Source: an uncultured Methanoregulaceae archaeon
GTDB lineage: Archaea; Halobacteriota; Methanomicrobia; Methanomicrobiales; Methanospirillaceae
NCBI GenBank assembly: GCA_963717525.1
Contig: OY970343.1
Location: 1,344,001 to 1,408,000, forward strand
DNA length: 64,000 bases
Direction: 5' to 3'
In this document: positions 1 to 64,000 of the stretch, in pieces
Position numbering within the stretch: position 1 is the first letter of the stretch
Layout: each line of letters starts with the position of its first letter
Position numbers and translations under genes: made by a program
Notes under the pieces: generated by a model
Databases searched by the model: none
Told to the model about the DNA's origin: nothing
What the model saw: only the letters and a program-made list of their open reading frames with translations

Positions 1-1602
1 ATCGGCGGTACCGATAATACCCTGGAGGGGATTTCGCAGCTGATCGTTGAGGATTGCGAACTGTTGCATGTTCTTCTCGATCTGCTGGAATGCCTCCATC
101 TTCAGGCGCTCAACATCCTTGCGTTCGGTGATGTCGCGTGTGATGATAAGAACTGCTTTTTCGCCAAACTCATCAAAGGTCTGAGCAATGACCTCGACAG
201 GGATCAGCGTTCCCTGCTTTGTGCGATAGCTCCCTTCAAACTGGACCTTCCCGTTTGATATAAGCTGCTGTGTTACGGAATCCTGATCCGTTTCATCTTC
301 TGCCGCCAGCAAATCAACCAGCTTCATTGCGGCCAGCTCGGGACGGGAGTACCCGAGTATTTCAACAGCTGCATTATTCGCCTCAATCAACTCACCAAAC
401 CCTTCCTGGTTACTGAACCGCCAGACAACAACGGGATCAGCGATGCTGTTAAAAAAGAGATGATAACTTTTTTCTCTCTGGTCCAAGCGGCTTTTGAGAT
501 ACTGTTGGGACACTTCAAGTTCGCCCAGCATGGAGTTGACATCGGTGGCCAGTTGCGCCACTTCATCGGTTCCGGACACCGAAACACGTGCCGAGAAGTC
601 CCGGGCTGCACCGATGGAGTTCACGCGTTTGCTCACGTACAGGAGCCGGGATATGACGGTTTCATCGAGCAGGAGCAGGATGATCACTCCAAGGGAGATC
701 CCTAAAATGACCAGGAATGCAAAGAAGTAGATAGTGGTCGATTTTCCTTCGGCATAGATGTCCCGGGGTATGGTCAGCCGCATGATAAGCAGCGGCGACC
801 CGTTTATATCCCGTATGAGTGCATAGGTCCCAATATTTTCACTATCCAGGACTGCGACATACACCGGGGCGTTGACGGTGATGGCATCATTCTCCTGAAG
901 CTGGACAAAAGGTTCCGTTCCGTTCTGGAATGAGGCCATGGCCGACTTATAGTCCGCGGGAAGGGCAGGGTCGTTATAGCGGCGTATATCAAGTGGCAGC
1001 TGGACCAGGTTTCCGAGCCGCTGGATCTCGGTTGCATCCAGATACCTTGCCATGAGTATATAGCCGATTGGCGGGGTTGATGTGTCTGGACCGTACACCG
1101 GTTGAACTGCAAGGAGAAGGGGATCCTGGGGATCTCCCATAATACCGATGAAACCGTTTCCCTGCGACTGCATGGTTGAAATAACAGCCGGGGCCAGGGG
1201 TAGGGTTGTGAGGGATGCAAGGACCGGTGTCTCCTGCTGTTTTTCTATGTCGTACCCTGTGCCGGCGATTAATTCACCGGAAGCGTTATAAAAAAGGATA
1301 TAGTTGAACCTGAGGTGATCAAGGGTTCGGTTATCGAGTTCCGAGAGAAGGCCGGGTTTATCCGTATGCGCGATAGATTCCTCGACAGAACCCCGCGATG
1401 ACCAATCCTCTGCAACAGCATCGAGCTGGTTGATATCTGATGCCAGTATCGAGAGGGCACGGTTCGTATCTTTCTGGGCGCTCTGGACCTCAACAGTATG
1501 AAATGCGTCCATGACGATAGTTTCCGATGCGATCAAAAAGACCAGTAAAAGAGCGATAAGCATTGCAGACAGGATGAGGATGGTCTTTACCCGGATCTTC
1601 AC
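1..1602 (-). CDS. Membrane sensor protein CHASE4-TM-HAMP-PAS-DHp-like (3' end runs off window)
   Basis: Manual translation of several segments, all in the frame starting at GTG 1602: N-terminal TM, CHASE4-like segment (DWSS..., IGYILMARYLD), HAMP (RVSVSGTDEVAQLATDVNSML), PAS (EANNAAVEILGYSRPEL...RDITERK), then ILNDQLRNPLQGI. Absent from the ORF track, presumably because no stop lies within the window. Confidence 0.85.
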   Translation of the reverse strand, partial: MKIRVKTILILSAMLIALLLVFLIASETIVMDAFHTVEVQSAQKDTNRALSILASDINQLDAVAEDWSSRGSVEESIAHTDKPGLLSELDNRTLDHLRFNYILFYNASGELIAGTGYDIEKQQETPVLASLTTLPLAPAVISTMQSQGNGFIGIMGDPQDPLLLAVQPVYGPDTSTPPIGYILMARYLDATEIQRLGNLVQLPLDIRRYNDPALPADYKSAMASFQNGTEPFVQLQENDAITVNAPVYVAVLDSENIGTYALIRDINGSPLLIMRLTIPRDIYAEGKSTTIYFFAFLVILGISLGVIILLLLDETVISRLLYVSKRVNSIGAARDFSARVSVSGTDEVAQLATDVNSMLGELEVSQQYLKSRLDQREKSYHLFFNSIADPVVVWRFSNQEGFGELIEANNAAVEILGYSRPELAAMKLVDLLAAEDETDQDSVTQQLISNGKVQFEGSYRTKQGTLIPVEVIAQTFDEFGEKAVLIITRDITERKDVERLKMEAFQQIEKNMQQFAILNDQLRNPLQGIIGTAD

Positions 1603-1913
1603 AACGTATCCGCCGCCGCGCTGTACTGCTTAGTTCTGGTTATTGAATCCCCGGGAGTTATTACACTATCGCCAGTACATTTCCCTGGTTTTATCCGTAT
1701 CACCGGCCGATTTTTCCTGGCGGCCCGGAGACCAGAAAATCCGCTGAAATTCCGGATTTACCGGGATCCTGATGCGGAGAGACCTCGCCTATTTTTTCAC
1801 CGGTTTTTTGCCGGGTGAACCCGGCCGGTTCATCTCTGCTTTGTCAGATCCGAAAATCCCGCGTTATTTATGCATCTCTTTATCGTGTCGCCCGCCAATG
1901 TGACACTATCCTT

Positions 1914-2063
1914 ATGCAGAGCACTGAAAAAAAGATAAAATTGATCCGTGACAAGCTGAGCAGGATCGGGATCGGAGAGAAAAATCTTGACGATGAAACC
2001 ATACTCACTTCTTACAGCATCAACTCGTGCGGGAACCTGTGTTCGGTTCAAAAAAGCCATTAA
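1914..2063 (+). CDS. Small hypothetical protein (49 aa)
   Basis: ATG 1914 gives MQSTEKKIKLIRDKLSRIGIGEKNLDDETILTSYSINSCGNLCSVQKSH; protein-like composition in an otherwise empty gap. Confidence 0.4.
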   Translation: MQSTEKKIKLIRDKLSRIGIGEKNLDDETILTSYSINSCGNLCSVQKSH

Positions 2064-2102
2064 TCCTCTTTTCCCATAACCGGAAATATCCGGAAATTGT
2101 CT

Positions 2103-2672
2103 TCATATCACGTACGGGATCAGCGCTTTGACTTCCCGCTTGTATTTTGCGTATTCCTCACCGAACTCCTCCTCGAGGAACTTTTCTTCTATCCGGAACT
2201 TTATCACGAACAGGACGAGGATGAGGAGTACACAACAGAAGACAATAAAATACCCGATACCAATCGCAGTGCCGAGAAGCCCGAGGAGGATCCCTGAATA
2301 GATCGGGTGGCGCACGAACCGGTACGGCCCGGTCCGGGTGATCGTGTGATCCTCCCGGATGGTGGGCATCCCGCTCCAGTTTTTTCCCAGGTGGACCCGG
2401 GCCCAGACCGCAAACGCGAGGCCGGCGAGGGTGAGGAGGAGACCGGCAAGGGTAAACCCGATCCCATCAGGTATGATCCGCTCCGACAGGAGGTCGGGCG
2501 AGAGCCAGTTAAGCAGGAAAACCCAGAGAGCGACCCAGATGATCCCGTACATGAAAAACGAGAGCCGGGACTGCTTCCGTTTCACCGGCGAACGAGTCTT
2601 CCACGCGGAGATGAGCCAGAATACATAGAACCCCGCCCAGATGATAATGAAAAGTAATTCCGCAATCTGCAT
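2103..2672 (-). CDS. Isoprenylcysteine carboxyl methyltransferase (ICMT/PEMT) family membrane protein
   Basis: LGKNWS, GPYRFVRHPIYSG and RIEEKFLEEEFGEEYAKY motifs; start moved to MQIAEL. Confidence 0.9.
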   Translation of the reverse strand: MQIAELLFIIIWAGFYVFWLISAWKTRSPVKRKQSRLSFFMYGIIWVALWVFLLNWLSPDLLSERIIPDGIGFTLAGLLLTLAGLAFAVWARVHLGKNWSGMPTIREDHTITRTGPYRFVRHPIYSGILLGLLGTAIGIGYFIVFCCVLLILVLFVIKFRIEEKFLEEEFGEEYAKYKREVKALIPYVI

Positions 2673-2814
2673 AGTATCTTCCTTTCGTCCGCAGGGAAAC
2701 GCCGGCACGAAAAGGATCGTTGAGCGATCCTTTCCGGTTCCCTGCCGGGTACGAGTGCCTCACCGGAGTTGCAACCGGAAAGTAATGAAGGTATGCATAC
2801 CCGGGAGGGCCGAT

Positions 2815-3197
2815 ATGCCTGAAGAGGGAGGAAAACGCCCCAAAACCCCCGCATCCCGCCCTCCGGATACCCCTGTTTCACTTGCATGAATCCGATAGAG
2901 GCAGATCCGAGATGTTTTCCCGGAAAAACGGATCGTTTTTTGCCTGGAACAGACCCCCTTTATTTTCGGGCCATAGACGCATTTCCAGCCCTCCCGGCGC
3001 TCTGCATGGCCAGTTGATCATTCCCTTTTTCGCGATGAAAGGAACGCTGCTAAATTGCACGGTTTTTTTCCGATTAAAACGGCCTGTTTTCAAAAATACC
3101 GATTTATAGGAAGAATTTTGTCGGGCGTTGGCACTATTTCCACTGGAACGTTCCGGACCCGGATCCGGCCCGGAAACTCTCCGTCGTAGAAAGGATC
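2815..3197. repeat. Dispersed ~380-bp non-coding repeat, copy 1 (ORB-like core)
   Basis: Aligns co-linearly with 24038-24410; the 38-bp core AGAATTTTGTCGGGCGTTGGCACTATTTCCACTGGAAC (3112-3149) is identical to 24325-24362. Confidence 0.85.
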
Positions 3198-3274
3198 ATG
3201 GGGGACTAGAGGTCCGGACACCGACCCCCCCTTTATAAGGGGGGGCTCTGCCCGAAGAGGGAGGAGACCGCACC

Positions 3275-3649
3275 CTACCGGGCGTGCGGGTTCGTGTAAT
3301 TATCCGGCCCCCACCATTCGAGCTCACCCACGGAGAGCTCATGGACCCGGAGCCTTCTCCAGGCCCGCTCGTGCTGGGTGCGGAGCCAGATCTCCCGCGG
3401 GATCCACTGAGGGAACGGCAGTGTGCGGACATCACGGAGATCGTCCGGCAGGAGGGCTTCGTAGATCGTATCCGGGTTGATCCGGTACCGGGTCTGCCGG
3501 ACCCTCACGATACAGGCCGCTTCGGGTTTGAAGATGAAGAGGTCGTACGCGAGATCCGGATCGCTGTTCTCCTGCCACCGGTATCCCATCTGCTCTGCGA
3601 ATTTTTGTGCTTCGGCGATTGCAGCGACCGGCCTTCTCCCACGGGTCAT
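3275..3649 (-). CDS. Hypothetical protein, possible PD-(D/E)xK nuclease-like fold (124 aa)
   Basis: MTRGRRPVAAIAEAQKFAEQMGY...YDLFIFK...IVRVR; helix-GY then D-hydrophobic beta pattern reminiscent of Hjc/YraN-like folds. Confidence 0.6.
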   Translation of the reverse strand: MTRGRRPVAAIAEAQKFAEQMGYRWQENSDPDLAYDLFIFKPEAACIVRVRQTRYRINPDTIYEALLPDDLRDVRTLPFPQWIPREIWLRTQHERAWRRLRVHELSVGELEWWGPDNYTNPHAR

Positions 3650-3852
3650 CCCCGTACTGTGGGAGCCGGGGAGTTGAAGGGTTTGTGGTTGGAGAGAGAT
3701 AATGCGAGGGAGTGAGAATATATAACCACATATTATCCATAACCGGGTACTGATGTGTTGACTGTCCACTTGTCACTGCATCACGTCCACGAACATTTCC
3801 AAAAACCAACCACCAGCGTATCAGAACCAGGTACATATACGAGGCAATCACC

Positions 3853-4950
3853 ATGCTGCGGGGCCCCCGGGCTATCTTCAAACGGGACTTTAAGAAATTC
3901 TTAAGCACCCCGGTCCTCATCATATCATCGCTCTTAATCCCCGTTATGTACCTGGTCCTCTTCGGGAGCGCGATAGGAGGGGCCCTCACCCACGTACCGG
4001 TCGGTGTTGTACAGGAAGCACCGCCCTATAATGACACGCCGCTCTTTACGAGCGCCGCATACCAGCTCAACCATATCAGCCAGGGGAGCAACAACGATGC
4101 GGAGAAACTGCTGGATGTCACGGTTTACACGGACGAGGCGGTGGCCAAACAGGACCTGAACAACGGAAAAATCTCAGCGGTAATCGTATTCCCGTCTTCG
4201 GTTTCAAACGATAATGCTGTCCGGGTCTATGTCGACAGCTCGGATTCTGTCACGCCCCCGGTCATCGTTGCAGCGGTGAACTCGATCCTGCAGAGCCTCG
4301 GAGCGCACAACCCGGTCACGGTCGACGATATCTACGGGGACATCACGTACATCCAGTTCTTCGGCGTGGGCGTGATCGTGATGGCCATCTTTTCCTCAAC
4401 CTCGTTTGGCGGCGGGATCGCGCTCATCAAGGACCGGGAGAACGGCATCCACGAAGGCTACCTCGTGACGCCGGTCAAACGATCCAGTATCGTGCTTGGG
4501 ATCATCTCAAGCGGTACCGTCCGTGCATGTATCGCGGGTTTTGTGATCTTCTGGATCGACCTGCTGGCCACCGGGATCACGCTCCAGAGCTTCCAGGACT
4601 TTCTGCTTGTCCTCCTCGTGATCTTTGTGATCAGCGTCGGGGTGACGAGCTTTGTCGTCTCCTTTGCGACCCGGTTTTCCTCGCAGCAGGAGTATGGCCC
4701 GGTGATCGCGTTCTTCAACATCACCCTCTTCATGACCTCAGGGGCATTCTACCCGGTGATCGCCATGCCGGGCTGGCTGCGCTGGATCACCGTCATCAAC
4801 CCGGAGTATTACGGCATCTCGGCACTCAGGAGCATCGTCCTGAAGAACCAGGGGTTGAACGTCATATGGATGGACCTCGTTGCCCTCATAATCTTCTCAT
4901 CCCTGATGATCATTATCGGGGTCGTGACGTTCAAGAGAACGCTGGAGTAA
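3853..4950 (+). CDS. ABC-2 type exporter permease
   Basis: KDRENGIHEGYLVTPV and SGAFYPVIAMPGWLRWITVINPEYYGISALR motifs; about 6 TM segments with an extracellular loop; no ATPase gene adjacent. Confidence 0.9.
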   Translation: MLRGPRAIFKRDFKKFLSTPVLIISSLLIPVMYLVLFGSAIGGALTHVPVGVVQEAPPYNDTPLFTSAAYQLNHISQGSNNDAEKLLDVTVYTDEAVAKQDLNNGKISAVIVFPSSVSNDNAVRVYVDSSDSVTPPVIVAAVNSILQSLGAHNPVTVDDIYGDITYIQFFGVGVIVMAIFSSTSFGGGIALIKDRENGIHEGYLVTPVKRSSIVLGIISSGTVRACIAGFVIFWIDLLATGITLQSFQDFLLVLLVIFVISVGVTSFVVSFATRFSSQQEYGPVIAFFNITLFMTSGAFYPVIAMPGWLRWITVINPEYYGISALRSIVLKNQGLNVIWMDLVALIIFSSLMIIIGVVTFKRTLE

Positions 4951-4970
4951 AAAGGGGTACTTCACAAAAG

Positions 4971-5016
4971 AGCGAGGAGTGTCGCCGCCCCCGACGGGGC
5001 GCCCCCGCGGCGGATC
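4971..5016. repeat. REP-like GC-rich palindrome (single arm)
   Basis: AGCGAGGAGTGTCGCCGCCCCCGACGGGGCGCCCCCGCGGCGGATC matches arms at 8738-8783 (reverse complement), 11068-11114 and 25914-25957. Confidence 0.8.
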
Positions 5017-5172
5017 TTGGGAATGTGTATCGGATCTTTACTTGACTCACACGAATCCCTGAGTTAGATGTCAATATACTGAATACGTTGAAAATGTGAT
5101 GACCTATCCTCCCGGTCAACGAACTATTCCGGATGTGCTTTCGCAAAGAAAAACACGAAAATCAAATTATTA

Positions 5173-6222
5173 TTAATCATTTTGATAAATTAATTGATGA
5201 ACTGAATCTTTCATAATTTCTGTAAGTGAATTATCTTCATGTAAAACAACAAAATATCCTTTCGAGGAATCAGTAATAATAAACACATTTTTAATTGGTA
5301 TATGATTTCCAGAGGAGTCGAGATCTTTTAATTCAATTGTCATTTTTCTTGTAGGAATAAGACTTAATTGCCTTAACCAAAAAAAGACAGTCAAAATGCA
5401 AAATTCTACAAGTATCAGCATAAAAATATTACAATCAGAGATATATGAATAAAATGCCATAATCAATGTTAATGCCAAAAATAAATCTGGTATAAAAGAT
5501 CCCGATCCTGATTTAGGTAATCTTCTGAAAGAATCAATAAAATCATAGTTAAAAATTTTGTTATCTGGCGCACCAGTGTCAAAACTTATACCATTATTGT
5601 AAAAGTGTTGTCTTAATATAATTGGAATTTCGACTGACATCATGACAGTAATGAATCCAAACACAAAAAGGAATACATCTCCATTCACTGTTTTATTCGT
5701 GATAGAATCCAAATATAATATTAATAAACCTCCTCCTATTACAATCGCAACAGGAGACCAAAAAATCGCAGCATATTTTTCTTGAATCGCCGTGCGTTCT
5801 GCAAAATATTTGGTATTACTAAAAACATAAAAAAAATATAAATAAATGATAACAATCGAGATAACACCAATCAATCCTGAAAAATTTTCAAAAGATATAC
5901 TTGCTCCATTTAATACTGCAGAGGAAAAAATGAAATCTTTTAAATTTAAAAGAGATGTTGAATTGTAAATTGGTTTAAATAACGCCAATTTTTCATTTAT
6001 AGCAATAATTATTGAAATGAAAACGACAAAAAACTCAATAAAAATAAATATTGACAGATATTTTGACCAAGTTTTTATTTTCTGTGCAGGAGTAAAACTT
6101 TTCCATTTTTGATATATCCACAAAATCATACCTAATATTATGGATAAAATTAAAAGAGATTCCAATAAAAAAATATTAAATTGATATAGGTCAATAACTG
6201 TTTGCATTAGATTATATATCAT
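5173..6222 (-). CDS. AT-rich multi-pass membrane hypothetical protein
   Basis: 349-aa ORF with about 8 hydrophobic segments; markedly lower GC than flanking genes. Confidence 0.8.
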   Translation of the reverse strand: MIYNLMQTVIDLYQFNIFLLESLLILSIILGMILWIYQKWKSFTPAQKIKTWSKYLSIFIFIEFFVVFISIIIAINEKLALFKPIYNSTSLLNLKDFIFSSAVLNGASISFENFSGLIGVISIVIIYLYFFYVFSNTKYFAERTAIQEKYAAIFWSPVAIVIGGGLLILYLDSITNKTVNGDVFLFVFGFITVMMSVEIPIILRQHFYNNGISFDTGAPDNKIFNYDFIDSFRRLPKSGSGSFIPDLFLALTLIMAFYSYISDCNIFMLILVEFCILTVFFWLRQLSLIPTRKMTIELKDLDSSGNHIPIKNVFIITDSSKGYFVVLHEDNSLTEIMKDSVHQLIYQND

Positions 6223-6460
6223 AAATTAAAGATCCATCTTTCATTTTATTAAAAGTTATAATTATTTGTTTGCCATTGAAATTGGCAATGATTGCGTCAC
6301 TGATTTATGGGACGCCTCGATTGGACCTTGAATTAAATAATCAAAATTAGCAATTTGTGTTTAAAATGAAAAAAGTTAGGCCTTGAACATCAATGGAAAA
6401 TATACCATCCCGGCTTTTTTGCCTATTACCTAAATTTACTTAAAAAAGTATAATGACGGT

Positions 6461-7642
6461 TTAGAAATCAGTCATAACCCGGAACTGGTCGATCTCTTCC
6501 CGGTTGAGCTGGTCAAGGAACTCATCGGTTGCATGCTCAATGTCCTTGCTCGCCGTAATACCGCGGCCGACCACGAGGATATCCGCACCGGCCTTGAGGG
6601 CGTCTTTTACGACCTCGACCCGGATGCCGCCGGCGGTTGCAACGAGGAGCTTGCCGCCCGCCGCTTTCTTCATCGCAGCGATATCGCCCCACGCATGGGC
6701 GGTCTCCTCGGTGTCGATGGCGCGGTGGAGCTCGACGACGTCAGGCTTCACTTTGAGCTTCTCGATGAGCTTTGCCGGGTTCTGCACGTTGAGCATATCG
6801 ATGATCGAGTAGATGCCCACCTTGCGGGCTTCGGCAATCGCCTTCTCGATGGTGGAGGTCGGGGCAAGGCCGGAGACGACGACCGCATCGGCGGTGGCGT
6901 CGGCTGCCATTCGGGCTTCGAGGTTGCCGGTGTCGAGGATCTTGAGATCCGCGATAATAAACGCGTTCGGGCGCAGTTTCCTGATCTCGCCGATGACGCC
7001 GAGGCCGAACTTCTTGATCAGCGGTGTTCCCGCCTCGATGATCACGTGGTCGTTCTGCGGCACTTCCTGTAAGACCTGGGCGACCTTGCCCATGTCCACG
7101 AGGTCCATGGCCACCTGCAGGTACGGCGGGTCCCAGAGGCGCTGCACCTTGAATCCCATGATACCGTGCGCAGCCCGGTCCTTCTCGTATACGAGCGTCT
7201 TCGTGTCCGGGAACTTGTCGAGCGCCCGGCGGATGGCAAGCTTCGTCGCGCCGTAGTTATACCGGTAGATCCGGTTGTAGTCCCGTGCATCCGGGTGGAC
7301 AAACGCGGATGCAAGGATGACAATATCCTCGATATCGAGGTCCGTAAATACGCCCTCTTCGAGGCTGTCCGCAACCGCCTTTGCGACCGCTGCCTGGACG
7401 GGCCCGAACATCTCGTTCACCTGCTCCATGCCCTTCAATGTCACCTTCGGGATGACGACCGTCGCGGGCTTCGTGAGCAGGTTCGGGCGGACGACCGCGA
7501 GGAGCGGGGTGTGTCCCACCGATAACTGGGATACCGCGTTTGCAAACGCGCTCCCGACCGGGCCTTCCTTGTTTCCCAGCAGCAGGTCGATGTGCGCGAG
7601 TTCCGCGCCCTCGCCGATGAGTGCTTCTCCGACAAGATACAT
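6461..7642 (-). CDS. fae-hps: Bifunctional formaldehyde-activating enzyme / 3-hexulose-6-phosphate synthase
   Basis: N-terminal Fae (VGEALIGEGAELAHIDL, MFGPVQAAVAKAV) fused to HPS ([24 protein letters not shown]). Confidence 0.95.
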   Translation of the reverse strand: MYLVGEALIGEGAELAHIDLLLGNKEGPVGSAFANAVSQLSVGHTPLLAVVRPNLLTKPATVVIPKVTLKGMEQVNEMFGPVQAAVAKAVADSLEEGVFTDLDIEDIVILASAFVHPDARDYNRIYRYNYGATKLAIRRALDKFPDTKTLVYEKDRAAHGIMGFKVQRLWDPPYLQVAMDLVDMGKVAQVLQEVPQNDHVIIEAGTPLIKKFGLGVIGEIRKLRPNAFIIADLKILDTGNLEARMAADATADAVVVSGLAPTSTIEKAIAEARKVGIYSIIDMLNVQNPAKLIEKLKVKPDVVELHRAIDTEETAHAWGDIAAMKKAAGGKLLVATAGGIRVEVVKDALKAGADILVVGRGITASKDIEHATDEFLDQLNREEIDQFRVMTDF

Positions 7643-7721
7643 GTGAATCTTTTATCTCCGGTTACTTATGTGACCGTCAACCATGATAAGATTACGGGGG
7701 AATCCCCCGGAAGGACGCCGG

Positions 7722-8513
7722 TCACACCAGCAGCTGCCCGGAGAAGACCTGTACCGCGTGACCGCCGAGGATCACCCGGTCGCCGGCGAGCGTGACCTTC
7801 ACGGAACCCCCCCGGGCAGAGCACTGGAACCCGGCAACTTCGGTCTTTTTGAGTTTCTCCCCCCAGTATGGCCCGAGGCAGCAGTGGGCAGAGCCGGTCA
7901 CCGGGTCCTCCGGGACCCCCGCAGACGGGGCAAAGAACCGGGAGATAAAATCGACATCGGGGAGATCGGAGGCGGAAGTCACGATGATCCCCCGTGCGGG
8001 AAGGGCGGCAAGGGCAGCCATGTCGGGCTCGCAGTCGCAGACATCCGCGGCAGTGGGCAGCTCCACGAGCAGGTCGAACCGGTTCTTCCCGACAAAGAGG
8101 GGAGCAGCCCCCAGCGCCCGGTCAAGCCCGGGGATGGGCGGGACCGCATGCGCCGGCTCGGCGGGAAAATCAAGGTTGATCCATGCCCCATCCTGCCGGG
8201 CGGTGAGCGTCCCGGAGAGCGTCTCAAAGGAGATCGGCGATCCCGTTCCAGCCCGGCCGGTCTTCCAGAGCACGAACGCAGCGGCAAGTGTCGCGTGGCC
8301 GCAGAGCTCCACCTCCTGTGCCGGGGTAAACCACCGCAGGTCCCAGCCCTTTGCCCCGGGATGGAGAAACGCGGTCTCCGAATGTTTCAGTTCGGCCGCA
8401 ACCTGCTGCATCCACGCGGGATCGGCCGGTCCGTCAAGGATGCAGACAGCGGCAGGGTTCCCGCGAAACGGGAACCCGGTAAAGGCATCGACAACGTGCA
8501 GCTCACAGCTCAT
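7722..8513 (-). CDS. PhzF family phenazine biosynthesis-like isomerase
   Basis: VDAFT...GNPAAV, SETAF, EVELCGHATLA, EDPVTGSAHC; start moved to MSCELH. Confidence 0.93.
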   Translation of the reverse strand: MSCELHVVDAFTGFPFRGNPAAVCILDGPADPAWMQQVAAELKHSETAFLHPGAKGWDLRWFTPAQEVELCGHATLAAAFVLWKTGRAGTGSPISFETLSGTLTARQDGAWINLDFPAEPAHAVPPIPGLDRALGAAPLFVGKNRFDLLVELPTAADVCDCEPDMAALAALPARGIIVTSASDLPDVDFISRFFAPSAGVPEDPVTGSAHCCLGPYWGEKLKKTEVAGFQCSARGGSVKVTLAGDRVILGGHAVQVFSGQLLV

Positions 8514-8633
8514 GAAAGGGGATTGGTATACCGGCCGATAAAGTATCCGGGGGGGAAAATATGCAGGCGCTTTCCGATGAACGATCTTGAGTGGAATCGC
8601 ACGAGTGACAAGATAAGAAAAATCACTAAAAAT

Positions 8634-8783
8634 GCGATGTCCGCCCGCCTCAGGGCCCCTCATGGGGCACTGCGGGGCAAGGATATTTTTCCGCAACGAT
8701 ACTGGCAGCATTTTCGTTTCAAACTCATATTAGTCTCTGGCCCGCCGCGGGGGCGCCCCGTCGGGGGCGGCGGGAGCCATCGC
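8634..8783. repeat. REPIN-like paired palindromic element (arm 1 + arm 2)
   Basis: Arm 1 CCCGCCTCAGGGCCCCTCATGGGGCACTGCGGGGCAAGG and arm 2 GCCCGCCGCGGGGGCGCCCCGTCGGGGGCGGCGGGAGCCATCG; same architecture inverted at 11068-11234. Confidence 0.85.
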
Positions 8784-8876
8784 TCCGGTGAGAGAGATCG
8801 AGACCTGTTCAGAATACTTCACAGAACGGCCTTGCCGGCACGCTCCGCTCAAAAAAAGCAGACATATGAGAAAACG

Positions 8877-9045
8877 TGGGGTTGGTGAGATTTGAACTCA
8901 CGATCGACGGGTCTCTCCGACATGCATCAGTGCTCCAACGGGTCATCATCGAATCTCTCAGGAGACCCATTGTTCATCATCTGCGGGCACAAAGAACGCA
9001 AAGACCGCTGGAGCCCGTCGCCATTCCGGGCTTGGCCACAACCCC
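8877..9045 (-). tRNA. tRNA-Trp(CCA) with 95-nt intron at 37/38
   Basis: Reverse complement GGGGTTGTGGCCAAGCCCGGAATGGCGACGGGCTCCAG-[intron 9007-8913]-ACCCGTCGATCGTGAGTTCAAATCTCACCAACCCCA. Confidence 0.95.
8913..9007 (-). ncRNA. Intron-encoded C/D box guide RNA of pre-tRNA-Trp
   Basis: Two ATGATGA (C/C') and two CTGA (D'/D) boxes; guides ATGGGTCTC and CCGTTGGAGC are complementary to the exon-intron junction regions of the pre-tRNA, as established for euryarchaeal tRNA-Trp introns. Confidence 0.88.
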
Positions 9046-9268
9046 GCCCTTCAGACAGCGCCCCATGGCACAGCTGACTATACAAGATCGTGCTGACGAA
9101 ATTTAATTGTTTTCCCTGAACGGATAAGGTTCTCCCACACCGGACACCGGTTACCGGGCAGCCCTGCGGGGCGTTCTCCTGCCGGTCCGGCCAGGTACCG
9201 TCCAACCGCACACAACCCTGCCCAACCCATCAGCAGCAATATATCCTGCCATTACTCCATATTTTACG

Positions 9269-10969
9269 ATGGACAAGGGCAGCTATACATGCGGGACGTC
9301 GGAATTCCCCCTGCTGGGAATGACGATGGGTGAGATGATCGACTATATAGCGACAAAATACCCGGAGACAGAGGCGATTGTCTCTGTCCACCAGAATATC
9401 CGTCTGACGTACCGGGAGTTTCTCGAACGGATCAACCTTGTAGCCCGCGGCCTGATGGGAATGGGCGTGGAGAAGGGTGACCGGGTGGGCATCTGGGCGA
9501 TGAACCATGCCGAATGGGTCGTGATCCAGTTCGCCACTGCAAAGATCGGGGCGATCATGGTCAATATCAACCCCGCCTACCGCACGTACGAGCTCGAGTA
9601 TGTCCTCAAGCAGGCGGAGATCCAGACCCTCTTCCTGCAGGGGCGGTTCAAGACCTCCGATTACGTCGGGATGTTCTACGAGGCCTGCCCCGAAGCCTGG
9701 GAGCAGAAGCCCGGCCATATCTCCTCGGAGAAATTCCCGTTCCTCAAGAACGTGATCTTCATGGGCGACATCCCGTACAACGGCATGTTCACCTGGGACG
9801 AATTCGTTAAGAAAGCGGAGGACATCACCATGGACGAGGTCATTGAACGTGGTGAATCCCTCTCCTTTGACGACCCCATCAACATCCAGTACACGAGCGG
9901 CACCACGGGATTTCCCAAAGGCGTCGTCCTCACCCACCACAGCGTGCTCAACAACGGCTATATTATCGGTGAAGGCATGCGTTTTTCCGAAAAGGATAAG
10001 CTCTGCATCCCCGTCCCGTTCTATCACTGCTTTGGCATGGTTCTCTCCAACATGGCCTGTGCCACCCATGGTTCGACGATGGTCCTGCCCAGCCCCGCCT
10101 TCGATGCCGAGGAAGTCTTAAAGACCGTCGAGAAGGAATGCTGCACTGCCCTCCATGGCGTTCCTACGATGTTTATTGCCGAGCTCACTCACCCCAGTTT
10201 CTCCAAATACAACCTCAGGTCCCTCCGGACCGGTATCATGGCCGGCTCCCCCTGCCCCATCGAAGTGATGAAGCAGGTCAATACGCAGATGCACATGAGC
10301 GAGATCGTGATCGTGTACGGCCAGACCGAGACCTCCCCCGGTGTCACGATGACCACGACAAAAGACCCGGTTGAGCGCCGCGTCACCACTATCGGGCGGG
10401 CGTTCCCGCATACTGAGCTCAAGATCATCGACCCCAAGACCGGCAAGATTATACCGGTCGGAGAGATCGGGGAGATCTGCGCCCGCGGCTACTGCGTGAT
10501 GAAGTGCTATTACAACAACCCGTCGGCCACCCATGCAACGCTCGACAAGGATCACTGGAACCACACGGGTGATCTCGCCACGATGGACGAGGAGGGCTAC
10601 TTCAAGATCGTGGGCCGGTTAAAGGACATGGTGATCCGGGGCGGGGAGAACATCTACCCCCGGGAGATCGAGGAGTTCCTCCACCACCACGAAAAGATCT
10701 CGGATGTATATGTAGTCGGCGTCCCGGACATCAAGTACGGCGAGGAACTCTGCGCATGGGTGAAGATGAAGCAGGGCCAGACCATGACCGAGCAGGAGGT
10801 CAAGGACTTCTGCAAGGGAAAGATCGCCCACTTCAAGATCCCGCGGTATGTCGTGTTCGTCAACGATTTCCCCATAAATATCTCCGGCAAGATCCAGAAG
10901 TACCTGATGCGGGAAGAGTCCATAAAGAAACTCGGGCTCGAAGAGGCGGAAAACATCAAGACCGCGTAA
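9269..10969 (+). CDS. AMP-binding acyl-CoA synthetase (ACSF2/LcfB-like)
   Basis: IQYTSGTTGFPKG, YGQTETSP, HTGDL, GRLKDMVIRGGENIYP motifs. Confidence 0.93.
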   Translation: MDKGSYTCGTSEFPLLGMTMGEMIDYIATKYPETEAIVSVHQNIRLTYREFLERINLVARGLMGMGVEKGDRVGIWAMNHAEWVVIQFATAKIGAIMVNINPAYRTYELEYVLKQAEIQTLFLQGRFKTSDYVGMFYEACPEAWEQKPGHISSEKFPFLKNVIFMGDIPYNGMFTWDEFVKKAEDITMDEVIERGESLSFDDPINIQYTSGTTGFPKGVVLTHHSVLNNGYIIGEGMRFSEKDKLCIPVPFYHCFGMVLSNMACATHGSTMVLPSPAFDAEEVLKTVEKECCTALHGVPTMFIAELTHPSFSKYNLRSLRTGIMAGSPCPIEVMKQVNTQMHMSEIVIVYGQTETSPGVTMTTTKDPVERRVTTIGRAFPHTELKIIDPKTGKIIPVGEIGEICARGYCVMKCYYNNPSATHATLDKDHWNHTGDLATMDEEGYFKIVGRLKDMVIRGGENIYPREIEEFLHHHEKISDVYVVGVPDIKYGEELCAWVKMKQGQTMTEQEVKDFCKGKIAHFKIPRYVVFVNDFPINISGKIQKYLMREESIKKLGLEEAENIKTA

Positions 10970-11067
10970 AGGAAACGGGCGGGATTTTCACTTTTTTTTC
11001 CCGTTCACCGGTTGGATTGGGATGGTTCTGATCAGTTGAGAAATGAGCGAGTTGGTCAATCCCGCAA

Positions 11068-11234
11068 CGATGGCTACCGCCGCCCCCGAAGGGACGCCCC
11101 CGCGGCGGGCAAGGGGCTAAGAATACTATGAAAAAGATAATGTTCCGGCAATTAGCAGATACCATGCCCAAAAATTGCGAACAACTGCCTTGCCCCGCCG
11201 TGCCCCGGAGGGGCCCTGAGGCGGGGAACCATCG
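11068..11234. repeat. REPIN-like paired palindromic element (inverted orientation)
   Basis: Ends CGATGGCT...AACCATCG are inverted repeats; arms match 8634-8783; lies between convergent genes. Confidence 0.85.
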
Positions 11235-11300
11235 TTATCCATAGGAAAAGATTTTCCGGTTTTTGACGAAACGTCCGGGCTTAGCAAAAATGGGGGAACC

Positions 11301-12740
11301 CTATCCCTCCACCACTCTCTCCCCGCTCCGTCTTCCCCGGGCAAGGGAGAAGAAGATCCCGGCAAGGCACATCACAGTAAAGAGGACAAACGCCCAGTGC
11401 AGGCTCTCGGTGAACTGCGGGTAATTCGCGGGCGTGATCTCCACCTGCCCGATCACGATGGCAAAGATCATCATCGCAACACCCATGGAAAGCATCTGCC
11501 CCAAAAGGCGCATCGTCGAGTTGATACCGGATGCCACACCGTAATATTTCTTGTCCACGGCGCTCATGATGGCGTTGATGTTCGGGGACGAGAAGAGCCC
11601 GAAGCCGATGCCGAGGATGATAAGCACCACGATGATGTACCAGAGCGGGGTCGACTCATTGAGAAAGATGAAGAGGAAGAGACCAAAAGCGGTCAGCCCC
11701 ATGCCCAGCGACGAGAGTACCTGGGAGTCATGCTTGTCCGAGAGCTTCCCTGCAAACGGGGAGACGATCATCTGGAAAAACGGCGAGGCAATGAGGATGA
11801 ACCCGGCATATTCCGCCGAGAACCCCTTGGTGTACTGGAGGTCGAGGCTGAGCAGGAAGGCAACCGCGTAAGTAGCGGAATAGTTGATCAGCGCTGCGAT
11901 ATTCGAGAACGCGAAGATCCGGCTTTTGAAGAACAGCTGCATGTTCAGGACCGGGAATGCCTGCCGTTGCTCGTACCAGACGAACACGCCAATCAGAACA
12001 ACAGCGGCAACCAGAAGGACGCCCCCGGTAATATCGGGAAGCACGGAGAAGCCGACCATGAGTGCGACCAGGCCGAGGCTGTAGATGAGCGAACCGGTAA
12101 GATCAAACTTTTCGCCGACGCACTCTGCCCACTCGCCCCGGAGTTTCCAGACGATCAGGATCGCAGCGGCGATCGCGATGGGCACGTTGATGTAGAAGAT
12201 GCTCCGCCAGCCAAAGACATCGGTCAGGACACCCCCGAAGAATGGCCCGAGCGAGAGGCCCAGGTACACGGAGGTGATGTAGATCCCCAGTGCCCTGCCC
12301 CGCTCCCCCGGGGGGAAGACTGCGGTCAGGATGGCAATCGCGGTACCGAAGATCATGGCAGCACCGACCCCCTGGATGATCCGGACGGTGATCATCTGCT
12401 GCTCGGTGGCGACCAGCGTCATGATAAACGAGGCGGCGCCAAACACACAGATCCCCCACAGGAAGATCTTCTTCCTCCCGTAGATGTCGGCAAGTTTCCC
12501 GAAAGGGACAAGGAAAAGTGCGGAGGCAAGGAGGTAAGCGGTTGCCACCCAGAAGAGGGAGATCGCGTCCATGTGGAACACATTGCCGATCGTGGGAAGA
12601 GCGATATTGACTGCTGAGCTGTCAAACGGCGTAAGAAAGCCGGCGAGGATCGCGATCAGGAGGACTATGCGTTTTTCCGTTGAGGTTACCGGGAAGGGCC
12701 GGAGTACGGCAGATTGCTGGCTCCTGGTGGCCCGGATCAC
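11301..12740 (-). CDS. MFS transporter, DHA2 (14-TM) drug:H+ antiporter type
   Basis: DSSAVNIALP, GKLADIYGRKK, ERGRALG, WRSIFYINVP motifs; start uncertain. Confidence 0.92.
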   Translation of the reverse strand: MIRATRSQQSAVLRPFPVTSTEKRIVLLIAILAGFLTPFDSSAVNIALPTIGNVFHMDAISLFWVATAYLLASALFLVPFGKLADIYGRKKIFLWGICVFGAASFIMTLVATEQQMITVRIIQGVGAAMIFGTAIAILTAVFPPGERGRALGIYITSVYLGLSLGPFFGGVLTDVFGWRSIFYINVPIAIAAAILIVWKLRGEWAECVGEKFDLTGSLIYSLGLVALMVGFSVLPDITGGVLLVAAVVLIGVFVWYEQRQAFPVLNMQLFFKSRIFAFSNIAALINYSATYAVAFLLSLDLQYTKGFSAEYAGFILIASPFFQMIVSPFAGKLSDKHDSQVLSSLGMGLTAFGLFLFIFLNESTPLWYIIVVLIILGIGFGLFSSPNINAIMSAVDKKYYGVASGINSTMRLLGQMLSMGVAMMIFAIVIGQVEITPANYPQFTESLHWAFVLFTVMCLAGIFFSLARGRRSGERVVEG

Positions 12741-12885
12741 ATTCGGGGAGTTTATCCGTTGACATCGTACACACGGGAGAAATCAGACGTTATCTGAAGG
12801 TTGTGGACTGAAAGGACGCGGCAGGGCCGGGCGGTTCACGGCGCCCGGTTGTATCGCGGTTTTTTTAGTACACTGCAGTACCCGG

Positions 12886-13074
12886 TCAGAACACACCGAA
12901 CCATGCCATATAGGACAGGATCACCATGATGACCACAAGCCCGATCAGGATTTTGAACCCGCAATGTTCGCAGATTCCAAAGGCCGAAGAATGGCAGTCA
13001 TGGCAATACTCGGATTTGCAAACCCGGCAGGTCTTTGAGTGCTCATGATCCGGGTGGTTATCGCAACACGTCAT
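12886..13074 (-). CDS. Small Cys/His-rich (B-box-like zinc finger) protein with C-terminal TM
   Basis: CDNH...CRVC...CHDC...CEHC followed by a hydrophobic tail. Confidence 0.75.
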   Translation of the reverse strand: MTCCDNHPDHEHSKTCRVCKSEYCHDCHSSAFGICEHCGFKILIGLVVIMVILSYMAWFGVF

Positions 13075-13214
13075 ATTTCACCGGTTCGGTCTGAAATGGT
13101 AAAGATGTGTCGGATTTACCCCTTTTTTTGCCCGTGCCGGACCGGTCCAGGGAACGTACGTCTCCGGGTGAGCCGGCCAGATGGATCTTCCAGGGTTCCG
13201 GGTAACCGGTCCTT

Positions 13215-14543
13215 TCACGCAGGTGTTTGCGCACGCCGGATGAGATCTGCGGCCGCGTGGGCTGCGTGCGTGAGGATCTCCTGCTCGCCGGGGATCTCGC
13301 GTTCCAGCATCAGCACACGGCCGTTGCAGATCGTGGTCTCCACGGCAGCCCCGCTGCAGGCATAGACGAGATTTGAGGCGGCGTTATGAAGCGGCGTGGT
13401 GCAGGGCAGGTGAGTGGATACAAGGATGAGATCGGCCGGTGCGCCCCCGTCAAGGGTGCCGGTGCCAAAGCCCAGCGCCTTTGCGCCGTTTGTGGTCGCC
13501 ATCGCAAGCGCAGCCGGCGCCGGGAGAATGGTCGGATCGTTCCAGAAGAACTTCTGCAACAGGGCGGCCATCTTTACTTCCTCGAAGAGATCGAGGTTGT
13601 TGTTCGAGGCGCATCCGTCAGTCCCGATGCAGACGTTTGCCCCGGCGCGGGCAGCTCGCGGTACGGCATCGCCCGGTGGGTGGCAAGCTTCATGTTGCTT
13701 GCCGGGTTGTGGGCGACGTGCACACCCCTTTTCCCGAGAAGCGCACATTCCGCATCATCCAGCCAGCACCCGTGTGCCGCAATGGTCTTTGGTGTCAGGA
13801 CGCCGCACTCATCCAGCAGCGCGGCCGGCCGTTTCCCGTGCTGCGCGACACAGTCGGTCACCTCTTTTTCGGTCTCCGAGAGGTGGATGTGGAGGGGGAT
13901 ATCCTGCTCGTGGGCAAATTCCGCGCACCATTTCAGTCCTTCAGGGGAGACGGTGTAGGGGGCGTGCGGGCCGGGCAGCGGCACGGATCCGGGAGTTGTT
14001 CTTTTTCCTGATGTGGGCGACCAGCGCCTCGGTGGCTTTGCACTCGCGCTCCCGTTTCTCCGCGTCGCCAAGATCGATGAACCCGTAGCAGAGCAGGGCG
14101 CGGATACCGGCCTCGTTCACCGCACGGGCGGCATCCTCCATGAAGAAGTACATATCGTTGAATGCAGTCGTTCCGGTCCGGATCATCTCGGTGCAGGCAA
14201 GCTTCGTCCCCCAGTACACGTCCTCCCCGGTCAGGTGGGCTTCAAGCGGCCAGATCTTCTGGTTGAGCCAGTCCTGCAGGATCATATCATCCGCGTAGCC
14301 CCGCAACAGCGACATCGCCGCGTGGGTGTGGGTATTTGAGAGACCGGGCAGCGCCAGTGCGCCGTCGCCATCGATGATAAACTCCGCTTCGCCCCGGTGG
14401 CGTTTCCGGATGTCGTGGCCGATATCGGTGATCGTCTCCGACGCGTCGATAAAGATGTCCACCGGCCCGTCGCCGTGGATGACGTTTGTGATGAGCACGG
14501 ATTTGTTCTTCCCGAAGAGGTCGGCCGTTTCTGGTGTTGTCAT
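13215..14543 (-). CDS. dadD: 5'-deoxyadenosine/MTA/SAH deaminase (amidohydrolase); two frameshifts (~13975, ~13655)
   Basis: Three ORF pieces give LPGLSNTHTHAAM, GPHAPYT...HIHLSET, HNPASNMKL and IGTDGCASNNNLD. Confidence 0.85.
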
Positions 14544-14560
14544 TCCCGTATCTCCTAATC

Positions 14561-15232
14561 TTATCCCATCTGCCGGATGATCGATCCGAGGATCTCCCCG
14601 GTCCGGTGGCTGTATGCCTTTGATGTGGAGAGGATGTGGTCAAAGGTGAGCACCTCGGCCCCGAGGCCGTTTGCATAGTTGTCAATCGTGCAGAGCGCAG
14701 CAAAGTCCATGCCCAGTTCGCAGGCAAGGGTCGCTTCCGAGGCGACCGTCATCCCCACGATATCGGCGATCTTCGCGAGTGTTTTCACCTCGGCAACCGT
14801 CTCGATCCTCGGTCCCTTCGTCTGGACATAGACGCCCCCGAGCCGGGCTTCGGACACGACCGCAGAGAGTTTCTCTGCAAGTGCCCGGGAGAGTTCAGGC
14901 CGGACATGCTCAATCGCATGGTCGTGGATAGAGGGGATGTCGGTCATGCTGATGTAATCGGTCGGGATGAGGATGGTGCCGGGCGGGATCTCCTTTTTGA
15001 GCGAACCCGAGGAGCCGAACGCGACGATCCGGTCGACACCGGCGATTGCCATGGCCGCAAGGTTTGCCCGGAAATTGATCCGGTGAGGCGGCCGGCCATA
15101 CTGGTGGCGCATCAGCATCACGATCTCGCCGGAGAGAAGGTCTGCGTTGCCAAACGGTGTGGCCACGCTCTCTTTTTTGAGATCGGGGATGGTCGAAAAG
15201 AGCAGGCTTGTCCCACCGATGATACCAAGCAT
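14561..15232 (-). CDS. MTAP family purine nucleoside phosphorylase (methylthioinosine phosphorylase-like)
   Basis: GIIGGT, RHQYGRPPHRINFRAN, GPRIETVAE, VGMTVASEA; adjacent to the deaminase. Confidence 0.9.
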   Translation of the reverse strand: MLGIIGGTSLLFSTIPDLKKESVATPFGNADLLSGEIVMLMRHQYGRPPHRINFRANLAAMAIAGVDRIVAFGSSGSLKKEIPPGTILIPTDYISMTDIPSIHDHAIEHVRPELSRALAEKLSAVVSEARLGGVYVQTKGPRIETVAEVKTLAKIADIVGMTVASEATLACELGMDFAALCTIDNYANGLGAEVLTFDHILSTSKAYSHRTGEILGSIIRQMG

Positions 15233-15397
15233 CAGGAGATTCCCCCTGCACCTTTGCCGGAAATCCTTTGCATATACACGAGCCGGGCCATGGGTCTTCG
15301 AAGAAGGATTGGGTGCCCCGGCTCTAATACCTAGCGAAAGGCGGGACGACCGTCCCGACCATTAAACGTAAAAACGTCCCTGCCCCACTATCTTCTC

Positions 15398-16613
15398 ATG
15401 GGCATGTTCGATACCGTCAGCGACGAGACGATAAAACGGGGGGAATGCACGGATATCTATTTTATCCGCACCGAGGAGGTCCTCGCGAGAGAAAAGGTCA
15501 ACCCGCTCGTGACCATGGAGGTGACGGCGGCGGCGCTCCCGGACAGCTGGGGGATCGCCTGCGGGTTGTCCGATGTGCTCGCGCTCCTTTCCGGAGTTCC
15601 GGTCACGGTCGATGCGATGCCGGAGGGGACCCTCTTTTACCCGGGCGAACCGGTGCTGCGCATCACCGGGCACTACCGTGACTTCTGCCGGTACGAGACC
15701 GCGATCCTCGGGTTCCTCTGCCATGCCTCCGGGATCGCGTCTGCCACCGCTCATATCATGTGCGAAGCAAAAGGCCGGCCCGTCTATTCCTTTGGTTCCC
15801 GGCGGCAGCACCCGGCTATCGCAACCATGATCGAGCGGGCAGCATGGATCGGGGGTGTCGACGGTGTCTCCAATACCTGCGCGCCCCCCGGCATGCCGAT
15901 CGTCGGCACCATGCCCCACGCGATGGTGATGTGCTTTGATACGCCGGAAGATGCGTGGCGCGCCTTTGACCGCGACGCACCGGCCGATGTCCCCCGGATC
16001 ATGCTCTGCGACACCTACTGCGATGAGAAGACCGAGTCGCTGCGTGCTGCCGGGTGCGGCGCAACCGCGGTCCGGCTCGACACCCCCCGGTCCCGCAGGG
16101 GAGATATGCGGGCCATCATCGAAGAAGTCCGCTGGGAGCTGGACTCGCACGGGTATTCGCAGGTGAAGATCTTCCTCTCGGGAGGAGTGACAAGGGAGGA
16201 CGTGATCTTATACCGGGACTGCGTCGATGCATTCGGGATCGGCGGCGCAATCGCAAACGCCTCTGTCATCGATTTTGCCATGGACATCGTGGAGATCGGG
16301 AAAAAACCCAAAGCAAAACGGGGAAAGAAGAGCGGGACAAAGCAGATCTACCGAGCTCGTCTGCGGGAAACACCGGATCCTTCCCGTGGGGCAGGCCTCA
16401 CCTGCAAATGCCATTCCGCTCCTGAAACCCTGCATTGTTGATGGCCGCATCGTGCAGCAGCCGGACATGCAGAAAGCGCGAAAACGGGTGCTTGCTTGGA
16501 TACGCCATGCTACAGAAACGGCCGGGGAGAAGAAGGAGCCGGTAAAAAAGAACGGGAAAAACGGCTCGCAGAAGAAAGTGTCCGCTTCATCTGATGGACG
16601 AAACCCCGCTTGA
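15398..16613 (+). CDS. pncB: Nicotinate phosphoribosyltransferase (frameshift ~16350)
   Basis: TDIYF, FGSRRQHP, GTMPHA, VRLDTP, SGG, FGIG, AKRGK motifs; C-terminus continues in the 16227-16613 frame. Confidence 0.88.
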
Positions 16614-16675
16614 ACAGGAAAGATAGAGCAGTACCACCAATTCTTTTAACCTATGCCGTGCAACAATGGTAAAGC

Positions 16676-16747
16676 GGGCTGGTGGTAAAGTGGTATTACG
16701 CTCCCTTGGCATGGGAGAGGCCGCGGGTTCAATTCCCGCCCAGTCCA
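16676..16747 (+). tRNA. tRNA-Ala(GGC)
   Basis: GGGCTGG/CCAGTCC acceptor stem with G3:U70; anticodon arm CTCCC-TTGGCAT-GGGAG; TTCAATT T-loop. Confidence 0.95.
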
Positions 16748-16874
16748 TCCTTTTTGTTTTTCCGGAACGCTTTTTGTGATCGGGTATTTTCCGATCCCCT
16801 GGCAACATTTCGGGATCCGTCATCCTTTTCGCGGATACTATTTATACTACAACTCCTCTCGTTATTTTGATACC

Positions 16875-17504
16875 ATGCGCATCCGAGACCTGATCCTGCC
16901 TGAAGACCAGATCTTTTTTACCCTCTTCAAGGATATGGCTGCAAAGATCAAAGAGGCAGCGGCGACCTTAAACGAGATCACCCACGAGCTCCCGGAAGGC
17001 ACGGAGAAATCCCACAAGGTGCGCCAGATCGAGCACCTCGGCGACGAGACTACCCGGCACATCTACGAGCGCCTCAACGAGTCGCTCATCACGCCGCTTG
17101 AACCGGACGAGATAGCCCGCCTTGCCCCGGCCTTTGACGACGTACTGGACAAGCTTGACTGGGTGACCCACCAGCTTGCCACCTACGGCCTTTCGCAGTC
17201 AAACGACGTCCTCAAGGAATACTCGTACCTGATCGTCATGACCGGCAACGAGATTGCCGATGCACTGGACGCCCTCGCCACCCTCAGCCACCCGGCCGAT
17301 GTGAGCAGCCACGTCATCGAGATCAGCCGGCTCTATAATCTGTCCGGAGAACTTCTCTCCCGGGCCGTCCTCGACCTTTTCAAGACACAGGACCTGCTCC
17401 TGATCATCAAGCTCAAGGATATCTACGAGAGCATGGCAAAGGTGATGGAGAAGTGCAACGATGTCGGGCACGCACTCTCTGACATCTCTATGAGCCATAC
17501 ATGA
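16875..17504 (+). CDS. DUF47 (PhoU-like) phosphate transport regulator, copy 1
   Basis: IEHLGDETTRHIYERLNESLITPL, KLKDIYE. Confidence 0.9.
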   Translation: MRIRDLILPEDQIFFTLFKDMAAKIKEAAATLNEITHELPEGTEKSHKVRQIEHLGDETTRHIYERLNESLITPLEPDEIARLAPAFDDVLDKLDWVTHQLATYGLSQSNDVLKEYSYLIVMTGNEIADALDALATLSHPADVSSHVIEISRLYNLSGELLSRAVLDLFKTQDLLLIIKLKDIYESMAKVMEKCNDVGHALSDISMSHT

Positions 17505-18694
17505 CCATCTTCGATCCCGTCATCCTGTTTGGTATCTTCATCGCGCTGGTGCTGAATTTTTTCAACGGGCTCACCGATTCTGCACAGGGAGTTGCAACGG
17601 TGGTCGCAACCCGGGCTCTCTCCCCGGCAAAGGCGGTTTTTTTAACCGGGGTCTGCAACATGTTCGGCCCCTTTGTCTTCACGACGGCAGTTGCCGCAAC
17701 GATCGGGACTGCCATTGTCTATCCCGATACCCTCACCCCGGCGACCATTATCATCGGCATGCTCGTGTCCATCACCTTAGTATTTTCTGCCACCCGGATC
17801 GGAATCCCCCTCTCCAGCAGCCATGCACTCATCGGCGGCCTTATCGGGTCCAGTGTCGCGGCGTTCGGGCTTTCGGCAGTCATCCTCCCTGATGCGAGCG
17901 TGGTACTTCACGTACTAGCATGGGGTCTCTTTGGAGGCCTCGTCGGCGCCATTATCATTTTCTTTGTCACGGCAGCCTTCCATGGCGATGTCCGGCTGGC
18001 CCTTCTCGTGGGGGCAATATGCGGGGCGGGTCTTGCCATCCCCATCCTGATAGTCCTTGGCGTGCTCAAGGTCACCGGCCTACTGGTGGTTGTCCTGTTC
18101 ATCTTCATCTCCCCGGTCCTTGGGGCGGTCATCGCATTTCTCTTCGATGTACTCGTCTCGCATCTTTTCCGGACCTCCCGCCAGGACCGGATGAAAAGGA
18201 TCTTTACGCCGCTCCAGGTCCTTGCCTGCCTCTTCCAGGCTACCGGCCACGGGGCAAACGACGGGATGCACGCGGTGGGTGCGATCACCGCCCTCCTCGT
18301 CTCGGCAGGCCTCCTCTCCACCTTTGCCGTCCCGACCTGGGTAATCCTGCTGTCGGCCATCGCCATCGGCCTTGGCACCTGTTTTGGCGGCTGGAAGGTG
18401 GTGGACAAGATGGCAAAAGGGATCACGAAGATCCGGCCCTACCAGGGGTTCTGTGCCGGGACCTCCGGTAGTGCGACGCTCGCGTTTGTTACGATGCACG
18501 GCATCCCCGTCTCGTCAAATCATATTATCAGCGGTGCGATTGTGGGGGTTGGGGTGACACGGGGGAAAAATGCGGTCCACTGGGATGTCGTGCGCCAGAT
18601 GATGACGGCATGGGTGATCACCATCCCGCTTGCAGCAGCCTGCGCTTTTATCGGGTACCTTCTCTTTGCGACGGTACACTCGGTTCTCCTGTGA
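17501..18694 (+). CDS. Inorganic phosphate transporter (PiT), divergent copy 1
   Basis: NGLTDSA, PLSSSHALIGG, HGAND, GIPVSSNH. Confidence 0.9.
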   Translation: MTIFDPVILFGIFIALVLNFFNGLTDSAQGVATVVATRALSPAKAVFLTGVCNMFGPFVFTTAVAATIGTAIVYPDTLTPATIIIGMLVSITLVFSATRIGIPLSSSHALIGGLIGSSVAAFGLSAVILPDASVVLHVLAWGLFGGLVGAIIIFFVTAAFHGDVRLALLVGAICGAGLAIPILIVLGVLKVTGLLVVVLFIFISPVLGAVIAFLFDVLVSHLFRTSRQDRMKRIFTPLQVLACLFQATGHGANDGMHAVGAITALLVSAGLLSTFAVPTWVILLSAIAIGLGTCFGGWKVVDKMAKGITKIRPYQGFCAGTSGSATLAFVTMHGIPVSSNHIISGAIVGVGVTRGKNAVHWDVVRQMMTAWVITIPLAAACAFIGYLLFATVHSVLL

Positions 18695-18751
18695 GAACCA
18701 TATTTCGCTATATTTTTCAGGTCGCTCGACTGATTACCACTGGGTTTGTGT

Positions 18752-19381
18752 ATGGGCTTACGGGAATTGCTGATTCCGCAGGACAAGATATTTTTCGACA
18801 TGTTTGAACGCCAGGCCGCGACGGTACGGGAGGCGGCGTACCAGCTGGTGACACTGAGCGAGGACTTTACCAATGTCAGGGAGAAACGGCATGCAATCGA
18901 ACTGCTCGAGCACCAAGGCGACCAGATCACCCACAGCATCTACGAGCAGCTGAACCGGACATTCATCACCCCGCTCGACCCGGAGGAGATCTCAAAGCTC
19001 GCATCTGCGCTTGACGACGTAATGGACTACATCGACAGCTCGGCCGAGAAGATGTTCTACTATGGCATCGATAACACCGATGCCCACATGGTGGAACTCT
19101 CAAAGCTGATCCATCTCTCAGCCGTCGAGATCGAGGGAGCGGTCAAGGGGATCCGTTCGATAAAAGACCCACGGTATATTGAGGAACGCTGCATCGAGGT
19201 GAACAGGCTTGAGAACCTCGCCGACGATGTGCTTGCCCACGCGGTGACCGATCTCTTCAAGACCAGTGACGCGATAGCGATCATCAAGCTCAAGGACATC
19301 TACGAGAACCTTGAAACGGCAACCGATTACTGCGAGGACGTGGCAAACGTACTCTCCGATATCGCCATCCGGCACTCGTGA
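18752..19381 (+). CDS. DUF47 (PhoU-like) phosphate transport regulator, copy 2
   Basis: LEHQGDQITHSIYEQLNRTFITPLD, LENLAD, LETATDYCEDVA. Confidence 0.92.
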   Translation: MGLRELLIPQDKIFFDMFERQAATVREAAYQLVTLSEDFTNVREKRHAIELLEHQGDQITHSIYEQLNRTFITPLDPEEISKLASALDDVMDYIDSSAEKMFYYGIDNTDAHMVELSKLIHLSAVEIEGAVKGIRSIKDPRYIEERCIEVNRLENLADDVLAHAVTDLFKTSDAIAIIKLKDIYENLETATDYCEDVANVLSDIAIRHS

Positions 19382-19420
19382 GGTGATGGCGTTGAACCAG
19401 ACTGTGCGGGGAGGGCTGAT

Positions 19421-20452
19421 ATGATCGCACCACCGCTGATCCTTATTGTTGCGATCATTGTCATAGCGCTCGTCTTCGATTTTACCAACGGGTTCCATGA
19501 TTCGGCCAATTCGATCTCGACCGTGGTATCCACAAAAGTGCTCTCGCCCCGGAACGCCGTGGTTTTTGCGGCTTTTTTCAATTTTCTTGCAGCATTCGGT
19601 TTCGGGGTGGCGGTGGCAGACACCATCAGCAGTATCGTCGATCTCAATATCGTGACGCTGACCATTATTCCCTATATCGTCCTCGGTGCGCTCACTGGTG
19701 CTATCAGCTGGAACATTATTACCTGGTTCTTTGGCCTTCCCACCTCGTCTTCCCATGCGCTCATCGGGGGCCTCGCCGGCGCCGGAATCTCTGCGGCAGG
19801 AATTGCTGCCATCAAATGGTCGACGGTCGGCCAGGTTGCGCTCTTTATGGTGCTCTCGCCGCTGATTGGCCTTGTCTGCGGTTTCCTCTTCATGGCCGCG
19901 ATCCTCTGGATCACAAGAAAAGCGAGCAAACCGGCGGCAGAAGGGCATTTCAAGAGACTCCAGCTCTGCTCTGCGGCAGCGTACAGCTTCAGTCACGGGA
20001 CAAACGATGCCCAGAAGACGATGGGGATTATCGTCCCGCTCCTCTTTTCTCTGGGTTATTACGGTGCGAATGCAAATCTCAGTCACCTGCCGGTGCCTTT
20101 TTGGGTGATCATCATCTGTTACACGACCATAGCCTTCGGGACTCTTGCCGGCGGGTGGCGGATCGTGCGGACCATGGGATACAAGATCACCAAGCTCCGC
20201 CCGGTGCACGGCTTTGCTGCGGAAACTGCCGGGGCTGTGACGATCCTGAGTGCCTCTGCGGCCGGTATCCCGGTGAGCACGACGCATGTGATCTGCTCGT
20301 CCATCATGGGCGTCGGTACGACCATGGGCGCAAGTACCGTGAAGTGGGGCGTGGCACGCAGCATCATGATTGCCTGGATCCTTACGATCCCGATCAGCGC
20401 ACTGATCGGGTATGCAGCCTTTCAGGTGATCCGGCTCGTTGTCGGAGCCTGA
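19421..20452 (+). CDS. Inorganic phosphate transporter (PiT), canonical copy 2
   Basis: NGFHDSANSI, PTSSSHALIGG, HGTNDAQK, GIPVSTTH. Confidence 0.94.
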   Translation: MIAPPLILIVAIIVIALVFDFTNGFHDSANSISTVVSTKVLSPRNAVVFAAFFNFLAAFGFGVAVADTISSIVDLNIVTLTIIPYIVLGALTGAISWNIITWFFGLPTSSSHALIGGLAGAGISAAGIAAIKWSTVGQVALFMVLSPLIGLVCGFLFMAAILWITRKASKPAAEGHFKRLQLCSAAAYSFSHGTNDAQKTMGIIVPLLFSLGYYGANANLSHLPVPFWVIIICYTTIAFGTLAGGWRIVRTMGYKITKLRPVHGFAAETAGAVTILSASAAGIPVSTTHVICSSIMGVGTTMGASTVKWGVARSIMIAWILTIPISALIGYAAFQVIRLVVGA

Positions 20453-20460
20453 AGTTCCTT

Positions 20461-21123
20461 TTATCCGCTTTTTTCATTAGTAGGTAATTCCCGGTAATAC
20501 CGGCACAGCGTGTTTATAACGCATTTTGGGCACTGCGGTTTTTTCGCCGTGCAGCAGGCCCGCCCGTGTGCGATGAACACATCCGTGAGATCGCCCCACT
20601 CCTTGTGGGGGAACAGGGCCATGAGGTCACGCTCGATCACCTTGACATCATCTGTGTCCGAGAACCCGATCCTCTGTGCCAGCCGGCGCACATGGGTGTC
20701 GACGGCGATGCCATGGTTCTTTGCAAAGCCGTGGTACAGGACGATGTTTGCGGTCTTCCTGCCGACACCGGGAATTGCAAGCAGGCTTTCCATGGTGTCC
20801 GGCACCTCCCCGCCATAGTCCGCGATCAGTGCCTGTGCCGCCGCAATGATGTTCCGCGCCTTTGCATGGTAAAAACCGAGGCTGTGTATAATCGGCTCCA
20901 CATCGGTGATCTTTGCATGGGCAAGGGCCTGCGGGGTCGGATAGGCCGAAAAGAGCGGCTCTTTTACCATGAGCACAGCCCGGTCGGTTGTCTGGGCGGA
21001 GAGGATGGTTAAGATGAGCACCTCAAAGGGCGTTCCCCGGCAGACCGTCGTAGGTGACTCACGGGCATCGGGGTACTGTTTTAGTAAAAGAGCATAGATC
21101 CGGCGGGCATCCTGTGCTTTCAT
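20461..21123 (-). CDS. nth: Endonuclease III
   Basis: ILSAQTTD, HhH motif IPGVGRKTAN, VDTHV, C-terminal 4Fe-4S Cys cluster. Confidence 0.95.
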   Translation of the reverse strand: MKAQDARRIYALLLKQYPDARESPTTVCRGTPFEVLILTILSAQTTDRAVLMVKEPLFSAYPTPQALAHAKITDVEPIIHSLGFYHAKARNIIAAAQALIADYGGEVPDTMESLLAIPGVGRKTANIVLYHGFAKNHGIAVDTHVRRLAQRIGFSDTDDVKVIERDLMALFPHKEWGDLTDVFIAHGRACCTAKKPQCPKCVINTLCRYYRELPTNEKSG

Positions 21124-21130
21124 ATCCTCA

Positions 21131-21205
21131 TGGGGTAGGGCGGATTCGAACCGCCGTCAAAGCGTCCCAAACGCTCTAGGATGGACCAGGCTACCCTACT
21201 ACCCC
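21131..21205 (-). tRNA. tRNA-Pro(TGG)
   Basis: Reverse complement GGGGTAGTAGGGTAGCCTGGTCCATCCTAGAGCGTTTGGGACGCTTTGACGGCGGTTCGAATCCGCCCTACCCCA. Confidence 0.95.
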
Positions 21206-21324
21206 GCGTCCTACAATATTGTCCGTGGCCGCTAAAAATACCTGCCGTTAATGGGTTCCTTAAAATCACAGGAGCCAACCGAATTCTCACCCGACCAGGG
21301 AAAGCCGATAAAATAATGTGAGAG

Positions 21325-21435
21325 TCCCCCGCCTCAGGGCCTCTCCGGGGCATGGAGGGGCATGAACGTTTTGGGTTTTGTATTATCGCTGATCCACCGC
21401 GGGGTTGCCTCTCCGGGGGAGGCGGCGTTTATCGT
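21325..21435. repeat. Degenerate REPIN-like paired element
   Basis: CCCCGCCTCAGGGCCTCTCCGGGGCA (arm 1) and GATCCACCGCGGGGTTGCCTCTCCGGGGGAGGCGGCG (arm 2). Confidence 0.7.
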
Positions 21436-21499
21436 TCACGGGGAGGGGAAGAGCAATCTCCTCACCGCATCGGAACAATCCGGTTTTCAAAAGAAAAAT

Positions 21500-22204
21500 T
21501 TACAGCGGGAGAATCTTCTTCTTTGTCCCGCTGACGATGGAACCATCGCATTTTCCAAGAAGAAGGGCGTCGGAAAGGTTCTCCGGTCTCGTACCATCGA
21601 GCACCACGAGGGGGATATGGCTGCGCTCCACCACACGGGCGGCGATGATATCGAGGACATTATGGGAGCCGGCGCCAAGGCCACCCTTTCCCACGATCCC
21701 GAGCAGCTGCTGCGGGGTAAGGGTCCGGTGGTGTTTTGCCCCGGGATACTTGTTGGGGTCTTTGTCGTAGATGCCATTAACCGAGGTTACGTTCACAAAA
21801 ACATCCGCCTGTACCCTTTCTGCAAGGACCGCAGCGACGGCGTCCGTTGTCTGGCCCGGGGTGATACCACCCATGACGACGATCTTTTTTGACTCGGCGA
21901 ACTTCTTTGCCTCGGAATGGCTCTCGGCAACCTTCGGGTATGCAGCCTCGCCCAGCGCGGCAATCAGGAGCGTCGCGTTGAGCCGGGTCACGAGAATGCC
22001 GATCTCGTCCGCGGTGCCCTCATCGATGCCCAGTTTCCGTGCCACCGCAATATAGTCTCGTGCCCCGCCGCCGCCCCCGACGACTACGAAGAGCCGGTGC
22101 TTCGCGGCGATCTTTGTAAGGACCGGAAGATAGGCCGGGATACGGTTATTTTCCAGTTCCGGGATCAGGATCGAGCCGCCCAGCGAGATAACGACCGTCT
22201 TCAT
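21500..22204 (-). CDS. pyrH: UMP kinase
   Basis: VVISLGGS, VVVGGG, MGGITPGQTTDAVA, GIYDKDP. Confidence 0.95.
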   Translation of the reverse strand: MKTVVISLGGSILIPELENNRIPAYLPVLTKIAAKHRLFVVVGGGGGARDYIAVARKLGIDEGTADEIGILVTRLNATLLIAALGEAAYPKVAESHSEAKKFAESKKIVVMGGITPGQTTDAVAAVLAERVQADVFVNVTSVNGIYDKDPNKYPGAKHHRTLTPQQLLGIVGKGGLGAGSHNVLDIIAARVVERSHIPLVVLDGTRPENLSDALLLGKCDGSIVSGTKKKILPL

Positions 22205-22260
22205 TGCACTAGTTTTTGTACAGGATGCTCATATAGAGTTGTTCTAAGGAAGTTCCGACC

Positions 22261-22425
22261 ATGTTGTGCTGTCCGGTCTGCAAGAGCCGCGAGATCTTCC
22301 CGGTTGCCGGGGGATATATGGGGCAGGTGTATCTCTGCAAGAACTGCAAATACCGGGGATCGTTTGTCCTTGAAGTGGACGACGAGGCGGCCGGATGTGA
22401 TGCAAAGGAAGAGCCGGGGAGTTGA
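22261..22425 (+). CDS. Zinc-ribbon microprotein (54 aa), below ORF-track cutoff
   Basis: Manual translation MLCCPVCKSREIFPVAGGYMGQVYLCKNCKYRGSFVLEVDDEAAGCDAKEEPGS; CPxC...CxxC; ends 15 bp before the radical SAM gene. Confidence 0.8.
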   Translation: MLCCPVCKSREIFPVAGGYMGQVYLCKNCKYRGSFVLEVDDEAAGCDAKEEPGS

Positions 22426-22440
22426 CGGGCGGGATCGGGT

Positions 22441-23455
22441 ATGCATGAAGCACGCCAGTACGTAAAGATAGAGAACCGGGCGGTGAAGTGTTCGCTGTGC
22501 AACCACCGCTGCACGATTGCCGACGGGAAACACGGGATCTGCGGTGTCCGTCAGAATACCGGCGGGACACTGTATGCCAGCACATACGGTCTCGTGAGTG
22601 CCGAAGCGGTGGATCCCATCGAGAAAAAACCGCTCTTCCATTACCTGCCCGGCACCCTCTCGTATTCTCTCGGCGGCATCGGGTGCAATTTCCGGTGCGA
22701 GCACTGCCAGAACTGGCATATATCGCAGGCAGACGCAACAATCGCCCGCCTTTCCCCGCTCTCCCCGGAAGAGGGGGTCGCCCGTGCCCTCGCAAGCGGG
22801 AGCGCGAGCATCTCGTGGACCTATAACGAGCCGACGATCTGGCACGAGTATACGCTTGACATGGGCACGCTCGCACGGGCCCGGGGTCTGGGGACCTGCT
22901 ACGTGACGAATGGCTACATCACCGAAGAGGCCCTGCGGGAACTCTCTCCCATGCTTGCCGCGTTCCGGGTGGATCTCAAGGCGTTCACTGACGAGTTTTA
23001 TAAGAAGATCTGTGGGGCGCACCTCCAGCCGGTGCTGGATGCAGCGGTCGTTGCACGGGAGCTTGGCATGCACATCGAGACCGTGACGCTCGTCATCCCC
23101 GGGGCGAACGACAGCATGGAAGAGCAGGAGTCCCTCATCCGGTGGGTGATCGAGCACCTAGGCCCCGAAACCCCGATGCATTTCTCCGCGTTCCACCCGG
23201 ATTACCGGATGAGGGACCGTGGCGCAACGCCGGTCGCGCTTCTCGAGAAGATCTGTACCCGGGCAAAAGAACTCGGGCTCCGGTTCCCGTACCTGGGAAA
23301 TGTCCCCCACAGCCGGTACCAGAACACGTACTGCCCGGCCTGCGGCGCAATGCTCATCGAACGGCGGGGGTTCTCCAGCCGCATCACAGGTCTTGACGAC
23401 CGGCAAGTGTACCAGCTGCGGCGAGAAGATCGAGATCGTGCGCCATGCCGGATAA
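22441..23455 (+). CDS. amrS: AmmeMemoRadiSam system radical SAM enzyme (frameshift ~23405)
   Basis: CSLCNHRC...CGVR, DPIEKKPLFH, CNFRCEHCQNW, TYNEP, FHPDY, YLGNV...TYCPACG. Confidence 0.9.
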
Positions 23456-23939
23456 CATCGCTTCCCAAGAGACCCGGTTTCTCGCAGACCGGATGCTGGG
23501 CACCCTCACCCGGTACCTCCGGTTCATGGGCTACGACACGATCAGCGCAAACGGGTTCCGGACCGGGAATGCCGACGAGGACACCCGGCTCCTTGCGCTT
23601 GCACAGAGCGAACACCGGATCCTCCTGACCCGGGACCACGAGCTTGCCCGTCGGGGCGGCGGGCATGCGGTGCTTGTCACGGCTGGCGACGTGCTCGTGC
23701 AGGTGCAGCAGCTTGCCGATCTCGGCCTTGTCGAACGGCGCCTCCCCATGAGCCGGTGCTCGCTCTGCAATACCATAATCCGGGTTGCAACCGAAGAAGA
23801 GATAGCGTCTGCCGGATACGCGCCGCGTGACCGGACCGGCTACACGTTTTTCTGGTGCGACCAGTGCAGGAAACTGTACTGGAACGGCTCACACGGCAAA
23901 CGCCTCCAGGAACGCATCGATTCCGGGCTCAGATCCTGA
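23445..23939 (+). CDS. Mut7-C RNase domain protein
   Basis: FLADRMLGTLTRYLRFMGYD, RILLTRD, RCSLCN...CDQCRKLYWNGSH. Confidence 0.9.
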   Translation: MPDNIASQETRFLADRMLGTLTRYLRFMGYDTISANGFRTGNADEDTRLLALAQSEHRILLTRDHELARRGGGHAVLVTAGDVLVQVQQLADLGLVERRLPMSRCSLCNTIIRVATEEEIASAGYAPRDRTGYTFFWCDQCRKLYWNGSHGKRLQERIDSGLRS

Positions 23940-24037
23940 TCTGGCGGTTTTTACTCTCTCCTGCACTAATATCACCCGGGGCTCCCCCGGGAGGAAATAA
24001 AATAGGTTAGCATTTCCCGTGCCTGAAGGGGTATGAT

Positions 24038-24410
24038 TGCCTGAACGAGGCAGTAAAAAGGGTCTCCCGTCATCCGGATGCCCCCTGCCAGCCGCATGGG
24101 ATGCTACCGGCAGTGGATCCCGGGTGTTTCTCCGAAAAACCGCACCCGGTTTTGGCTCGAACAGGACCACTTTATTTTCTGGCAATAAACGCATTCCTGG
24201 CCCTTCCGGCATCCCGCATGATTAGTTGAACCTCCCGCTTTTTCGCGATGAAAAAAACGCTTATAAATTGCACGGTTTTTTCCTGATTAAAACGGTCATT
24301 TTCTGAAAATAATGATTTATAAAGAGAATTTTGTCGGGCGTTGGCACTATTTCCACTGGAACCCCACAGCCCCGGATTTGACCAGGAAACTCTCCGTCGG
24401 AGAAAGGATC
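24038..24410. repeat. Dispersed ~380-bp non-coding repeat, copy 2 (ORB-like core)
   Basis: Same orientation as 2815-3197; shared blocks TTTTTCGCGATGAAA, TAAATTGCACGGTTTTTT, the 38-bp core and GGAAACTCTCCGTCG-AGAAAGGATC. Confidence 0.85.
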
Positions 24411-24588
24411 CCATGAAAGTGTACTTTCAGGTCATGGGCTCCATTAATAAAGCAAATGATGTACCAAATCTGGGGGATTTGCAAGAGGTAGATTTCCTCA
24501 GGAACCACTGTCAAAAGCCGGGAGAGATATCAGCATGGAAGAGCTTAGAAGAGGAATTCTTATTGTTCGTCCTACCATAATCACGAGT

Positions 24589-25183
24589 ATGAAAATTATT
24601 GTTCCCCTGCTCCTCCTGATCGCAATTACTGCCGCGATCATCGGATGCACACAATCTGTATCTTCAGGCACTGCCCCGGCACCGGTCCAGACCCCGGTAA
24701 ACACCCCTGCTCCGACACCCTCTCCTGAAGTACAACTTTCCACTCCAACCCCATCTCCGACCGCGATGATCACAACAGGTCAAACACAACCGCCGGGCAA
24801 TCCCGGAGAGCGCCGGTCTGACTACTATCCGGACAATCATCGGGATAGGCAATGAAACGGTAACAAACGTCTCGATTCCGTCAAGTTACTGGGAACTCTG
24901 GTATACTGCAGACCCCCTTACCATGGGAGGACAGAATGCTCAGTCTGTGTCATCGGCTTCTGCGGTTTTTCCCAGCCTCACCATTACGATCGTTGATCAT
25001 AATTCAGGAAAGATCTTCGATACGGTACAACCCCCGGGAGGCCTGGACTCCACACTCTGGCAGAGAGTGGGCGATCCCCGGCCCTGGTCACAGAAATACT
25101 ATTCCGGGGATTCGGTTTACGACTTTGAGATCAGCGGGCAGAATCTCCGGTCGTATACCATAGACATTCGTGTCCGGTCGTGA
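24589..25183 (+). CDS. Hypothetical lipoprotein with Pro/Thr-rich linker (frameshift ~24810)
   Basis: MKIIVPLLLLIAITAAIIGC lipobox-like signal, P/T-rich stretch; C-terminal domain continues in the 24923-25183 frame. Confidence 0.7.
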
Positions 25184-25304
25184 GTTTTTTTTTACACGAT
25201 ACATTACCAATTCAAACCTATTTTCCGTATTTTCCCTCACCAAAATATGCCCGTAAAACCGTCCGATTCCATAGGAGACAAATCAGACGGATTTTATCGC
25301 CCAA

Positions 25305-25481
25305 TTTGCCAAAATAAGGCCAAATTGAGCCCCATATAACACCCATAATCGGGCTATAGTGGCCTTTTTTCGGCCTCTTTTTTCGGGATCCATCAATTGC
25401 CCGTTTTATGCGAGATTGGCCCGTAAAACACGTATATGTGAACCTTTTAATTTGTCCGTTTGCCAAAATAAGGCCAAATTG
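25305..25481. repeat. 23-bp direct repeat pair in a long non-coding gap
   Basis: TTTGCCAAAATAAGGCCAAATTG at 25305-25327 and 25459-25481. Confidence 0.8.
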
Positions 25482-25913
25482 GGATTATTATGAAAAGGAG
25501 CCCGATACAAGCTCCGTTTGAATCCCGGAAAGGCCAATCCGGGCTCAATACGGGCCCGTATGGGTGGAGAAAGGATCGGGGATGTGCTGAGGGGGGTCCC
25601 CGTTGCCTATTAGTTACAATTTAGAATTTTTCAGATCGTTCGGGAGAAGAGAGTACGAATTTTTCGGGAAATTTTGGAAAGGGGGGAGAAATTTCTAAGA
25701 ATGAGTAACTGCCGGGGCGTTCTTTTTCCGGAATTGCCGGCTCGCGACTCGAACTTTTTTAAAAATCTTCATCTGATGAGTCGCTCTTTTTCCGGAATCC
25801 TCATCTCATGACCCGATCTTTTTTGGAAATCTTTGGCAAGGGCCTGAATGGATCATTCGGATCTGGGGGAGGTGAATCATGATGATGGGGGCTGATGCCT
25901 CCACGCCCCCACG

Positions 25914-26030
25914 AGCGAGGAGTGCAGCCGCCCCGAGGGGGCACCCTCCGGCGGATCAGGGAGAAAGTTCGGACACTCTCACTCGCCCCGCCGTGCCCCG
26001 CGAGGGGCCCTGAGGCGGGGAGCCATCGCT
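25914..26030. repeat. REPIN-like paired palindromic element
   Basis: AGCGAGGAGTGCAGCCGCCCCGAGGGGGCACCCTCCGGCGGATC ... GCCCCGCCGTGCCCCGCGAGGGGCCCTGAGGCGGGGAGCCATCGCT. Confidence 0.82.
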
Positions 26031-26086
26031 CAATTATCACAATAGGTAAAAACAGACGAGCCAAAAATGAAAAAGGAATTACTCAA

Positions 26087-28048
26087 TTATTTCTTATCGG
26101 CCAGCACCTTCTCAATCTCTTTCCGGAGAAGCTCACTGACAACCTTCCCGTCCACCGATCCCCGGACTTCCTGCATCACCACACCCATGAGGGGGCCGAG
26201 CGCCGCCTTCTGCTTCTGGGCGACGAACTCAACACGCCCCGCGACGATCTTTTTGATCACCGCTTCGAGCTCGTCGCGGGAGACGGCCGGGGCAAGCTTG
26301 GCCATTGCCTGCTCAGCGGTACTTCCCCCGGCGATGGCCGTGAGGATCTCCGGGATGGCCTCTTTTGCTACTTCCTTATGGAGCGCGGCGGAACCAGATA
26401 CGCTGACGTGTCCACTGCCGGTGACTGACTTAAGCACGGCAAGGATCGCATCGTCCGTTATCTTATCGGTATCTGCACCGTCACGGCGGATCTCCGTGAG
26501 GGTTGCAAGGAGCGTGCGGGACGCGAGGTTTGCCTTGATCCCCGCGGACAGCGCACGCTCGAAGAGGGGGCGGTACTCAGAGAACGCCATCTGCCGCGCA
26601 ACCGCGGGAGCGAGCCCGAGGTCTTTTTCATACCGTTCTGCCTTGACGGTCAGGAGTTCCGGCACGGTCACTACGTTCCACCGGGCCTTATCGATCCGGA
26701 CCGGGAGCACATCGGTCTCGGGGTACATCCTTTCTGCACCGGGGAGGGGGCGCATGTACGCGGTGCTGCCCTCTTCGAGCATCTTCCTCGTTTCTTCGGG
26801 CACGGGCTTGTCCGAGAGGGCAAGCTTCGCCCGGTTGTGTACCTGGTTCCATGCGCAGCCTGCCTGCTTCTCGTTTGCGCCGGCAACGAGGATTACGCAG
26901 TCCTTTTCTTGTGCGTGGACGAACTCCCGGAGGCGTCCGACCTCTTCTGCGGTGACGCCATACGCGGGCAGTTCATCGGTGTGGAAGATCCCGCCGACCC
27001 CGCACTTCTTCGCATAATCCGACATCTCGCTCCCGAGCCGCCGGCCGGGCTGGATCTCACGGCCGACAAGGCCGGGAAAGCCCGGCAGAACAAGGGCATA
27101 GATCTTCTTTGCCTTTTTGAGAACGGCTGATTTGGTCTCCTTGAAGAGATCCGTGATATCTATCTTATCTGTCCCAACACTTGCGTGGCGCTTTTTCAAC
27201 TCCGCATGGATGGCAAGCAGCTCCCGCTGTCGCTGGACTTCCCGGCGAACGACCTCCGCGATCAGGGCGAGGTCCTGCACACCCTTGATCTCGACCCGGG
27301 CGCCATCTCTGATAGAAATATTGACATCCTGCCGGATCGTCCCGAGGCCGCGCTTGACCGCGCCGGTCGACCGGAGCACCATGCCGATGTACTCGGCGAC
27401 CTGCTGGACGTCCTCGGGAGTGTGCATGCAGGGCGAGGTCGTGATCTCAACGAGCGGGATGCCGAGCCGGTCAAGCGAGAAGATGTCGTCTTTAACCCTT
27501 TGTGCCGCTTCCTCCTCGATACAGATCGTCTCGATGCTCCCGCCATTCGGGAGGGCGCCGTTGATGGCGACAAGGGCCGTCCGCTGGAACCCGCTCGTGT
27601 TGGAGCCGTCGATCACGAGCTTTCGCATCGTATGAATCTGCGGGATCGGCGTCATGCCAAACGTCTTTGCAAGAGTGAGGCCGATGGAAAGCGCCTCGTC
27701 GTTGAGTGGCGCAGGCGGCTCCTCATCGTTCTCGACAAGGCAGGTTGAGGGGTACGTGTAATACTGGAATTTGCGCACCCGCTTCATCTCCTCCTGTGCG
27801 GCCCGGTCGATCTCGCCCATCTCGCTCTCGGTCGCCCGGAGGTACCGGAAGAACTCTCCCGTGTGCCCGGTGGTGTCCATGAGCGTCGTCGGGCAATGGC
27901 AGAAGAGTTTCTCTTTGGTGTCGAGCTGCTGGTGGATCTCGATACCGGCCACGAGGCCCACATCTTTATAGTTGGTTTTCGGCAGGACGAGTTTTCCATC
28001 CACTATGGATAAGACTGTGTGCCCAAATTCATTACAGTCCATGGGCAC
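26087..28048 (-). CDS. gatE: Glu-tRNA(Gln) amidotransferase subunit E
   Basis: GLVAGIEIHQQL, RKLVIDGSNTSGFQRT, KRGLGTIRQDVN, YMRPLPGAERMYPETD. Confidence 0.96.
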   Translation of the reverse strand: MPMDCNEFGHTVLSIVDGKLVLPKTNYKDVGLVAGIEIHQQLDTKEKLFCHCPTTLMDTTGHTGEFFRYLRATESEMGEIDRAAQEEMKRVRKFQYYTYPSTCLVENDEEPPAPLNDEALSIGLTLAKTFGMTPIPQIHTMRKLVIDGSNTSGFQRTALVAINGALPNGGSIETICIEEEAAQRVKDDIFSLDRLGIPLVEITTSPCMHTPEDVQQVAEYIGMVLRSTGAVKRGLGTIRQDVNISIRDGARVEIKGVQDLALIAEVVRREVQRQRELLAIHAELKKRHASVGTDKIDITDLFKETKSAVLKKAKKIYALVLPGFPGLVGREIQPGRRLGSEMSDYAKKCGVGGIFHTDELPAYGVTAEEVGRLREFVHAQEKDCVILVAGANEKQAGCAWNQVHNRAKLALSDKPVPEETRKMLEEGSTAYMRPLPGAERMYPETDVLPVRIDKARWNVVTVPELLTVKAERYEKDLGLAPAVARQMAFSEYRPLFERALSAGIKANLASRTLLATLTEIRRDGADTDKITDDAILAVLKSVTGSGHVSVSGSAALHKEVAKEAIPEILTAIAGGSTAEQAMAKLAPAVSRDELEAVIKKIVAGRVEFVAQKQKAALGPLMGVVMQEVRGSVDGKVVSELLRKEIEKVLADKK

Positions 28049-29270
28049 TCCTCCGCATGCATTCGCCTTTGAGATCGGTCTTCATCAGCGCCGCTGCTTT
28101 TGCCGGGTCTTTCTCATTTGCCAGCACCCACATCTGCTTGACAAGCGCCACTTCGGCGAGCATGTCGCCACCTTCGATGACTCCCGCTGCAAGGAGGTCG
28201 CGACCCGTATCGTAGACCCGGTCGCAGACCCGGCCGTTCATGCACTGCGAGGTCATGACCACCTGCGTCCCGCCCGCGATCAGATTTCTTATCTGCGGGA
28301 TCATGGCCGTGCTGACGTGTCCGAGGCCGGTGCCCGAGAGGATAAGCCCTTTGTATCCCGCGTATGCTTTCAGGAGATCGGGGGACATGCCCGGGTAGAA
28401 CTGGAGGAGGCCGCAGTGCGGTTCGAGCTTATCGTGCAGGGCGAGTTTGTGCGTACCCCTCCGGACTGCCTCACCGGTCAGGGTCACGGTGCGGGTGGCA
28501 TAGTCCACGGTGCCGACCGGGGGAATACCGATACTCAGGAATGCGTCGCGCCGGGAGGTATGCATCTTCCGCACCCTCGTTCCCCGGTGGATGGCGCAGG
28601 AGTCGTCGTTCGTGGTCGCGTGCATGACAACTGCCACTTCCCCGAGATCGCTTTCTGCCGCGAGCGCCGCACAGACCCCGTTCATCGCATTGTCGCTTGA
28701 CGGGCGGTCGGCTGAACGCTGGGACCCTACGAAGATGACCGGGACCGGGGTGTCGATCATGAAACTGAGGGCGGCCGCACTGTAGGCCATCGTGTCCGTG
28801 CCATGGGTAACGATCACACCCGTTACGCCGTGTTTGATCTCATCATAGACGGCTTTTGCGAGTTCCTGCCAGATCGCCGGCGTCATGTTCTCGGAGAGGA
28901 TTGTGTAGAGCACCTTTGTGCGGTACCGCCCGATCTCCGCAAGCGCCGGGATCGCGGTCAGGATATCGTCCGCGTCGAACTGGCTGGTCACGGCCCCGGT
29001 CCGGTAATCGATCCGGCTTGCGATCGTGCCACCGGTCGAGATGATGGCAAGCTCGGGAAGCTTCGGGTCCTGTCGGATTGGCGCCGCACGGGGCGCAGAT
29101 GCAGGTGCGGGGGAGACGAGCGTGCAGAACGCTTTTTCGACGCCGATATTGTAACCGCTTGAGAGTTTTACGACCGCCATGCCGTCGCGATCGGTGATGT
29201 AGGTCCCGGAAAGTGTTTTGTTGCCATAGGTGCAGGAAATATGGTCGCCGGCAGAAAACGAATGCGTTAT
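28032..29270 (-). CDS. gatD: Glu-tRNA(Gln) amidotransferase subunit D (probable ATA start at 29270; first ATG at 29180)
   Basis: KLSSGYNIG, STGGTIASRIDY, HGTDTM, GSQRSADRPSSD, RKMHTSRRDAF; frame stays open 30 codons upstream to an ATA overlapping the argH stop. Confidence 0.93.
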   Translation of the reverse strand: MTHSFSAGDHISCTYGNKTLSGTYITDRDGMAVVKLSSGYNIGVEKAFCTLVSPAPASAPRAAPIRQDPKLPELAIISTGGTIASRIDYRTGAVTSQFDADDILTAIPALAEIGRYRTKVLYTILSENMTPAIWQELAKAVYDEIKHGVTGVIVTHGTDTMAYSAAALSFMIDTPVPVIFVGSQRSADRPSSDNAMNGVCAALAAESDLGEVAVVMHATTNDDSCAIHRGTRVRKMHTSRRDAFLSIGIPPVGTVDYATRTVTLTGEAVRRGTHKLALHDKLEPHCGLLQFYPGMSPDLLKAYAGYKGLILSGTGLGHVSTAMIPQIRNLIAGGTQVVMTSQCMNGRVCDRVYDTGRDLLAAGVIEGGDMLAEVALVKQMWVLANEKDPAKAAALMKTDLKGECMRRSAHGL

Positions 29271-30748
29271 GCTACCAGCCTCCGTGCATCGGAGATCAGG
29301 TCCTCTTTTGCCTTTGAGATCTTTGCGAGACGCTCATCGATGAACGCCGAGTCCGTGTCGAGAAGTTTCTTCCGGTCCGCTATTGCAATCTTTGTGGCAA
29401 ACGGTGCCGGCCCACCGGTCGCCCGCCGGAGACCGACCGAGTTTGTCACATCAAGAGCTTTATCGATCTGGTCCTGCGTGAGCCCCTTATTGGCAAGCGA
29501 GATCCCGAGATCGAGCTCTTTTGCCGCCGCTTCCAGGGTCTCAAGGGAGAGATTTCCCTTCTGGACTGCCCGGCCGACGATGTTGTGGGCCATGCGAAAG
29601 GGGAGACCGTAATCCCGTACGAGGGTATCGGCAAGCTCGGTTGCCGTGGAGAACCCCTTGCCGGCCTCCTCTTTCATGCGCTCAGTGTCAAATGTGGCGC
29701 TCGAAAGCATGTCGATGAGGAGGCGCAGGCTTTCTTTAGCATCCCGCATCCCGCGCCAGATGTTGGGGGTGAGCTCCTGGAGGTCGCGGTTGTAGCTCAT
29801 GGGGAGACCCTTAACCGTCATGAGCGCTCCCGTGAAGGTCCCGAAGACCGACCCGGTCTTTGCCCGCATGATCTCGGCGGTGTCCGGGTTCTTCTTCTGC
29901 GGCATGATCGACGAGGTCGAGCAGAACGCATCGTCGAGAGTGACGAACTTCACAAACGAGGTGCTCCAGATGACCAGCTCCTCGCAGAGCCGGCTCACGT
30001 TTGCCATCAGGATGGAGAGATCGGCAAGGGTTTCAAGGGCAAAGTCCCGGGTCGCCACGGCGTCCATGGTGTTGACGACCAGACCATCGAACACGAGCAG
30101 TTTTGCGATGTACTCGCGGTCGATGGGGTACCCGGTGGATGCAAATGCAGCCGCCCCGAGCGGGCAGAGGTTGACCCGGGCGTACGCGTCGCGTAGCCGG
30201 TCGAAGTCCCGGGTGAACTGCTGCTCATAGGCAAGGAGGTGATGGGCGAGGGTGGTAGGCTGGGCGTGCTGCATATGGGTGAAACCGGGCATGACCGACT
30301 CCCGGTGCTGCTCAGCAAGCGCGATGAGCACTTCGCGGACCTTGAGGAGTGCCGCCATCTGCTTGAGCATGTCTTCCCGGAGCTTGAGCCGGATACAGGT
30401 CGCCACCTCATCGTTGCGCGACCTCCCCATGTGCATGCGGCCGCCGACATCCGGGCCCACAGCCTCGATTAAGAGTGATTCAATCCCCGCGTGGACGTCC
30501 TCGAACCGGTCGTCAAAGACCTCCTCGGGGACCCCTTCGCTGTTGAGCTCGAGCAGCGCCGGCAGGAGCTGCTTTGCGATATCGGTGCTGATGATCTTCT
30601 GCCGTTCGAGCATCAGTACATGGGCGATATCCACGAGCACGTCGGCATCGGCAATACAGCGGTCGGATCGCATCGATGAGAGGAAGCGCATCATCTCTCC
30701 CGTCCTCTCCCCCGAAAGGCGTCCCAGTCTTACTACATCGGTCCGCAT
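29267..30748 (-). CDS. argH: Argininosuccinate lyase
   Basis: GRSRNDEVAT, MPGFTHMQHAQP, TSSIMPQKKNPD, YNRDLQE. Confidence 0.96.
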   Translation of the reverse strand: MRTDVVRLGRLSGERTGEMMRFLSSMRSDRCIADADVLVDIAHVLMLERQKIISTDIAKQLLPALLELNSEGVPEEVFDDRFEDVHAGIESLLIEAVGPDVGGRMHMGRSRNDEVATCIRLKLREDMLKQMAALLKVREVLIALAEQHRESVMPGFTHMQHAQPTTLAHHLLAYEQQFTRDFDRLRDAYARVNLCPLGAAAFASTGYPIDREYIAKLLVFDGLVVNTMDAVATRDFALETLADLSILMANVSRLCEELVIWSTSFVKFVTLDDAFCSTSSIMPQKKNPDTAEIMRAKTGSVFGTFTGALMTVKGLPMSYNRDLQELTPNIWRGMRDAKESLRLLIDMLSSATFDTERMKEEAGKGFSTATELADTLVRDYGLPFRMAHNIVGRAVQKGNLSLETLEAAAKELDLGISLANKGLTQDQIDKALDVTNSVGLRRATGGPAPFATKIAIADRKKLLDTDSAFIDERLAKISKAKEDLISDARRLVA

Positions 30749-30798
30749 CCGTTCTTCCTCACCATACTAATGTACACTCATGTGTGTGCGTGGATCGA

Positions 30799-31332
30799 TT
30801 AAATCCACGCCTTCCGGGCGGCAAGCTCGATCGCCCGCTGGACCGATTCCCTAGGGATGATGGTTGCCACCGGCACGTGGACCAGCTGCTCGATGATGCT
30901 TGACACGATAGGGGCGCAGACAATCGCAATCGCTCCTTCCCGTTCGGCCCGGACCGCAGCGACAATCGCATCCTCCATCGTATGGACCGGGTACTCCCGG
31001 ACCCGCATACGGTGACCGTCCACATCGGCAAACCGTTCTTCGATGCTCTCAAGGACCGGCCGTGCGGCAATGAGGCCGATGAAGTTCTCGTCGCCCACGT
31101 GGTAGAACTGTCGCAGTGCCCTGACGATCTCCCGCAGGGTCGAGAGATTGGGCGAGCGTTTCCCGTTCAGGATCTTATAGAGCGAGCTCTGGGCAATCCC
31201 GCAGTGCTCCGCGAGATCCCGAACGCTGATGCGCAGGTCGGTTTTCAGGATATCGTTTAATGTCGCTACGAATGCCTCATCTGAGGTGAGCGCAGCGCGC
31301 ATAAGCCGGTCGACCGGGTCCACATGTGCCAT
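30799..31332 (-). CDS. XRE-family HTH transcriptional regulator
   Basis: ISVRDLAEHCGIAQSSLYKILNGKRSPNLSTLREI plus a C-terminal domain (IVCAPIVS); divergent from the ABC operon. Confidence 0.88.
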   Translation of the reverse strand: MAHVDPVDRLMRAALTSDEAFVATLNDILKTDLRISVRDLAEHCGIAQSSLYKILNGKRSPNLSTLREIVRALRQFYHVGDENFIGLIAARPVLESIEERFADVDGHRMRVREYPVHTMEDAIVAAVRAEREGAIAIVCAPIVSSIIEQLVHVPVATIIPRESVQRAIELAARKAWI

Positions 31333-31437
31333 AGTAAAGATACAATGAGACCAATTATTACAAGAAAATTTCTTTTTGTCCAAAACCGGTGACCTGCCAA
31401 TAGAGAAAATTCAATGATTTGTGGACAATACATGCTC

Positions 31438-31481
31438 ATTTATTATCCAATTGTAATTTTTAATCCCTATTTATTATCCAA
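31438..31481. promoter_or_regulatory. 13-bp direct repeat, candidate operator
   Basis: ATTTATTATCCAA at 31438-31450 and 31469-31481 (31-bp period) in the divergent promoter region. Confidence 0.5.
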
Positions 31482-31536
31482 AAAGATAAAATTTGTGCCG
31501 GAATGACGCACTTTTTTATTATCGCCCGGATAAACC

Positions 31537-32778
31537 ATGCCTATGAAATCCATCAAGATTGCGGCAGCTGTGTTCATCGCACTTGCCCTTATCCTTGTAC
31601 TGCTCGCAGCCGGCTGCACCCAGCCTGCCAGTCCATCCGGGAGTGCTTCGTCGGCACCCAACGGAACCGTCGGCATCCTGGAAACGGCCGGTGTCGGCCC
31701 GATGCCGTCCCTGCTCGCCACTGGCCAGATTGACGGGTACATTGCCTGGCAGCCGGTTGTCGAAGCCGGCGTGGAAAGCAATATCGGCCAGGTCGCGGTC
31801 TATTCCAAGGACCTCCCGCCTGCCGGGGAATGGAGCGACCACCCGCAGAACGTCTTTGTCGTGCGAAAGGATTTCTACGCCCAGAACCCGGACTTTGTCA
31901 ATGACTTCTCCGCGCTTAACCTTGCAGCAACCCAGTACATCAACGACCACCCGCAGGAAACTGCCGCGATTGATGCGGACTGGCTGGCCGGCGGACAGAA
32001 CTTCACCTATGGAAACGTGAGTGTTTCATCGGTCACTGTGGTCAACAACTCCCTGCCGACCATCGAATTCTCGAACAATCCTTCGGACTCATGGAAGGCC
32101 AGCACGTCGGATTTCGTGCAGGCACTTATTAACCTGGGGACCGTCAAAGGCTATGTCGCGAACAGTTCCAACCAGGATGCCGTCCTCTACAACTTCCAGC
32201 CGTACACCAGTGCAACAGCCATCCTCGCTTCAAAGAACGTAACCAAACCTGCACCCGTGCAGAACACGGTTGGAGTCGGGTACCTCCTGGCAGTCGACCA
32301 CTCCGCACTCTTTGTCGCGGTCAAGGACTGGCAGTACTTCAATGATACTTATGGTATCGCCCTCAAGCCCGAAGACCTGACAGCAGCAAAACCGGCTGTC
32401 GCGGACTTCCTTGTGAACGGCCAGAAAATCGCCACGGTCAACCTTGTGCCGGCAAACGCCGGGCCCAACCTGATGCAGCTTGCAGCCACCAACTCGATCC
32501 AGATGTCCTATGTCGGTGTCCCGCCGGCGATCAGCGCTATTGACATAGGCACCCCGATCACGATTGCGTACCCGATCGACAACCTGGGAAGCGGGCTTGT
32601 CGTCGCAAACGGCGCACCTGCACAGGACTGGCAGAGTTTCGCCGCATGGGCAAAGGAGCGCTCGGATGCAGGAAAACCGCTGGTGATTGCAGCGCCCGGC
32701 AAGGGATCCATTCAGGATGTCATGATCCGCAGCGCCCTGCAGAGCAGCGGAATTGCCGTCACCGAAGTGAAAGTTTGA
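31537..32778 (+). CDS. NitT/TauT-family ABC substrate-binding lipoprotein (circularly permuted)
   Basis: LLAAGC lipobox; GQIDGYIAWQP half precedes the GYLLAVDHSALFVA...GSIQDVMIR half. Confidence 0.85.
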   Translation: MPMKSIKIAAAVFIALALILVLLAAGCTQPASPSGSASSAPNGTVGILETAGVGPMPSLLATGQIDGYIAWQPVVEAGVESNIGQVAVYSKDLPPAGEWSDHPQNVFVVRKDFYAQNPDFVNDFSALNLAATQYINDHPQETAAIDADWLAGGQNFTYGNVSVSSVTVVNNSLPTIEFSNNPSDSWKASTSDFVQALINLGTVKGYVANSSNQDAVLYNFQPYTSATAILASKNVTKPAPVQNTVGVGYLLAVDHSALFVAVKDWQYFNDTYGIALKPEDLTAAKPAVADFLVNGQKIATVNLVPANAGPNLMQLAATNSIQMSYVGVPPAISAIDIGTPITIAYPIDNLGSGLVVANGAPAQDWQSFAAWAKERSDAGKPLVIAAPGKGSIQDVMIRSALQSSGIAVTEVKV

Positions 32779-32809
32779 TGAGGATAGCGTGTCATTATAA
32801 TCAGGAACA

Positions 32810-33571
32810 ATGACACGGCGTCTCGGATTGGTATTGCCCGTACTTCTCATCATCGGGTGGGAGGTCGCGGCAATTATCGTCAACAACCCTTTTTTCCTGC
32901 CGAAACTTGAGACGGTAATCCCGGTGCTGCTTTCCCCGTTTTCAGATATCCTCGGCACCGGCAGTCTTGTCGAAAACGCCCTGGTGAGTATCGAACGTGT
33001 GGTCTTAGGGTTCGCTCTTGCCGCAGCCGTGGCCATCCCCCTTGGGATAGGCATGGGCAGGTTTGCCGTGCTCAATGATTTTTTTGATGTCACGCTGGAG
33101 CTCCTCCGCCCGGTTCCTCCTCTTGCGTGGGTGCCTCTTGCACTGGCTTGGTTCAAGATCGGGATTGTCTCTATCGTATTCATCATCTTTATCGGGGCAA
33201 TATTCCCTATTCTGCTCAATACGGTAGACGGGGTACGGGGAATCAAGAATACCTGGGTCGAAGTGAGCACGACTCTTGGGGCGAGCGAACGCCAGATCCT
33301 CACGAAGGTTGTTCTGCCGGGCGCCGCCCCGACCATCTGGACCGGCCTCCGGGTTGGCTTTGGGATCTCGTGGATGTGCGTGGTGGCCGCAGAGATCCTG
33401 CCGGGTCCGACATCAGGTCTCGGTTACCTGATCATGTACGCCTACAATCTGGGGCAGATCAACGTGATCATTGCCGGCATCATCGTGATCGGCCTGATCG
33501 GCCTCGCGGTTGACCAGGGCTTCAAAGCAGTGGAGAAACGCTGGTTCGGGTGGAGGGGGCTGGAACGATGA
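32810..33571 (+). CDS. NitT/TauT ABC permease
   Basis: LRPVPPLAWVPL, EAA-like loop (TLGASERQ), VVAAEI. Confidence 0.93.
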   Translation: MTRRLGLVLPVLLIIGWEVAAIIVNNPFFLPKLETVIPVLLSPFSDILGTGSLVENALVSIERVVLGFALAAAVAIPLGIGMGRFAVLNDFFDVTLELLRPVPPLAWVPLALAWFKIGIVSIVFIIFIGAIFPILLNTVDGVRGIKNTWVEVSTTLGASERQILTKVVLPGAAPTIWTGLRVGFGISWMCVVAAEILPGPTSGLGYLIMYAYNLGQINVIIAGIIVIGLIGLAVDQGFKAVEKRWFGWRGLER

Positions 33572-34329
33572 CGCTGGTCATCAGTGATCTATCAAGGACA
33601 TTTTCTTCAGAGAATGCAGAGACGATCGAAGCACTCTCCCATATCTCGCTTTCCGTCAATAACGAGGAGTTCATCTGCATTCTCGGGCCGTCGGGATGTG
33701 GCAAGACCACCTTACTCCGCATCGTTGCCGGGCTTGAATCCGCGTCATCCGGGTCGGTATCTGTTGACGGGATGCCGGTGACCCGCCCGAGCCCGAAAAT
33801 GGCAATGATCTTCCAGGAGTATTCCCTCTACCCGTGGCGGACGGTAGAGGAGAACGTGATGCTCGGCCTTGAACTACGGGGGATGAATAAACCGGACCGC
33901 ATGACAGCTGCGGAGAAGTACCTCGATCTCGTGGGCCTCAAAGGGTTCGAAAAGAGGTACCCCCACGAGCTCTCCGGGGGGATGAGGCAGAGGGTGGCCG
34001 TGGCACGGGCACTTGCCATCGAGCCATCCATCCTACTCATGGATGAGCCATTCGGGGCGCTCGATGCCCAGACCCGTAACCGGATGCAACATGAACTGCT
34101 CCGGATCTGGGAGAAGACAAAAAAGACGATCCTCTTTGTGACCCACAGCGTTGACGAAGCCGTGTTCCTTGCTGACCGCATCGTCGTTCTTACGCAGCGC
34201 CCGGGCAGGATCAAGGAAACTGTCACCATCCCGGGCGCCCGTCCCCGCGAGCGTACAAGTGAAGAATTCGGCCAGGTCCGGCGTCACCTGCTCGATATGA
34301 TCCGGGAAGAGTCGGATCTCATCCAGTAA
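33568..34329 (+). CDS. NitT/TauT ABC ATP-binding protein
   Basis: GPSGCGKT, LSGGMRQR, LLMDEPFGALD, VTHSVDEA. Confidence 0.95.
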   Translation: MTLVISDLSRTFSSENAETIEALSHISLSVNNEEFICILGPSGCGKTTLLRIVAGLESASSGSVSVDGMPVTRPSPKMAMIFQEYSLYPWRTVEENVMLGLELRGMNKPDRMTAAEKYLDLVGLKGFEKRYPHELSGGMRQRVAVARALAIEPSILLMDEPFGALDAQTRNRMQHELLRIWEKTKKTILFVTHSVDEAVFLADRIVVLTQRPGRIKETVTIPGARPRERTSEEFGQVRRHLLDMIREESDLIQ

Positions 34330-34451
34330 GGTTTAATACGCTCAATCTCTATTTTATAAAAGCAGTTTGTGAAGTGTGCCGGCACGACAGCCTTGTATTA
34401 TCTGTGTTTTCGTGCCTGCTTTTACGATTCATACACTAGGAGTAGGACGCA

Positions 34452-35226
34452 ATGGTAAGAAAACCGGGGAAGATGTACAGGAACCTTGCAAAGAAGGCCT
34501 ATACACGGCGTGAGTACATGGGCGGGGTTCCCGGCAACAAGATTGTACAGTTTGAGATGGGAAACCTCTCCCAGGAATTCCCGACAGAGATTGACCTGAT
34601 TGTCGAGGAGACCTGCCAGATCCGGCATAGCGCCCTTGAGGCATCCCGTATCTCGATCAACAGGAAGCTCTTGAAGGATGTCGGAAGGACAAACTTTCAC
34701 TTCAAGGTCCGTGTCTTCCCGCACCACGTGCTCCGCGAGAACAAGCAGGCAACCGGTGCAGGGGCAGACCGTGTCTCGGAAGGTATGCGCCTTGCATTCG
34801 GCAAGGCGGTAGGGACGGCAGCACGGGTCGAGGCCGGGCAGATCATATTCACGGTTTATTCAAATGCCCAGTACCCTGGACAAGATCAAGGCCGCAATGA
34901 GAAACGGGGCCCACAAGCTCCCGACCCCATCCCATCTCAAGGTCCACACCATCAAGGTGAGCGGCAGGATCGTCGCAGCTCCGAAGATCGCCGGTGATAA
35001 GATCGCAGCACCGGTCAAGGTCGAGGCTGAAACCGAAGCAGTGGCAGCAGAACCGGCAGCGAAGGGTGCAGAGGCTGCAAAGGGCGCAGACCACAAGGGT
35101 GGTGCGCACAAGGGTGCTGAACCCGCCAAGGCAGAACCGGCAGCGAAGGGTGCAGAGGCTGCAAAGGGCGCAGACCACAAGGGTGGAAAGGCTGCCCCGG
35201 CCAAGGGTGGCAAGGACAAGAAATAA
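34452..35226 (+). CDS. rpl10e: 50S ribosomal protein L10e (uL16) with Ala/Lys-rich repeat tail (frameshift ~34875)
   Basis: [47 protein letters not shown]; continues as [15 protein letters not shown] in the +1 frame. Confidence 0.93.
35047..35186 (+). repeat. 56-bp exact direct repeat within the L10e tail
   Basis: 35047-35102 is identical to 35131-35186 and encodes [18 protein letters not shown](G). Confidence 0.9.
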
Positions 35227-35411
35227 CCGGATCCCCCGGTCTTTTCTTTCCTTTTTGAGACTCTGGAAAGCGGGATCGTCCGGCAGCACGCTTCTTTTTT
35301 TAGACTTTTTTTATCTTCTCAAAAGACCGTCTGATAACCCGGCCCCGGCATACTGCATCCCTGCCGCCAGTCGCACAGTATATAACCTCCCTGCCGCCTA
35401 ACTATGGATAA

Positions 35412-36248
35412 ATGCAGCGAGGGGAGACAGCGGGTCTGCGGGAGGCACTGGCAACCGCAACGTGCAGGGCCATGAGGGATGCGGTCATATACCTGCCCGC
35501 TGATGTAAAACAGGCGATTGAACGAGCTGCCGCCTCCGAGACAAATGCAGTGGCTGTAGGGGAATATGAAAATATAACAAAGAATATTGTTGCAGCCGAG
35601 CACCTGGGCGTACCACTCTGCCAAGACACCGGTGTGCCGGTTGTCTACCTCACCATGCCCCCAGGTGTGCCGTTCTCCCGGGTTCTTTTTGATGCTATCG
35701 CAGATGGCATCCGCCGGGCAACAAACGAGGTTCCGTTGCGCCCCAACGTTGTCAATCCCCTCACCCGTCACAATTCAGGGGATAATACCGGGGTTGGGAT
35801 GCCTGCAATCCATGTACGGCCCGGTGAGCGGTTTGCAGTGACCGTGATGCCCAAGGGCGCCGGGGCAGAGAATGTGTCCCGGGTGGTGATGCTCCTGCCA
35901 TCACAGGTTGGGAAGATCGAAGAGGTCGTGGTCGGGACGATGCTGATTGCCGAAGGACGGCCCTGCCCGCCGGTTGTGCTGGGGGTGGGGATCGGGGGCA
36001 CGTTCGATTCCGCCCCGGCACTTGCCAAGGAGGCTCTGCTCCAGCCGATCGACCGGATGGACGCATTCGAACAGAAACTCTGCGACGCAGTGAACCGTCT
36101 TGGGATCGGCCCGATGGGGCTTGGCGGAAATACCACGGCGCTTGCCGTCAAGATAAAGACCGCGGCATGCCATACCGCCTCACTCCCTGTCGCCGTGAAC
36201 GTGCAGTGCTGGGCAAACCGGCATGCAACCGTGGAGGTGGACTGGTGA
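35412..36248 (+). CDS. fumA: Fe-S fumarate hydratase alpha subunit
   Basis: PLCQDTG, PKGAGAEN, CPPVVLGVGIGG, CHTASLPVAVNVQCWANR. Confidence 0.92.
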   Translation: MQRGETAGLREALATATCRAMRDAVIYLPADVKQAIERAAASETNAVAVGEYENITKNIVAAEHLGVPLCQDTGVPVVYLTMPPGVPFSRVLFDAIADGIRRATNEVPLRPNVVNPLTRHNSGDNTGVGMPAIHVRPGERFAVTVMPKGAGAENVSRVVMLLPSQVGKIEEVVVGTMLIAEGRPCPPVVLGVGIGGTFDSAPALAKEALLQPIDRMDAFEQKLCDAVNRLGIGPMGLGGNTTALAVKIKTAACHTASLPVAVNVQCWANRHATVEVDW

Positions 36249-36807
36249 GCAAAAAGCTGTCAGGCTGACGACGCCCCTTGGGGATGAGATCCTCGCCCTC
36301 CACGCGGGGGACAGGGTCGAGCTTTCAGGCCTCGTCTACACTGCACGCGACGAGGCACATCTCCGTATGGAAAAAGAGGGGATCCCGTTTGACCCGAAGG
36401 GGGCCGTGATCTACCATTGCGGCCCGGTAATAAAAGACGACAGGATCGTGGCCGCAGGGCCGACCACCTCGGCCCGGATGAACACCCTCTCCGGCTTCCT
36501 GCTCGACCGGGGGGTCAGGGGACTCATCGGGAAAGGCGGAATGAATGCCACCGTGCGTGAGCAGCTCCGGGGACGAGGCGTCTATTTTGCCTTTACCGGG
36601 GGCTGTGCGGCGCTTGCTGCATCGCACATGACGCTGAAAGGCGTCCACTTCCCGGATCTTGGCATGGCAGAAGCGGTCTGGGTAATCGAGCTTGACCGGC
36701 TGCCCCTCGTGGTTGGGATCGATACACACGGCAACGATCTCTTCGAGGCCGTGCGGGAACATGCACAACATGCATCAGGGCCGGGACAGAGACGGGAATG
36801 CACGTAA
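36223..36807 (+). CDS. fumB: Fe-S fumarate hydratase beta subunit (start uncertain)
   Basis: YTARDEAH, YHCGP, AGPTTSARM, IGKGG, LGMAEAVW. Confidence 0.92.
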   Translation: MQPWRWTGEQKAVRLTTPLGDEILALHAGDRVELSGLVYTARDEAHLRMEKEGIPFDPKGAVIYHCGPVIKDDRIVAAGPTTSARMNTLSGFLLDRGVRGLIGKGGMNATVREQLRGRGVYFAFTGGCAALAASHMTLKGVHFPDLGMAEAVWVIELDRLPLVVGIDTHGNDLFEAVREHAQHASGPGQRRECT

Positions 36808-36856
36808 CACATAGATTTTTTTCACCTCACTGGCTACATAGATAGGACAGATCCAG

Positions 36857-37129
36857 ATGAAACTCGCCATTGACGAGACCCGGTGCAAGGGCTGCAATCT
36901 CTGTACAAAGGTCTGCCCGTACCGGATTTTCAAAGAGGGGAAAAACCCTAACCGGCGGGGGATCATCGTGCCGGAACTTGACCGGCCGGAGCGCTGCACC
37001 AACTGCAGGCTCCGCCATCTCTACGGACGGCAGCTCTGCGGCGTCTGCCAGCTCACTTGTCCCGACCAGGCTATTCACTGGGTAGAGGAAGAACCGTACG
37101 AACCCCATAAGGTGGCGATTGAATATTGA
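36857..37129 (+). CDS. korD: 2-oxoglutarate:ferredoxin oxidoreductase delta subunit (2x4Fe-4S)
   Basis: CKGCNLCTKVCP and CTNC...CQLTCPD; first gene of the kor cluster. Confidence 0.85.
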   Translation: MKLAIDETRCKGCNLCTKVCPYRIFKEGKNPNRRGIIVPELDRPERCTNCRLRHLYGRQLCGVCQLTCPDQAIHWVEEEPYEPHKVAIEY

Positions 37130-38229
37130 CGTCGAGACTTGAATTCTGGCAGGGAAACATTGCGTCCGCAGAAGGTGCCCTTGCGGCAGGATGCCGGTTC
37201 TTCGGGGGATACCCGATAACCCCCTCGACGGAGGTGGCTGAGCATATGGCCGTGAAGCTGCCGAAAAAGGGCGGGGTCTTTATCCAGATGGAGGACGAAC
37301 TGGCGAGTATCGCCTCCGTCATCGGTGCTGCATGGACCGGCGCCCGGGCGATGACGGCGACGAGCGGCCCGGGATTTTCCCTGATGATGGAAAATATCGG
37401 GTACGCGGCGATGACCGAGACTCCCTGCGTGATCGTGAACGTGCAGCGGGGCGGCCCCTCCACCGGCCAGCCCACGATGGCTGCACAGGGGGATATGATG
37501 CAGTGCCGGTTCGGGTCACATGGCGATTATGCAATTATTGCGCTTTGTCCCGCAAGCGTACAGGAAATGTACGATCTCACGGTAAAGGCGTTCAACCTTG
37601 CAGACCGGTTCCGGGTGCCGGTTTTTCTGATGGCTGACGAGGTGATCGGGCACATGCGGGAACGCATAATCGTACCAGAAACTGTAGAGAATACCGGCCG
37701 GCGTTTGTCCCCGGCACCCCGCCGTTTAAACCGGGCAGCGGGGAGCCTCATTCCCGGGTTCCCCGAATTCGGGAAAGGCTACGAGACACATGTGACCGGG
37801 CTCACTCATGATGAGCGGGGATACCCGTGCGCAACAAACCCCGGCCTGCACGCAACACTCGTAAAAAGACTCGTGGACAAGATCGAATCGGCAACAGAGG
37901 AACTCGCGGATTTCGATGTGATCAATCCCGATGCAGAGCAGGTGTTTATCGCATACGGCGCACCCGTCCGCACCGTCCAGCAGGTGATCGCCGATCACAC
38001 GGGGAAGAATATCGGCTTTTTGCGGATCCGTACGGTCTGGCCGTTCCCCTCCCACGCACTGGCACTCTTTCGGCACGCCCGGCGGTTTATCGTCCCTGAA
38101 CTTAATCTCGGCCAGATCGCCCGGGAGATCGAGCGGCACACGGAGGTGCCGGTCATATCCGTTCCGAAGCTTGGCGGGGACCTGCATACACCGGCAGAAC
38201 TCTCTGGTATCTGGGAGGCAAAGGCATGA
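37126..38229 (+). CDS. korA: 2-oxoglutarate:ferredoxin oxidoreductase alpha subunit
   Basis: GYPITPSTE, QMEDE, TATSGPGFSLM, QRGGPSTG. Confidence 0.9.
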   Translation: MTSRLEFWQGNIASAEGALAAGCRFFGGYPITPSTEVAEHMAVKLPKKGGVFIQMEDELASIASVIGAAWTGARAMTATSGPGFSLMMENIGYAAMTETPCVIVNVQRGGPSTGQPTMAAQGDMMQCRFGSHGDYAIIALCPASVQEMYDLTVKAFNLADRFRVPVFLMADEVIGHMRERIIVPETVENTGRRLSPAPRRLNRAAGSLIPGFPEFGKGYETHVTGLTHDERGYPCATNPGLHATLVKRLVDKIESATEELADFDVINPDAEQVFIAYGAPVRTVQQVIADHTGKNIGFLRIRTVWPFPSHALALFRHARRFIVPELNLGQIAREIERHTEVPVISVPKLGGDLHTPAELSGIWEAKA

Positions 38230-39029
38230 GTTTTGAGGACTGGTTCCGGCAGGACCGGCTGCCCCATATCTATTGCGCCGGCTGCGGGAACGGCACGATC
38301 ATCAACTGCACGCTTGCAGCCGTAGATTCCATGGGCTGGAGGAAAGAGGATACGGTCTTTGTGTCCGGCATCGGTTGCTCATCACGGGCACCGGGCTATA
38401 TCGTCACCGATTCGCTCCACACGACCCACGGGCGGGCGCTTGCCTTTGCCACCGGCGTCAAGATGGCAAACCCGAAACTCCATGTTGTTGTCTTTACCGG
38501 GGACGGGGATCTTGCGGCCATTGGCGGTAACCATTTTATCCACGCCTGCCGCCGGAACATCGATCTCACCGTAGTCTGTATGAACAACCAGATCTATGGC
38601 ATGACCGGCGGCCAGGGCAGCCCAACCACCCCCCGGGGATGCCTCTCGACCACCACACCGTACGGGTGCGCCGAGCCGGCCTTCGATCTCTCGGAGCTCG
38701 CAATTGCCGCGGGTGCAAACTATGTCTCCCGATGGACCTCCTATCACGTTAAGGAACTCGAGCGGGCGGTGAAAGCGGGTCTTGAGACACCCGGGTTCTC
38801 GTTTATCGAGGCGCTGGTCCAGTGCCCGACAAATTTCGGGCGCCGGAACAAGTTCCGTCAGGTGGCTGACCAGATCGAGTATCTTAAGGCGCACTCACTT
38901 TTAAAGGCAAAACGGGACCGGATGCTTGAACAGGGCGAGGCGATCCCGGAGGATATGTATATTGTCGGGGAACTGATGCGGCGCAATAGGCCCGCAATGG
39001 GGCTGCCACCCCCGGAGGCAAAGCCATGA
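38226..39029 (+). CDS. korB: 2-oxoglutarate:ferredoxin oxidoreductase beta subunit
   Basis: CAGCG, SGIGCS, HTTHGRA, GDGD, NNQIYGMTGGQ. Confidence 0.92.
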   Translation: MSFEDWFRQDRLPHIYCAGCGNGTIINCTLAAVDSMGWRKEDTVFVSGIGCSSRAPGYIVTDSLHTTHGRALAFATGVKMANPKLHVVVFTGDGDLAAIGGNHFIHACRRNIDLTVVCMNNQIYGMTGGQGSPTTPRGCLSTTTPYGCAEPAFDLSELAIAAGANYVSRWTSYHVKELERAVKAGLETPGFSFIEALVQCPTNFGRRNKFRQVADQIEYLKAHSLLKAKRDRMLEQGEAIPEDMYIVGELMRRNRPAMGLPPPEAKP

Positions 39030-39565
39030 GGCGCGAGGTCAGGTTCTCCGGGTTTGGCGGGCAGGGAATCATCCTCTCCGCGGTCATTCTCGGGCGTGCG
39101 GCGGTGATGTACGACCACAAGTTCGCGGTGCAGACACAGGTCTACGGACCCGAGGCCCGGGGCGGGGCCTCAATGAGCGCGTTGATCATCGACGATGAGG
39201 AGATCCTTTACCCCAAGGTGGCAAATCCCGATCTCTTTGTGATCATGTCCCAGGAAGGATTCGAGAAGTACGGTGCCGCCACCCGGCCCGATGCCATCAT
39301 GATTCTCGACTCCTCTCTCGTCCATTCACGCCCGGACTGCACGTTTTATGAGATCCCGGCGACGGCAGAGGCGAAAAAAACGCTTGGCCGGGATATTGTC
39401 GCAAATATCGTGATGCTCGGGGCGCTTGTCAGGTATACACACGTCGTCAGTGAAGAGGCGCTCAAGAAAGCAATCCTCGATTCCGTGCCAAAAGGCACAG
39501 AGGCGCTCAACACGAAAGCCATGGAGCTCGGGATAGCTCTTGCAGGAGGGGAAAAACAGCCATGA
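39026..39565 (+). CDS. korC: 2-oxoglutarate:ferredoxin oxidoreductase gamma subunit
   Basis: GFGGQG, YGPEARGG, ANIVMLG. Confidence 0.9.
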   Translation: MRREVRFSGFGGQGIILSAVILGRAAVMYDHKFAVQTQVYGPEARGGASMSALIIDDEEILYPKVANPDLFVIMSQEGFEKYGAATRPDAIMILDSSLVHSRPDCTFYEIPATAEAKKTLGRDIVANIVMLGALVRYTHVVSEEALKKAILDSVPKGTEALNTKAMELGIALAGGEKQP

Positions 39566-40648
39566 AACTCCGTGAATACGAGGCAAAGAATGTGATAAAG
39601 GCAGCCGGGATCCCGGTCCCGGCGGGATTCCTGATACGCTCTCCGGATGAACTTACTCCGCACCTTGCGGAGCTTGGCGATGCGTTTGTTCTCAAGGCAC
39701 AGGTGGACGTCGGCGGGAGGGGTAAGGCCGGCGGCATCCTGATGGCTGACAAGGCCTCGGGCGTGATAGTCGCAAAGGAGCTTTTCGGAAAGCAGATCAA
39801 GGGCCTGCCCGTGAAGGAGATCCTGAGCTGAGCAGAAGCTCGGGATCCAGCACGAGTACTACCTCTCGATCACCGTAGACCGCTCGAACCGGCAGCCGCT
39901 TATCCTCTTCACCGAAGCAGGGGGGGTTGAGATTGAGATCACTGCAAAGGAACACCCGGAGTTGATCCGGAAGGTTGTCGCAAACCCTCTCATGAAAGAC
40001 CTCCCACCCTTCATGATCCGGGAACTTCTCGGTACGGCCCCAAAGGAGATCGGGCCGATCATCAACAGGCTTTACCGGGTCTTCATCGAGAAGGACGCGC
40101 TGCTTGCCGAGATCAACCCGCTGGTCATAACGCCGTCCGGCGTCTTTGCCGCGGATGCGAAGATCATCGTGGACGACAATGCGCTGGGCAGGCAGGGGAT
40201 CACGGTTAACCGCGATCTCTCGGAGCGGGAGCGGGAGGCCGAGAAGCACGGCTTCTCCTACGTGGAGCTTGACGGAAAGATCGGCGTGATCGGCAATGGT
40301 GCCGGTCTCACGATGGCGACGCTTGACCTTATCGAGTATTACGGGGGGAAGGCGGCAAACTTCCTTGACGTAGGCGGCGGGGCCGAGAGCGAACGGGTGA
40401 AAAACGCGGTCCGGCTCGTGGCGAGCGTCCCGACCGTCAGGGTCATCGTGGTGAATCTGCTCGGCGGCATCACAAAGTGTGACGAGGTGGCCAAGGGAAT
40501 CATCGCGGCAGGTATCTCCCAGAAGGTGATCGTCAGGCTCGCGGGAACGAACGAGGATGAAGGGAGGCGGCTTCTCTCCGAAAAGGGTTACGAAATGCTG
40601 GACACCATGGACCTCGTGGTGAAGAAGGCTGTGGAGGTGACCGCATGA
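39562..40648 (+). CDS. sucC: Succinyl-CoA synthetase beta subunit (frameshift ~39826)
   Basis: MKLREYEAK, KAQVDVGGRGKAGG, EINPL, GNGAGLTMATLD, ANFLDVGGG. Confidence 0.92.
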
Positions 40649-41523
40649 TCTACGGTGACAGGAACACCGGCCTCCTTGTGCAGGGTGCGACCGGCAAGCA
40701 GGGCGAGTTCCACATCGGCCTGATGAACGCGTACGCGAAGCAGGTCGGCGGCAATGGCGTCGTTGCCGGTGTGACGCCCGGCAAGGGTGGGCAACAGGTG
40801 CACGGGGTTCCCGTGTACAATACTGTGAAGGAGGCCATGAAGGAGCACGACATCGGTGCAGCGGTCATCTTCGTTCCCGCGGGGGCGGCTGCAGACGCCA
40901 TCATGGAGGAGGCGAACGCCGGCATCACAACTATTGTCTGCATTACCGAGCATATCCCGGTGCAGGACACCATGAAGGCGATCGCGTACGCGAGGATGGA
41001 GGGCGCCAGCGTGATCGGTCCCAACTGTCCCGGACTCCTTTCGCCCGGAGAAGTAAAGATGGGGATCATGCCCGCCGGGCTCTTCTCGCGGGGCAACGTG
41101 GGGGTCATCTCGCGGAGTGGCACGCTCACCTACGAGGTTGTGGACGAGCTCTCCCGGGCCGGCATCGGCCAGAGTACCGTGGTCGGCATCGGAGGCGACC
41201 CGGTCATCGGGCAGACGTTCGTGGACGTCCTGGGGCGGTTCGAGAAGGATCCGCAGACCAAGGCGGTCGTCCTGATTGGGGAGGTCGGAGGGAATCTGGA
41301 AGAGGAGGGTGCAACATCCACCAACCTGCCGATCGTCTCCTACATTGCCGGTGTCTCTGCCCCACCGGATAAGCGGATGGGACATGCGGGAGCGATCGTT
41401 GAGGGGGGCGAGGGCGATGCGAAATCCAAGATCGCACGCCTTAAGAAGCACGGCGTGCCGGTAGCCTCCCGCGTTTCGGAGATCCCGGACTTGGTCCGGG
41501 ATCTCTTCCGCTGCCACTGCTGA
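40645..41523 (+). CDS. sucD: Succinyl-CoA synthetase alpha subunit
   Basis: [30 protein letters not shown]. Confidence 0.95.
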
Positions 41524-41634
41524 TGGCACGGCAATACACCCCCTCTTTTTACCCGCTAAACGGAGAGTCTTTGTCAACAGTTGTGGGGCACTGAAATCCC
41601 AAAAAAAAGGATACTGAACATGGAACCCGCGGCA

Positions 41635-42456
41635 TTACCGCACAACCGCCGACGCATGCGCATCGAACGGGTTTGTCCGCATCGCAAGGGAGAACAAGTA
41701 GGGATAGTGCATCTTCAAATGGCGCATGTAGGTCAGCCATTCCATGATCAGCAGGCCGTAGACCCGGTTAATATCTCCTGAAAGATGGGCGAAATCCGAT
41801 GCCGGGAGGTCAGTGAGCTGATCGCGTGCCGCCAGCTCTTCAGTGAGGTGAAAAACTGCCTGGAGGAGAGGGGTGAAGCCTTCGTTTTCGATAATCTGCG
41901 AGTTCTCGAAGAGCGTGAGCAGGATACTCTTGTGTTCGCGCAGGAATCTGTCCAGTCCGGGAAGGTCAAGAGTCCTGCTGTCCAGCATATTCCTGTGATG
42001 CTGAAGGTTACCGGAAGCGCGGGAAAAGTCTTCCTCAGTCCACCTGTCTGACACGACAAGTGCAGATCGTACCTGGTCAGATTTAGGGTCTTTCTCAGAG
42101 AAGCGCCGCAGCAGGCCGTTACCTACTTCGGAAAAAAAGACCCCGACCAGCAAGTTGAGATTCCGCAACCGCACAGACCGCTCCCTGTTCTCGATCATCA
42201 GGTCAAGGCTTGATGCAGCAAGGCCCACAAAACAGCCGACCCCGACAAGGATAATTCCGATCGTGAGCAGTTTACCGGCATCTGTCACCGGGTGGATATC
42301 CCCAAAACCTACCGTTGAAATGGTCACGACGACAAAATAGAATGCGTCAAGTGGGGTCCGGTTTTCAAAGGTCATCATCCCGAACATACCTACGAGAATG
42401 ACGACGATAAGTATCGAGAGGTAGATACGCAAACGGAGATGGATGGTTTTGGTCAC
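41635..42456 (-). CDS. 2-TM potassium channel family protein
   Basis: Pore DAFYFVVVTISTVGFGD; GTG start at 42456 (the longer ORF overlaps the tRNA). Confidence 0.88.
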   Translation of the reverse strand: MTKTIHLRLRIYLSILIVVILVGMFGMMTFENRTPLDAFYFVVVTISTVGFGDIHPVTDAGKLLTIGIILVGVGCFVGLAASSLDLMIENRERSVRLRNLNLLVGVFFSEVGNGLLRRFSEKDPKSDQVRSALVVSDRWTEEDFSRASGNLQHHRNMLDSRTLDLPGLDRFLREHKSILLTLFENSQIIENEGFTPLLQAVFHLTEELAARDQLTDLPASDFAHLSGDINRVYGLLIMEWLTYMRHLKMHYPYLFSLAMRTNPFDAHASAVVR

Positions 42457-42510
42457 GTACGAGATTATATACACCCGGATATATAGGGATTCGTCTGCCG
42501 GGAACAATGA

Positions 42511-42583
42511 TACCCCCGACCAGATTCGAACTGGTGTCGCCGGATCCAAAGTCCTGCATGATTGACCGCTACACTACGGGGGT
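42511..42583 (-). tRNA. tRNA-Gln(TTG)
   Basis: Reverse complement ACCCCCGTAGTGTAGCGGTCAATCATGCAGGACTTTGGATCCGGCGACACCAGTTCGAATCTGGTCGGGGGTA; A1:U72 pair typical of archaeal tRNA-Gln. Confidence 0.95.
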
Positions 42584-43162
42584 CCTCGACGATAAGACCA
42601 CTAATCTAACAATTTTCAGATTTCGTGGCTATGTCCCTGTTATATCATTCTCTGATCTCAAAAAAGCATTGATAACCAGACAGGTTATGGGAAATCCGGG
42701 ATGATGGCCGGATCGAATGGAGACCTTGCCAAGTATTTTCGGTCTGAAAGGGGGATGAGATTATTTTCCCACCTGTTTCCCTATTCAGGAAGGCAGGTTT
42801 CACTGGGATACGGTTGGGCACCGCTTGCGAAATTATGCAGCGGAAAAAGGGGAATGGATCCCTGGTTTTTGTAAAAAGAGGAAAAATGGGAAATTTTTGG
42901 AAAATGGAAAATAAAATTCCGCTGCTCCACGAGATAAATACATTATTTATCGTTCCCATTAATTTCGGAAAAATGTGGAAAATCCGGATTTTTTTATCAT
43001 AAAAAACAGCCGGATTTTTTGAGATTGAGCGCACGAAAAACAGGCAGCAGGATCACCCACAAAACCAGAATTCATGAAAACGGAAATGGAAAAAATCCGC
43101 CATTTGTCCGGATCCGGTCTAATTCGGAAAAATATTAAGAAAAACCGGGCCAAAAAACCCCA

Positions 43163-43192
43163 ATTTAGTGTATAGCATCATACGGTTTATAT
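43163..43192 (+). repeat. 30-bp inverted repeat, left copy
   Basis: ATTTAGTGTATAGCATCATACGGTTTATAT; 29/30 identical to the reverse complement of 45962-45991. Confidence 0.9.
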
Positions 43193-43398
43193 ATAGTTAC
43201 TATAATTCTCAAACAAGGGAGAAAAACCCTAGATAAATGCAGTATTCCGGGAAAAGAACCCCAATATAAGGATTTTTAAGAAATTGCGAAATAGTGTAGG
43301 AATGAGGAACCGTTACGTATTCGTACATCTTTTCCCGTGGGAAAATCTGACGGGCGCAAGTGAACCTGGCTTATCAGGAAGAGAGGATAGGAGAATTT

Positions 43399-44320
43399 TC
43401 ACGAGTTTTCGTTATCGCTGGAGAGCGGGAAGAACTGCTGGTAGACCTGGCGGCGTTCATCGATATCTGTATGCAGGTAAATTTCCGTCGTCTTTATGGA
43501 GGTATGGCCAAGATTCTCCTGCACAACCCGGAGATTCTTGGACCGGCGGTACAGTTCGCTTGCATAGCTGTGACGGATCTTGTGTGGGGTGATACCAGGA
43601 GGGGCATAATATTTGAAAATATGCTGGATAGCCCTCGGAGAGATGTGCTTACCCTGCTGACCGATAAACAGGGGACCATCGATCCTGTTGCCCGCAAAAG
43701 TTCGGATCCCGGAGAGTGTCTCATCATCGACGAAAACAATCCGGATCTTGTCCCCTTTCCCGCGGATACGAATGGTATGTTCATCGAAATCGATATCTTC
43801 GATATTCATGTTACAGAGCTCGAGATACCCGGACGCCAGTCGAGTAGATCGTTCTTACGATCAGTTTATCCCTCGGATCCTCGATAGAATCGATCAGGCG
43901 GAGTACCTGGTTATGCTTGAGGTATTTTACCTCCTGTTGTTTGATCCGGGGACGTTCAATACCGCTGAGAGGGTTTGCCACAACAGCTCCTTGGGTTGAG
44001 AGAAACCGGTAAAATGAGCTGAGGGTAGAAATAATCCGATGAAACGTTTTGGGTTTATAGGTGCGCATCGTGGAGACAAACGAGAGAAAATCGGTTATCA
44101 TGGATGGCGGCACGTCAACGCTTGTATCAAGCCGGGCATTCTCAAAGTCCTTCCAGAAGAAGACCAGCTTGGTTACTTCGGTATGCCTGCGGAGCCAGAC
44201 ATAATAGCCGAAATGCTTGATCACCTGTTCATAGCTGTCAAGGGTCCGGGAAGAATAGTTGCGCATCCGCAGGTAATTTCGGTAACTTTTGAGCCAGTCC
44301 GAAAAATACCCGCTTCCCAT
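43399..44320 (-). CDS. Xer-type tyrosine recombinase (XerA-like; one +1 frameshift ~43823)
   Basis: N-terminal SAM-like domain (NYSSRTLDSY, ISTLSSFYRFL...NP); all catalytic residues after rejoining: TGVRVSE, GKGDK, HKIRH, LGH, TTEIY; about 306 aa. Confidence 0.9.
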
Positions 44321-44353
44321 GGTCTAATCTTTTTTATCTCAAATTAATAAAGG

Positions 44354-44381
44354 TTTGCGCAGAATACCTATTCTGCGCAAT
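44354..44381. other. dif-like recombination site (11-6-11)
   Basis: TTTGCGCAGAA-TACCTA-TTCTGCGCAAT; arms 10/11 inverted; 33 bp upstream of the recombinase start and next to its TATA-like box. Confidence 0.7.
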
Positions 44382-44880
44382 CCTGAAATTCCAAAAGAGG
44401 GGCAGATTCACGGTATTTGGAAGTTGCAATTCAGTGAATTGATCATCTCATTATTCCATTCAATCATGAAGTTTTGGGGGACATACCCATATGCAACGGC
44501 CATCTACTCAACGGTATGCTGGTTTCTTTATTCATTCTCATCTTAAGAGCAAAAAGGGCGTTTTTTTCATTTTCACCATACTTTTGCTCATTCAGTCGTA
44601 CTAATGGGCTGGAAACGCTGCTATTGCAATCTACCGTCGAACGTGGTCTCCGAGGAGGCCTTTGTAACCCAGCCTGATAAAAATTACCTGATAACCGGAA
44701 TCAGGTATACAACGGGATGCTGAAAACCATTATAGCAGAAACCGGATATTATGCACTACAATTTTCCAAAATGTGGATTATTCCAGAATTTCCAAAATTT
44801 CTCCGCCGAGGATATCTGGATTTCCCTTATTTTTCCCAATGTGAACTGTCCAGAACCTGGCCTACAATTCCGATATTTTT

Positions 44881-45507
44881 TCATGATTTACCCATCTCCT
44901 CACGTTGCGAATTATGCCGGTACAGCGTTGTATAATGGATATCCAGAATCCGGAAAATTGCCGCAATGAGGATATTTTTCCCCTGTAATTCCTGTATACG
45001 TTTCCACGGGATGACCCTTTTTTGCCTGCCGAGCGTTACCCCTTCCGCTTTCGCCCGGGCGATACCACGTGTTGTGCGTTCGATCAGATTTTTCCGTTCA
45101 TGGTCAGCAATCCACGAGAAGATCGAGAGCATAAGATTCCATAGTTTTTTATCTTCAATTCTGCTCCAGGATTCGGCTCGAGATAACGACCAGCCCCGGG
45201 TCCCGGATTCTCCGAGAGAAAGAAGCATATTCAATGTGTTAAGAAAGGACCGCCCCATCCGCGAAATTTCAAAAAAATACAACATGATTGGTTTCCCGGG
45301 ATGCGCCCTTATGAACTGGATCATGAGGGAACATCCTTCACGGTTCTGCATGGTGGAGATTCCCGACACAGGATCTACATAGATTAAATCCCGTGAGAGC
45401 CCTTCCTCAAGCAGAATCCTGATCTGATTCTCGACATTCTGATTTTCCCGGGAAACGCGGACATGGTCAAAAGGGGGATAAACATTTGGGTATCTTAAAT
45501 CGCTCAT
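44881..45507 (-). CDS. Serine recombinase, resolvase/invertase type
   Basis: HVRVS (catalytic Ser), Q..ENQ, SRMGRS, ADHERKNLIERTTRGIARAKAEGVTLGR, C-terminal HTH ending TTLYR. Confidence 0.85.
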   Translation of the reverse strand: MSDLRYPNVYPPFDHVRVSRENQNVENQIRILLEEGLSRDLIYVDPVSGISTMQNREGCSLMIQFIRAHPGKPIMLYFFEISRMGRSFLNTLNMLLSLGESGTRGWSLSRAESWSRIEDKKLWNLMLSIFSWIADHERKNLIERTTRGIARAKAEGVTLGRQKRVIPWKRIQELQGKNILIAAIFRILDIHYTTLYRHNSQREEMGKS

Positions 45508-45961
45508 TTTTGATTAATAAAACCGGGAAAAACATGCCCTAAAATGGAAAAATAAACATCGCATCGACGATTTGTATTTGGAAAATCTGGATTTATCCGG
45601 ATAGTGATCGATTCAAGTTCGCTCGATTGTTAGCCAAGAAAACAGGGGGGGCGTTAGTTTAAAAGAAATGAAGGGGTTCCACAGACAGTAACCAGAAACT
45701 GTCTCACTGAACACAAAAAAAGACAATAAAACGCCGCATCTGCCAATTACAGACTCAAAAAGTTTCCTGTTTTTCTATCGTAAACGCGCCAGATAAGCCA
45801 CAAATAGCCATAAATTCGCAATAGAAATCTCTTCCCAAGAGAGACGTTGAGGGTGTTTGCCTGGGAAAACGGCAAATTCCATATCATCCGAACCAGTCAA
45901 AAATTCCGAAATGCAAAAGAATTTTCTATAAATCCCCCGATAAATTGAAGATTTTTTATTG

Positions 45962-45991
45962 ATATAAACCATATGATGCTATACACTAAAT
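45962..45991 (-). repeat. 30-bp inverted repeat, right copy
   Basis: ATATAAACCATATGATGCTATACACTAAAT, the reverse complement of 43163-43192 with 1 mismatch. Confidence 0.9.
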
Positions 45992-46275
45992 GAACAGATA
46001 TTATCTTAAACTAAGGAAAAAGATTAACGGGAAAAACCGGAGGGGATATGCTCGAAGGCACATATTTTTCATAATGAGAGTAAGAGCTACAACAAAAGAG
46101 AAGATATGGAAATATGCAAAGTGGCCTCTGGTTTTGATCAGAACATCTGCAACCATTGACATTTAATAAGCAGCATCAGATCGCGAAAAGATCCGTTTAT
46201 CCTCAATTCAAACTTTAGGTAGAGAATACGAAGCCAAACAATTATGGTATTAAAGGGAACCATTGGTAATGTAGT

Positions 46276-46632
46276 ATGACAACGGACAACCAGTTCTTAA
46301 GTACAAACGAGGTGGCGAAGATCCTTGGTGTTCACCAGAAAACCGTCCACCACTGGCTCCGTACCGGAAGGCTTGTCGGCACAAAAATCTCCTATCGCGC
46401 CTGGCGGATCTCTCGTTCGGCATTGGAAGATTTCATCGAACAGAACAGTAATGTACATTCAGGAAATACAATCCCGGCATCACGTGAATCTGACAAAAAA
46501 ACACCCCATACTAAAAATCAGGGAGACAGTGATCTCCCTGGAACTTCTGGAACCCGTCCCGGAACAGAGATGAAACACTATATCCGGGATATCATGGGAG
46601 AAGATAGCAACATGCAAAAAAACAATGGGTAG
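46276..46632 (+). CDS. Excisionase-like / HTH_17 DNA-binding protein
   Basis: FLSTNEVAKILGVHQKTVHHWLRTGRLVGTKISYRAWRISRSALEDF followed by a low-complexity tail. Confidence 0.85.
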   Translation: MTTDNQFLSTNEVAKILGVHQKTVHHWLRTGRLVGTKISYRAWRISRSALEDFIEQNSNVHSGNTIPASRESDKKTPHTKNQGDSDLPGTSGTRPGTEMKHYIRDIMGEDSNMQKNNG

Positions 46633-47109
46633 CCGAATCGGCCGTTTTGATTCAATTTTTGATTCAATAATAGAATAATACTAACGGTTAACGATAACAA
46701 AACAATACAAAAAGATACAATATTCCTGAATCAATAAAAGGCGGGTAAATTCCTGGTAAAACACAATCCTCATACAGGGGTGGCTTTTAGGAGAGTCCAA
46801 TCCAGAGCATTACTCCATCTCCCCCACATGCATCATTGTCGATATCCCCCCACTTTACAGATTCACAGCGAACAGGGATTGGAGAACAGATAAAACGCCT
46901 GAAACGCATTTATTTCCTAGCCGCACCGGAAGCCAAGAGAGAATTGATTCGAACACTTCTGAATTCAGAACATATTCATAATTGTCCCCCCTTTTTCCCC
47001 GTGGATAAACCGCATACTGCTATATACAAATGGGATCTAACTAGTAACCAGAACAGAAAGACAACAGTCGTTCATTTTACGTTTCACCGACAAAAACAGG
47101 ATGATCTTC

Positions 47110-47898
47110 ATGGACGATGACAGCCAGAATGAGATTAACAAATATAAGAAATTCAAAAAAGTAGACGGGGCTACCTACCGGAAAGTCAACCAGTTCCTGC
47201 GTAAACGCACCTATATCACTGCGAGAGAATGGGCGCTTGCACGGCTGTGTACTGATTTCAGGACATCCGGCGGCGCCGAGATGACCTTTATCGGAAAGCA
47301 TCTCCCGGAACTGGTTCCCTTCATGGAGGAGCCGTATTCTCCTCAGGCCGTCAACCAGGCCCGCCATTCGTTCAAGAAAAAAGTTCGAAAAGCAAGCGCT
47401 ACCTTCTTCTATGGGGCGATGTGCGGTTTTTTTACCACAGATGAACTTGATGACCTTCTTTTTGAAGCAAGCGAGGTCTCGCGTTTTCTTCTGGAGGTTG
47501 AGGGTACATCTCTCGATATTGACGAAGAGATTGATATCGAAGACCGCATCACCAAGGTGATGCGGAGCGTGGGAGAGACCGCAAAGACCATACTCACCCA
47601 AAGGACTGACAACACACCGCCAGATGAGATGAAACCCCAAAAACGAGCCGGTGAAGGTACCAGCCCTTCTCCAGAAACTTCATCAGAGATAACCCATGCT
47701 CTCCCGCTGCATATCCAAGCAGAAGATACCTCCATTCTCTCGGGCTCTTCAAATGAGGAACATCCAGACCATGAAACTCAAAAAAATTTGTTAAAGATTC
47801 CGATCGCATCCGAACTAGTGGACACATCTTCATCAGGGAAAAATAATTCAAATCTGGATGATACAAACCGTTCCCATAACCCTGAAGAGGGACAGTAA
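47110..47898 (+). CDS. Conserved archaeal protein, DUF5806-like, with disordered C-terminus
   Basis: KYKKFKKVDGATYRKVNQFLRKRTYITAREWALARLC...FFYGAM; family name from recall, not from a search. Confidence 0.7.
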   Translation: MDDDSQNEINKYKKFKKVDGATYRKVNQFLRKRTYITAREWALARLCTDFRTSGGAEMTFIGKHLPELVPFMEEPYSPQAVNQARHSFKKKVRKASATFFYGAMCGFFTTDELDDLLFEASEVSRFLLEVEGTSLDIDEEIDIEDRITKVMRSVGETAKTILTQRTDNTPPDEMKPQKRAGEGTSPSPETSSEITHALPLHIQAEDTSILSGSSNEEHPDHETQKNLLKIPIASELVDTSSSGKNNSNLDDTNRSHNPEEGQ

Positions 47899-47900
47899 TC

Positions 47901-48311
47901 ATGAAAATTATCCCGGTTACCGGTCTTGCGAACTCAGGGAAGACCTCGTTCATCCGGAATCTCATCCCCGTGCTGAAATCTTATGGAAGCGTGGGCGTGA
48001 TCAAGCATCTCGGGGATCATGAGTACCGTCAGGAAGAGGGGAAGGATACAACCGTGTTTTTTGAGAACGGGGCTGATATCTCGGCGGGCATCGACTCCGG
48101 TAAATCCGTCGTTGCCCTCCGCACAATCGATCTGGATGTAATACTCCTTCTATTCAAACAGCAGGGGATCGATTTTGCAGTTATTGAAGGGTTCAAAACG
48201 CGCGATTTCCCGAAGATCATTATAGGGGATCTCCCCAGTGATACCTGCATCCTGCGAAACCCAACCGCTGATCAGGTTGTTTCCTCACTCACCCGGTTCG
48301 AAGATTATTAA
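47901..48311 (+). CDS. mobB: Molybdopterin-guanine dinucleotide biosynthesis protein B
   Basis: GLANSGKT, VGVIKH, GKDT, VIEGFK. Confidence 0.88.
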   Translation: MKIIPVTGLANSGKTSFIRNLIPVLKSYGSVGVIKHLGDHEYRQEEGKDTTVFFENGADISAGIDSGKSVVALRTIDLDVILLLFKQQGIDFAVIEGFKTRDFPKIIIGDLPSDTCILRNPTADQVVSSLTRFEDY

Positions 48312-48341
48312 AATGCAAAAACCCGATGAATCTTAACGAAA

Positions 48342-49715
48342 ATGGCAATAAAAAAGATCCAGAAACAGCTCTTTGGAACAAACGGGGTCCGGGGAATCGC
48401 AGGAAAAGAGATTACTCCGGAGCTCACTCTCCATATTGGTAAAGCGCTTGGCACGATGCGACCAGGACAGATCGCGGTCGGCCGGGATACCCGGACCACC
48501 GGCCCGGTCCTTGCCAATGCGCTCAAGGCAGGACTTCTTGCAACCGGGTGCGAGGTTATTGATTGTGGCATATTACCGACGCCTGCCCTTCAGTACATCG
48601 TAAAAGAACACTATGACGGAGGGGCGATGATCACAGCCTCTCACAATCCTCCGGAGTATAATGGAGTGAAAATTATCGAACCTGACGGGACCGAGATGGG
48701 TGATGAAGAGACCATCCGGCTCGAAGAGCTGCTGTCAGATCATTCAATACCGGTCAGACCCTGGAATCAGGTTGGAACAGAGGTGACAGCTCTCCATCTG
48801 GTCGACGAATATATTCATGCTGTTGCCAGCCAGTTTGAAGAAAATATTGGAAGAGGAATGACGATCGTGGTTGATCCCGGATCCGGCCCGGCCTGCCAGA
48901 CCACCCCGGCAATCCTCCAGGCGCTGGGATGCCGCGTGCTTACCATCAATGGAGTTATGGATGGGACGTTTCCGGGGCGTTTACCGGAGCCTTCCCCGGA
49001 AGGCCTCGAAGGGCTTGCCGCACTGGTTCTGGCAAGTCACGCGGCATTCGGTGTCGCCCATGACGGTGATGCGGACCGGGCCGTGTTCATCGATAACAAA
49101 GGCGTTTTTGTGGAAGAGAATGATGAATTTGCACTCATTGTACAGCATATCTGCAAAAACGCGAAAGGCATAATTGTCACACCGGTCAGTACCTCCCAGG
49201 TAGTCGAACTGGTTGCCGTTGCCGCAGGATGTACTGTGCAGTACACCCCGGTCGGAAGTATCTATGTCGCCCGGACCATGCGTCAACTCGTAGAAACCGG
49301 AAATCCAGTGATATTCGGAGGAGAAGGCAATGGAGGTCTGATCTTCCCGAACCATCAGTTCTGCCGCGATGGTGGAATGACCGCTGCAGCGATGGTCTCG
49401 CTTCTTGCTGAAACCGGCAAGAGTCTGTCATCACTCATCGGGCAGTTGCCGAAGCGGTATATGATAAAGGAAAAGATCTCAACAACCCATGGAGCACAAC
49501 TTATCGAAGGACTCGGAAAATACTATGAAGGGGAGTCTGTTGATCATACAGATGGCCTGAAAATCAAAAGGCACAAAAAGTGGGCATTAATCAGAGCTTC
49601 TGGAACAGAACCACTTGTCCGCATCATGGTGGACGCCGCTGAGCGCGATGCAGGACTGGATCTGCTTTCTGAAATAAAAACATCGGTCTCTGAGATCCTT
49701 GACGAACTCCCGTGA
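48342..49715 (+). CDS. glmM: Phosphoglucosamine mutase / phosphohexomutase
   Basis: LFGTNGVRG, ITASHNP, DGDADR, GGEGNGG, RASGTEP. Confidence 0.88.
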   Translation: MAIKKIQKQLFGTNGVRGIAGKEITPELTLHIGKALGTMRPGQIAVGRDTRTTGPVLANALKAGLLATGCEVIDCGILPTPALQYIVKEHYDGGAMITASHNPPEYNGVKIIEPDGTEMGDEETIRLEELLSDHSIPVRPWNQVGTEVTALHLVDEYIHAVASQFEENIGRGMTIVVDPGSGPACQTTPAILQALGCRVLTINGVMDGTFPGRLPEPSPEGLEGLAALVLASHAAFGVAHDGDADRAVFIDNKGVFVEENDEFALIVQHICKNAKGIIVTPVSTSQVVELVAVAAGCTVQYTPVGSIYVARTMRQLVETGNPVIFGGEGNGGLIFPNHQFCRDGGMTAAAMVSLLAETGKSLSSLIGQLPKRYMIKEKISTTHGAQLIEGLGKYYEGESVDHTDGLKIKRHKKWALIRASGTEPLVRIMVDAAERDAGLDLLSEIKTSVSEILDELP

Positions 49716-49950
49716 GCAGGGGGCATTTCCTTCTGGTATCAGGATGATGGAGATAATCAATTTTTTTATAATTATAATATGTTCGATGGGGGATGTTTTA
49801 ATAGAACGTAACAAATAGACCGAAAAATCATTAAAATACAGATTTTGCAAAAATTTCAATGGAAATTCAAAAACAGAACTAATTTATGATTTATTGAAAA
49901 CACAAATTATATAAACTATTTGAGTTAATGTCACTTTGCTTCAATGATAA

Positions 49951-52900
49951 ATGCAACAACAGAGTGGCGTAATGATCCTATCTGCAACAGTTACAGAAAA
50001 AATACGACAGGCTCTCCTTAAGAAAGACTGGGGAGGGATCGATACAATTGTTGCCGACTCATTGCGGTTTAAGGAAAAACGGGCCCGGGCGCTGATGCAG
50101 CGAACCGTAAATGAGGTCATCCTTGATAGTGCAATTCAGAACAATATACCTGAAACACTCCTGGCAATTCGTACTATCCCTCCAGAAGGTGTGGATGATT
50201 TTTTCTTGATGGTTTTAAAACAGTATATAAAAACGGGAAATAAAAAATGGTTTGACATACTCTTCGTTCTCTCGGAAAAACTGGGAAAAAAAAGTTTGCA
50301 ATCAAAGATTGTCGCTCGCGTCGTGCAGGAACTCATCTCAGAAGGGATCACTGAATCTGATCCCTCATATATCGAACGTGGATTGGCAGTTTTGAATAAA
50401 ATCACGTTCAGGAAGTACCGGTCGGATTGTATTGTTGAATCTGCATTCAAAATCACCAGGTGGACAATTCTCAGTGGTAATAGTAAGCTTCTCTTCCAGG
50501 TCCGTGACCTTATCAGCGGGATTAAGGATGTATCAAAACGGGCGGCATTGCATGCAGAGATAGCACAAGCACTGGCCGCAATAGCAATTAAAAACGGAGA
50601 TTTCCACCTCTTTCTTGAAAGCATTCAATTCACGGCAGAAATTCACCAGAAACTCCGAAGGAGAGACTGCCTTAACCATATTATCAGCACGGGAATGAGA
50701 TCATCTTTTGGAAAAGATCTTCTTGATGTCCGTGCACTTATTACCCATTTTGAAGAACTCCCTCGTGATATTCAGGAGGAACTGATCAACTCCCTGACGG
50801 AACAACTTCTGGAACGGGTAAAAAATAAAAATCAGATCCATGATGATTTCCATTTTCTCAATAAGAAACTGCCCTTTGTTCGTGACCGCCTTATACAGAA
50901 TCTCTTGAAAATGGCAGAGCGATCCGGTGATCCGTGGTATCTTACAACTGCCGTTGACTTCCTCAAGGACAACCTGTCAGAAGAGAAGTCCGGGGTCAAA
51001 GATATCGTTCGGACGGGGATTGCCGTAGCCAGACATACCCACTCAACTCAGGTTCTTGTTAATCTTATACCGTTTGTGGAAAAAGCATGCAGCCGTCATG
51101 AAACCCCGGCGATCTATCTGCAGTTTTCGCAAATTATGCTGGAACTGGGAGATTTTGACCGTGCCACCACCTTGTTTTCCCAGATAATACCTCCTTATGA
51201 AAGTTCACCCCAGTATTGCGTCTGCCTTGCAAAATTACTCGAAGAGGGGATATCACATGACCAAGGATCGTCACAATTTGAGGAGATGCTGGGGAAAAAT
51301 AATCCTGCGGTCATTTCAAATGCCATATCCCAGACGATTCACCAGATCGGTCATGTTTCACGGTTTGGAGATATTGTAAAACACAGTGGTTCGTTAAAAC
51401 AGCTCCTGACCCTGCATACAGGATATGACGCCGATATCGTAGATTTTATCACAGCCCTGACAAACCGGGGATTTCTTGATTCCTGTGATTCTTTTATCCT
51501 GGTAGATCTTGCAAAATTAATCCAGAACCCATCGGTCAGGGAACAGGCAATATCAACCGTGGTGATGAAACTCGCGGAAATTGGCGTGAGAACCGGAAAC
51601 CGTGATTTTCTCCAGCAAGCCGTGGGGATCACCTGTCTGATTGAGAGGAGGGAAATCCGCTCTTCAACCCTGAGCAGCATCATTGACGACGCAGCTCTTC
51701 TTGCTGCTACCCAGGGGGACCTCGATCTCCTGTTACGAATGCGAATATGGAGCAGTTCCTTTCTGGACGCCGGCCTTGTAGCGTATGCAATTAAAAACAT
51801 TATAGAAGGAGTGATAAAATACGCAACCAGCAAACAGGATCCTGATGCCCTTGATGAAGCGTACCGCATCGCTCAGGATATAGAGGATCCATCGTTGCGC
51901 TTACAGATGTGCGAGCGCATCGCTGAGTCGTTTGTCAAGATAGGTTGCGACCTTATACAGGATCTCTCCATTACACAGACGAACCAGGTGAATACCACTA
52001 TCTTGTTAAAACCTTTTAAAAGAAGCCTTCAATTGTTAAAGGCCGAGGTGAAAAAGCCCCAGATCTCTTTGAAAATTGCCGGAATGATTGACATAATACT
52101 CTTCTCCTCAAAAAAGAGCACCGGGCGAGATTACATTCTTCCTTTGGCATTGTATTCCCTAGAGATAGAGAAACCCCTGGAACGCAATGCCATGATGTCG
52201 CGGATAATCGCCAAACTCAGCGAGGATATTGTTTATCCGGACTCCGCAGATCCCTACGAAGTCCTTGCGTACATTCTCCAGAACTGCTATCGCCTGAAAT
52301 CAACTCCTGAAACTATTGACCTTATTCATCGACTTCTTGATCTCATGCATGATCCCTTTATACGCCTCAGGGAATTGTGCACCCTTGCAGATTCAGCCTT
52401 CCGGATAAACGATCTCGTTCTATGCCAGAAAATTCTCGACGAGGTTTATCTGGCTCTCCCAAGTCTTCCCGCAGAATACCAGAAAATCCTGATTCTCGCG
52501 GATTTGACCACCGGATTTCGCGAGATCGACATGGAAAAATCAAGACTCTGTTTACATGAAGGGCTGGATATATTGCGGTTTGTGGAGCCTGACCGGAATA
52601 CCCTCGTACGCCGGCAGTTGGTATCCGCAATTGTCCGTACGGGCACCCTGCTTCCTGAAAAAATCAGGATGGATCTTATTTTAGAGATAATAGAAAAAAT
52701 CTCCGATCCGATAGAATATGTAACAGCACTCATTTCTGCATACTCCCTGGAGCGCGAATACAGGGGTGAAAATACCCTGCATCACATTTCAGAAGCAATC
52801 GCGCGAATTGACTCTCCGTACGACCGGGCCATACTTATTTTAAAAATCGTACCTCTGGCACTACAGAACGGCGAGGACGATTTTGCCCTTGACCTGTTGG

Positions 52901-53532
52901 ACAAAGCAGAAAAATTATCAAAATCCATAAACATCCAGCATGTGGCTGATTCAATACGCGATGAAATTGCAGGAATTCTGGTGGATTTTTCCAGAAGGCA
53001 GGGGGATTCAAAATATCTGAAAAAATCAGCGGAAATTATTGCACTTATAGAAGATGATTATTTACGTCAGTATCGTCTGGCCCAGATAGGTTTTGAGGAT
53101 GCACTGGAAAATAGCGTCCCCCATACAAAAATCATGTCAATCCTGACACGGATTAATAACGGGGGAGCGCCCGGGCAGATTATGACACTTGAACAGACCG
53201 TCCGTTCCATTACCGATCGGGGGAAAAGGGCACTTATCTATTGCAGGCTCTCCATTCTTTCCCGGGATAAGGCGGATCTGAAGACAGCAAAACGGATGTT
53301 AAATAATGCAATAAAAGAATCGGATATAATCAGACCCCTTTCAAAAAGGGCATACATACGATGTGATATCGCGATAAAGATGTATACTGCAGGTTATGAG
53401 AGCGTTGCACAGGATATCCTTGACGATGCAATAGATGCAGCTACAAACATCAGGCAGTCCATTCTCCGGGACGAGGTCTTTAATGAATTAAGGCTTGCCA
53501 TGAGAGTAATGCAGGGAGGCGGGCAGGAATGA
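49951..53532 (+). CDS. 1193-aa alpha-helical repeat (TPR/HEAT-like solenoid) hypothetical protein
   Basis: Recurrent A..I.D...R...L..IA-type units (e.g. AYRIAQDIEDPSLRLQMCERIA, AIDAATNIRQSILRDEVF); no TM or catalytic motif recognised. Confidence 0.8.
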   Translation: MQQQSGVMILSATVTEKIRQALLKKDWGGIDTIVADSLRFKEKRARALMQRTVNEVILDSAIQNNIPETLLAIRTIPPEGVDDFFLMVLKQYIKTGNKKWFDILFVLSEKLGKKSLQSKIVARVVQELISEGITESDPSYIERGLAVLNKITFRKYRSDCIVESAFKITRWTILSGNSKLLFQVRDLISGIKDVSKRAALHAEIAQALAAIAIKNGDFHLFLESIQFTAEIHQKLRRRDCLNHIISTGMRSSFGKDLLDVRALITHFEELPRDIQEELINSLTEQLLERVKNKNQIHDDFHFLNKKLPFVRDRLIQNLLKMAERSGDPWYLTTAVDFLKDNLSEEKSGVKDIVRTGIAVARHTHSTQVLVNLIPFVEKACSRHETPAIYLQFSQIMLELGDFDRATTLFSQIIPPYESSPQYCVCLAKLLEEGISHDQGSSQFEEMLGKNNPAVISNAISQTIHQIGHVSRFGDIVKHSGSLKQLLTLHTGYDADIVDFITALTNRGFLDSCDSFILVDLAKLIQNPSVREQAISTVVMKLAEIGVRTGNRDFLQQAVGITCLIERREIRSSTLSSIIDDAALLAATQGDLDLLLRMRIWSSSFLDAGLVAYAIKNIIEGVIKYATSKQDPDALDEAYRIAQDIEDPSLRLQMCERIAESFVKIGCDLIQDLSITQTNQVNTTILLKPFKRSLQLLKAEVKKPQISLKIAGMIDIILFSSKKSTGRDYILPLALYSLEIEKPLERNAMMSRIIAKLSEDIVYPDSADPYEVLAYILQNCYRLKSTPETIDLIHRLLDLMHDPFIRLRELCTLADSAFRINDLVLCQKILDEVYLALPSLPAEYQKILILADLTTGFREIDMEKSRLCLHEGLDILRFVEPDRNTLVRRQLVSAIVRTGTLLPEKIRMDLILEIIEKISDPIEYVTALISAYSLEREYRGENTLHHISEAIARIDSPYDRAILILKIVPLALQNGEDDFALDLLDKAEKLSKSINIQHVADSIRDEIAGILVDFSRRQGDSKYLKKSAEIIALIEDDYLRQYRLAQIGFEDALENSVPHTKIMSILTRINNGGAPGQIMTLEQTVRSITDRGKRALIYCRLSILSRDKADLKTAKRMLNNAIKESDIIRPLSKRAYIRCDIAIKMYTAGYESVAQDILDDAIDAATNIRQSILRDEVFNELRLAMRVMQGGGQE

Positions 53533-53822
53533 AAACCCTTGAGATTATAATAACCGGCAGAGTACAGAAGGTAGGTTTTCGTGCCTGTGCAAGAAAGATC
53601 GCCATAGATCTCAATGTTACCGGTACGGTTATGAATCTCGCTGACGGGAAAGTTCAGATCTATGCATCCGCAGACCCAATTATTCTTGAAAAATTCATTT
53701 CAATGCTCTATAGTTGCCCACGAGCGGTGATAAGGGATATGCACGCAACGGAAATTCTGCCAAGAACCTATGCAGAATTTTCTATCATCAAAAATAATGG
53801 AAGAATCAGTACATTACTGTAA
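53529..53822 (+). CDS. acyP: Acylphosphatase
   Basis: GRVQKVGFR (canonical GRVQGVGFR), GTVMNLADGKV; ATGA overlap with the upstream gene. Confidence 0.88.
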   Translation: MKTLEIIITGRVQKVGFRACARKIAIDLNVTGTVMNLADGKVQIYASADPIILEKFISMLYSCPRAVIRDMHATEILPRTYAEFSIIKNNGRISTLL

Positions 53823-54738
53823 AGTCTTCCATTTTTTGAATAACTTTTAAAAAATTATTCACCTGGTTATCGAGTTTTTGATTGTCGATAGATTTTCTAA
53901 ACGCAGAGATCAGATTTTTTATTAAGTTATCCGAGAGCATGCACCGTGAAGAGGTTTGTTCAAAGTCCCCAGGTTTGAGGGAATCCCGGGCGATGCTGCA
54001 TACAACGTGATCGATCATCTCCGCCTTGAAAGGTCCGATAAAATCCCGTACAAGCGATCCTGGGCCCTCATGCAAAAGGCCGAGATCGGGATCCAGCCGG
54101 GCGCCAATGACAGAGACGCAGCAATTCCCAAAGAGCATCGCATAGCCAAACGAGAAAATAGCATTGATAGGATCGCATTGCGGCTGCATCGTTCGCCTCC
54201 TGAAATCGAAACATTTGGGGATATCCCTTGACAGGATCTCATAATACATATTTGCCGTAAGGTCAGATAACCGGCGGAGTTCATCCGGTTTTTCCAGATT
54301 CTCGAGATCATGGAGGGCATTATGCAGGATCTGCTGTTCACCCTCGTAAAAAAGATGTGATCCACGCTGCTCCTGAAGAGTCTCGATCGCGATCAGCCGG
54401 GATTTAAGAGAAGCCTGTGCAATGGTTCTCGCGTACCGATGCCGGGGCAAGTCCTCCTGCAGGTGTTGAATTTGTTTGTCATGAGCATTTCCAAAGGGTT
54501 TTAGGATTCCGACGGGAGTGCCATCAGGTTCAAAAAATGAGATATACGACCCGTTTCTCAGCAGATGAGAGATGGTTGTCGAGCTCAGGTGATGTCCCCC
54601 CACAATGAGGAGATTCTTTATCTCATCAAGCGGGTATTCTTCGACACTTCCATTATGGAGGACAATTAATTTTTTTTGCGTGGACTTGATGTGAGCCCCA
54701 AACCCATACACTGCCAGCCAAGGGATCGTTCGTGACAT
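53806..54738 (-). CDS. cas1: Solo Cas1 homologue, catalytically degenerate
   Basis: Cas1 pattern throughout (YPLDEIKNLLIVGG, ISFFEPDGTPVG, FRRRT..P..DPINAIFSFGYAML, LDPDLGLLHE, SLVRDF); no cas2 or array nearby. Confidence 0.9.
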   Translation of the reverse strand: MSRTIPWLAVYGFGAHIKSTQKKLIVLHNGSVEEYPLDEIKNLLIVGGHHLSSTTISHLLRNGSYISFFEPDGTPVGILKPFGNAHDKQIQHLQEDLPRHRYARTIAQASLKSRLIAIETLQEQRGSHLFYEGEQQILHNALHDLENLEKPDELRRLSDLTANMYYEILSRDIPKCFDFRRRTMQPQCDPINAIFSFGYAMLFGNCCVSVIGARLDPDLGLLHEGPGSLVRDFIGPFKAEMIDHVVCSIARDSLKPGDFEQTSSRCMLSDNLIKNLISAFRKSIDNQKLDNQVNNFLKVIQKMEDFTVMY

Positions 54739-54935
54739 AAATGCCCGTGTGAAAAAGATTGATTTAATCTACATAGTGCCCTTTTTTTCCTGATTAAGGC
54801 ATCGCTTTTGGTCATTAAATCCACATAAACAATAGTTCATTGTTAATTTCTGCAGATTATGTTCACCTGTGAACGAAGAAGTATAAAGGATATAAGAAGC
54901 CATACGTACAGTGTCATGCAATAGCATAACAGGTG

Positions 54936-56232
54936 ATGCGGATGTTCTGGGATAAAAAAATGGAGACGCTGAAACCTGCGGCTCTCAAGGCTCTTCAGCT
55001 GAAGCGTCTGAAAAAAACCCTTCACGCAGTACAAAATGTTGAATTTTACCGGAAACAGTTTGAAAGCGCCGGGGTATCTGCTGCAGATATCAAGACTCTT
55101 GAGGATGTCAGGAAATTACCCTTCACTAAAAAACAGGACCTCCGCGATGGCTATCCTTTCGGGTTCTTTGCGGTCCCGATGCAAAAAATTGTTCGGATCC
55201 ATACAACCTCCGGGACGACCGGGAAACCCACCGTAGTCGGATATACCCGCGGGGATCTGGATACATGGGCAAATCTTATCGCCCGGAACATGACCATGAT
55301 CGGCATTGGTGAGAACGACATCTTCCAGAATATGGTCAATTACGGGATGTTCACCGGCGGACTGGGGTTTCATTACGGCGCAGAACTGATAGGGATGACC
55401 GTGATCCCAAGTGCAACAGGGAATAGCCGACGCCAGATTGAGATGATTCGCGATTTTGGCGTTACTGCCATCCATTGCACACCCAGTTATGCGATGCATC
55501 TGTCCGAGGTTGCCGAAGAGATGGGCGAAACCCTTGAGAGCCTGAAGACCGGTATTTTCGGGGCTGAACCCTGGTCGGATACCATGAGGCATACCCTCGA
55601 AGAACGTCTTGGTGTTACAGCATTCGATTCATACGGTATGAGCGAACTTTTTGGCCCGGGTGTCGCATTTGAATGCCCCGAGCGGGACGGCCTCCATATA
55701 TGGCACGACAGCTTCCTGGTAGAAATCATCGATCCAAAAACCGGCGAATGTCTCCCCGACGGGGAACGGGGCGAGATGGTGGTGACACCGCTGGTAAAAG
55801 AGGCCATGCCGCTCGGTACGCTACCGGACCGGTGATGTCACCATGCTCATGGAAGACGGGTGCCTCTGCGGCCGGGGGAAAAAGATCGCACGGCTGCGTG
55901 GAAGAAGCGACGATATGCTGATTATTCGTGGCATCAACGTTTTCCCATCCCAGATTGAACATGTCCTGCTCAGGATTCCGGAAGTCGGCAATCAGTTTAT
56001 GGTATATATAGACAGAATCAATCATCTGGATGAGATGACCGTGGAAGTCGAGATAAACAGGAGCTATTTCAGCGGGGAACTAGCAGAGCTTGCCAAGATC
56101 CAGAAAAAAGTGGTAAAAGAACTGCACGATACCCTTGAACTGAGGACAACTGTAAATCTGGTAGAACCGGGTTCGCTACCCAGGTTCGAGGGGAAAGCCA
56201 AACGGGTCATCGACCGGCGGGGTGATATCTGA
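54936..56232 (+). CDS. paaK: Phenylacetate-CoA ligase family protein 1 (frameshift ~55820)
   Basis: HTTSGTTGKP, YGMFTGGLG, GAEPWS, YGMSE, GRSDDMLIIRGINVFPSQIE. Confidence 0.88.
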
Positions 56233-57534
56233 TGCAGGTACTGGGATCCAAGAGTGGAAGAGATGCCAGCGGCGGATCTCCGGAAAGTCCAGTATAAATT
56301 ATTAAAAAGCCTGGTCTGCCGGCTCTACAGCTTCTCACCCTTTTACCATGACCGTATGAAAGAGCAGAAGGTCCATCCGGATGATATCCGGGAGTTATCC
56401 GATATCGGAAAACTCCCCTTCATGTTCAAGCGGGATCTCCGGGATAATTATCCCAACAGGATCTTCACGGCTTCACAGGACGAACTCGTACGGTATCATG
56501 TCTCCTCCGGGACCACAGGAAAGCCAACGGTAGTGGGCTATACGCAGAGAGATCTCGATCTCTGGACCTCCTCACTTGCCCGGGCGCTCACCTCCATCGG
56601 TCTGGGGAGAGGCGACGTTATCCAGGTCAGTTACGGTTACGGCCTGTTCACCGGAGGTCTTGGCGTGCACTACGGGGCCGAGCGAATCGGCGCAACCGTT
56701 CTCCCGACCAGCGTCGGGAACACCGAGCGCCAGATTGAATTGATGCAGGATCTCAACGTAACCGCCATTGCCTGCACTCCTTCCTACCTTCTCCATATCG
56801 GGGAGGTTGCGGAAAAGATGGGCTTCGATATCAAAAAGGACTCCTGCCTCAAAACAGGAATTCTTGGCGCCGAACCCTGGACTGAAGGGATGCGTACCAG
56901 GATAGAAAACTGGCTGGGTATCAAGGCGTACGACATTTACGGAACAAGCGAACTCTCCGGGCCGATGTTTACCGAATGCGCCCAACAGAACGGTTTTCAT
57001 ATCTGGTCGGATATCGCTTATGCAGAGATCATCGATCCAAAGACCGGTGAATCGCTCGAAGCGGGAGAGAAGGGTGAATTAACCATCACGATGCTCCAGA
57101 AAGAAGCGCTCCCGATGATCCGTTACCGGATTGGTGATATAGCATCTATAGATGAGGATGTATGCCCCTGCGGCAGAACGAGCCCAAGGATCAACAGGAT
57201 CCAGGGAAGAGTGGACGATATGCTGATCATCAGGGGAATCAATGTATTCCCTTCACAGGTAGAATACACCCTGATGTCAATTCCCGAAGTCGGGCAGCAT
57301 TTCCAGATCGTTGTCGAGCGGTCAGGTGCGCTTGATGATATGCTGGTGAGGGTCGAATTGACAAAAGAGTCATTCAGTGACAAGATCACTGACCTCATGA
57401 AGATCCGACAGAGCGTAGAACACCGGCTCCGAAACGCGCTGAGCGTAGCCGTGGATGTTGAACTGGTGGAGCCGGGATCACTGCCACGGTTTGAAGGTAA
57501 GTCAAAAAAAGTGATCGATAAGAGGGTGTTGTAA
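56232..57534 (+). CDS. paaK: Phenylacetate-CoA ligase family protein 2 (probable +1 break just after the ATG)
   Basis: HVSSGTTGKP, YGLFTGGLG, YGTSE, RYRIGD, GRVDDMLIIRG. Confidence 0.88.
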
Positions 57535-57535
57535 G

Positions 57536-57970
57536 ATGGACAGGAAAAAGTATGTAATTAAACAGATCTCGATATTCTCGGAAAACCGCCCGGGCAGGCT
57601 GGCCTCGGTCGCCCAGGCACTGGGGGAAGAGAAGGTCAATATCCTTGCGTTCAGCATTGCAGAGGCAAGCGGGTTTGGCGTTATCCGGGCACTGGTTGAT
57701 CACCCGCAAAAAGCATATGAAAAACTCTCGTCGCTGGGATTCAATGTTGCCTTCACCGATGTTATCGCTGTCCAGATGAAAGACCAGCCCGGGGGGCTTT
57801 TTGAAATAGCAAAAGTTCTGGGTGACGCCGGCATCAACATTGAATATTCCTATGCCTATTCAGGGAAAAAGGCCGCGGTGCTCATCCTCCGCGTGGATCA
57901 GGTAGACGATGCAATAGAGAAAATACTGGCATCCGGGGCGACACTGCTGGAATATTCAGTCTTCCATTAG
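57536..57970 (+). CDS. ACT domain-containing protein
   Basis: QISIFSENRPGRL and DQPGGL...INIEYSYA tandem ACT domains, a typical paaK neighbour. Confidence 0.9.
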   Translation: MDRKKYVIKQISIFSENRPGRLASVAQALGEEKVNILAFSIAEASGFGVIRALVDHPQKAYEKLSSLGFNVAFTDVIAVQMKDQPGGLFEIAKVLGDAGINIEYSYAYSGKKAAVLILRVDQVDDAIEKILASGATLLEYSVFH

Positions 57971-57978
57971 TTCCAGTT

Positions 57979-59265
57979 TCACTTCTTTTCCCATTTTATC
58001 AGTTCGGCCACCGCTGAGAGCGTGCTGCCCCGGCGGATCTCCTCGCGGATCCTCGCCTCGGTTTTTTTGACCTCGAGTGCTCTTCGGGCAACTTCATAGG
58101 CCCGCTCGCCAGGGATTACAACAACACCGCTTTCATCCCCGACAATCCAGTCACCGGGCCGGATGTATTGTCCGCAACACTGGATCTCGGCGTTGATCTC
58201 CCCGAATCCCTTGGGCTCACCGGCATTGGGTACGACAGCACGGGCAAAAAGAGGGAAATTCATCGCACGGATGTCATCGATGTCGCGGGCTGCCCCGTCG
58301 ATCACGACTCCGGCAATGCCTCTTTGTATACAACTCAATGTTGCAAGTTCACCCCAGGGGGCGACATGGACGCAGCCATCGTTGTTGATCACAAGAACGC
58401 TGCCGGGTGCCGCAGCTTCTATGGCCTCCACGGGTTTGGCCCAATCACCGGCTACAGTGCGTACGGTTACCGCTTTTCCCGCCATCTTCACATTTCCACA
58501 AAGTGAGACCAGTCCCGGGAGCGCACCCTTCCGGTGCATCGCGTCGCTGATATTGGGGGTGGATACCTGCATCAGAAGCGAATGGATCTCCTCATCCGGG
58601 TTCATTTTTTCAGGAGCCACGAGGGATGGCGAATCAAGGGACTGGCGGATCGTGCGGGCCGATCCCGTGACATCGGCAGAACGGGCAATCCACCCGCCGA
58701 CAATTACGATATCCGCACCCTCCTTCGCAGCCTCTCCTGCAGTAGCAGCATCAAGACCTCCCGCAACTGCAACCGGAATGTGGATTTGGCCTTGGAGAGC
58801 CCGGAGAAGGTCCAGGGAGTTCTTCCCGATCATCTGCTGATCGATACCAACATGGGCGGCGATGATATCTACCCCCAGAGATTCAAGTTCCCGGGCACGT
58901 ACCACAGGATCCCGGACATTGATAAGATCTGCCATCAGCTTGGTCCCGTATAACCGGCTGGCCCGCACTGCTTCTGAGATAACTGCATCGTCCGCATCGG
59001 CAAGGATACAGACAATACTGGCCCCGGCTTTTGCAGCCATCTCGACTTCCATGGTGCCAGTATCGGCAATCTTCATATCTGCAACAATCACTGCATCCGG
59101 GAACTGCCCGCGTAACGTACGGATAGCCTGCATCCCCTCGCTTTTGATAAGCGGTGTACCGGCTTCAATCCAGTCTGCCCCACCGGCGAGTGCCTCTCTT
59201 GCGATGTGCACAGCCCGTTTTAATTCGAGAAGGTCCAGTGCAACCTGCAGGACTATCTTTTTCAT
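57979..59265 (-). CDS. Bifunctional hexulose-6-phosphate synthase / RraA-like protein
   Basis: [24 protein letters not shown] plus [32 protein letters not shown]. Confidence 0.9.
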
Positions 59266-59371
59266 AAATTATGATTGGGGTGTAAGGGATGTTTAAGCAT
59301 TGTGAGGGTAGATCCCGAACGGATCATCAGGAAAAAAGGCAAAAAACAAGAATAGGAGGTTTTGGTAATAA

Positions 59372-59878
59372 TTACTCTTTCCTGAAGACATCAGAAAATA
59401 CCATATTCTTCGTCTCTTTCTTTGGAGATGGAGTAATCTCAAGGGGCAACCCTGCAGGAACCAGTACGACAAGGGTGTATTTCTCCGGAACATTCAGGAG
59501 CTTCCTGATTTCCTCTGCGTACTCCTTCTTTTCACCTGCCACCCAGCAGGAGCCCACACCATAGGCCTGCAGGCCGAGGATCAGATTCTCTGTCGCTGCG
59601 CAGCAGTCTTCCAGGTAATATTTTGCATTACGCTCCCCGAAAACTAAAAAACAGAGTGGGGCATCGGCGATAAATTTCCCATGATCGGTCACCGCACCAA
59701 TTTTTTTGAGCAGGTCCCCGGAACGTATGATACCGATCAGCCACGGTTGCAGGTTCATGGCAGTCGGGGCATGAACCGCACACTCGATGGCATCATGGAT
59801 AAAGGATTCATCGATCGGATCCGGCTTGAATTTCCGGACACTATGTCGTCCTTTGATGACTGCAGTTATAACATTCAT
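59372..59878 (-). CDS. Nitroreductase family protein
   Basis: RHSVRKF, APTAMNLQPW, GVGSCW. Confidence 0.92.
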   Translation of the reverse strand: MNVITAVIKGRHSVRKFKPDPIDESFIHDAIECAVHAPTAMNLQPWLIGIIRSGDLLKKIGAVTDHGKFIADAPLCFLVFGERNAKYYLEDCCAATENLILGLQAYGVGSCWVAGEKKEYAEEIRKLLNVPEKYTLVVLVPAGLPLEITPSPKKETKNMVFSDVFRKE

Positions 59879-59926
59879 ACCGGGATATGGAGAAACGGCA
59901 GATAAAAAGTTTATGGAGGGGGGTGA

Positions 59927-60982
59927 TCAGTGCTGTTTTTTAAGCACAATAATCGCGAGGGAACCGAGAGAAACCAACGTCAGGAGGGTACCGAACCCGG
60001 GAGATCCGGCAGTGGTTGTCTCCACCGGGATGGGCGTAGTGGGAACGGTAGAGGCCGTAGCAGATGCCGTCGTAACAACGGGAACCGGGGTACTGGGAGT
60101 TATCGTTGGTATTGTTGTGGGCACAGCGGTACTCTGTGTCGTGGGCAGGAGGGAAGGAGGTGTTTGTACAGTGCCCCCCGGTGTCGTTGTTACTGCTGTG
60201 GGAACATTCACCGAGATCAGCGGGTTCTGTTCCTGATCAAGGAGGGTGTTTTGCTGGCTTATTGTCTTACCAGGTATTCCATAGTTATCATACATATTGT
60301 TTATATCGCACTTGGCCCAGATGGTATACGTTCCCGTAACGTACTGGGAGTTCCCGGTGTCCCAGCTCCAAGGAGTTGTATAGTCCGCTTGTGAAATCAC
60401 GAGGTTTTCAAGAGATTGCGGAGTCCCCGAGCTGTCGAGAAGTGCGGAGTAAGTACCTCCTACAGGAGATTGGACATAGATAGTAATACCTTCAGGTGTC
60501 GATCCACCCGATGGTCTCGAGAAAATTTGGTTCAGGTTGGTATCTATCCTGAAAGCAGCCTGATCTCCCCGGGGGATCCATTTGTTTGTCACATCAATAT
60601 TGACCGTTGTGTCGATGACTCTGATAGCCAGTGAAGGATCGGCGACAACGAAAGCTATACCATCCGGTTTTCCTTGCGAATTAAGCCGGTACCATGTACC
60701 GACATATTGTCCGAATGCTGAAGATGACACATAAAAATTCGAAGGTGAGGTAATCGGCATCTGGCTGTCAGGAGAACTCGTCGCGATGGCCGCCCCGGAC
60801 GCCCACCATCCTATAGAGGAATCACTCCCTATTGCAGCAGTAACATCAAGACCCTGCTCCCCAATGTAAACGGTTCCTCCCTGCTGGATGGTTGTATATG
60901 CTCCTGCTGCCATTGCCGGAACGGCAAGTAAGCACAGGCATATAAGAACAATCCCAAGCCGGACTTTTGATACAGCTCGCAT
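59927..60982 (-). CDS. Surface glycoprotein, DUF3821-like domain with PGF-CTERM sorting signal
   Basis: Signal peptide, GGTVYIGEQGLDVT, Thr/Pro-rich linker, SPGF + TM + KK tail. Confidence 0.85.
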   Translation of the reverse strand: MRAVSKVRLGIVLICLCLLAVPAMAAGAYTTIQQGGTVYIGEQGLDVTAAIGSDSSIGWWASGAAIATSSPDSQMPITSPSNFYVSSSAFGQYVGTWYRLNSQGKPDGIAFVVADPSLAIRVIDTTVNIDVTNKWIPRGDQAAFRIDTNLNQIFSRPSGGSTPEGITIYVQSPVGGTYSALLDSSGTPQSLENLVISQADYTTPWSWDTGNSQYVTGTYTIWAKCDINNMYDNYGIPGKTISQQNTLLDQEQNPLISVNVPTAVTTTPGGTVQTPPSLLPTTQSTAVPTTIPTITPSTPVPVVTTASATASTVPTTPIPVETTTAGSPGFGTLLTLVSLGSLAIIVLKKQH

Positions 60983-61563
60983 AGTCTTCAATGCTGCTTT
61001 GGTCTTAAAAAACGTGACGCTTCTCAAAGTAATATTAGTGAGGAGAGCTGGAGGGTAGACCATAGCCGATAATTCCAGGAGAGGATAAAAGGCGGATAAC
61101 ACTATCGCGAAATAGGTTATGGGCAACGTGGGGATCCCTGTGTATTGAAAGAAAAAGAATCGGTACGGGATCAGCCCGGGACATTTTTCTTTCTTTGCCG
61201 GTCCGGGACTCCGAACAAAAACACGCGATCTGGTGATGAGGTCACCCCGGAGCCGGAAAAATTGAGTTGGATGTACATGCAACTGTTGAATGTACATGTG
61301 ACATCGCGTTTTCGGGACAGAAATTTGGCCGGATCAGCTGGACCATTAAGAGACCCCGGGCTGATCGTAGTAGTGCAGCCGCTTCCAATTTCATAATAAC
61401 AGGACTAGGTACAATCGGTCCCGTACACGATGATCCGGTTCTCTTCTCCCAAAGGTACGGGAACAACGGTCATTTTTTTATTGTTCCGGTGCCCGGTGAG
61501 ATCCAGAAATATGCCCTCTCCCCGGACTGAGGCAGATAACGCTAATCCAAAATCCGGTGATAG

Positions 61564-62118
61564 TTATTCTCTGCAAATCGCATCGAAATTTTCGTAAACC
61601 CGTTTCCCGTCAACCGTGTGGCTGACCTCAGGATGCCACTGAAGCCCGTAAACCCGTTTCTCCGGGCACGCAACAGCCTCAATGCCGCAGATACCGGAGC
61701 TGGCTAAGAGGGTAAATCCATCTGGCACCCTGCAGACCTCATCCGCATGTGACGCCCAGACCGGAATCTTCTCAGGATACCCTGCCAGGATATCGTCATG
61801 ATCACGTATAGTGACCTCAACCGATCCGTATCCCCCGGATTTTCCCGGATGAACACCGCCGCCAAACTTACTCGCGATGATATGAAGCCCGAGGCAGATC
61901 CCAAGAACCGGGAGCCCGAGATCCAGGTACTCAGCGCACACCCCGGCACGCTCGATTGCCGGCCCGCCACCAAGAATAATGCCCCGGTACGCTGCAGCGA
62001 CCTCCTCTTTAGGGGTCGTATTGGGGATCAGCATCACATCGATATCCAGATCTCTCAGGGCACGGTGTATCAGATGGTTGAACTGCCCATAGTTGTTGAC
62101 CACGCAGATGGGGAGCAT
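61564..62118 (-). CDS. guaAA: GMP synthase glutamine amidotransferase subunit A
   Basis: GQFNHLI, LGICLG, SHADEV, QWHPEV. Confidence 0.93.
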   Translation of the reverse strand: MLPICVVNNYGQFNHLIHRALRDLDIDVMLIPNTTPKEEVAAAYRGIILGGGPAIERAGVCAEYLDLGLPVLGICLGLHIIASKFGGGVHPGKSGGYGSVEVTIRDHDDILAGYPEKIPVWASHADEVCRVPDGFTLLASSGICGIEAVACPEKRVYGLQWHPEVSHTVDGKRVYENFDAICRE

Positions 62119-62157
62119 TGTTACAGATCCTTATGATAAAAGGGCTATTAAGCCTGA

Positions 62158-63168
62158 TCAGCTGTACTCCTGGACCGTCCTAAAGATCTTCTCTTTGATC
62201 TGGGGCGGGGTAAAGCCCATGACCGAGGCCATGAACATGGCTCCCCCGGCGCCGGTTCCTTCCTTGACCTCCCCGGTACAGTAGCAGGCAAGGCCATCGT
62301 GGCCGAGTTCGCCAAACCCGGGGTCGACGTAATACATGGTTACGCCAATCATCGCGGCAAGATCCTGTACATTTGCCGTTCGGTCGTCACGGACATACAC
62401 GGTCGTGGCGATGGCAGGCAGGAGACCCTTTAGCGCCTTGATCACACCGCATACCGCAAGCATCTGGGTTCCCCCGGCAAGCACCAGCGTCCCGGAATAC
62501 GTACGGGCAATACCCGCCGCCACCGGGATCATCGGATCTCCGACACACCTGATTATTGCAAGGGGATCCTTGAGGGTATCAGGTGCGATACCAGCGAGAA
62601 CATCCCGGCAGATCGCTTCTTTCTGAGAAAGAGGGTTTCGGACGAAACTGCTGCTGACCATGGCAGGATACCCGAGAGCCCGGAGCACGCAGAGCGCGGT
62701 CGTCGTCCCGCCCGGCACGCACTCGCCAAGGACGAGCAGGTCCCCGGTGCCTGACATGATCTTACCGATCTCCTGCCCATGGGTGAAGAGTTGGTGCGCG
62801 AGAGGCACGGCATCCCCGGTCCGCGGATCGTTTCCCACGCCCCCAAGGGCATCCAGGTACGGGACGGTCAGCGGGTACTTCAGCCCGGCATTGATAAAGA
62901 GCGGGGCAACACCGGTCAGCTCCATCATCGCACGTGTAATAGTGGCCGGGGTTGGGCAGCCGGTGGGGGTATTGGGCTTGAGATTCAGGCTGGTGATCCG
63001 GCCGGTCGCGACCAGTTCGGCGTCAAGGTTCGGAGTCAGGAGCGTTTTTTCGGGTGTCGGGCCGGCGCCGGAGATACCGGGAATGGTGGAGACCAGGGTA
63101 TTCCCGAGAATGACGCAAAATGCCGGTTTTTTGCAGGAAAATGGGGGCACACCGGTAAGGAACGGCAT
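62158..63168 (-). CDS. cobT: NMN-dependent phosphoribosyltransferase CobT (archaeal type)
   Basis: IPGISGAG, PTPATIT, GECVPGGTTTA, LAGGTQM, VKEGTGAGG. Confidence 0.88.
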   Translation of the reverse strand: MPFLTGVPPFSCKKPAFCVILGNTLVSTIPGISGAGPTPEKTLLTPNLDAELVATGRITSLNLKPNTPTGCPTPATITRAMMELTGVAPLFINAGLKYPLTVPYLDALGGVGNDPRTGDAVPLAHQLFTHGQEIGKIMSGTGDLLVLGECVPGGTTTALCVLRALGYPAMVSSSFVRNPLSQKEAICRDVLAGIAPDTLKDPLAIIRCVGDPMIPVAAGIARTYSGTLVLAGGTQMLAVCGVIKALKGLLPAIATTVYVRDDRTANVQDLAAMIGVTMYYVDPGFGELGHDGLACYCTGEVKEGTGAGGAMFMASVMGFTPPQIKEKIFRTVQEYS

Positions 63169-63260
63169 GAGTACTCAGGATAAGAACATCTTTTGTCCAT
63201 CTGGTTTGAAGATATCGGCTTGTCGTTTCATAACCCTCTAATAGAAGCGTCCCCCAGTAC

Positions 63261-63705
63261 ATGTCTGAAATGTTTGAGATAGAGGCCCGGCTGGAAAAAA
63301 AGGGAATTACCCTTGATGCTATGGTCGAAGCGGCCATGGGGCTCTATATCTCCCACGGTATGCCAGACGATCAGGCGGCTGAAAATATCAGAGGAAAGAT
63401 GCAGAAATACCTCGCGGATCCCAATGTCGCCTCCCTGCTCCTTGGCGCCGTGCTGCTTGAAGAAGAGCTCTGATGAGAACCGGAAAGACTCTGAAATCGC
63501 TGAGGATCCGGTTTTTTTGCTCAGCGATGAGATCATCGGCATGGCTATCGCCGAATGTATCGGAGGAACCTACGCACGGTTCGAGTTTACCCGGTACGAC
63601 CAGAAAAAGCCCGGCATCCTTGCTACGCTCGGACCCTTTCTCGACGATGCCGTGGCAGGCCTGATCGCCGGATGCACCTCCCGCCTGTACAGTGAATGCA
63701 TATGA
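63261..63705 (+). CDS. cobZ: Alpha-ribazole phosphatase CobZ-like (PgpA-like; frameshift ~63471)
   Basis: DPNVASLL, DPVFLLSDE, FEFTRYDQKKPGIL, PFLDDAVAG; lies between cobT and cobS. Confidence 0.8.
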
Positions 63706-64000
63706 GACCGGTCCTGTCGCTTTTACAGTTTACCACCATTATCCCTTTGGGAAAACCACAGGATTTCGATCTTTTTGCACGGCATTCCTGGATATTTCCT
63801 GTTGCCGGATATATAATAGCCCTGCTGGTCGCCGTGCCGGTATTTTTTATTGTAGATAAGATTCTTGCCGCGGCCGTTGCTGTTGCGGGTGTCATCCTCC
63901 TCTCAGGTGCCCACCATTTCGATGGCCTTCTCGATTTTGGCGACGGCCTGATGGCACAGGGAGATCGGGAGAAACGGACACGCGCTCTCACGGACCGGTA
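63702..64000 (+). CDS. cobS: Adenosylcobinamide-GDP ribazoletransferase (partial)
   Basis: Manual translation MRPVLSLLQFTTIIPL...GAHHFDGLLDFGDGL...KRTRALTD. Confidence 0.9.
   Translation, partial: MRPVLSLLQFTTIIPLGKPQDFDLFARHSWIFPVAGYIIALLVAVPVFFIVDKILAAAVAVAGVILLSGAHHFDGLLDFGDGLMAQGDREKRTRALTDR

Follow-up and report, generated by a model that had tools for sequence, protein, structure and literature searches.

A vertically inherited neighbourhood of xerA, a dif candidate and a degenerate Cas1-solo gene in Methanomicrobiales, with a conserved inverted pair of 21-bp sites

The region between positions 42,584 and 54,935 of the analysed DNA (the window, a stretch of 64,000 nucleotides from an uncultured Methanoregulaceae archaeon) is an old, vertically inherited chromosomal neighbourhood of one methanogen order. 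We think it quite likely that it comprises three neighbouring units, together with a few short insertions peculiar to single lineages, rather than one module. The first unit, around xerA and a dif candidate, is bracketed by an inverted pair of 21-bp sites. This conserved pair is newly noticed; no published description of its core was found. The first unit would be a native Xer/dif system, consisting of an intact xerA gene and a 28-bp, 11-6-11 dif-like palindrome in its own promoter, in a setting of unusually non-coding, AT-rich DNA. Acting on the palindrome, XerA would resolve chromosome dimers and, as we infer, also repress xerA, whereas the 21-bp site would belong to another DNA-binding protein or serve as a secondary recombination site, in either case organising the dif region. 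The second unit would be the housekeeping group DUF5806-mobB-glmM, and the third an alpha-solenoid-acylphosphatase operon lying tail-to-tail with an inactivated Cas1-solo gene. In all counts given here, the order is that of the window's genome, Methanomicrobiales, to which reports confine the Cas1 clade found here, and f1 to f6 are its families.

The GC content per 1-kb window is 0.417–0.522 across 42001–55000 as compared to 0.584–0.614 across 35001–42000, and 42584–47100 contains 2611 bp of intergenic DNA with an AT content of 0.60–0.63, as expected from the AT-rich block with long gaps described in the first-pass annotation. Since the genome has 50 low-GC segments of comparable kind, low GC is not a unique mark of the block. 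The gene inventory proposed earlier (xerA, serine recombinase, HTH protein, DUF5806 protein, mobB, glmM, solenoid, acyP and Cas1) was completely recovered by profile and ORF searches. The gene identities are direct observations, as are the layout of the units and their conservation. Both xerA and Cas1-solo were located in 36 genomes; in 26 of these, representing five of the six families, they share a contig with at most 20 kb between them. Twelve relatives keep the arrangement xerA ... DUF5806-(mobB)-glmM-(solenoid)-acyP→ ←cas1; they belong to families f1, f2, f3, f5 and f6 (G004 was counted although it is split over two loci), and identities of the block genes drop as the assigned kinship becomes more distant. 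Two of the possibilities named in the first-pass annotation as speaking against its reading, genes unlinked in related genomes and strain specificity, do not apply, because the block is native and conserved. On its left, the conserved neighbourhood ends at tRNA-Gln(TTG) (42511..42583, minus strand; ARAGORN and Rfam). Such a tRNA gene is situated 0.4–2.6 kb past the distal site of the 21-bp pair in L050 and in 10 of 14 loci of relatives; in L016 the tRNA gene is present and the distal site was not found. The outer flanks (sucCD with a K+ channel gene; paaK) are common only to the genus or to some families. The frameshift in paaK1 is a one-base assembly error, as is that in xerA.

The gene for XerA, the archaeal tyrosine recombinase for chromosome dimers (43399..44320, minus strand), is split in the window over two ORFs on that strand, 43811–44320 and 43399–43809, which score 107 and 159.3 bits on NF040815 (cut-off 220). 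The other eight tyrosine recombinases of the genome reach at most 119.7 bits on this profile, which confirms that the block carries the genome's XerA. Base 43822 is absent from the contigs of all four runs, indicating a one-base insertion error in the window, and without it the gene encodes a stop-free protein of 306 amino acids with 91.8% identity to the G004 orthologue. Thus, xerA is intact in the population and its frameshift is an assembly error, which like that in paaK1 was directly observed. Alignment of the G004 protein to Pyrococcus abyssi XerA (4a8e) showed in the former the stretches RVSEL, GKG.K.R, PH..RHS and GH...TT..Y, which we take to be the XerA active-site motifs. In relatives, only one XerA-family recombinase passes the NCBIfam cut-off (257–304 bits).

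Within the xerA promoter, a palindrome search gave a dyad at 44351–44384, in which a 28-bp palindrome with 11-6-11 geometry was delimited at 44354..44381. On the minus strand it reads ATTGCGCAGAA-TAGGTA-TTCTGCGCAAA, with a TATA-like TTTATT behind it. Its start lies at −61 from the xerA ATG (−58 in f3) in 15 of 17 loci, which represent five families. The pattern was detected in 72 of 121 genomes, in one or two places each and mostly in one, and the reversed pattern, used as a control, matched three genomes. In genus g19 both arms carry the identical base change. Seven loci outside the order were compared, and most of them have a related dyad no more than about 150 bp from xerA, for example TGTCTGTATAA-TCTACC-TTATACCGACT. 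The ChIP-validated dif site of Thermococcus kodakarensis is TTTTGATATAATGTACCTTATATGACAA (PMC11840125). The palindrome is a dif candidate that resembles validated archaeal dif sites, although it could simply serve some other regulator as its operator. The dif-like site claimed earlier is indeed present, and the 30-bp inverted repeat described along with it is a different element.

The arms of this 30-nt repeat, at 43163..43192 (minus) and 45962..45991 (plus), are 97% complementary and contain the distal (core 43170–43190) and the proximal (core 45964–45984) 21-bp site, respectively. The strictly conserved core, ATAAACCRTATGATGCTATAY, was detected in 118 of the 121 genomes searched within the order, with two hits for the reversed control pattern; it has sharp edges and an information content of 2 bits at most positions. 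Normally there is one inverted pair per genome, bracketing the dif candidate, and several genomes have extra copies. All 16 two-copy loci show the orientation (−) then (+); xerA lies between the sites in 14 of them, and the palindrome does so in the two f6 loci as well. A degenerate third copy (16 of 20 bases; 47005..47024, plus strand) is direct to the proximal one and precedes the DUF5806 start by 77 bp. Its equivalents in L009, L010, L011 and L021 differ from the core mainly at positions 8–9 and 12–17.

To judge from this pattern, the core also behaves like a recombination site. If it is one, the pair could make the dif/xerA segment invertible or provide attachment sites for small mobile elements, a reading that is compatible with the best explanation and that we consider possible but rather doubtful. 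The core can be fitted as 11 + 6 + 4 bp, i.e. a fully conserved arm, the near-invariant 'spacer' GATGCT and ATAY of a second arm, even though its dyad symmetry is weak (mean about 5.7/11, against 3.0 for random AT-rich 28-mers) and its arms are unlike those of the palindrome, with XerA as the sole conserved recombinase here. In all four f4 genomes, and nowhere else, xerA is reversed relative to DUF5806, for which a single inversion between the sites would suffice; yet orientation is constant within each family, which implies that any switching at the 21-bp sites is rare. Contigs from three studies cross both sites in the orientation of the window, without the inversion joint, with the proviso that contigs hide rare variants.

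In genus g1, degenerate direct copies of the core, changed mainly in the 'spacer', flank an insert of 0.65–1.1 kb in five loci including the window, and three of these inserts contain an excisionase-type gene. The one in the window encodes an HTH_17/excisionase-family DNA-binding protein (46276..46632, plus strand; PF12728 58.7 bits, TIGR01764 40.8 bits), with counterparts only in G004 and G009 among 15 relatives compared, i.e. at genus level. IS elements and a serine recombinase also accumulate between 21-bp sites. The small serine recombinase of the window (resolvase/invertase type; 44881..45507, minus strand; PF00239 72.4 bits) is a lineage-specific passenger, with a counterpart only in G004 among the 15 relatives; the genome encodes one distant paralogue of it at another place. 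Its match to a phage DNA-invertase family (PHROG 125) and the match of the HTH protein to excisionases contradict the earlier statement that phage or plasmid genes are lacking, and the statement that there is no att duplication does not hold either, as the HTH gene is flanked by the direct copies at 45964–45983 and 47005–47024. Furthermore, in one viral contig (L060) the 20-mer follows a tyrosine integrase gene at a distance of 18 bp, but the 19 viral matches are mostly inside coding genes or in families of related contigs.

The second unit starts with a protein that had been annotated as DUF5806-like and proved to be a true DUF5806 member (47101..47898, plus strand; PF19122 236.8 bits). It has a conserved helical domain of about 150 amino acids and a disordered tail (model pLDDT 72), and its resemblance to LuxR/sigma-4 HTH domains is at noise level (Z about 5). 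Among 151 genomes of the phylum, 81 have a match to the family, 80 of them over the family cut-off; there is one match in 79 and a second one in 2. The other genes are mobB (47901..48311, plus strand; TIGR00176 87.6 bits, cut-off 76.2) and archaeal glmM (48342..49715, plus strand; TIGR03990 521.9 bits, cut-off 439), both housekeeping and correctly regarded before as core genes within the block.

In the third unit, the alpha-solenoid (49951..53532, plus strand; 1193 amino acids, TPR/HEAT-like scaffold) gave no match in Pfam, NCBIfam or PHROG. Its AlphaFold2 model is helical throughout (pLDDT 85.5), Foldseek retrieved only generic solenoids (Ski3, IFT-A, separase, CAND1; TM 0.11–0.23), and its Atlas neighbours are TPR proteins. 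Its stop overlaps the start (ATGA) of acyP (53529..53822, plus strand; PF00708 66.5 bits), an acylphosphatase with an intact active site: G10, V12, Q13, G16, F17, R18, G32, V34, N36 and G40 do not vary among 16 orthologues, R18 and N36 presumably being the catalytic pair. The 3' end of the Cas1-solo group 1 gene (53806..54738, minus strand; PF01867 181.1 bits), which encodes the only Cas1 of the genome, overlaps acyP by 17 bp, and the two converge as direct neighbours in all 18 loci compared, usually behind a solenoid gene of about 1190 amino acids. Two of the four Cas1 catalytic residues are directly seen to be lost (active-site Glu to Ser, second acidic residue to Gly), and D232 alone of the four positions is invariant in 16 orthologues. 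Orthologues occur in every one of the 24 genomes compared within the order and in none of 126 outside, with 46 invariant columns and stops only in one 56%-complete genome. To judge from these orthologues, Cas1-solo is conserved, under purifying selection and catalytically degenerate, which substantiates the degenerate Cas1 reported earlier as a member of an inactivated Cas1-solo clade.

According to the first-pass annotation, XerA, DUF5806, the solenoid, acyP and the dead Cas1 may work together in resolving dimers or organising the terminus, Cas1 binding branched DNA without catalysis; we consider such a single module improbable. The universality of Cas1-solo in the order, its purifying selection and the activity of Cas1 enzymes on branched DNA (PMC4046053) would agree with such a module, as does the linkage of xerA and cas1 while the flanks vary. 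This non-operonic 10-kb arrangement, kept over five families despite unconserved flanks, exceeds the leftover of ordinary synteny decay, and a shared constraint may act on all three units, which counts against three separate units. However, family f4 departs from this linkage: 1.1–1.2 Mb separate xerA from the acyP/cas1 pair in G021 and G026, and the pair is on other contigs than xerA in G033 and G039. The search for the solenoid gave nothing in G021, G023 and G026. The proposed role of DUF5806 as an Xer partner is not supported, given its presence in 56 genomes outside the order, where it is at least 0.38 Mb from the XerA-family match in eight of nine genomes compared (91 kb in G166) and has no shared neighbours in 14 loci. 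The cas1-linked acylphosphatase may be a plain housekeeping copy, since it is the sole stand-alone one in two complete genomes. On the genomes compared, the Cas1 part is tied to Xer by synteny only. A terminus position also did not emerge: in five complete genomes xerA is off the antipode of the main orc1/cdc6, at 27.4% of the chromosome in the window's genome and 25.6–45.7% in four others, and the GC skew peaks at 0.84 and 2.19 Mb, away from the locus at 1.39 Mb. As markers of the terminus, however, both the orc1/cdc6 position and the weak skew in a metagenome assembly are poor.

Horizontal acquisition of the block at tRNA-Gln, either as a genomic island or as an integrated element that has since decayed, is extremely improbable: low GC beside a tRNA gene, tyrosine and serine recombinases and an excisionase-type HTH would fit, but acquisition is already contradicted by identical gene order over five families with identities tracking kinship, the recombinase is the genome's own XerA orthologue, mobB and glmM are core genes, repeats of tRNA-Gln longer than 10 bp were not found in the window, and lineage-specific genes are limited to the serine recombinase and the HTH gene.

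As for known systems, the preferred reading of a Xer/dif unit beside two others can be compared with the bacterial single-recombinase modules XerS/difSL and XerH/difH, which have dif beside the gene, so that recombinase gene and site form one unit as for xerA here. The sfx sites of the R64 shufflon (Rci) are one-armed and recombine only when inverted, and the one-armed, asymmetric 21-bp site resembles them in sequence layout only. To our knowledge, paired bracket sites are not known from any of these bacterial systems. Casposons (Cas1-solo group 2) likewise have Cas1 outside a CRISPR locus, but the present locus lacks PolB, HNH and terminal repeats around cas1, and its Cas1 is single-copy, syntenic and without full catalytic residues. 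Cas1-solo group 1 was described, in the available parts of PMC4046053 and PMC9939771, as limited to one order, without signs of horizontal transfer and with an incomplete set of four catalytic residues, traits that are reproduced here. No gene neighbourhood or partner for group 1 was found in those parts, and the survey PMC5898231 may describe one; here the gene is always tail-to-tail with acyP.

With the archaeal XerA/dif systems of P. abyssi and T. kodakarensis (PMC2958812 and PMC11840125), the locus shares one XerA, a 28-bp 11-6-11 site and AT-rich surroundings. In Thermococcales dif is apart from xerA, whereas here the candidate is in the xerA promoter, and the bracketing inverted 21-bp pair is a feature of this locus. 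In two haloarchaea, members of the same phylum, the xerA operon is preceded by a dif-like element, which thus lies beside xerA as here (PMC11840125). According to the same paper, a very AT-rich 1.9-kb intergenic region around the dif site of T. kodakarensis is a domain boundary even without XerA or dif, being SMC-dependent and made by the surrounding sequence. A long, very AT-rich non-coding setting is common to that boundary element and to this locus, for which the likeness is one of sequence. The boundary was ascribed to AT-rich DNA, A-tracts and TrmBL2 (PMC11840125), whereas the present locus carries a discrete, oriented 21-bp motif.

All the genes that the first-pass annotation listed for the block between about 42600 and 54900 were found: tRNA-Gln, a Xer-type tyrosine recombinase that occupies two ORFs in the window, a small serine recombinase, an HTH_17/excisionase-type protein, a true member of the DUF5806 family (236.8 bits), mobB and an archaeal glmM, a 1193-aa protein without a family match (49951-53532, plus strand), an acylphosphatase (acyP, 53529-53822, plus strand) and the sole Cas1 of the genome (53806-54738, minus strand). 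The 30-bp inverted repeat is also present, with 29 of 30 nt complementary, and a repeat scan of the block placed a palindrome immediately upstream of xerA. Judged from its sequence, the block contains a complete Xer/dif unit, housekeeping genes and a group composed of Cas1-solo, acylphosphatase and the 1193-aa protein, a predicted solenoid. The genome is a single contig of 2,288,003 bp with 54.5% GC, of which the window covers bases 1,344,001-1,408,000, and the sequencing runs that best match the window are soil and bog metagenomes. The GC content per kb is 0.417-0.522 over 42-55 kb, as compared to 0.584-0.614 immediately before, and since the genome holds 50 low-GC segments of this kind, composition by itself is no unique mark of the block. 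Elsewhere in the window, a 1-kb stretch at 5001-6000 has only 30.1% GC.

The block is a conserved native neighbourhood. When the window's proteins were placed on 18 loci from 15 relatives, the succession of xerA, DUF5806, (mobB), glmM, (the 1193-aa protein), acyP and an oppositely directed cas1 recurred in families f1, f2, f3, f5 and f6 of the window's order, which is taken to be Methanomicrobiales from its Cas1 clade. Among all 36 genomes of the order in which both genes could be located, xerA and cas1 are at most 20 kb apart on the same contig in 26, on separate contigs in eight, and 1.1-1.2 Mb apart on one chromosome in two (G021 and G026, both of family f4). The genes are thus linked in relatives and the block is not strain-specific; its only lineage-specific genes are those for the serine recombinase (in relative G004) and the HTH protein (in G004 and G009). 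A tRNA-Gln(TTG) gene lies 0.4-2.6 kb past xerA in most loci, and the outer flanks, which hold sucCD and a K+ channel at one end and paaK at the other, are common only within the genus or some families. A recent island or a mobile element integrated at the tRNA gene can be dismissed, since the arrangement is common to five families and no direct repeat of the tRNA exists, the longest tRNA-Gln fragment elsewhere in the window being 10 bp. Another tRNA match, spanning 169 bp at 8877-9045, contains a match to the C/D-box sRNA sR3 at 8925-8984, suggestive of a guide RNA carried in an intron.

Of the genomes with xerA and cas1 on separate contigs, G029 fits adjacency across a contig end. A real break separates xerA from DUF5806 in G024; despite this separation its distal flank is still homologous to G029, which speaks against a mobile 'xerA cassette', and the event is a chromosomal break between the proximal arm of the inverted repeat and DUF5806, with no transposition. 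At the tRNA-Gln border of the window (42554-42603), contigs of three runs break off with loose ends that enter other sequence, probably reflecting tRNA-Gln genes of other organisms or strain variation at this border.

The proposal that the locus marks the replication terminus is not borne out. The main orc1/cdc6 gene (447 bits) is found at 2.013 Mb and xerA at 1.388 Mb, a separation of 27.4% of the chromosome as compared to about 50% expected for a terminus opposite a single origin, and in four other complete genomes the corresponding values are 43.5%, 45.7%, 25.6% and 31.8%. The cumulative GC skew peaks at 0.84 Mb and has its minimum at 2.19 Mb, and it does not turn at the locus; both measures are proxies, and multiple origins are possible. 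The larger idea of a single terminus module with Cas1 as a junction binder is likewise unsupported and seems improbable, as the block splits in f4, has lost parts elsewhere and is not antipodal to the origin marker. Outside the window, 37-39 kb beyond the right side of the block (G000:C1:1425359-1427796, in the window's own genome), a second orc1/cdc6 paralogue (260.7 bits) adjoins a stand-alone acylphosphatase gene; members of this second class are 93-96 kb from xerA in relatives G025 and G030, and 0.58-0.82 Mb away in G022 and G026.

The split of xerA into two ORFs, and that of paaK1 (54933-56232), are sequencing or assembly artefacts, a point relevant to anyone annotating the genome. Contigs from all four runs, one of which belongs to a study outside those marked as possible sources of the window, lack one base at each of 43822, 55815 and 56237. 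Without base 43822, xerA becomes one 306-aa frame with zero stops that aligns without gaps to the G004 orthologue at 91.8% identity, and paaK1, which is split by the one-base insertion at 55815, becomes a gene of 432 aa. Three such errors within 15.2 kb suggest that other 'pseudogenes' of the assembly, as well as its completeness estimate of 87%, may be artefactual too. On the NCBIfam model for archaeal Xer recombinases (NF040815, curated whole-protein cut-off 220 bits), the separate halves of xerA obtain 107 and 159.3 bits and the orthologues of relatives 257-304 bits, while none of the other eight tyrosine recombinases in this genome exceeds 119.7 bits. Alignment of the G004 protein with the solved P. 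abyssi XerA (4a8e) gives RVSEL, GKG.K.R, PH..RHS and GH...TT..Y, which we take for the active site of a tyrosine recombinase (R, K, H, R, H, Y); read in this way, the orthologue has the catalytic residues. The scores, the intact mended frame and the aligned motifs together indicate that the mended gene probably encodes the functional XerA of this genome.

The dif-like site of the first-pass annotation is probably the palindrome at 44354-44381, which is distinct from the 30-bp inverted repeat. On the xerA strand it reads ATTGCGCAGAA-TAGGTA-TTCTGCGCAAA, with 11-bp arms complementary at 10 of 11 positions around a 6-bp spacer, in agreement with the 11-6-11 architecture of dif. It begins 61 bp ahead of the xerA start codon, and a TATA-like TTTATT comes next. 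The same register is kept in 12 of 17 loci, with a shift of 3 bp in three f3 loci and a position 0.7-1.2 kb upstream in the two loci of f6. Allowing up to three mismatches, 72 of the 121 genomes searched in the order carry the pattern TTGCGCAGAA-N6-TTCTGCGCAA, mostly at a single place, as does the window's genome, and otherwise at two; a reversed-pattern control matched three genomes. The pattern is nearly absent from f3 (1/12) and f5 (1/22), where the sequence has diverged and a diverged form occupies the equivalent position. Genus g19 carries an identical G-to-T change in both arms, as expected of a site that is read by a symmetric protein dimer. The g19 form, TTGCGCATAA-N6-TTATGCGCAA (for example G094:C30:221179-221204), is presumably close to the left arm of bacterial dif.

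Dyads of like build also occur outside the order, within about 150 bp of xerA, such as CTGTCGATAAA-TGTATA-TTTACCGACAC, GTGTCGATAAA-TAGTAA-TTTATCGACAT and TGTCTGTATAA-TCTACC-TTATACCGACT. The last of these resembles the dif of T. kodakarensis, TTTTGATATAATGTACCTTATATGACAA, which was identified as the XerA site by ChIP-seq (PMC11840125); in two haloarchaea, the same source describes a dif-like element ahead of the xerA operon. Based on the conserved register, the two-arm change in g19, the dyads outside the order and the likeness to the T. kodakarensis site, we read the palindrome as a candidate dif. Since it overlaps the xerA promoter, we infer that XerA bound there might also repress xerA.

By its distribution, the 30-bp inverted repeat is an order-wide element separate from this candidate dif. 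Its conserved core measures 21 bp, ATAAACCRTATGATGCTATAY, with a full 2 bits at most positions and no conservation on either side; in the window the distal core lies at 43170-43190 (minus strand) and the proximal core at 45964-45984 (plus strand). When at most two mismatches were allowed, 118 of the order's 121 genomes, among them all 104 of good quality, gave matches to a 20-mer of the core, as compared to two matches in total for a reversed-pattern control. The usual layout is a pair of oppositely oriented copies at a distance of 1.5-4.4 kb, and in 16 of 16 inspected two-copy loci the left copy is on the minus and the right copy on the plus strand, so that the conserved ATAAACC end points inward. 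The copies enclose xerA in 14 of these 16 loci; in the two f6 loci xerA is situated just outside the pair with the palindrome still within, which suggests that the candidate dif is what the pair always brackets. Between the copies xerA alone is conserved, and the remainder is variable (TnpB, DDE, Mutator and IS21 transposases; the serine recombinase in the window and G004). The arms of the element are unlike those of the palindrome, and its dyad symmetry is modest, about 5.7/11 versus 3.0 +/- 1.5 for AT-rich 28-mers taken at random from this genome. Against an RNA gene, no Rfam family matched the core at the window sites or in the 13 viral loci scanned, and seven loci outside the order gave no convincing paired repeats flanking xerA; one of them, L047, has an ambiguous AT-rich 32-nt pair near xerA. 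A literature search for papers naming both XerA and Methanomicrobiales gave none, and no published description of the bracketing pair around dif was found.

A third copy of the 20-mer, with two mismatches, occurs in the window's genome at the 3' end of a Vsr endonuclease gene (10852-10871 of locus L053, G000:C1:308000-327500), in a low-GC island that starts at tRNA-Asp and carries a tyrosine integrase and split Dcm methylase ORFs. In viral contigs, 19 stretches carry the 20-mer, with about one exact match expected by chance (a rough hand estimate that assumes even base use). On viral contig L060 (1-4768), a tyrosine integrase gene that precedes an array of 13 tRNA genes ends 18 bp ahead of an exact-pattern 20-mer, which may indicate a virus that makes use of the site. 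Since several of the viral matches fall within coding genes, and others on mutually related contigs, the viral evidence is a lead only.

DUF5806 beside xerA looks like an accident of the order's history. The family was matched in 81 of 151 good-quality genomes of the phylum, above its cut-off in 80 of them, with one match in 79 and two in two. Outside the order, DUF5806 lies at least 0.38 Mb from the XerA-family match in eight of the nine genomes with coordinates compared, and 91 kb from it in the ninth, G166; 14 loci outside the order have no neighbour in common, and none of their neighbours is xerA, mobB or glmM. The lack of linkage and of shared neighbours is what makes the adjacency appear accidental. 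A helical structure is predicted (pLDDT 72). Foldseek returned nothing for it at E <=0.001, and its likeness to the four-helix HTH domains of LuxR/sigma-4 is at best at noise level, as the VIA-align Z of at most 5.2 is within the stated noise of the tool for helical models. In one sequencing run, X1, a second contig of lower depth has 10 differences in the 5' part of this gene (window 47190-47310), likely due to a co-occurring strain or close relative.

Active Cas1 has four catalytic residues, E141, H208, D218 and D221 in E. coli Cas1 (PMC4046053). Alignment of the window's Cas1 to solved Cas1 proteins places Ser, His, Asp and Gly at these positions, which agrees with its earlier description as degenerate: the catalytic Glu and the second acidic residue are replaced, and the His and first Asp are retained. 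Among 16 orthologues, this Asp (D232) is the only one of the four positions that is invariant, next to 46 other invariant columns. Each of 24 genomes of the order has an orthologue scoring at least 240 bits, as has none of 126 genomes from the rest of the phylum (top score 82.5 bits), and sequence identity declines with the degree of kinship assigned by the tool. Group 1 of the Cas1-solo proteins was described as confined to Methanomicrobiales, free of horizontal transfer and incomplete in its active site (PMC4046053, PMC9939771), and the window's Cas1 can be assigned to it, as order restriction, vertical inheritance and incomplete active site are all reproduced by the sequences compared. No other cas family occurs among the scanned proteins of the block, and the repeat scan of 41000-56000 detected no CRISPR-array-like repeats. 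A casposon was rejected, because the block has no polymerase family and the inverted repeats flank xerA instead of cas1.

The cas1 gene is tail-to-tail with the acylphosphatase gene in 18 of 18 loci, with mostly overlapping 3' ends; convergent genes are not co-transcribed. The acylphosphatase scores 66.5 bits against PF00708 (cut-off 22.5) and keeps the signature motifs, with R18 and N36, presumably the catalytic Arg and Asn, invariant in 16 sequences. The window's genome has two more acylphosphatase domains, and in G022 and G026 the cas1-linked gene is the only stand-alone copy, so that it may be an ordinary housekeeping enzyme. A protein of 1185-1208 aa precedes acyP in 14 of the 17 loci of relatives that hold cas1; the window's gene overlaps the acyP start with its stop codon. 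The protein is predicted to form a single long alpha-solenoid of about 65 helices (pLDDT 85.5), for which Foldseek gave only generic TPR/HEAT scaffolds and the feature neighbours are TPR proteins. The solenoid was not found in G021, G023 and G026. In G031, G041, G047 and G053 (genera g10 and g12), only 3.2-3.8 kb separates cas1 from DUF5806, leaving no room for a gene of 1190 aa, which suggests several losses of the gene within the order. An uncontrolled complex prediction for Cas1 with the acylphosphatase, from 16-row alignments of each, scored 0.00, which counts neither for nor against a complex. What ties Cas1 to the acylphosphatase, the solenoid or XerA is conserved adjacency alone. This Cas1-solo neighbourhood appears new: no paper combining Cas1, acylphosphatase and Methanomicrobiales was found, in a coverage that lacks the primary Cas1-solo survey.

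Among the new leads, the most useful are the pair of 21-bp sites that surrounds dif and the constant neighbours of Cas1-solo. The locus bears on how archaea steer Xer recombination toward resolution without FtsK, and on the function of an inactivated Cas1-solo clade on record since 2013. The pair around dif and xerA, oriented and strictly conserved across the order, offers a handle for DNA pull-down, ChIP and 3C, and the intact acylphosphatase and giant solenoid next to Cas1-solo offer one for tests of complex formation.

The 21-bp pair might be bound, in an oriented manner, by a further DNA-binding protein with a role in organising the dif region, or it might be a recombination site. For the first reading there is a parallel in T. 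kodakarensis, where dif is located in a 1.9-kb intergenic region of exceptional AT content, and it is the surrounding DNA, not dif or XerA, that creates an SMC-dependent domain boundary (PMC11840125). The block resembles this setting, with 2611 bp of non-coding DNA in 42584-47100 at 60-63% AT, where several 200-bp windows exceed the 95th percentile of the genome. Recombination would fit a division of the sequence into an arm of 11 bp, the spacer GATGCT and the remnant of another arm, and the occurrence in genus g1 of a degenerate third copy in direct orientation, 0.65-1.1 kb from the proximal one (in the window 47005-47024, 16 of 20 bases matching), of which the changes fall mainly within the putative spacer. 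An excisionase-type gene lies between the proximal and third copies in three of five g1 loci, and xerA is flipped relative to DUF5806 in four of four f4 genomes and in no others. Frequent switching is nevertheless opposed by contigs from three studies that cross both sites in a single orientation, and contigs of four runs, which are blind to rare forms, contain no inversion joint between the sites.

If a protein that organises the region is involved, the pair, the AT-rich non-coding DNA and the promoter-embedded dif could even constitute a dedicated element of chromosome architecture, with an exapted Cas1-solo kept alongside, although we consider this improbable as a whole. The paired sites would bind a predicted protein that stalls SMC complexes or loops the DNA flanking dif, by which dif-dif synapsis within a chromosome dimer would be favoured in an FtsK-less, probably polyploid archaeon; the solenoid, acylphosphatase and Cas1-solo genes would be retained nearby because the exapted Cas1 acts on recombination intermediates.

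Follow-up and report, generated by a model that had tools for sequence, protein, structure and literature searches.

A Cas1-solo gene of Methanomicrobiales with an incomplete integrase site, no CRISPR context and a probable non-integrase role

Both CRISPR adaptation and casposons have Cas1 as their signature integrase. To our knowledge, the group 1 Cas1-solo proteins are the sole described case in which a whole order has retained the Cas1 fold after integrase loss. The passages of PMC4046053 that deal with this group, citing Makarova et al. (2013), describe it as found in Methanomicrobiales only, with horizontal transfer absent and with an incomplete active site. In casposases the set of four catalytic residues is intact, and they belong to mobile elements whose other features are PolB, TIRs and target-site duplications (PMC4046053). 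Regarding the Cas1 of E. coli (YgbT), a review (PMC5518543) reports that cas1 deletion leads to genotoxin sensitivity and that RuvB interacts physically with the protein. Apart from PMC4046053 and the review PMC9939771, a full-text literature search returned nothing on the function of Cas1-solo group 1.

The window, i.e., the whole stretch of 64,000 nucleotides that was analysed, corresponds to 1.344-1.408 Mb of a single-contig genome of 2.288 Mb, 87% complete by marker genes. The Cas1-solo gene lies on its reverse strand at 53806..54738 (310 aa plus the stop codon), and its identification draws on the ORF list, Pfam PF01867, TIGR00287, AlphaFold2 and Foldseek. It starts with ATG. It has no internal stops in the ORF list, as had been claimed in an earlier reading of the DNA alone (hereafter, the sequence-only reading). 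The 194-nt spacer at 54739..54932 (reverse strand, from sequence reading) is shared with a divergent PaaK-type gene, and the ATTAAAT at 54762-54768, 24-30 nt upstream of the ATG, is a possible archaeal TATA box. The protein matches PF01867 (Cas_Cas1) with an E-value of 3.3e-53 and 181.1 bits (cut-off 22.3), residues 9-281 covering profile positions 2-282 of 283, and TIGR00287 (cas1) with 149.3 bits (cut-off 71.7). This full-length match above the curated cut-off, together with the two-domain fold, places it in the Cas1 superfamily. On the other hand, it falls outside the NCBIfam Cas1 subtype families, being far under the cut-offs of all nine subtype-specific models (I-A to I-G, II and V), for which the best scores were 103.4 bits (cut-off 560), 100.1 (385), 87.1 (385) and 85.4 (304.1).

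In a tree of 48 clade members and 46 canonical Cas1 proteins the two sets split with 100% SH-aLRT support, and the window protein lies inside the clade. Cas1-solo was found in 148 of the 151 Methanomicrobiales genomes of the order sample, across six families and with no stops within the match, and in all 67 genomes of those families in the phylum sample. Outside the order, Cas1-solo turned up in 0 of 333 sampled genomes of the phylum; only one of these gave a match at E<=1e-25, a Cas1 just 27% identical. Beyond the phylum, coverage was that of the scan of named records, where 77 of the best 80 were titled Methanoregula, Methanoregulaceae, Methanomicrobiales, Methanoculleus or Methanomicrobiaceae. 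In a search of 1.84 billion representatives, full-length matches of the clade type (identity of at least 30%) scored at least 111 bits, and the next full-length matches, of canonical type, scored at most 98.5 bits. Host-family labels change 8 times on the Cas1-solo tree (minimum 6; an average of 44.8 when labels are shuffled), so the clade follows its host families by vertical descent. Moreover, the translation of one named locus (L005), which is 74% identical to the window protein, coincides by eye with the visible part of the Methanoregula_boonei_6A8 row in the published group 1 alignment (PMC4046053, Additional file 2). The separate clade, the restriction to the order with vertical descent, the incomplete site described below and the match to a published member all assign the gene to the Methanomicrobiales-restricted Cas1-solo group, as the sequence-only reading had proposed and had suggested checking by a Cas1 phylogeny. 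The window gene is therefore of a type already in print (Krupovic et al. 2014, citing Makarova et al. 2013), and what is added here are the distribution counts, the single clade matching the host families, the dN/dS values, the variable Glu site, the new invariant residues, the charge change and the dimer model.

The catalytic positions were placed by three HMMER alignments to the solved Cas1 chains 4n06, 7mi4 and 7cr6, which give the same placement as a MAFFT alignment that includes 10 canonical Cas1 proteins encoded in Methanomicrobiales genomes, and the codons, all on the reverse strand, were checked. Ser158 (54265-54267) takes the place of the catalytic Glu (E. coli E141), the catalytic His (E. 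coli H208) is kept as His223 (54070-54072), the Asp (E. coli D218) is kept as Asp232 (54043-54045), and Gly235 (54034-54036) replaces the second acid (E. coli D221); the stretch Asp232-Phe-Ile-Gly235 occupies 54034..54045 on the same strand. The protein reads Ser158-His223-Asp232-Gly235 and lacks the canonical Glu-His-Asp-Asp/Glu set. The earlier observation of two substitutions among three catalytic positions with the His retained is thus correct, and two are also substituted when the four catalytic residues of PMC4046053 are counted.

Across 62 distinct clade members, position 158 holds H in 27, S in 20, F in 7, Y in 3, Q in 3, A in 1 and E in 1, whereas canonical Cas1 has E in 10/10; nine different residues occur at this former Glu site across the clade. 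The catalytic His is present in 35 of the 62 members and absent in 27, Asp232 is present in all of them, and position 235 carries an acid (E or D) in 54 and G in 3. None of the 62 carries all four catalytic residues together, and the alignments show the canonical metal-binding set to be broken, with the Glu lost in essentially every member. The ten members of the window's subclade all read S-H-D-G, sharing G235. A single sequence (L168) in the named set, which comprises 79 readable loci and the window (80 sequences), has, by alignment, the full canonical set E-H-D-E and is an exception to the published statement that the group 1 active site is incomplete. Since L168 has this full set, Asp232 is invariant and a second acid is kept in 54/62, some members might still be active. 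Asp159 was considered as a compensating acid and rejected: its column reads R35, K8, S7, D3, Q3, N2, T2, A1 and L1 in the 62 relatives, that is, Arg or Lys in 43. The sequence-only reading would have been contradicted by compensating acids with integrase activity, and the alignments, which speak to residue positions and not to 3D geometry, give no conserved acid at this place.

Cas1-solo is under purifying selection. Nei-Gojobori dN/dS ranged from 0.05 to 0.18 over the 40 closest pairs and from 0.07 to 0.20 for pairs of the S-H-D-G subclade with dS below 1.1; these values, about 0.1, are far from the ratio near 1 that had been named in advance as contrary to a selected role. The gene evolves faster than most adjoining metabolic genes: between the window and a related locus (L032), identity is 74% for Cas1-solo and 87-95% for PaaK, DUF5806, ACT and the Hps fusion. 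Twelve residues are invariant in the clade and absent from canonical Cas1 (W7, G48, H49, G133, E134, R156, M164, E167, R171, R181, R265 and C266), and nine invariant residues are shared with it (Q94, Y165, R182, P186, D189, N192, Y199, D232 and D243). In the 20-residue block 221-240, which holds the His and DxxE, conservation is 0.64 in the clade and also 0.64 in canonical Cas1, this being the only block where the clade does not exceed canonical Cas1. Two defective copies should also be noted, one without an ATG/GTG/TTG start for the N-terminal domain and with several invariant residues lost (G053) and one with an interrupted frame among the 80 named loci (L173), which indicate that some lineages, at least, can do without Cas1-solo.

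The AlphaFold2 model of the window protein has a mean pLDDT of 93.1 and a pTM of 0.88, and Foldseek lists no PDB hits other than Cas1 or casposase chains, with E-values down to 2.5e-18 and TM-scores up to 0.83. The N-terminal beta-rich domain (residues 1-85; 54484..54738, reverse strand) is delimited by the predicted secondary structure, the invariant columns and the homodimer model, and presents the clade-specific motifs W7, G12, G14, G47-G48-H49, F68-F69 and P75-G77. The alpha-helical C-terminal domain (residues 86-310; 53809..54483, reverse strand; AlphaFold2 and alignments) contains the degenerate active site. Homodimer modelling scored 0.45 (three runs: 0.45, 0.38 and 0.45), and the best of three controls scored 0.00; contact agreement was at least 53% and partner pLDDT at least 80. 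The mark used is reached by 20 of 30 one-chain-pair structures and by 1 of 23 single-chain structures, counts that are rough for a user-supplied alignment such as this one. The modelled interface (residues 45, 47-54, 56-57, 60-61, 68, 70 and 75-82) spans the G47-G48-H49 and P75-G77 motifs, and Cas1-solo is accordingly a predicted Cas1-like dimer via its N-terminal domain. Nevertheless, the pass may mirror likeness to known dimers, because Cas1 dimers have already been solved.

Taken together, we consider it probable (roughly 75%) that the window protein is an integrase-dead, selected and CRISPR-independent binding protein, a figure that leaves the nature of the ligand outside. As the protein is conserved despite the loss of the Glu, the His or the last acid, its selected function cannot require these residues. 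The exapted non-integrase role inferred in the sequence-only reading gains support from the near-universal presence in the order, the independence from cas2 and a dN/dS far below 1. A Cas1 homologue would have been fixed at the base of Methanomicrobiales and then inherited vertically, outside CRISPR adaptation, its ability to cut or join DNA being presumably gone. It could act as a homodimeric, non-catalytic binding module in a housekeeping role, with dimerization probably through the conserved N-terminal domain. The ligand would be held by a rebuilt zone near the old active-site helix (R156, M164, E167, R171, R181/R182 and R265-C266), which may include D189, N192, D232 and D243, kept from Cas1. 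Tentatively, and at somewhat less than even odds, the ligand could be some specific end or branch of a nucleic acid, bound in the course of chromosome maintenance; the main alternative, with about one chance in three, is that it is either a partner protein or a small phosphorylated ligand.

Charge is a further difference. The net charge of the C-terminal domain has a median of -7 in the 62 clade members versus +7 in 82 canonical Cas1 proteins, a change from which the broad basic DNA-binding surface seems lost. For the whole protein, the clade medians are pI 6.09 and charge -5, and those of the 82 canonical proteins are pI 9.37 and charge +8; among the canonical Cas1 of the same order, 8/10 have a pI of at least 8.2, and the median pI of the adjoining ORFs is 5.74. 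An acidic pI and charge in the clade, against a basic canonical Cas1, speak against nucleic-acid binding.

The foremost rival is that the protein is a binding module that no longer deals with nucleic acids at all and, as a dimer, serves as the scaffold or sensor of a partner protein or of a small phosphorylated molecule, which we regard as somewhat unlikely. The inverted C-terminal charge, with a pI now typical of the proteome, fits this idea, and so does the conservation of the N-terminal domain, which in the clade is as high as that of the C-terminal domain (pairwise identities of 45.5% and 43.9%), unlike in canonical Cas1 (22.4% vs 31.5%); the residues conserved round the canonical Cas1 DNA cleft are nevertheless still kept. 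An example of a partner would be a 1190-aa TPR-like protein with no Pfam match, which is order-restricted (40/67 order genomes and 0/333 outside) and whose gene lies two genes from Cas1-solo wherever it is found. However, a query with it gave no match in the other 27 of the 67 order genomes, all of which keep Cas1-solo, which rules it out as an obligate partner, and the two genes are transcribed convergently and do not form an operon.

The rest of the neighbourhood consists of housekeeping genes only. Pfam matches around the gene in the window are MobB, a phosphohexomutase, an acylphosphatase, PaaK-type ligases, an ACT protein and an Hps/RraA fusion, and other families have archaemetzincin, an Obg-like GTPase, TBP, PolD and thymidylate synthase next to it. 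The acylphosphatase gene (53529..53822, forward strand; PF00708, E 2.6e-18) is convergent with Cas1-solo and their 3' ends overlap by 17 nt; this tail-to-tail arrangement appears in 31 of 41 mapped loci, with overlaps of 4-31 nt in 20 of them. It is a conserved neighbour, and as the two genes are convergent they cannot be co-transcribed. Function from gene context was uninformative, as the upstream neighbour varies by family (PaaK, arginine-deiminase-like, ABC transporter or archaemetzincin).

Returning to the binding protein, a bolder and unlikely version of it is that the acidic former DNA cleft of the dimer, with a pocket rebuilt from R156/E167/R171/R181/R265/C266/E134, binds or acts on a non-canonical ligand, candidates being a specific recombination intermediate (no strong Hjc match was found in the order) or a nucleotide-like signal. 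Regarding Hjc, PF01870 has no match in the window's genome and only weak ones in the order (25/67 genomes, E 3.6e-6 to 9.4e-4, best 27.8 bits). Complementarity between Cas1-solo and this resolvase is not supported as specific, since strong PF01870 matches are also scarce in several other families of the phylum, in which Cas1-solo is absent (0/52, 1/24, 0/15, 2/54 and 0/12).

It is quite improbable that the protein is still an enzyme, with a centre rebuilt from Asp232, Asp243 and Asp189 plus Glu134 or Glu167 and the new arginines, acting as a nuclease, a transesterase or in another phosphoryl transfer on a housekeeping substrate. The acids E134, E167, D189, D232 and D243 and the arginines R156, R171, R182 and R265 are indeed invariant in 62/62, and L168 has the full tetrad by alignment; yet canonical Cas1 shows the same invariance (10/10) at D189, D232, D243, N192 and R182, which are hence perhaps structural, the His is missing in 27/62, and the old Glu site is occupied by nine different residues. 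Furthermore, R156, M164, E167 and R171 lie on one helix (151-172 in the AlphaFold2 model), 3-4 or 8 residues apart, and by this periodicity they would share one helical face, away from position 158.

The CRISPR and casposon context is also absent. In the window's genome PF01867 matches only once, so there is no second cas1, and PF09827 (Cas2) has no match in the 87% of the genome recovered. Tandem Repeats Finder returned four rows in the window, none of them CRISPR-like, and a genome scan for 18-mers with at least 3 copies at 45-110 nt spacing gave a single match, with repeat units of the TACACCTACGCCTACTCC type and no array. The PolB matches are at 0.94 and 1.17 Mb of the genome, more than 170 kb from the window, and the inverted repeats in 44-64 kb of the window are short (19-25 nt, 79-95% complementary), none plausibly bracketing the gene. 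A cas2 gene with an adjacent CRISPR array, as expected for a CRISPR-associated integrase, was thus not found, and the profile, repeat and inverted-repeat scans agree with the earlier claim of no cas2, CRISPR array, PolB or TIR in the window. A mobile-element origin was rejected on the distance of PolB, the lack of TIRs and the synteny of the gene across loci. The distinction from casposases drawn in the sequence-only reading likewise stands, with PolB and TIRs absent nearby and an incomplete active site.

These data bear on whether Cas1-solo could be a non-catalytic accessory subunit of CRISPR adaptation, paired with an active Cas1-Cas2 encoded elsewhere. Its Cas1 fold and predicted Cas1-type dimer interface would suit such a subunit, and some genomes of the order also have canonical cas1 and cas2. 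However, cas2 was matched in 63 of the 151 order genomes and gave no match in 88, with Cas1-solo in 148/151, cas genes never adjoin it in the 41 mapped loci, and the window's genome shows no cas2 match, other cas1 or array, which makes this role very improbable. Finally, a functionless gene in decay, left over from a former CRISPR locus or casposon, to which the degenerate active site, the lack of nearby cas genes and the defective G053 and L173 copies could point, deserves hardly any credence and is contradicted by the selection and distribution data (dN/dS 0.05-0.2, an intact frame in 148/151 genomes of six families, conserved synteny, PolB more than 170 kb away, a lack of TIRs, and a confident model with pLDDT 93).

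In practical terms, the set of invariant residues tells experimenters which Cas1-solo residues to mutate, and the charge-inverted C-terminal domain means that DNA-binding assays copied from canonical Cas1 may fail. In annotation, the window gene should not count as a sign of a CRISPR-Cas system. If the rebuilt pocket were true, no Cas1 derivative before Cas1-solo would have had a defined role in the cell other than integration, and Cas1-solo would be a lineage-defining housekeeping protein of Methanomicrobiales in which the Cas1 fold is biochemically new.

Compared with the known systems, the nearest is Cas1-solo group 1 (Makarova, Wolf and Koonin 2013, as cited in PMC4046053), with the same clade, host order, lack of CRISPR linkage, lack of signs of horizontal transfer and incomplete site; nothing essential differs, and the window lineage is additionally without the last acid (Gly235). 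The CRISPR Cas1 proteins, such as that of Archaeoglobus fulgidus (PDB 4n06), match over the full length and have the same two-domain fold, but the window protein has lost the Glu and the last acid and is found without cas2, array or cas genes. Moreover, their C-terminal domain is basic and that of Cas1-solo group 1 is acidic, and on the Pfam model Cas1-solo scores 161-186 bits, versus 228-343 bits for canonical Cas1 of the same genomes. The casposases (Cas1-solo group 2) likewise present a Cas1 fold outside CRISPR loci, and one of their chains gives the best single-chain TM (0.83, 6opm_B); the window gene differs from them in its broken site, distant PolB, lack of TIRs, synteny and vertical inheritance. 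Lastly, E. coli YgbT, although catalytically active and CRISPR-linked, is a precedent for a Cas1 that associates with recombination and repair proteins.

The Cas1-solo gene (53806-54738, minus strand) begins with ATG and continues for 310 codons without a stop, so the uninterrupted 310-aa frame claimed by the sequence-only reading was recovered. Its product matched the whole Pfam Cas_Cas1 model (E 3.3e-53, 181.1 bits, profile positions 2-282 of 283) and the general NCBIfam model TIGR00287 (149.3 bits, cut-off 71.7), and it stayed far under the cut-off of every subtype-specific Cas1 model. Using the protein as phmmer query, 19 distinct Cas1-type chains were found among solved structures, the best being Archaeoglobus fulgidus Cas1 (4n06, E 2.9e-18). 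Residues were mapped with three of these structure alignments and with a MAFFT alignment including ten canonical Cas1 from genomes of the same order, and both agreed. Ser158 occupies the catalytic Glu column, His223 the His column, Asp232 the first Asp column and Gly235 the second-acid column, each with its codon position verified. According to the alignments and the codon check, the motifs had been read correctly as LRRLSDLTANMYY (E to S), GLLHE (His kept) and DFIGPFK (E to G).

Full-length, stop-free matches to this protein were found in 148/151 Methanomicrobiales genomes sampled, with 33-81% identity; the remaining three are fragmented assemblies (190-210 contigs; completeness 96, 62 and 95%). 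In a phylum sample of 401 genomes (E<=1e-25), all 67 genomes from the six families of the order matched versus 1/333 of the others, and this sole outside match is of the canonical type (27% identity). A scan of bacteria and archaea with one genome per species gave 257 confirmed relatives. Among the best 80, whose titles were assessed, 77 are titled Methanoregula, Methanoregulaceae, Methanomicrobiales, Methanoculleus or Methanomicrobiaceae, two are titled "Methanobacteriota archaeon", and one comes from a 2,563-nt contig in a bin titled "uncultured Draconibacterium sp.". The latter is 53% identical to the gene of the window and is most simply explained as a mis-binned archaeal contig under a bacterial label. 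Moreover, a search of 1.84 billion representative proteins returned 26 at E<=1e-30; full-length matches of the clade type (identity of at least 30%) reached at least 111 bits, and the next full-length matches, of canonical type (25-30%), at most 98.5 bits. A Cas1 phylogeny had been proposed as a check, and in a maximum-likelihood tree of 48 clade members and 46 canonical Cas1 (quick search, LG+G4) the Cas1-solo proteins form a separate clade (100% SH-aLRT) that follows the host families. The clade is inherited vertically, since the host-family labels require 8 changes within it, where the minimum is 6 and the shuffled mean 44.8.

This kind of Cas1 is already in print and is not new with this window. 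Two Cas1 groups without association to CRISPR loci are described in Krupovic et al. 2014 (PMC4046053), citing Makarova et al. 2013, and the first two of its three points on group 1 (restriction to Methanomicrobiales and no horizontal transfer) are repeated in a 2023 review (PMC9939771). The visible part of the Methanoregula boonei 6A8 row in the supplementary alignment of PMC4046053 equals the translation of locus L005 (74% identity with the window protein); therefore, the window gene is an ortholog of a published group 1 member. Together with the clade and its restriction to the order, this supports the earlier assignment to the Methanomicrobiales-restricted Cas1-solo group. The clade itself would be no surprise to a specialist.

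Concerning the usual partners, the earlier statement that the window lacks cas2, a CRISPR array, PolB and flanking terminal inverted repeats was confirmed and extends to the whole single-contig 2.288-Mb genome, in which Cas1 was matched once only. CRISPR-like repeats were found neither in the window nor across the genome, the nearest PolB matches are more than 170 kb away, and no credible inverted repeats flank the gene. Cas2 gave no match in this genome, which means not found rather than proven absent because the genome scores 87% complete. Across the order, Cas2 was found in 63/151 genomes versus 148/151 for Cas1-solo, showing that Cas1-solo is independent of adaptation.

The decay of the active site, as read from alignments, is uneven across the clade. 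Among 62 distinct clade sequences, the Glu column (E141 in E. coli) holds H in 27, S in 20, F in 7, Y in 3, Q in 3, A in 1 and E in 1, the His column (H208) conserves His in 35, the second-acid column (D221) has E or D in 54, and the first Asp column (D218) is Asp in all 62; none of the 62 has the four catalytic residues together. The residue can vary freely at three of the four canonical catalytic positions. Asp159, beside Ser158, was considered as a substitute acid and rejected, being unconserved (Arg or Lys in 43/62). The named set comprised the window and 79 readable loci, 80 usable sequences in all. Within it, the Ser-His-Asp-Gly combination is common to the window protein and its nine closest relatives; that the last acid is lost as well is a local peculiarity, fixed and under selection in this ten-member subclade. 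In the same set, a distant clade member from a Methanomicrobiales MAG (L168) carries Glu-His-Asp-Glu, the full canonical set by alignment, and is an exception to the statement published in PMC4046053 that the group 1 active site is incomplete. The frame of locus L173 is interrupted, leaving a stretch of 148 open codons. In another genome of the order (G053), the copy at 7941-8990 (minus strand) of locus L071 keeps its frame open, yet ATG, GTG and TTG are all missing ahead of the last 220 codons; it no longer has the RRR and DPxN motifs, and its branch is long (0.98). Cas1-solo seems to be degenerating in that lineage.

Nei-Gojobori dN/dS was 0.05-0.18 in the 40 closest pairs and 0.07-0.20 inside the Ser-His-Asp-Gly subclade (pairs with dS <1.1), so that the ratio, for which a value near 1 had been named as refuting, lies at 0.05-0.20. 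Pairs including the window protein have dS of 1.2-3.0, near saturation, and their dN/dS of 0.035-0.098 is rough; pN/pS is still 0.13-0.21. The clade, unlike canonical Cas1, holds the following residues constant or almost constant: W7, G12, G48, H49, G133, E134, R156, M164, E167, R171, R181, R265 and C266. Its N-terminal and C-terminal domains are equally conserved, in contrast to canonical Cas1, and its conservation exceeds that of canonical Cas1 in every block except the one with the old His and DxxE. Furthermore, the clade (n=62) is acidic, with a median pI of 6.09, a net charge of -5 and a C-terminal domain net charge of -7, versus 9.37, +8 and +7 in canonical Cas1 (n=82); canonical Cas1 of the same order have pI >=8.2 in 8/10 cases, and neighbouring ORFs a median pI of 5.74. 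With these residues and the charge result in hand, the function of the clade becomes more directly testable.

The AlphaFold2 model of the window protein (pLDDT 93.1, pTM 0.88) retrieved solely Cas1 or casposase chains among the Foldseek matches listed. A homodimer model scored 0.45 versus 0.00 for the best of three controls, with at least 53% of contacts in agreement between runs and partner pLDDT of at least 80. The mark applied was passed by 20/30 proteins solved as same-chain pairs and 1/23 solved as single chains, counts that hold only roughly for this protein as our own alignment was used. The predicted interface covers residues 45-82, including the clade-specific GGH and PxG motifs. The score may also reflect mere likeness, Cas1 dimers having been solved.

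Nothing in the gene context suggests defence or mobility. An acylphosphatase gene lies tail-to-tail with Cas1-solo in 31/41 mapped loci, and in 20 of these 31, across five of six families, the two 3' ends share 4-31 nt (17 nt in the window, 53806-53822). A 1190-aa Pfam-unmatched protein comes next in 23/41 loci, and 22/41 have PaaK-type ligase genes within 8 kb, which are immediately upstream and divergent in 9. Where the block is broken, the adjoining genes are other housekeeping genes. In the window, the large protein has 1193 aa (49951-53532, plus strand), matches neither Pfam nor NCBIfam, and has as ESM Atlas neighbours unnamed archaeal clusters followed by TPR-repeat clusters at 0.92. It is order-restricted (40/67 genomes of the order, 0/333 others, E<=1e-10), fast-evolving (23-73% identity) and beside the acylphosphatase/Cas1-solo pair wherever detected. 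Two PaaK-type (phenylacetate-CoA ligase-like) genes stand in tandem, and the first (54933-56232, plus strand) is broken into ORFs of 300 aa and 129 aa that differ in frame, where relatives have a single ORF of ~430 aa. From about 55816, the codons ahead of the downstream ATG continue the protein in the frame of the downstream ORF, which fits a 1-nt frameshift near 55810-55816. The alternatives are a pseudogene and an assembly error; the genome is one contig but scores 87% complete. G+C is 0.43-0.49 over 42001-56000, where Cas1-solo and its syntenic neighbours sit, versus 0.55-0.61 over 8-42 kb. The Holliday-junction resolvase Hjc (PF01870) had no match in the genome of the window and weak ones in 25/67 genomes of the order (E 3.6e-6 to 9.4e-4, best 27.8 bits); elsewhere in the phylum it exceeds 100 bits in many families, and several further families lack such strong matches as well.

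According to these data, a Cas1-fold protein is retained by selection across the order without cas2 or arrays, which backs the non-integrase role proposed in the sequence-only reading. It probably no longer performs Cas1 chemistry and probably acts as a binding module in dimeric form. Its descent and the cleft residues that it retains (R182, D189, N192, Y165, Y199, D232 and D243) favour a nucleic-acid end or branch as the ligand. The acidity of the C-terminal domain suggests that the broad surface for DNA binding has been lost and makes a protein or a small phosphorylated molecule a serious alternative. Less probably, catalysis has been rebuilt with E134 or E167. E. coli Cas1 is a precedent for a Cas1 that works with recombination proteins, according to a review (PMC5518543); that precedent concerns an active enzyme.
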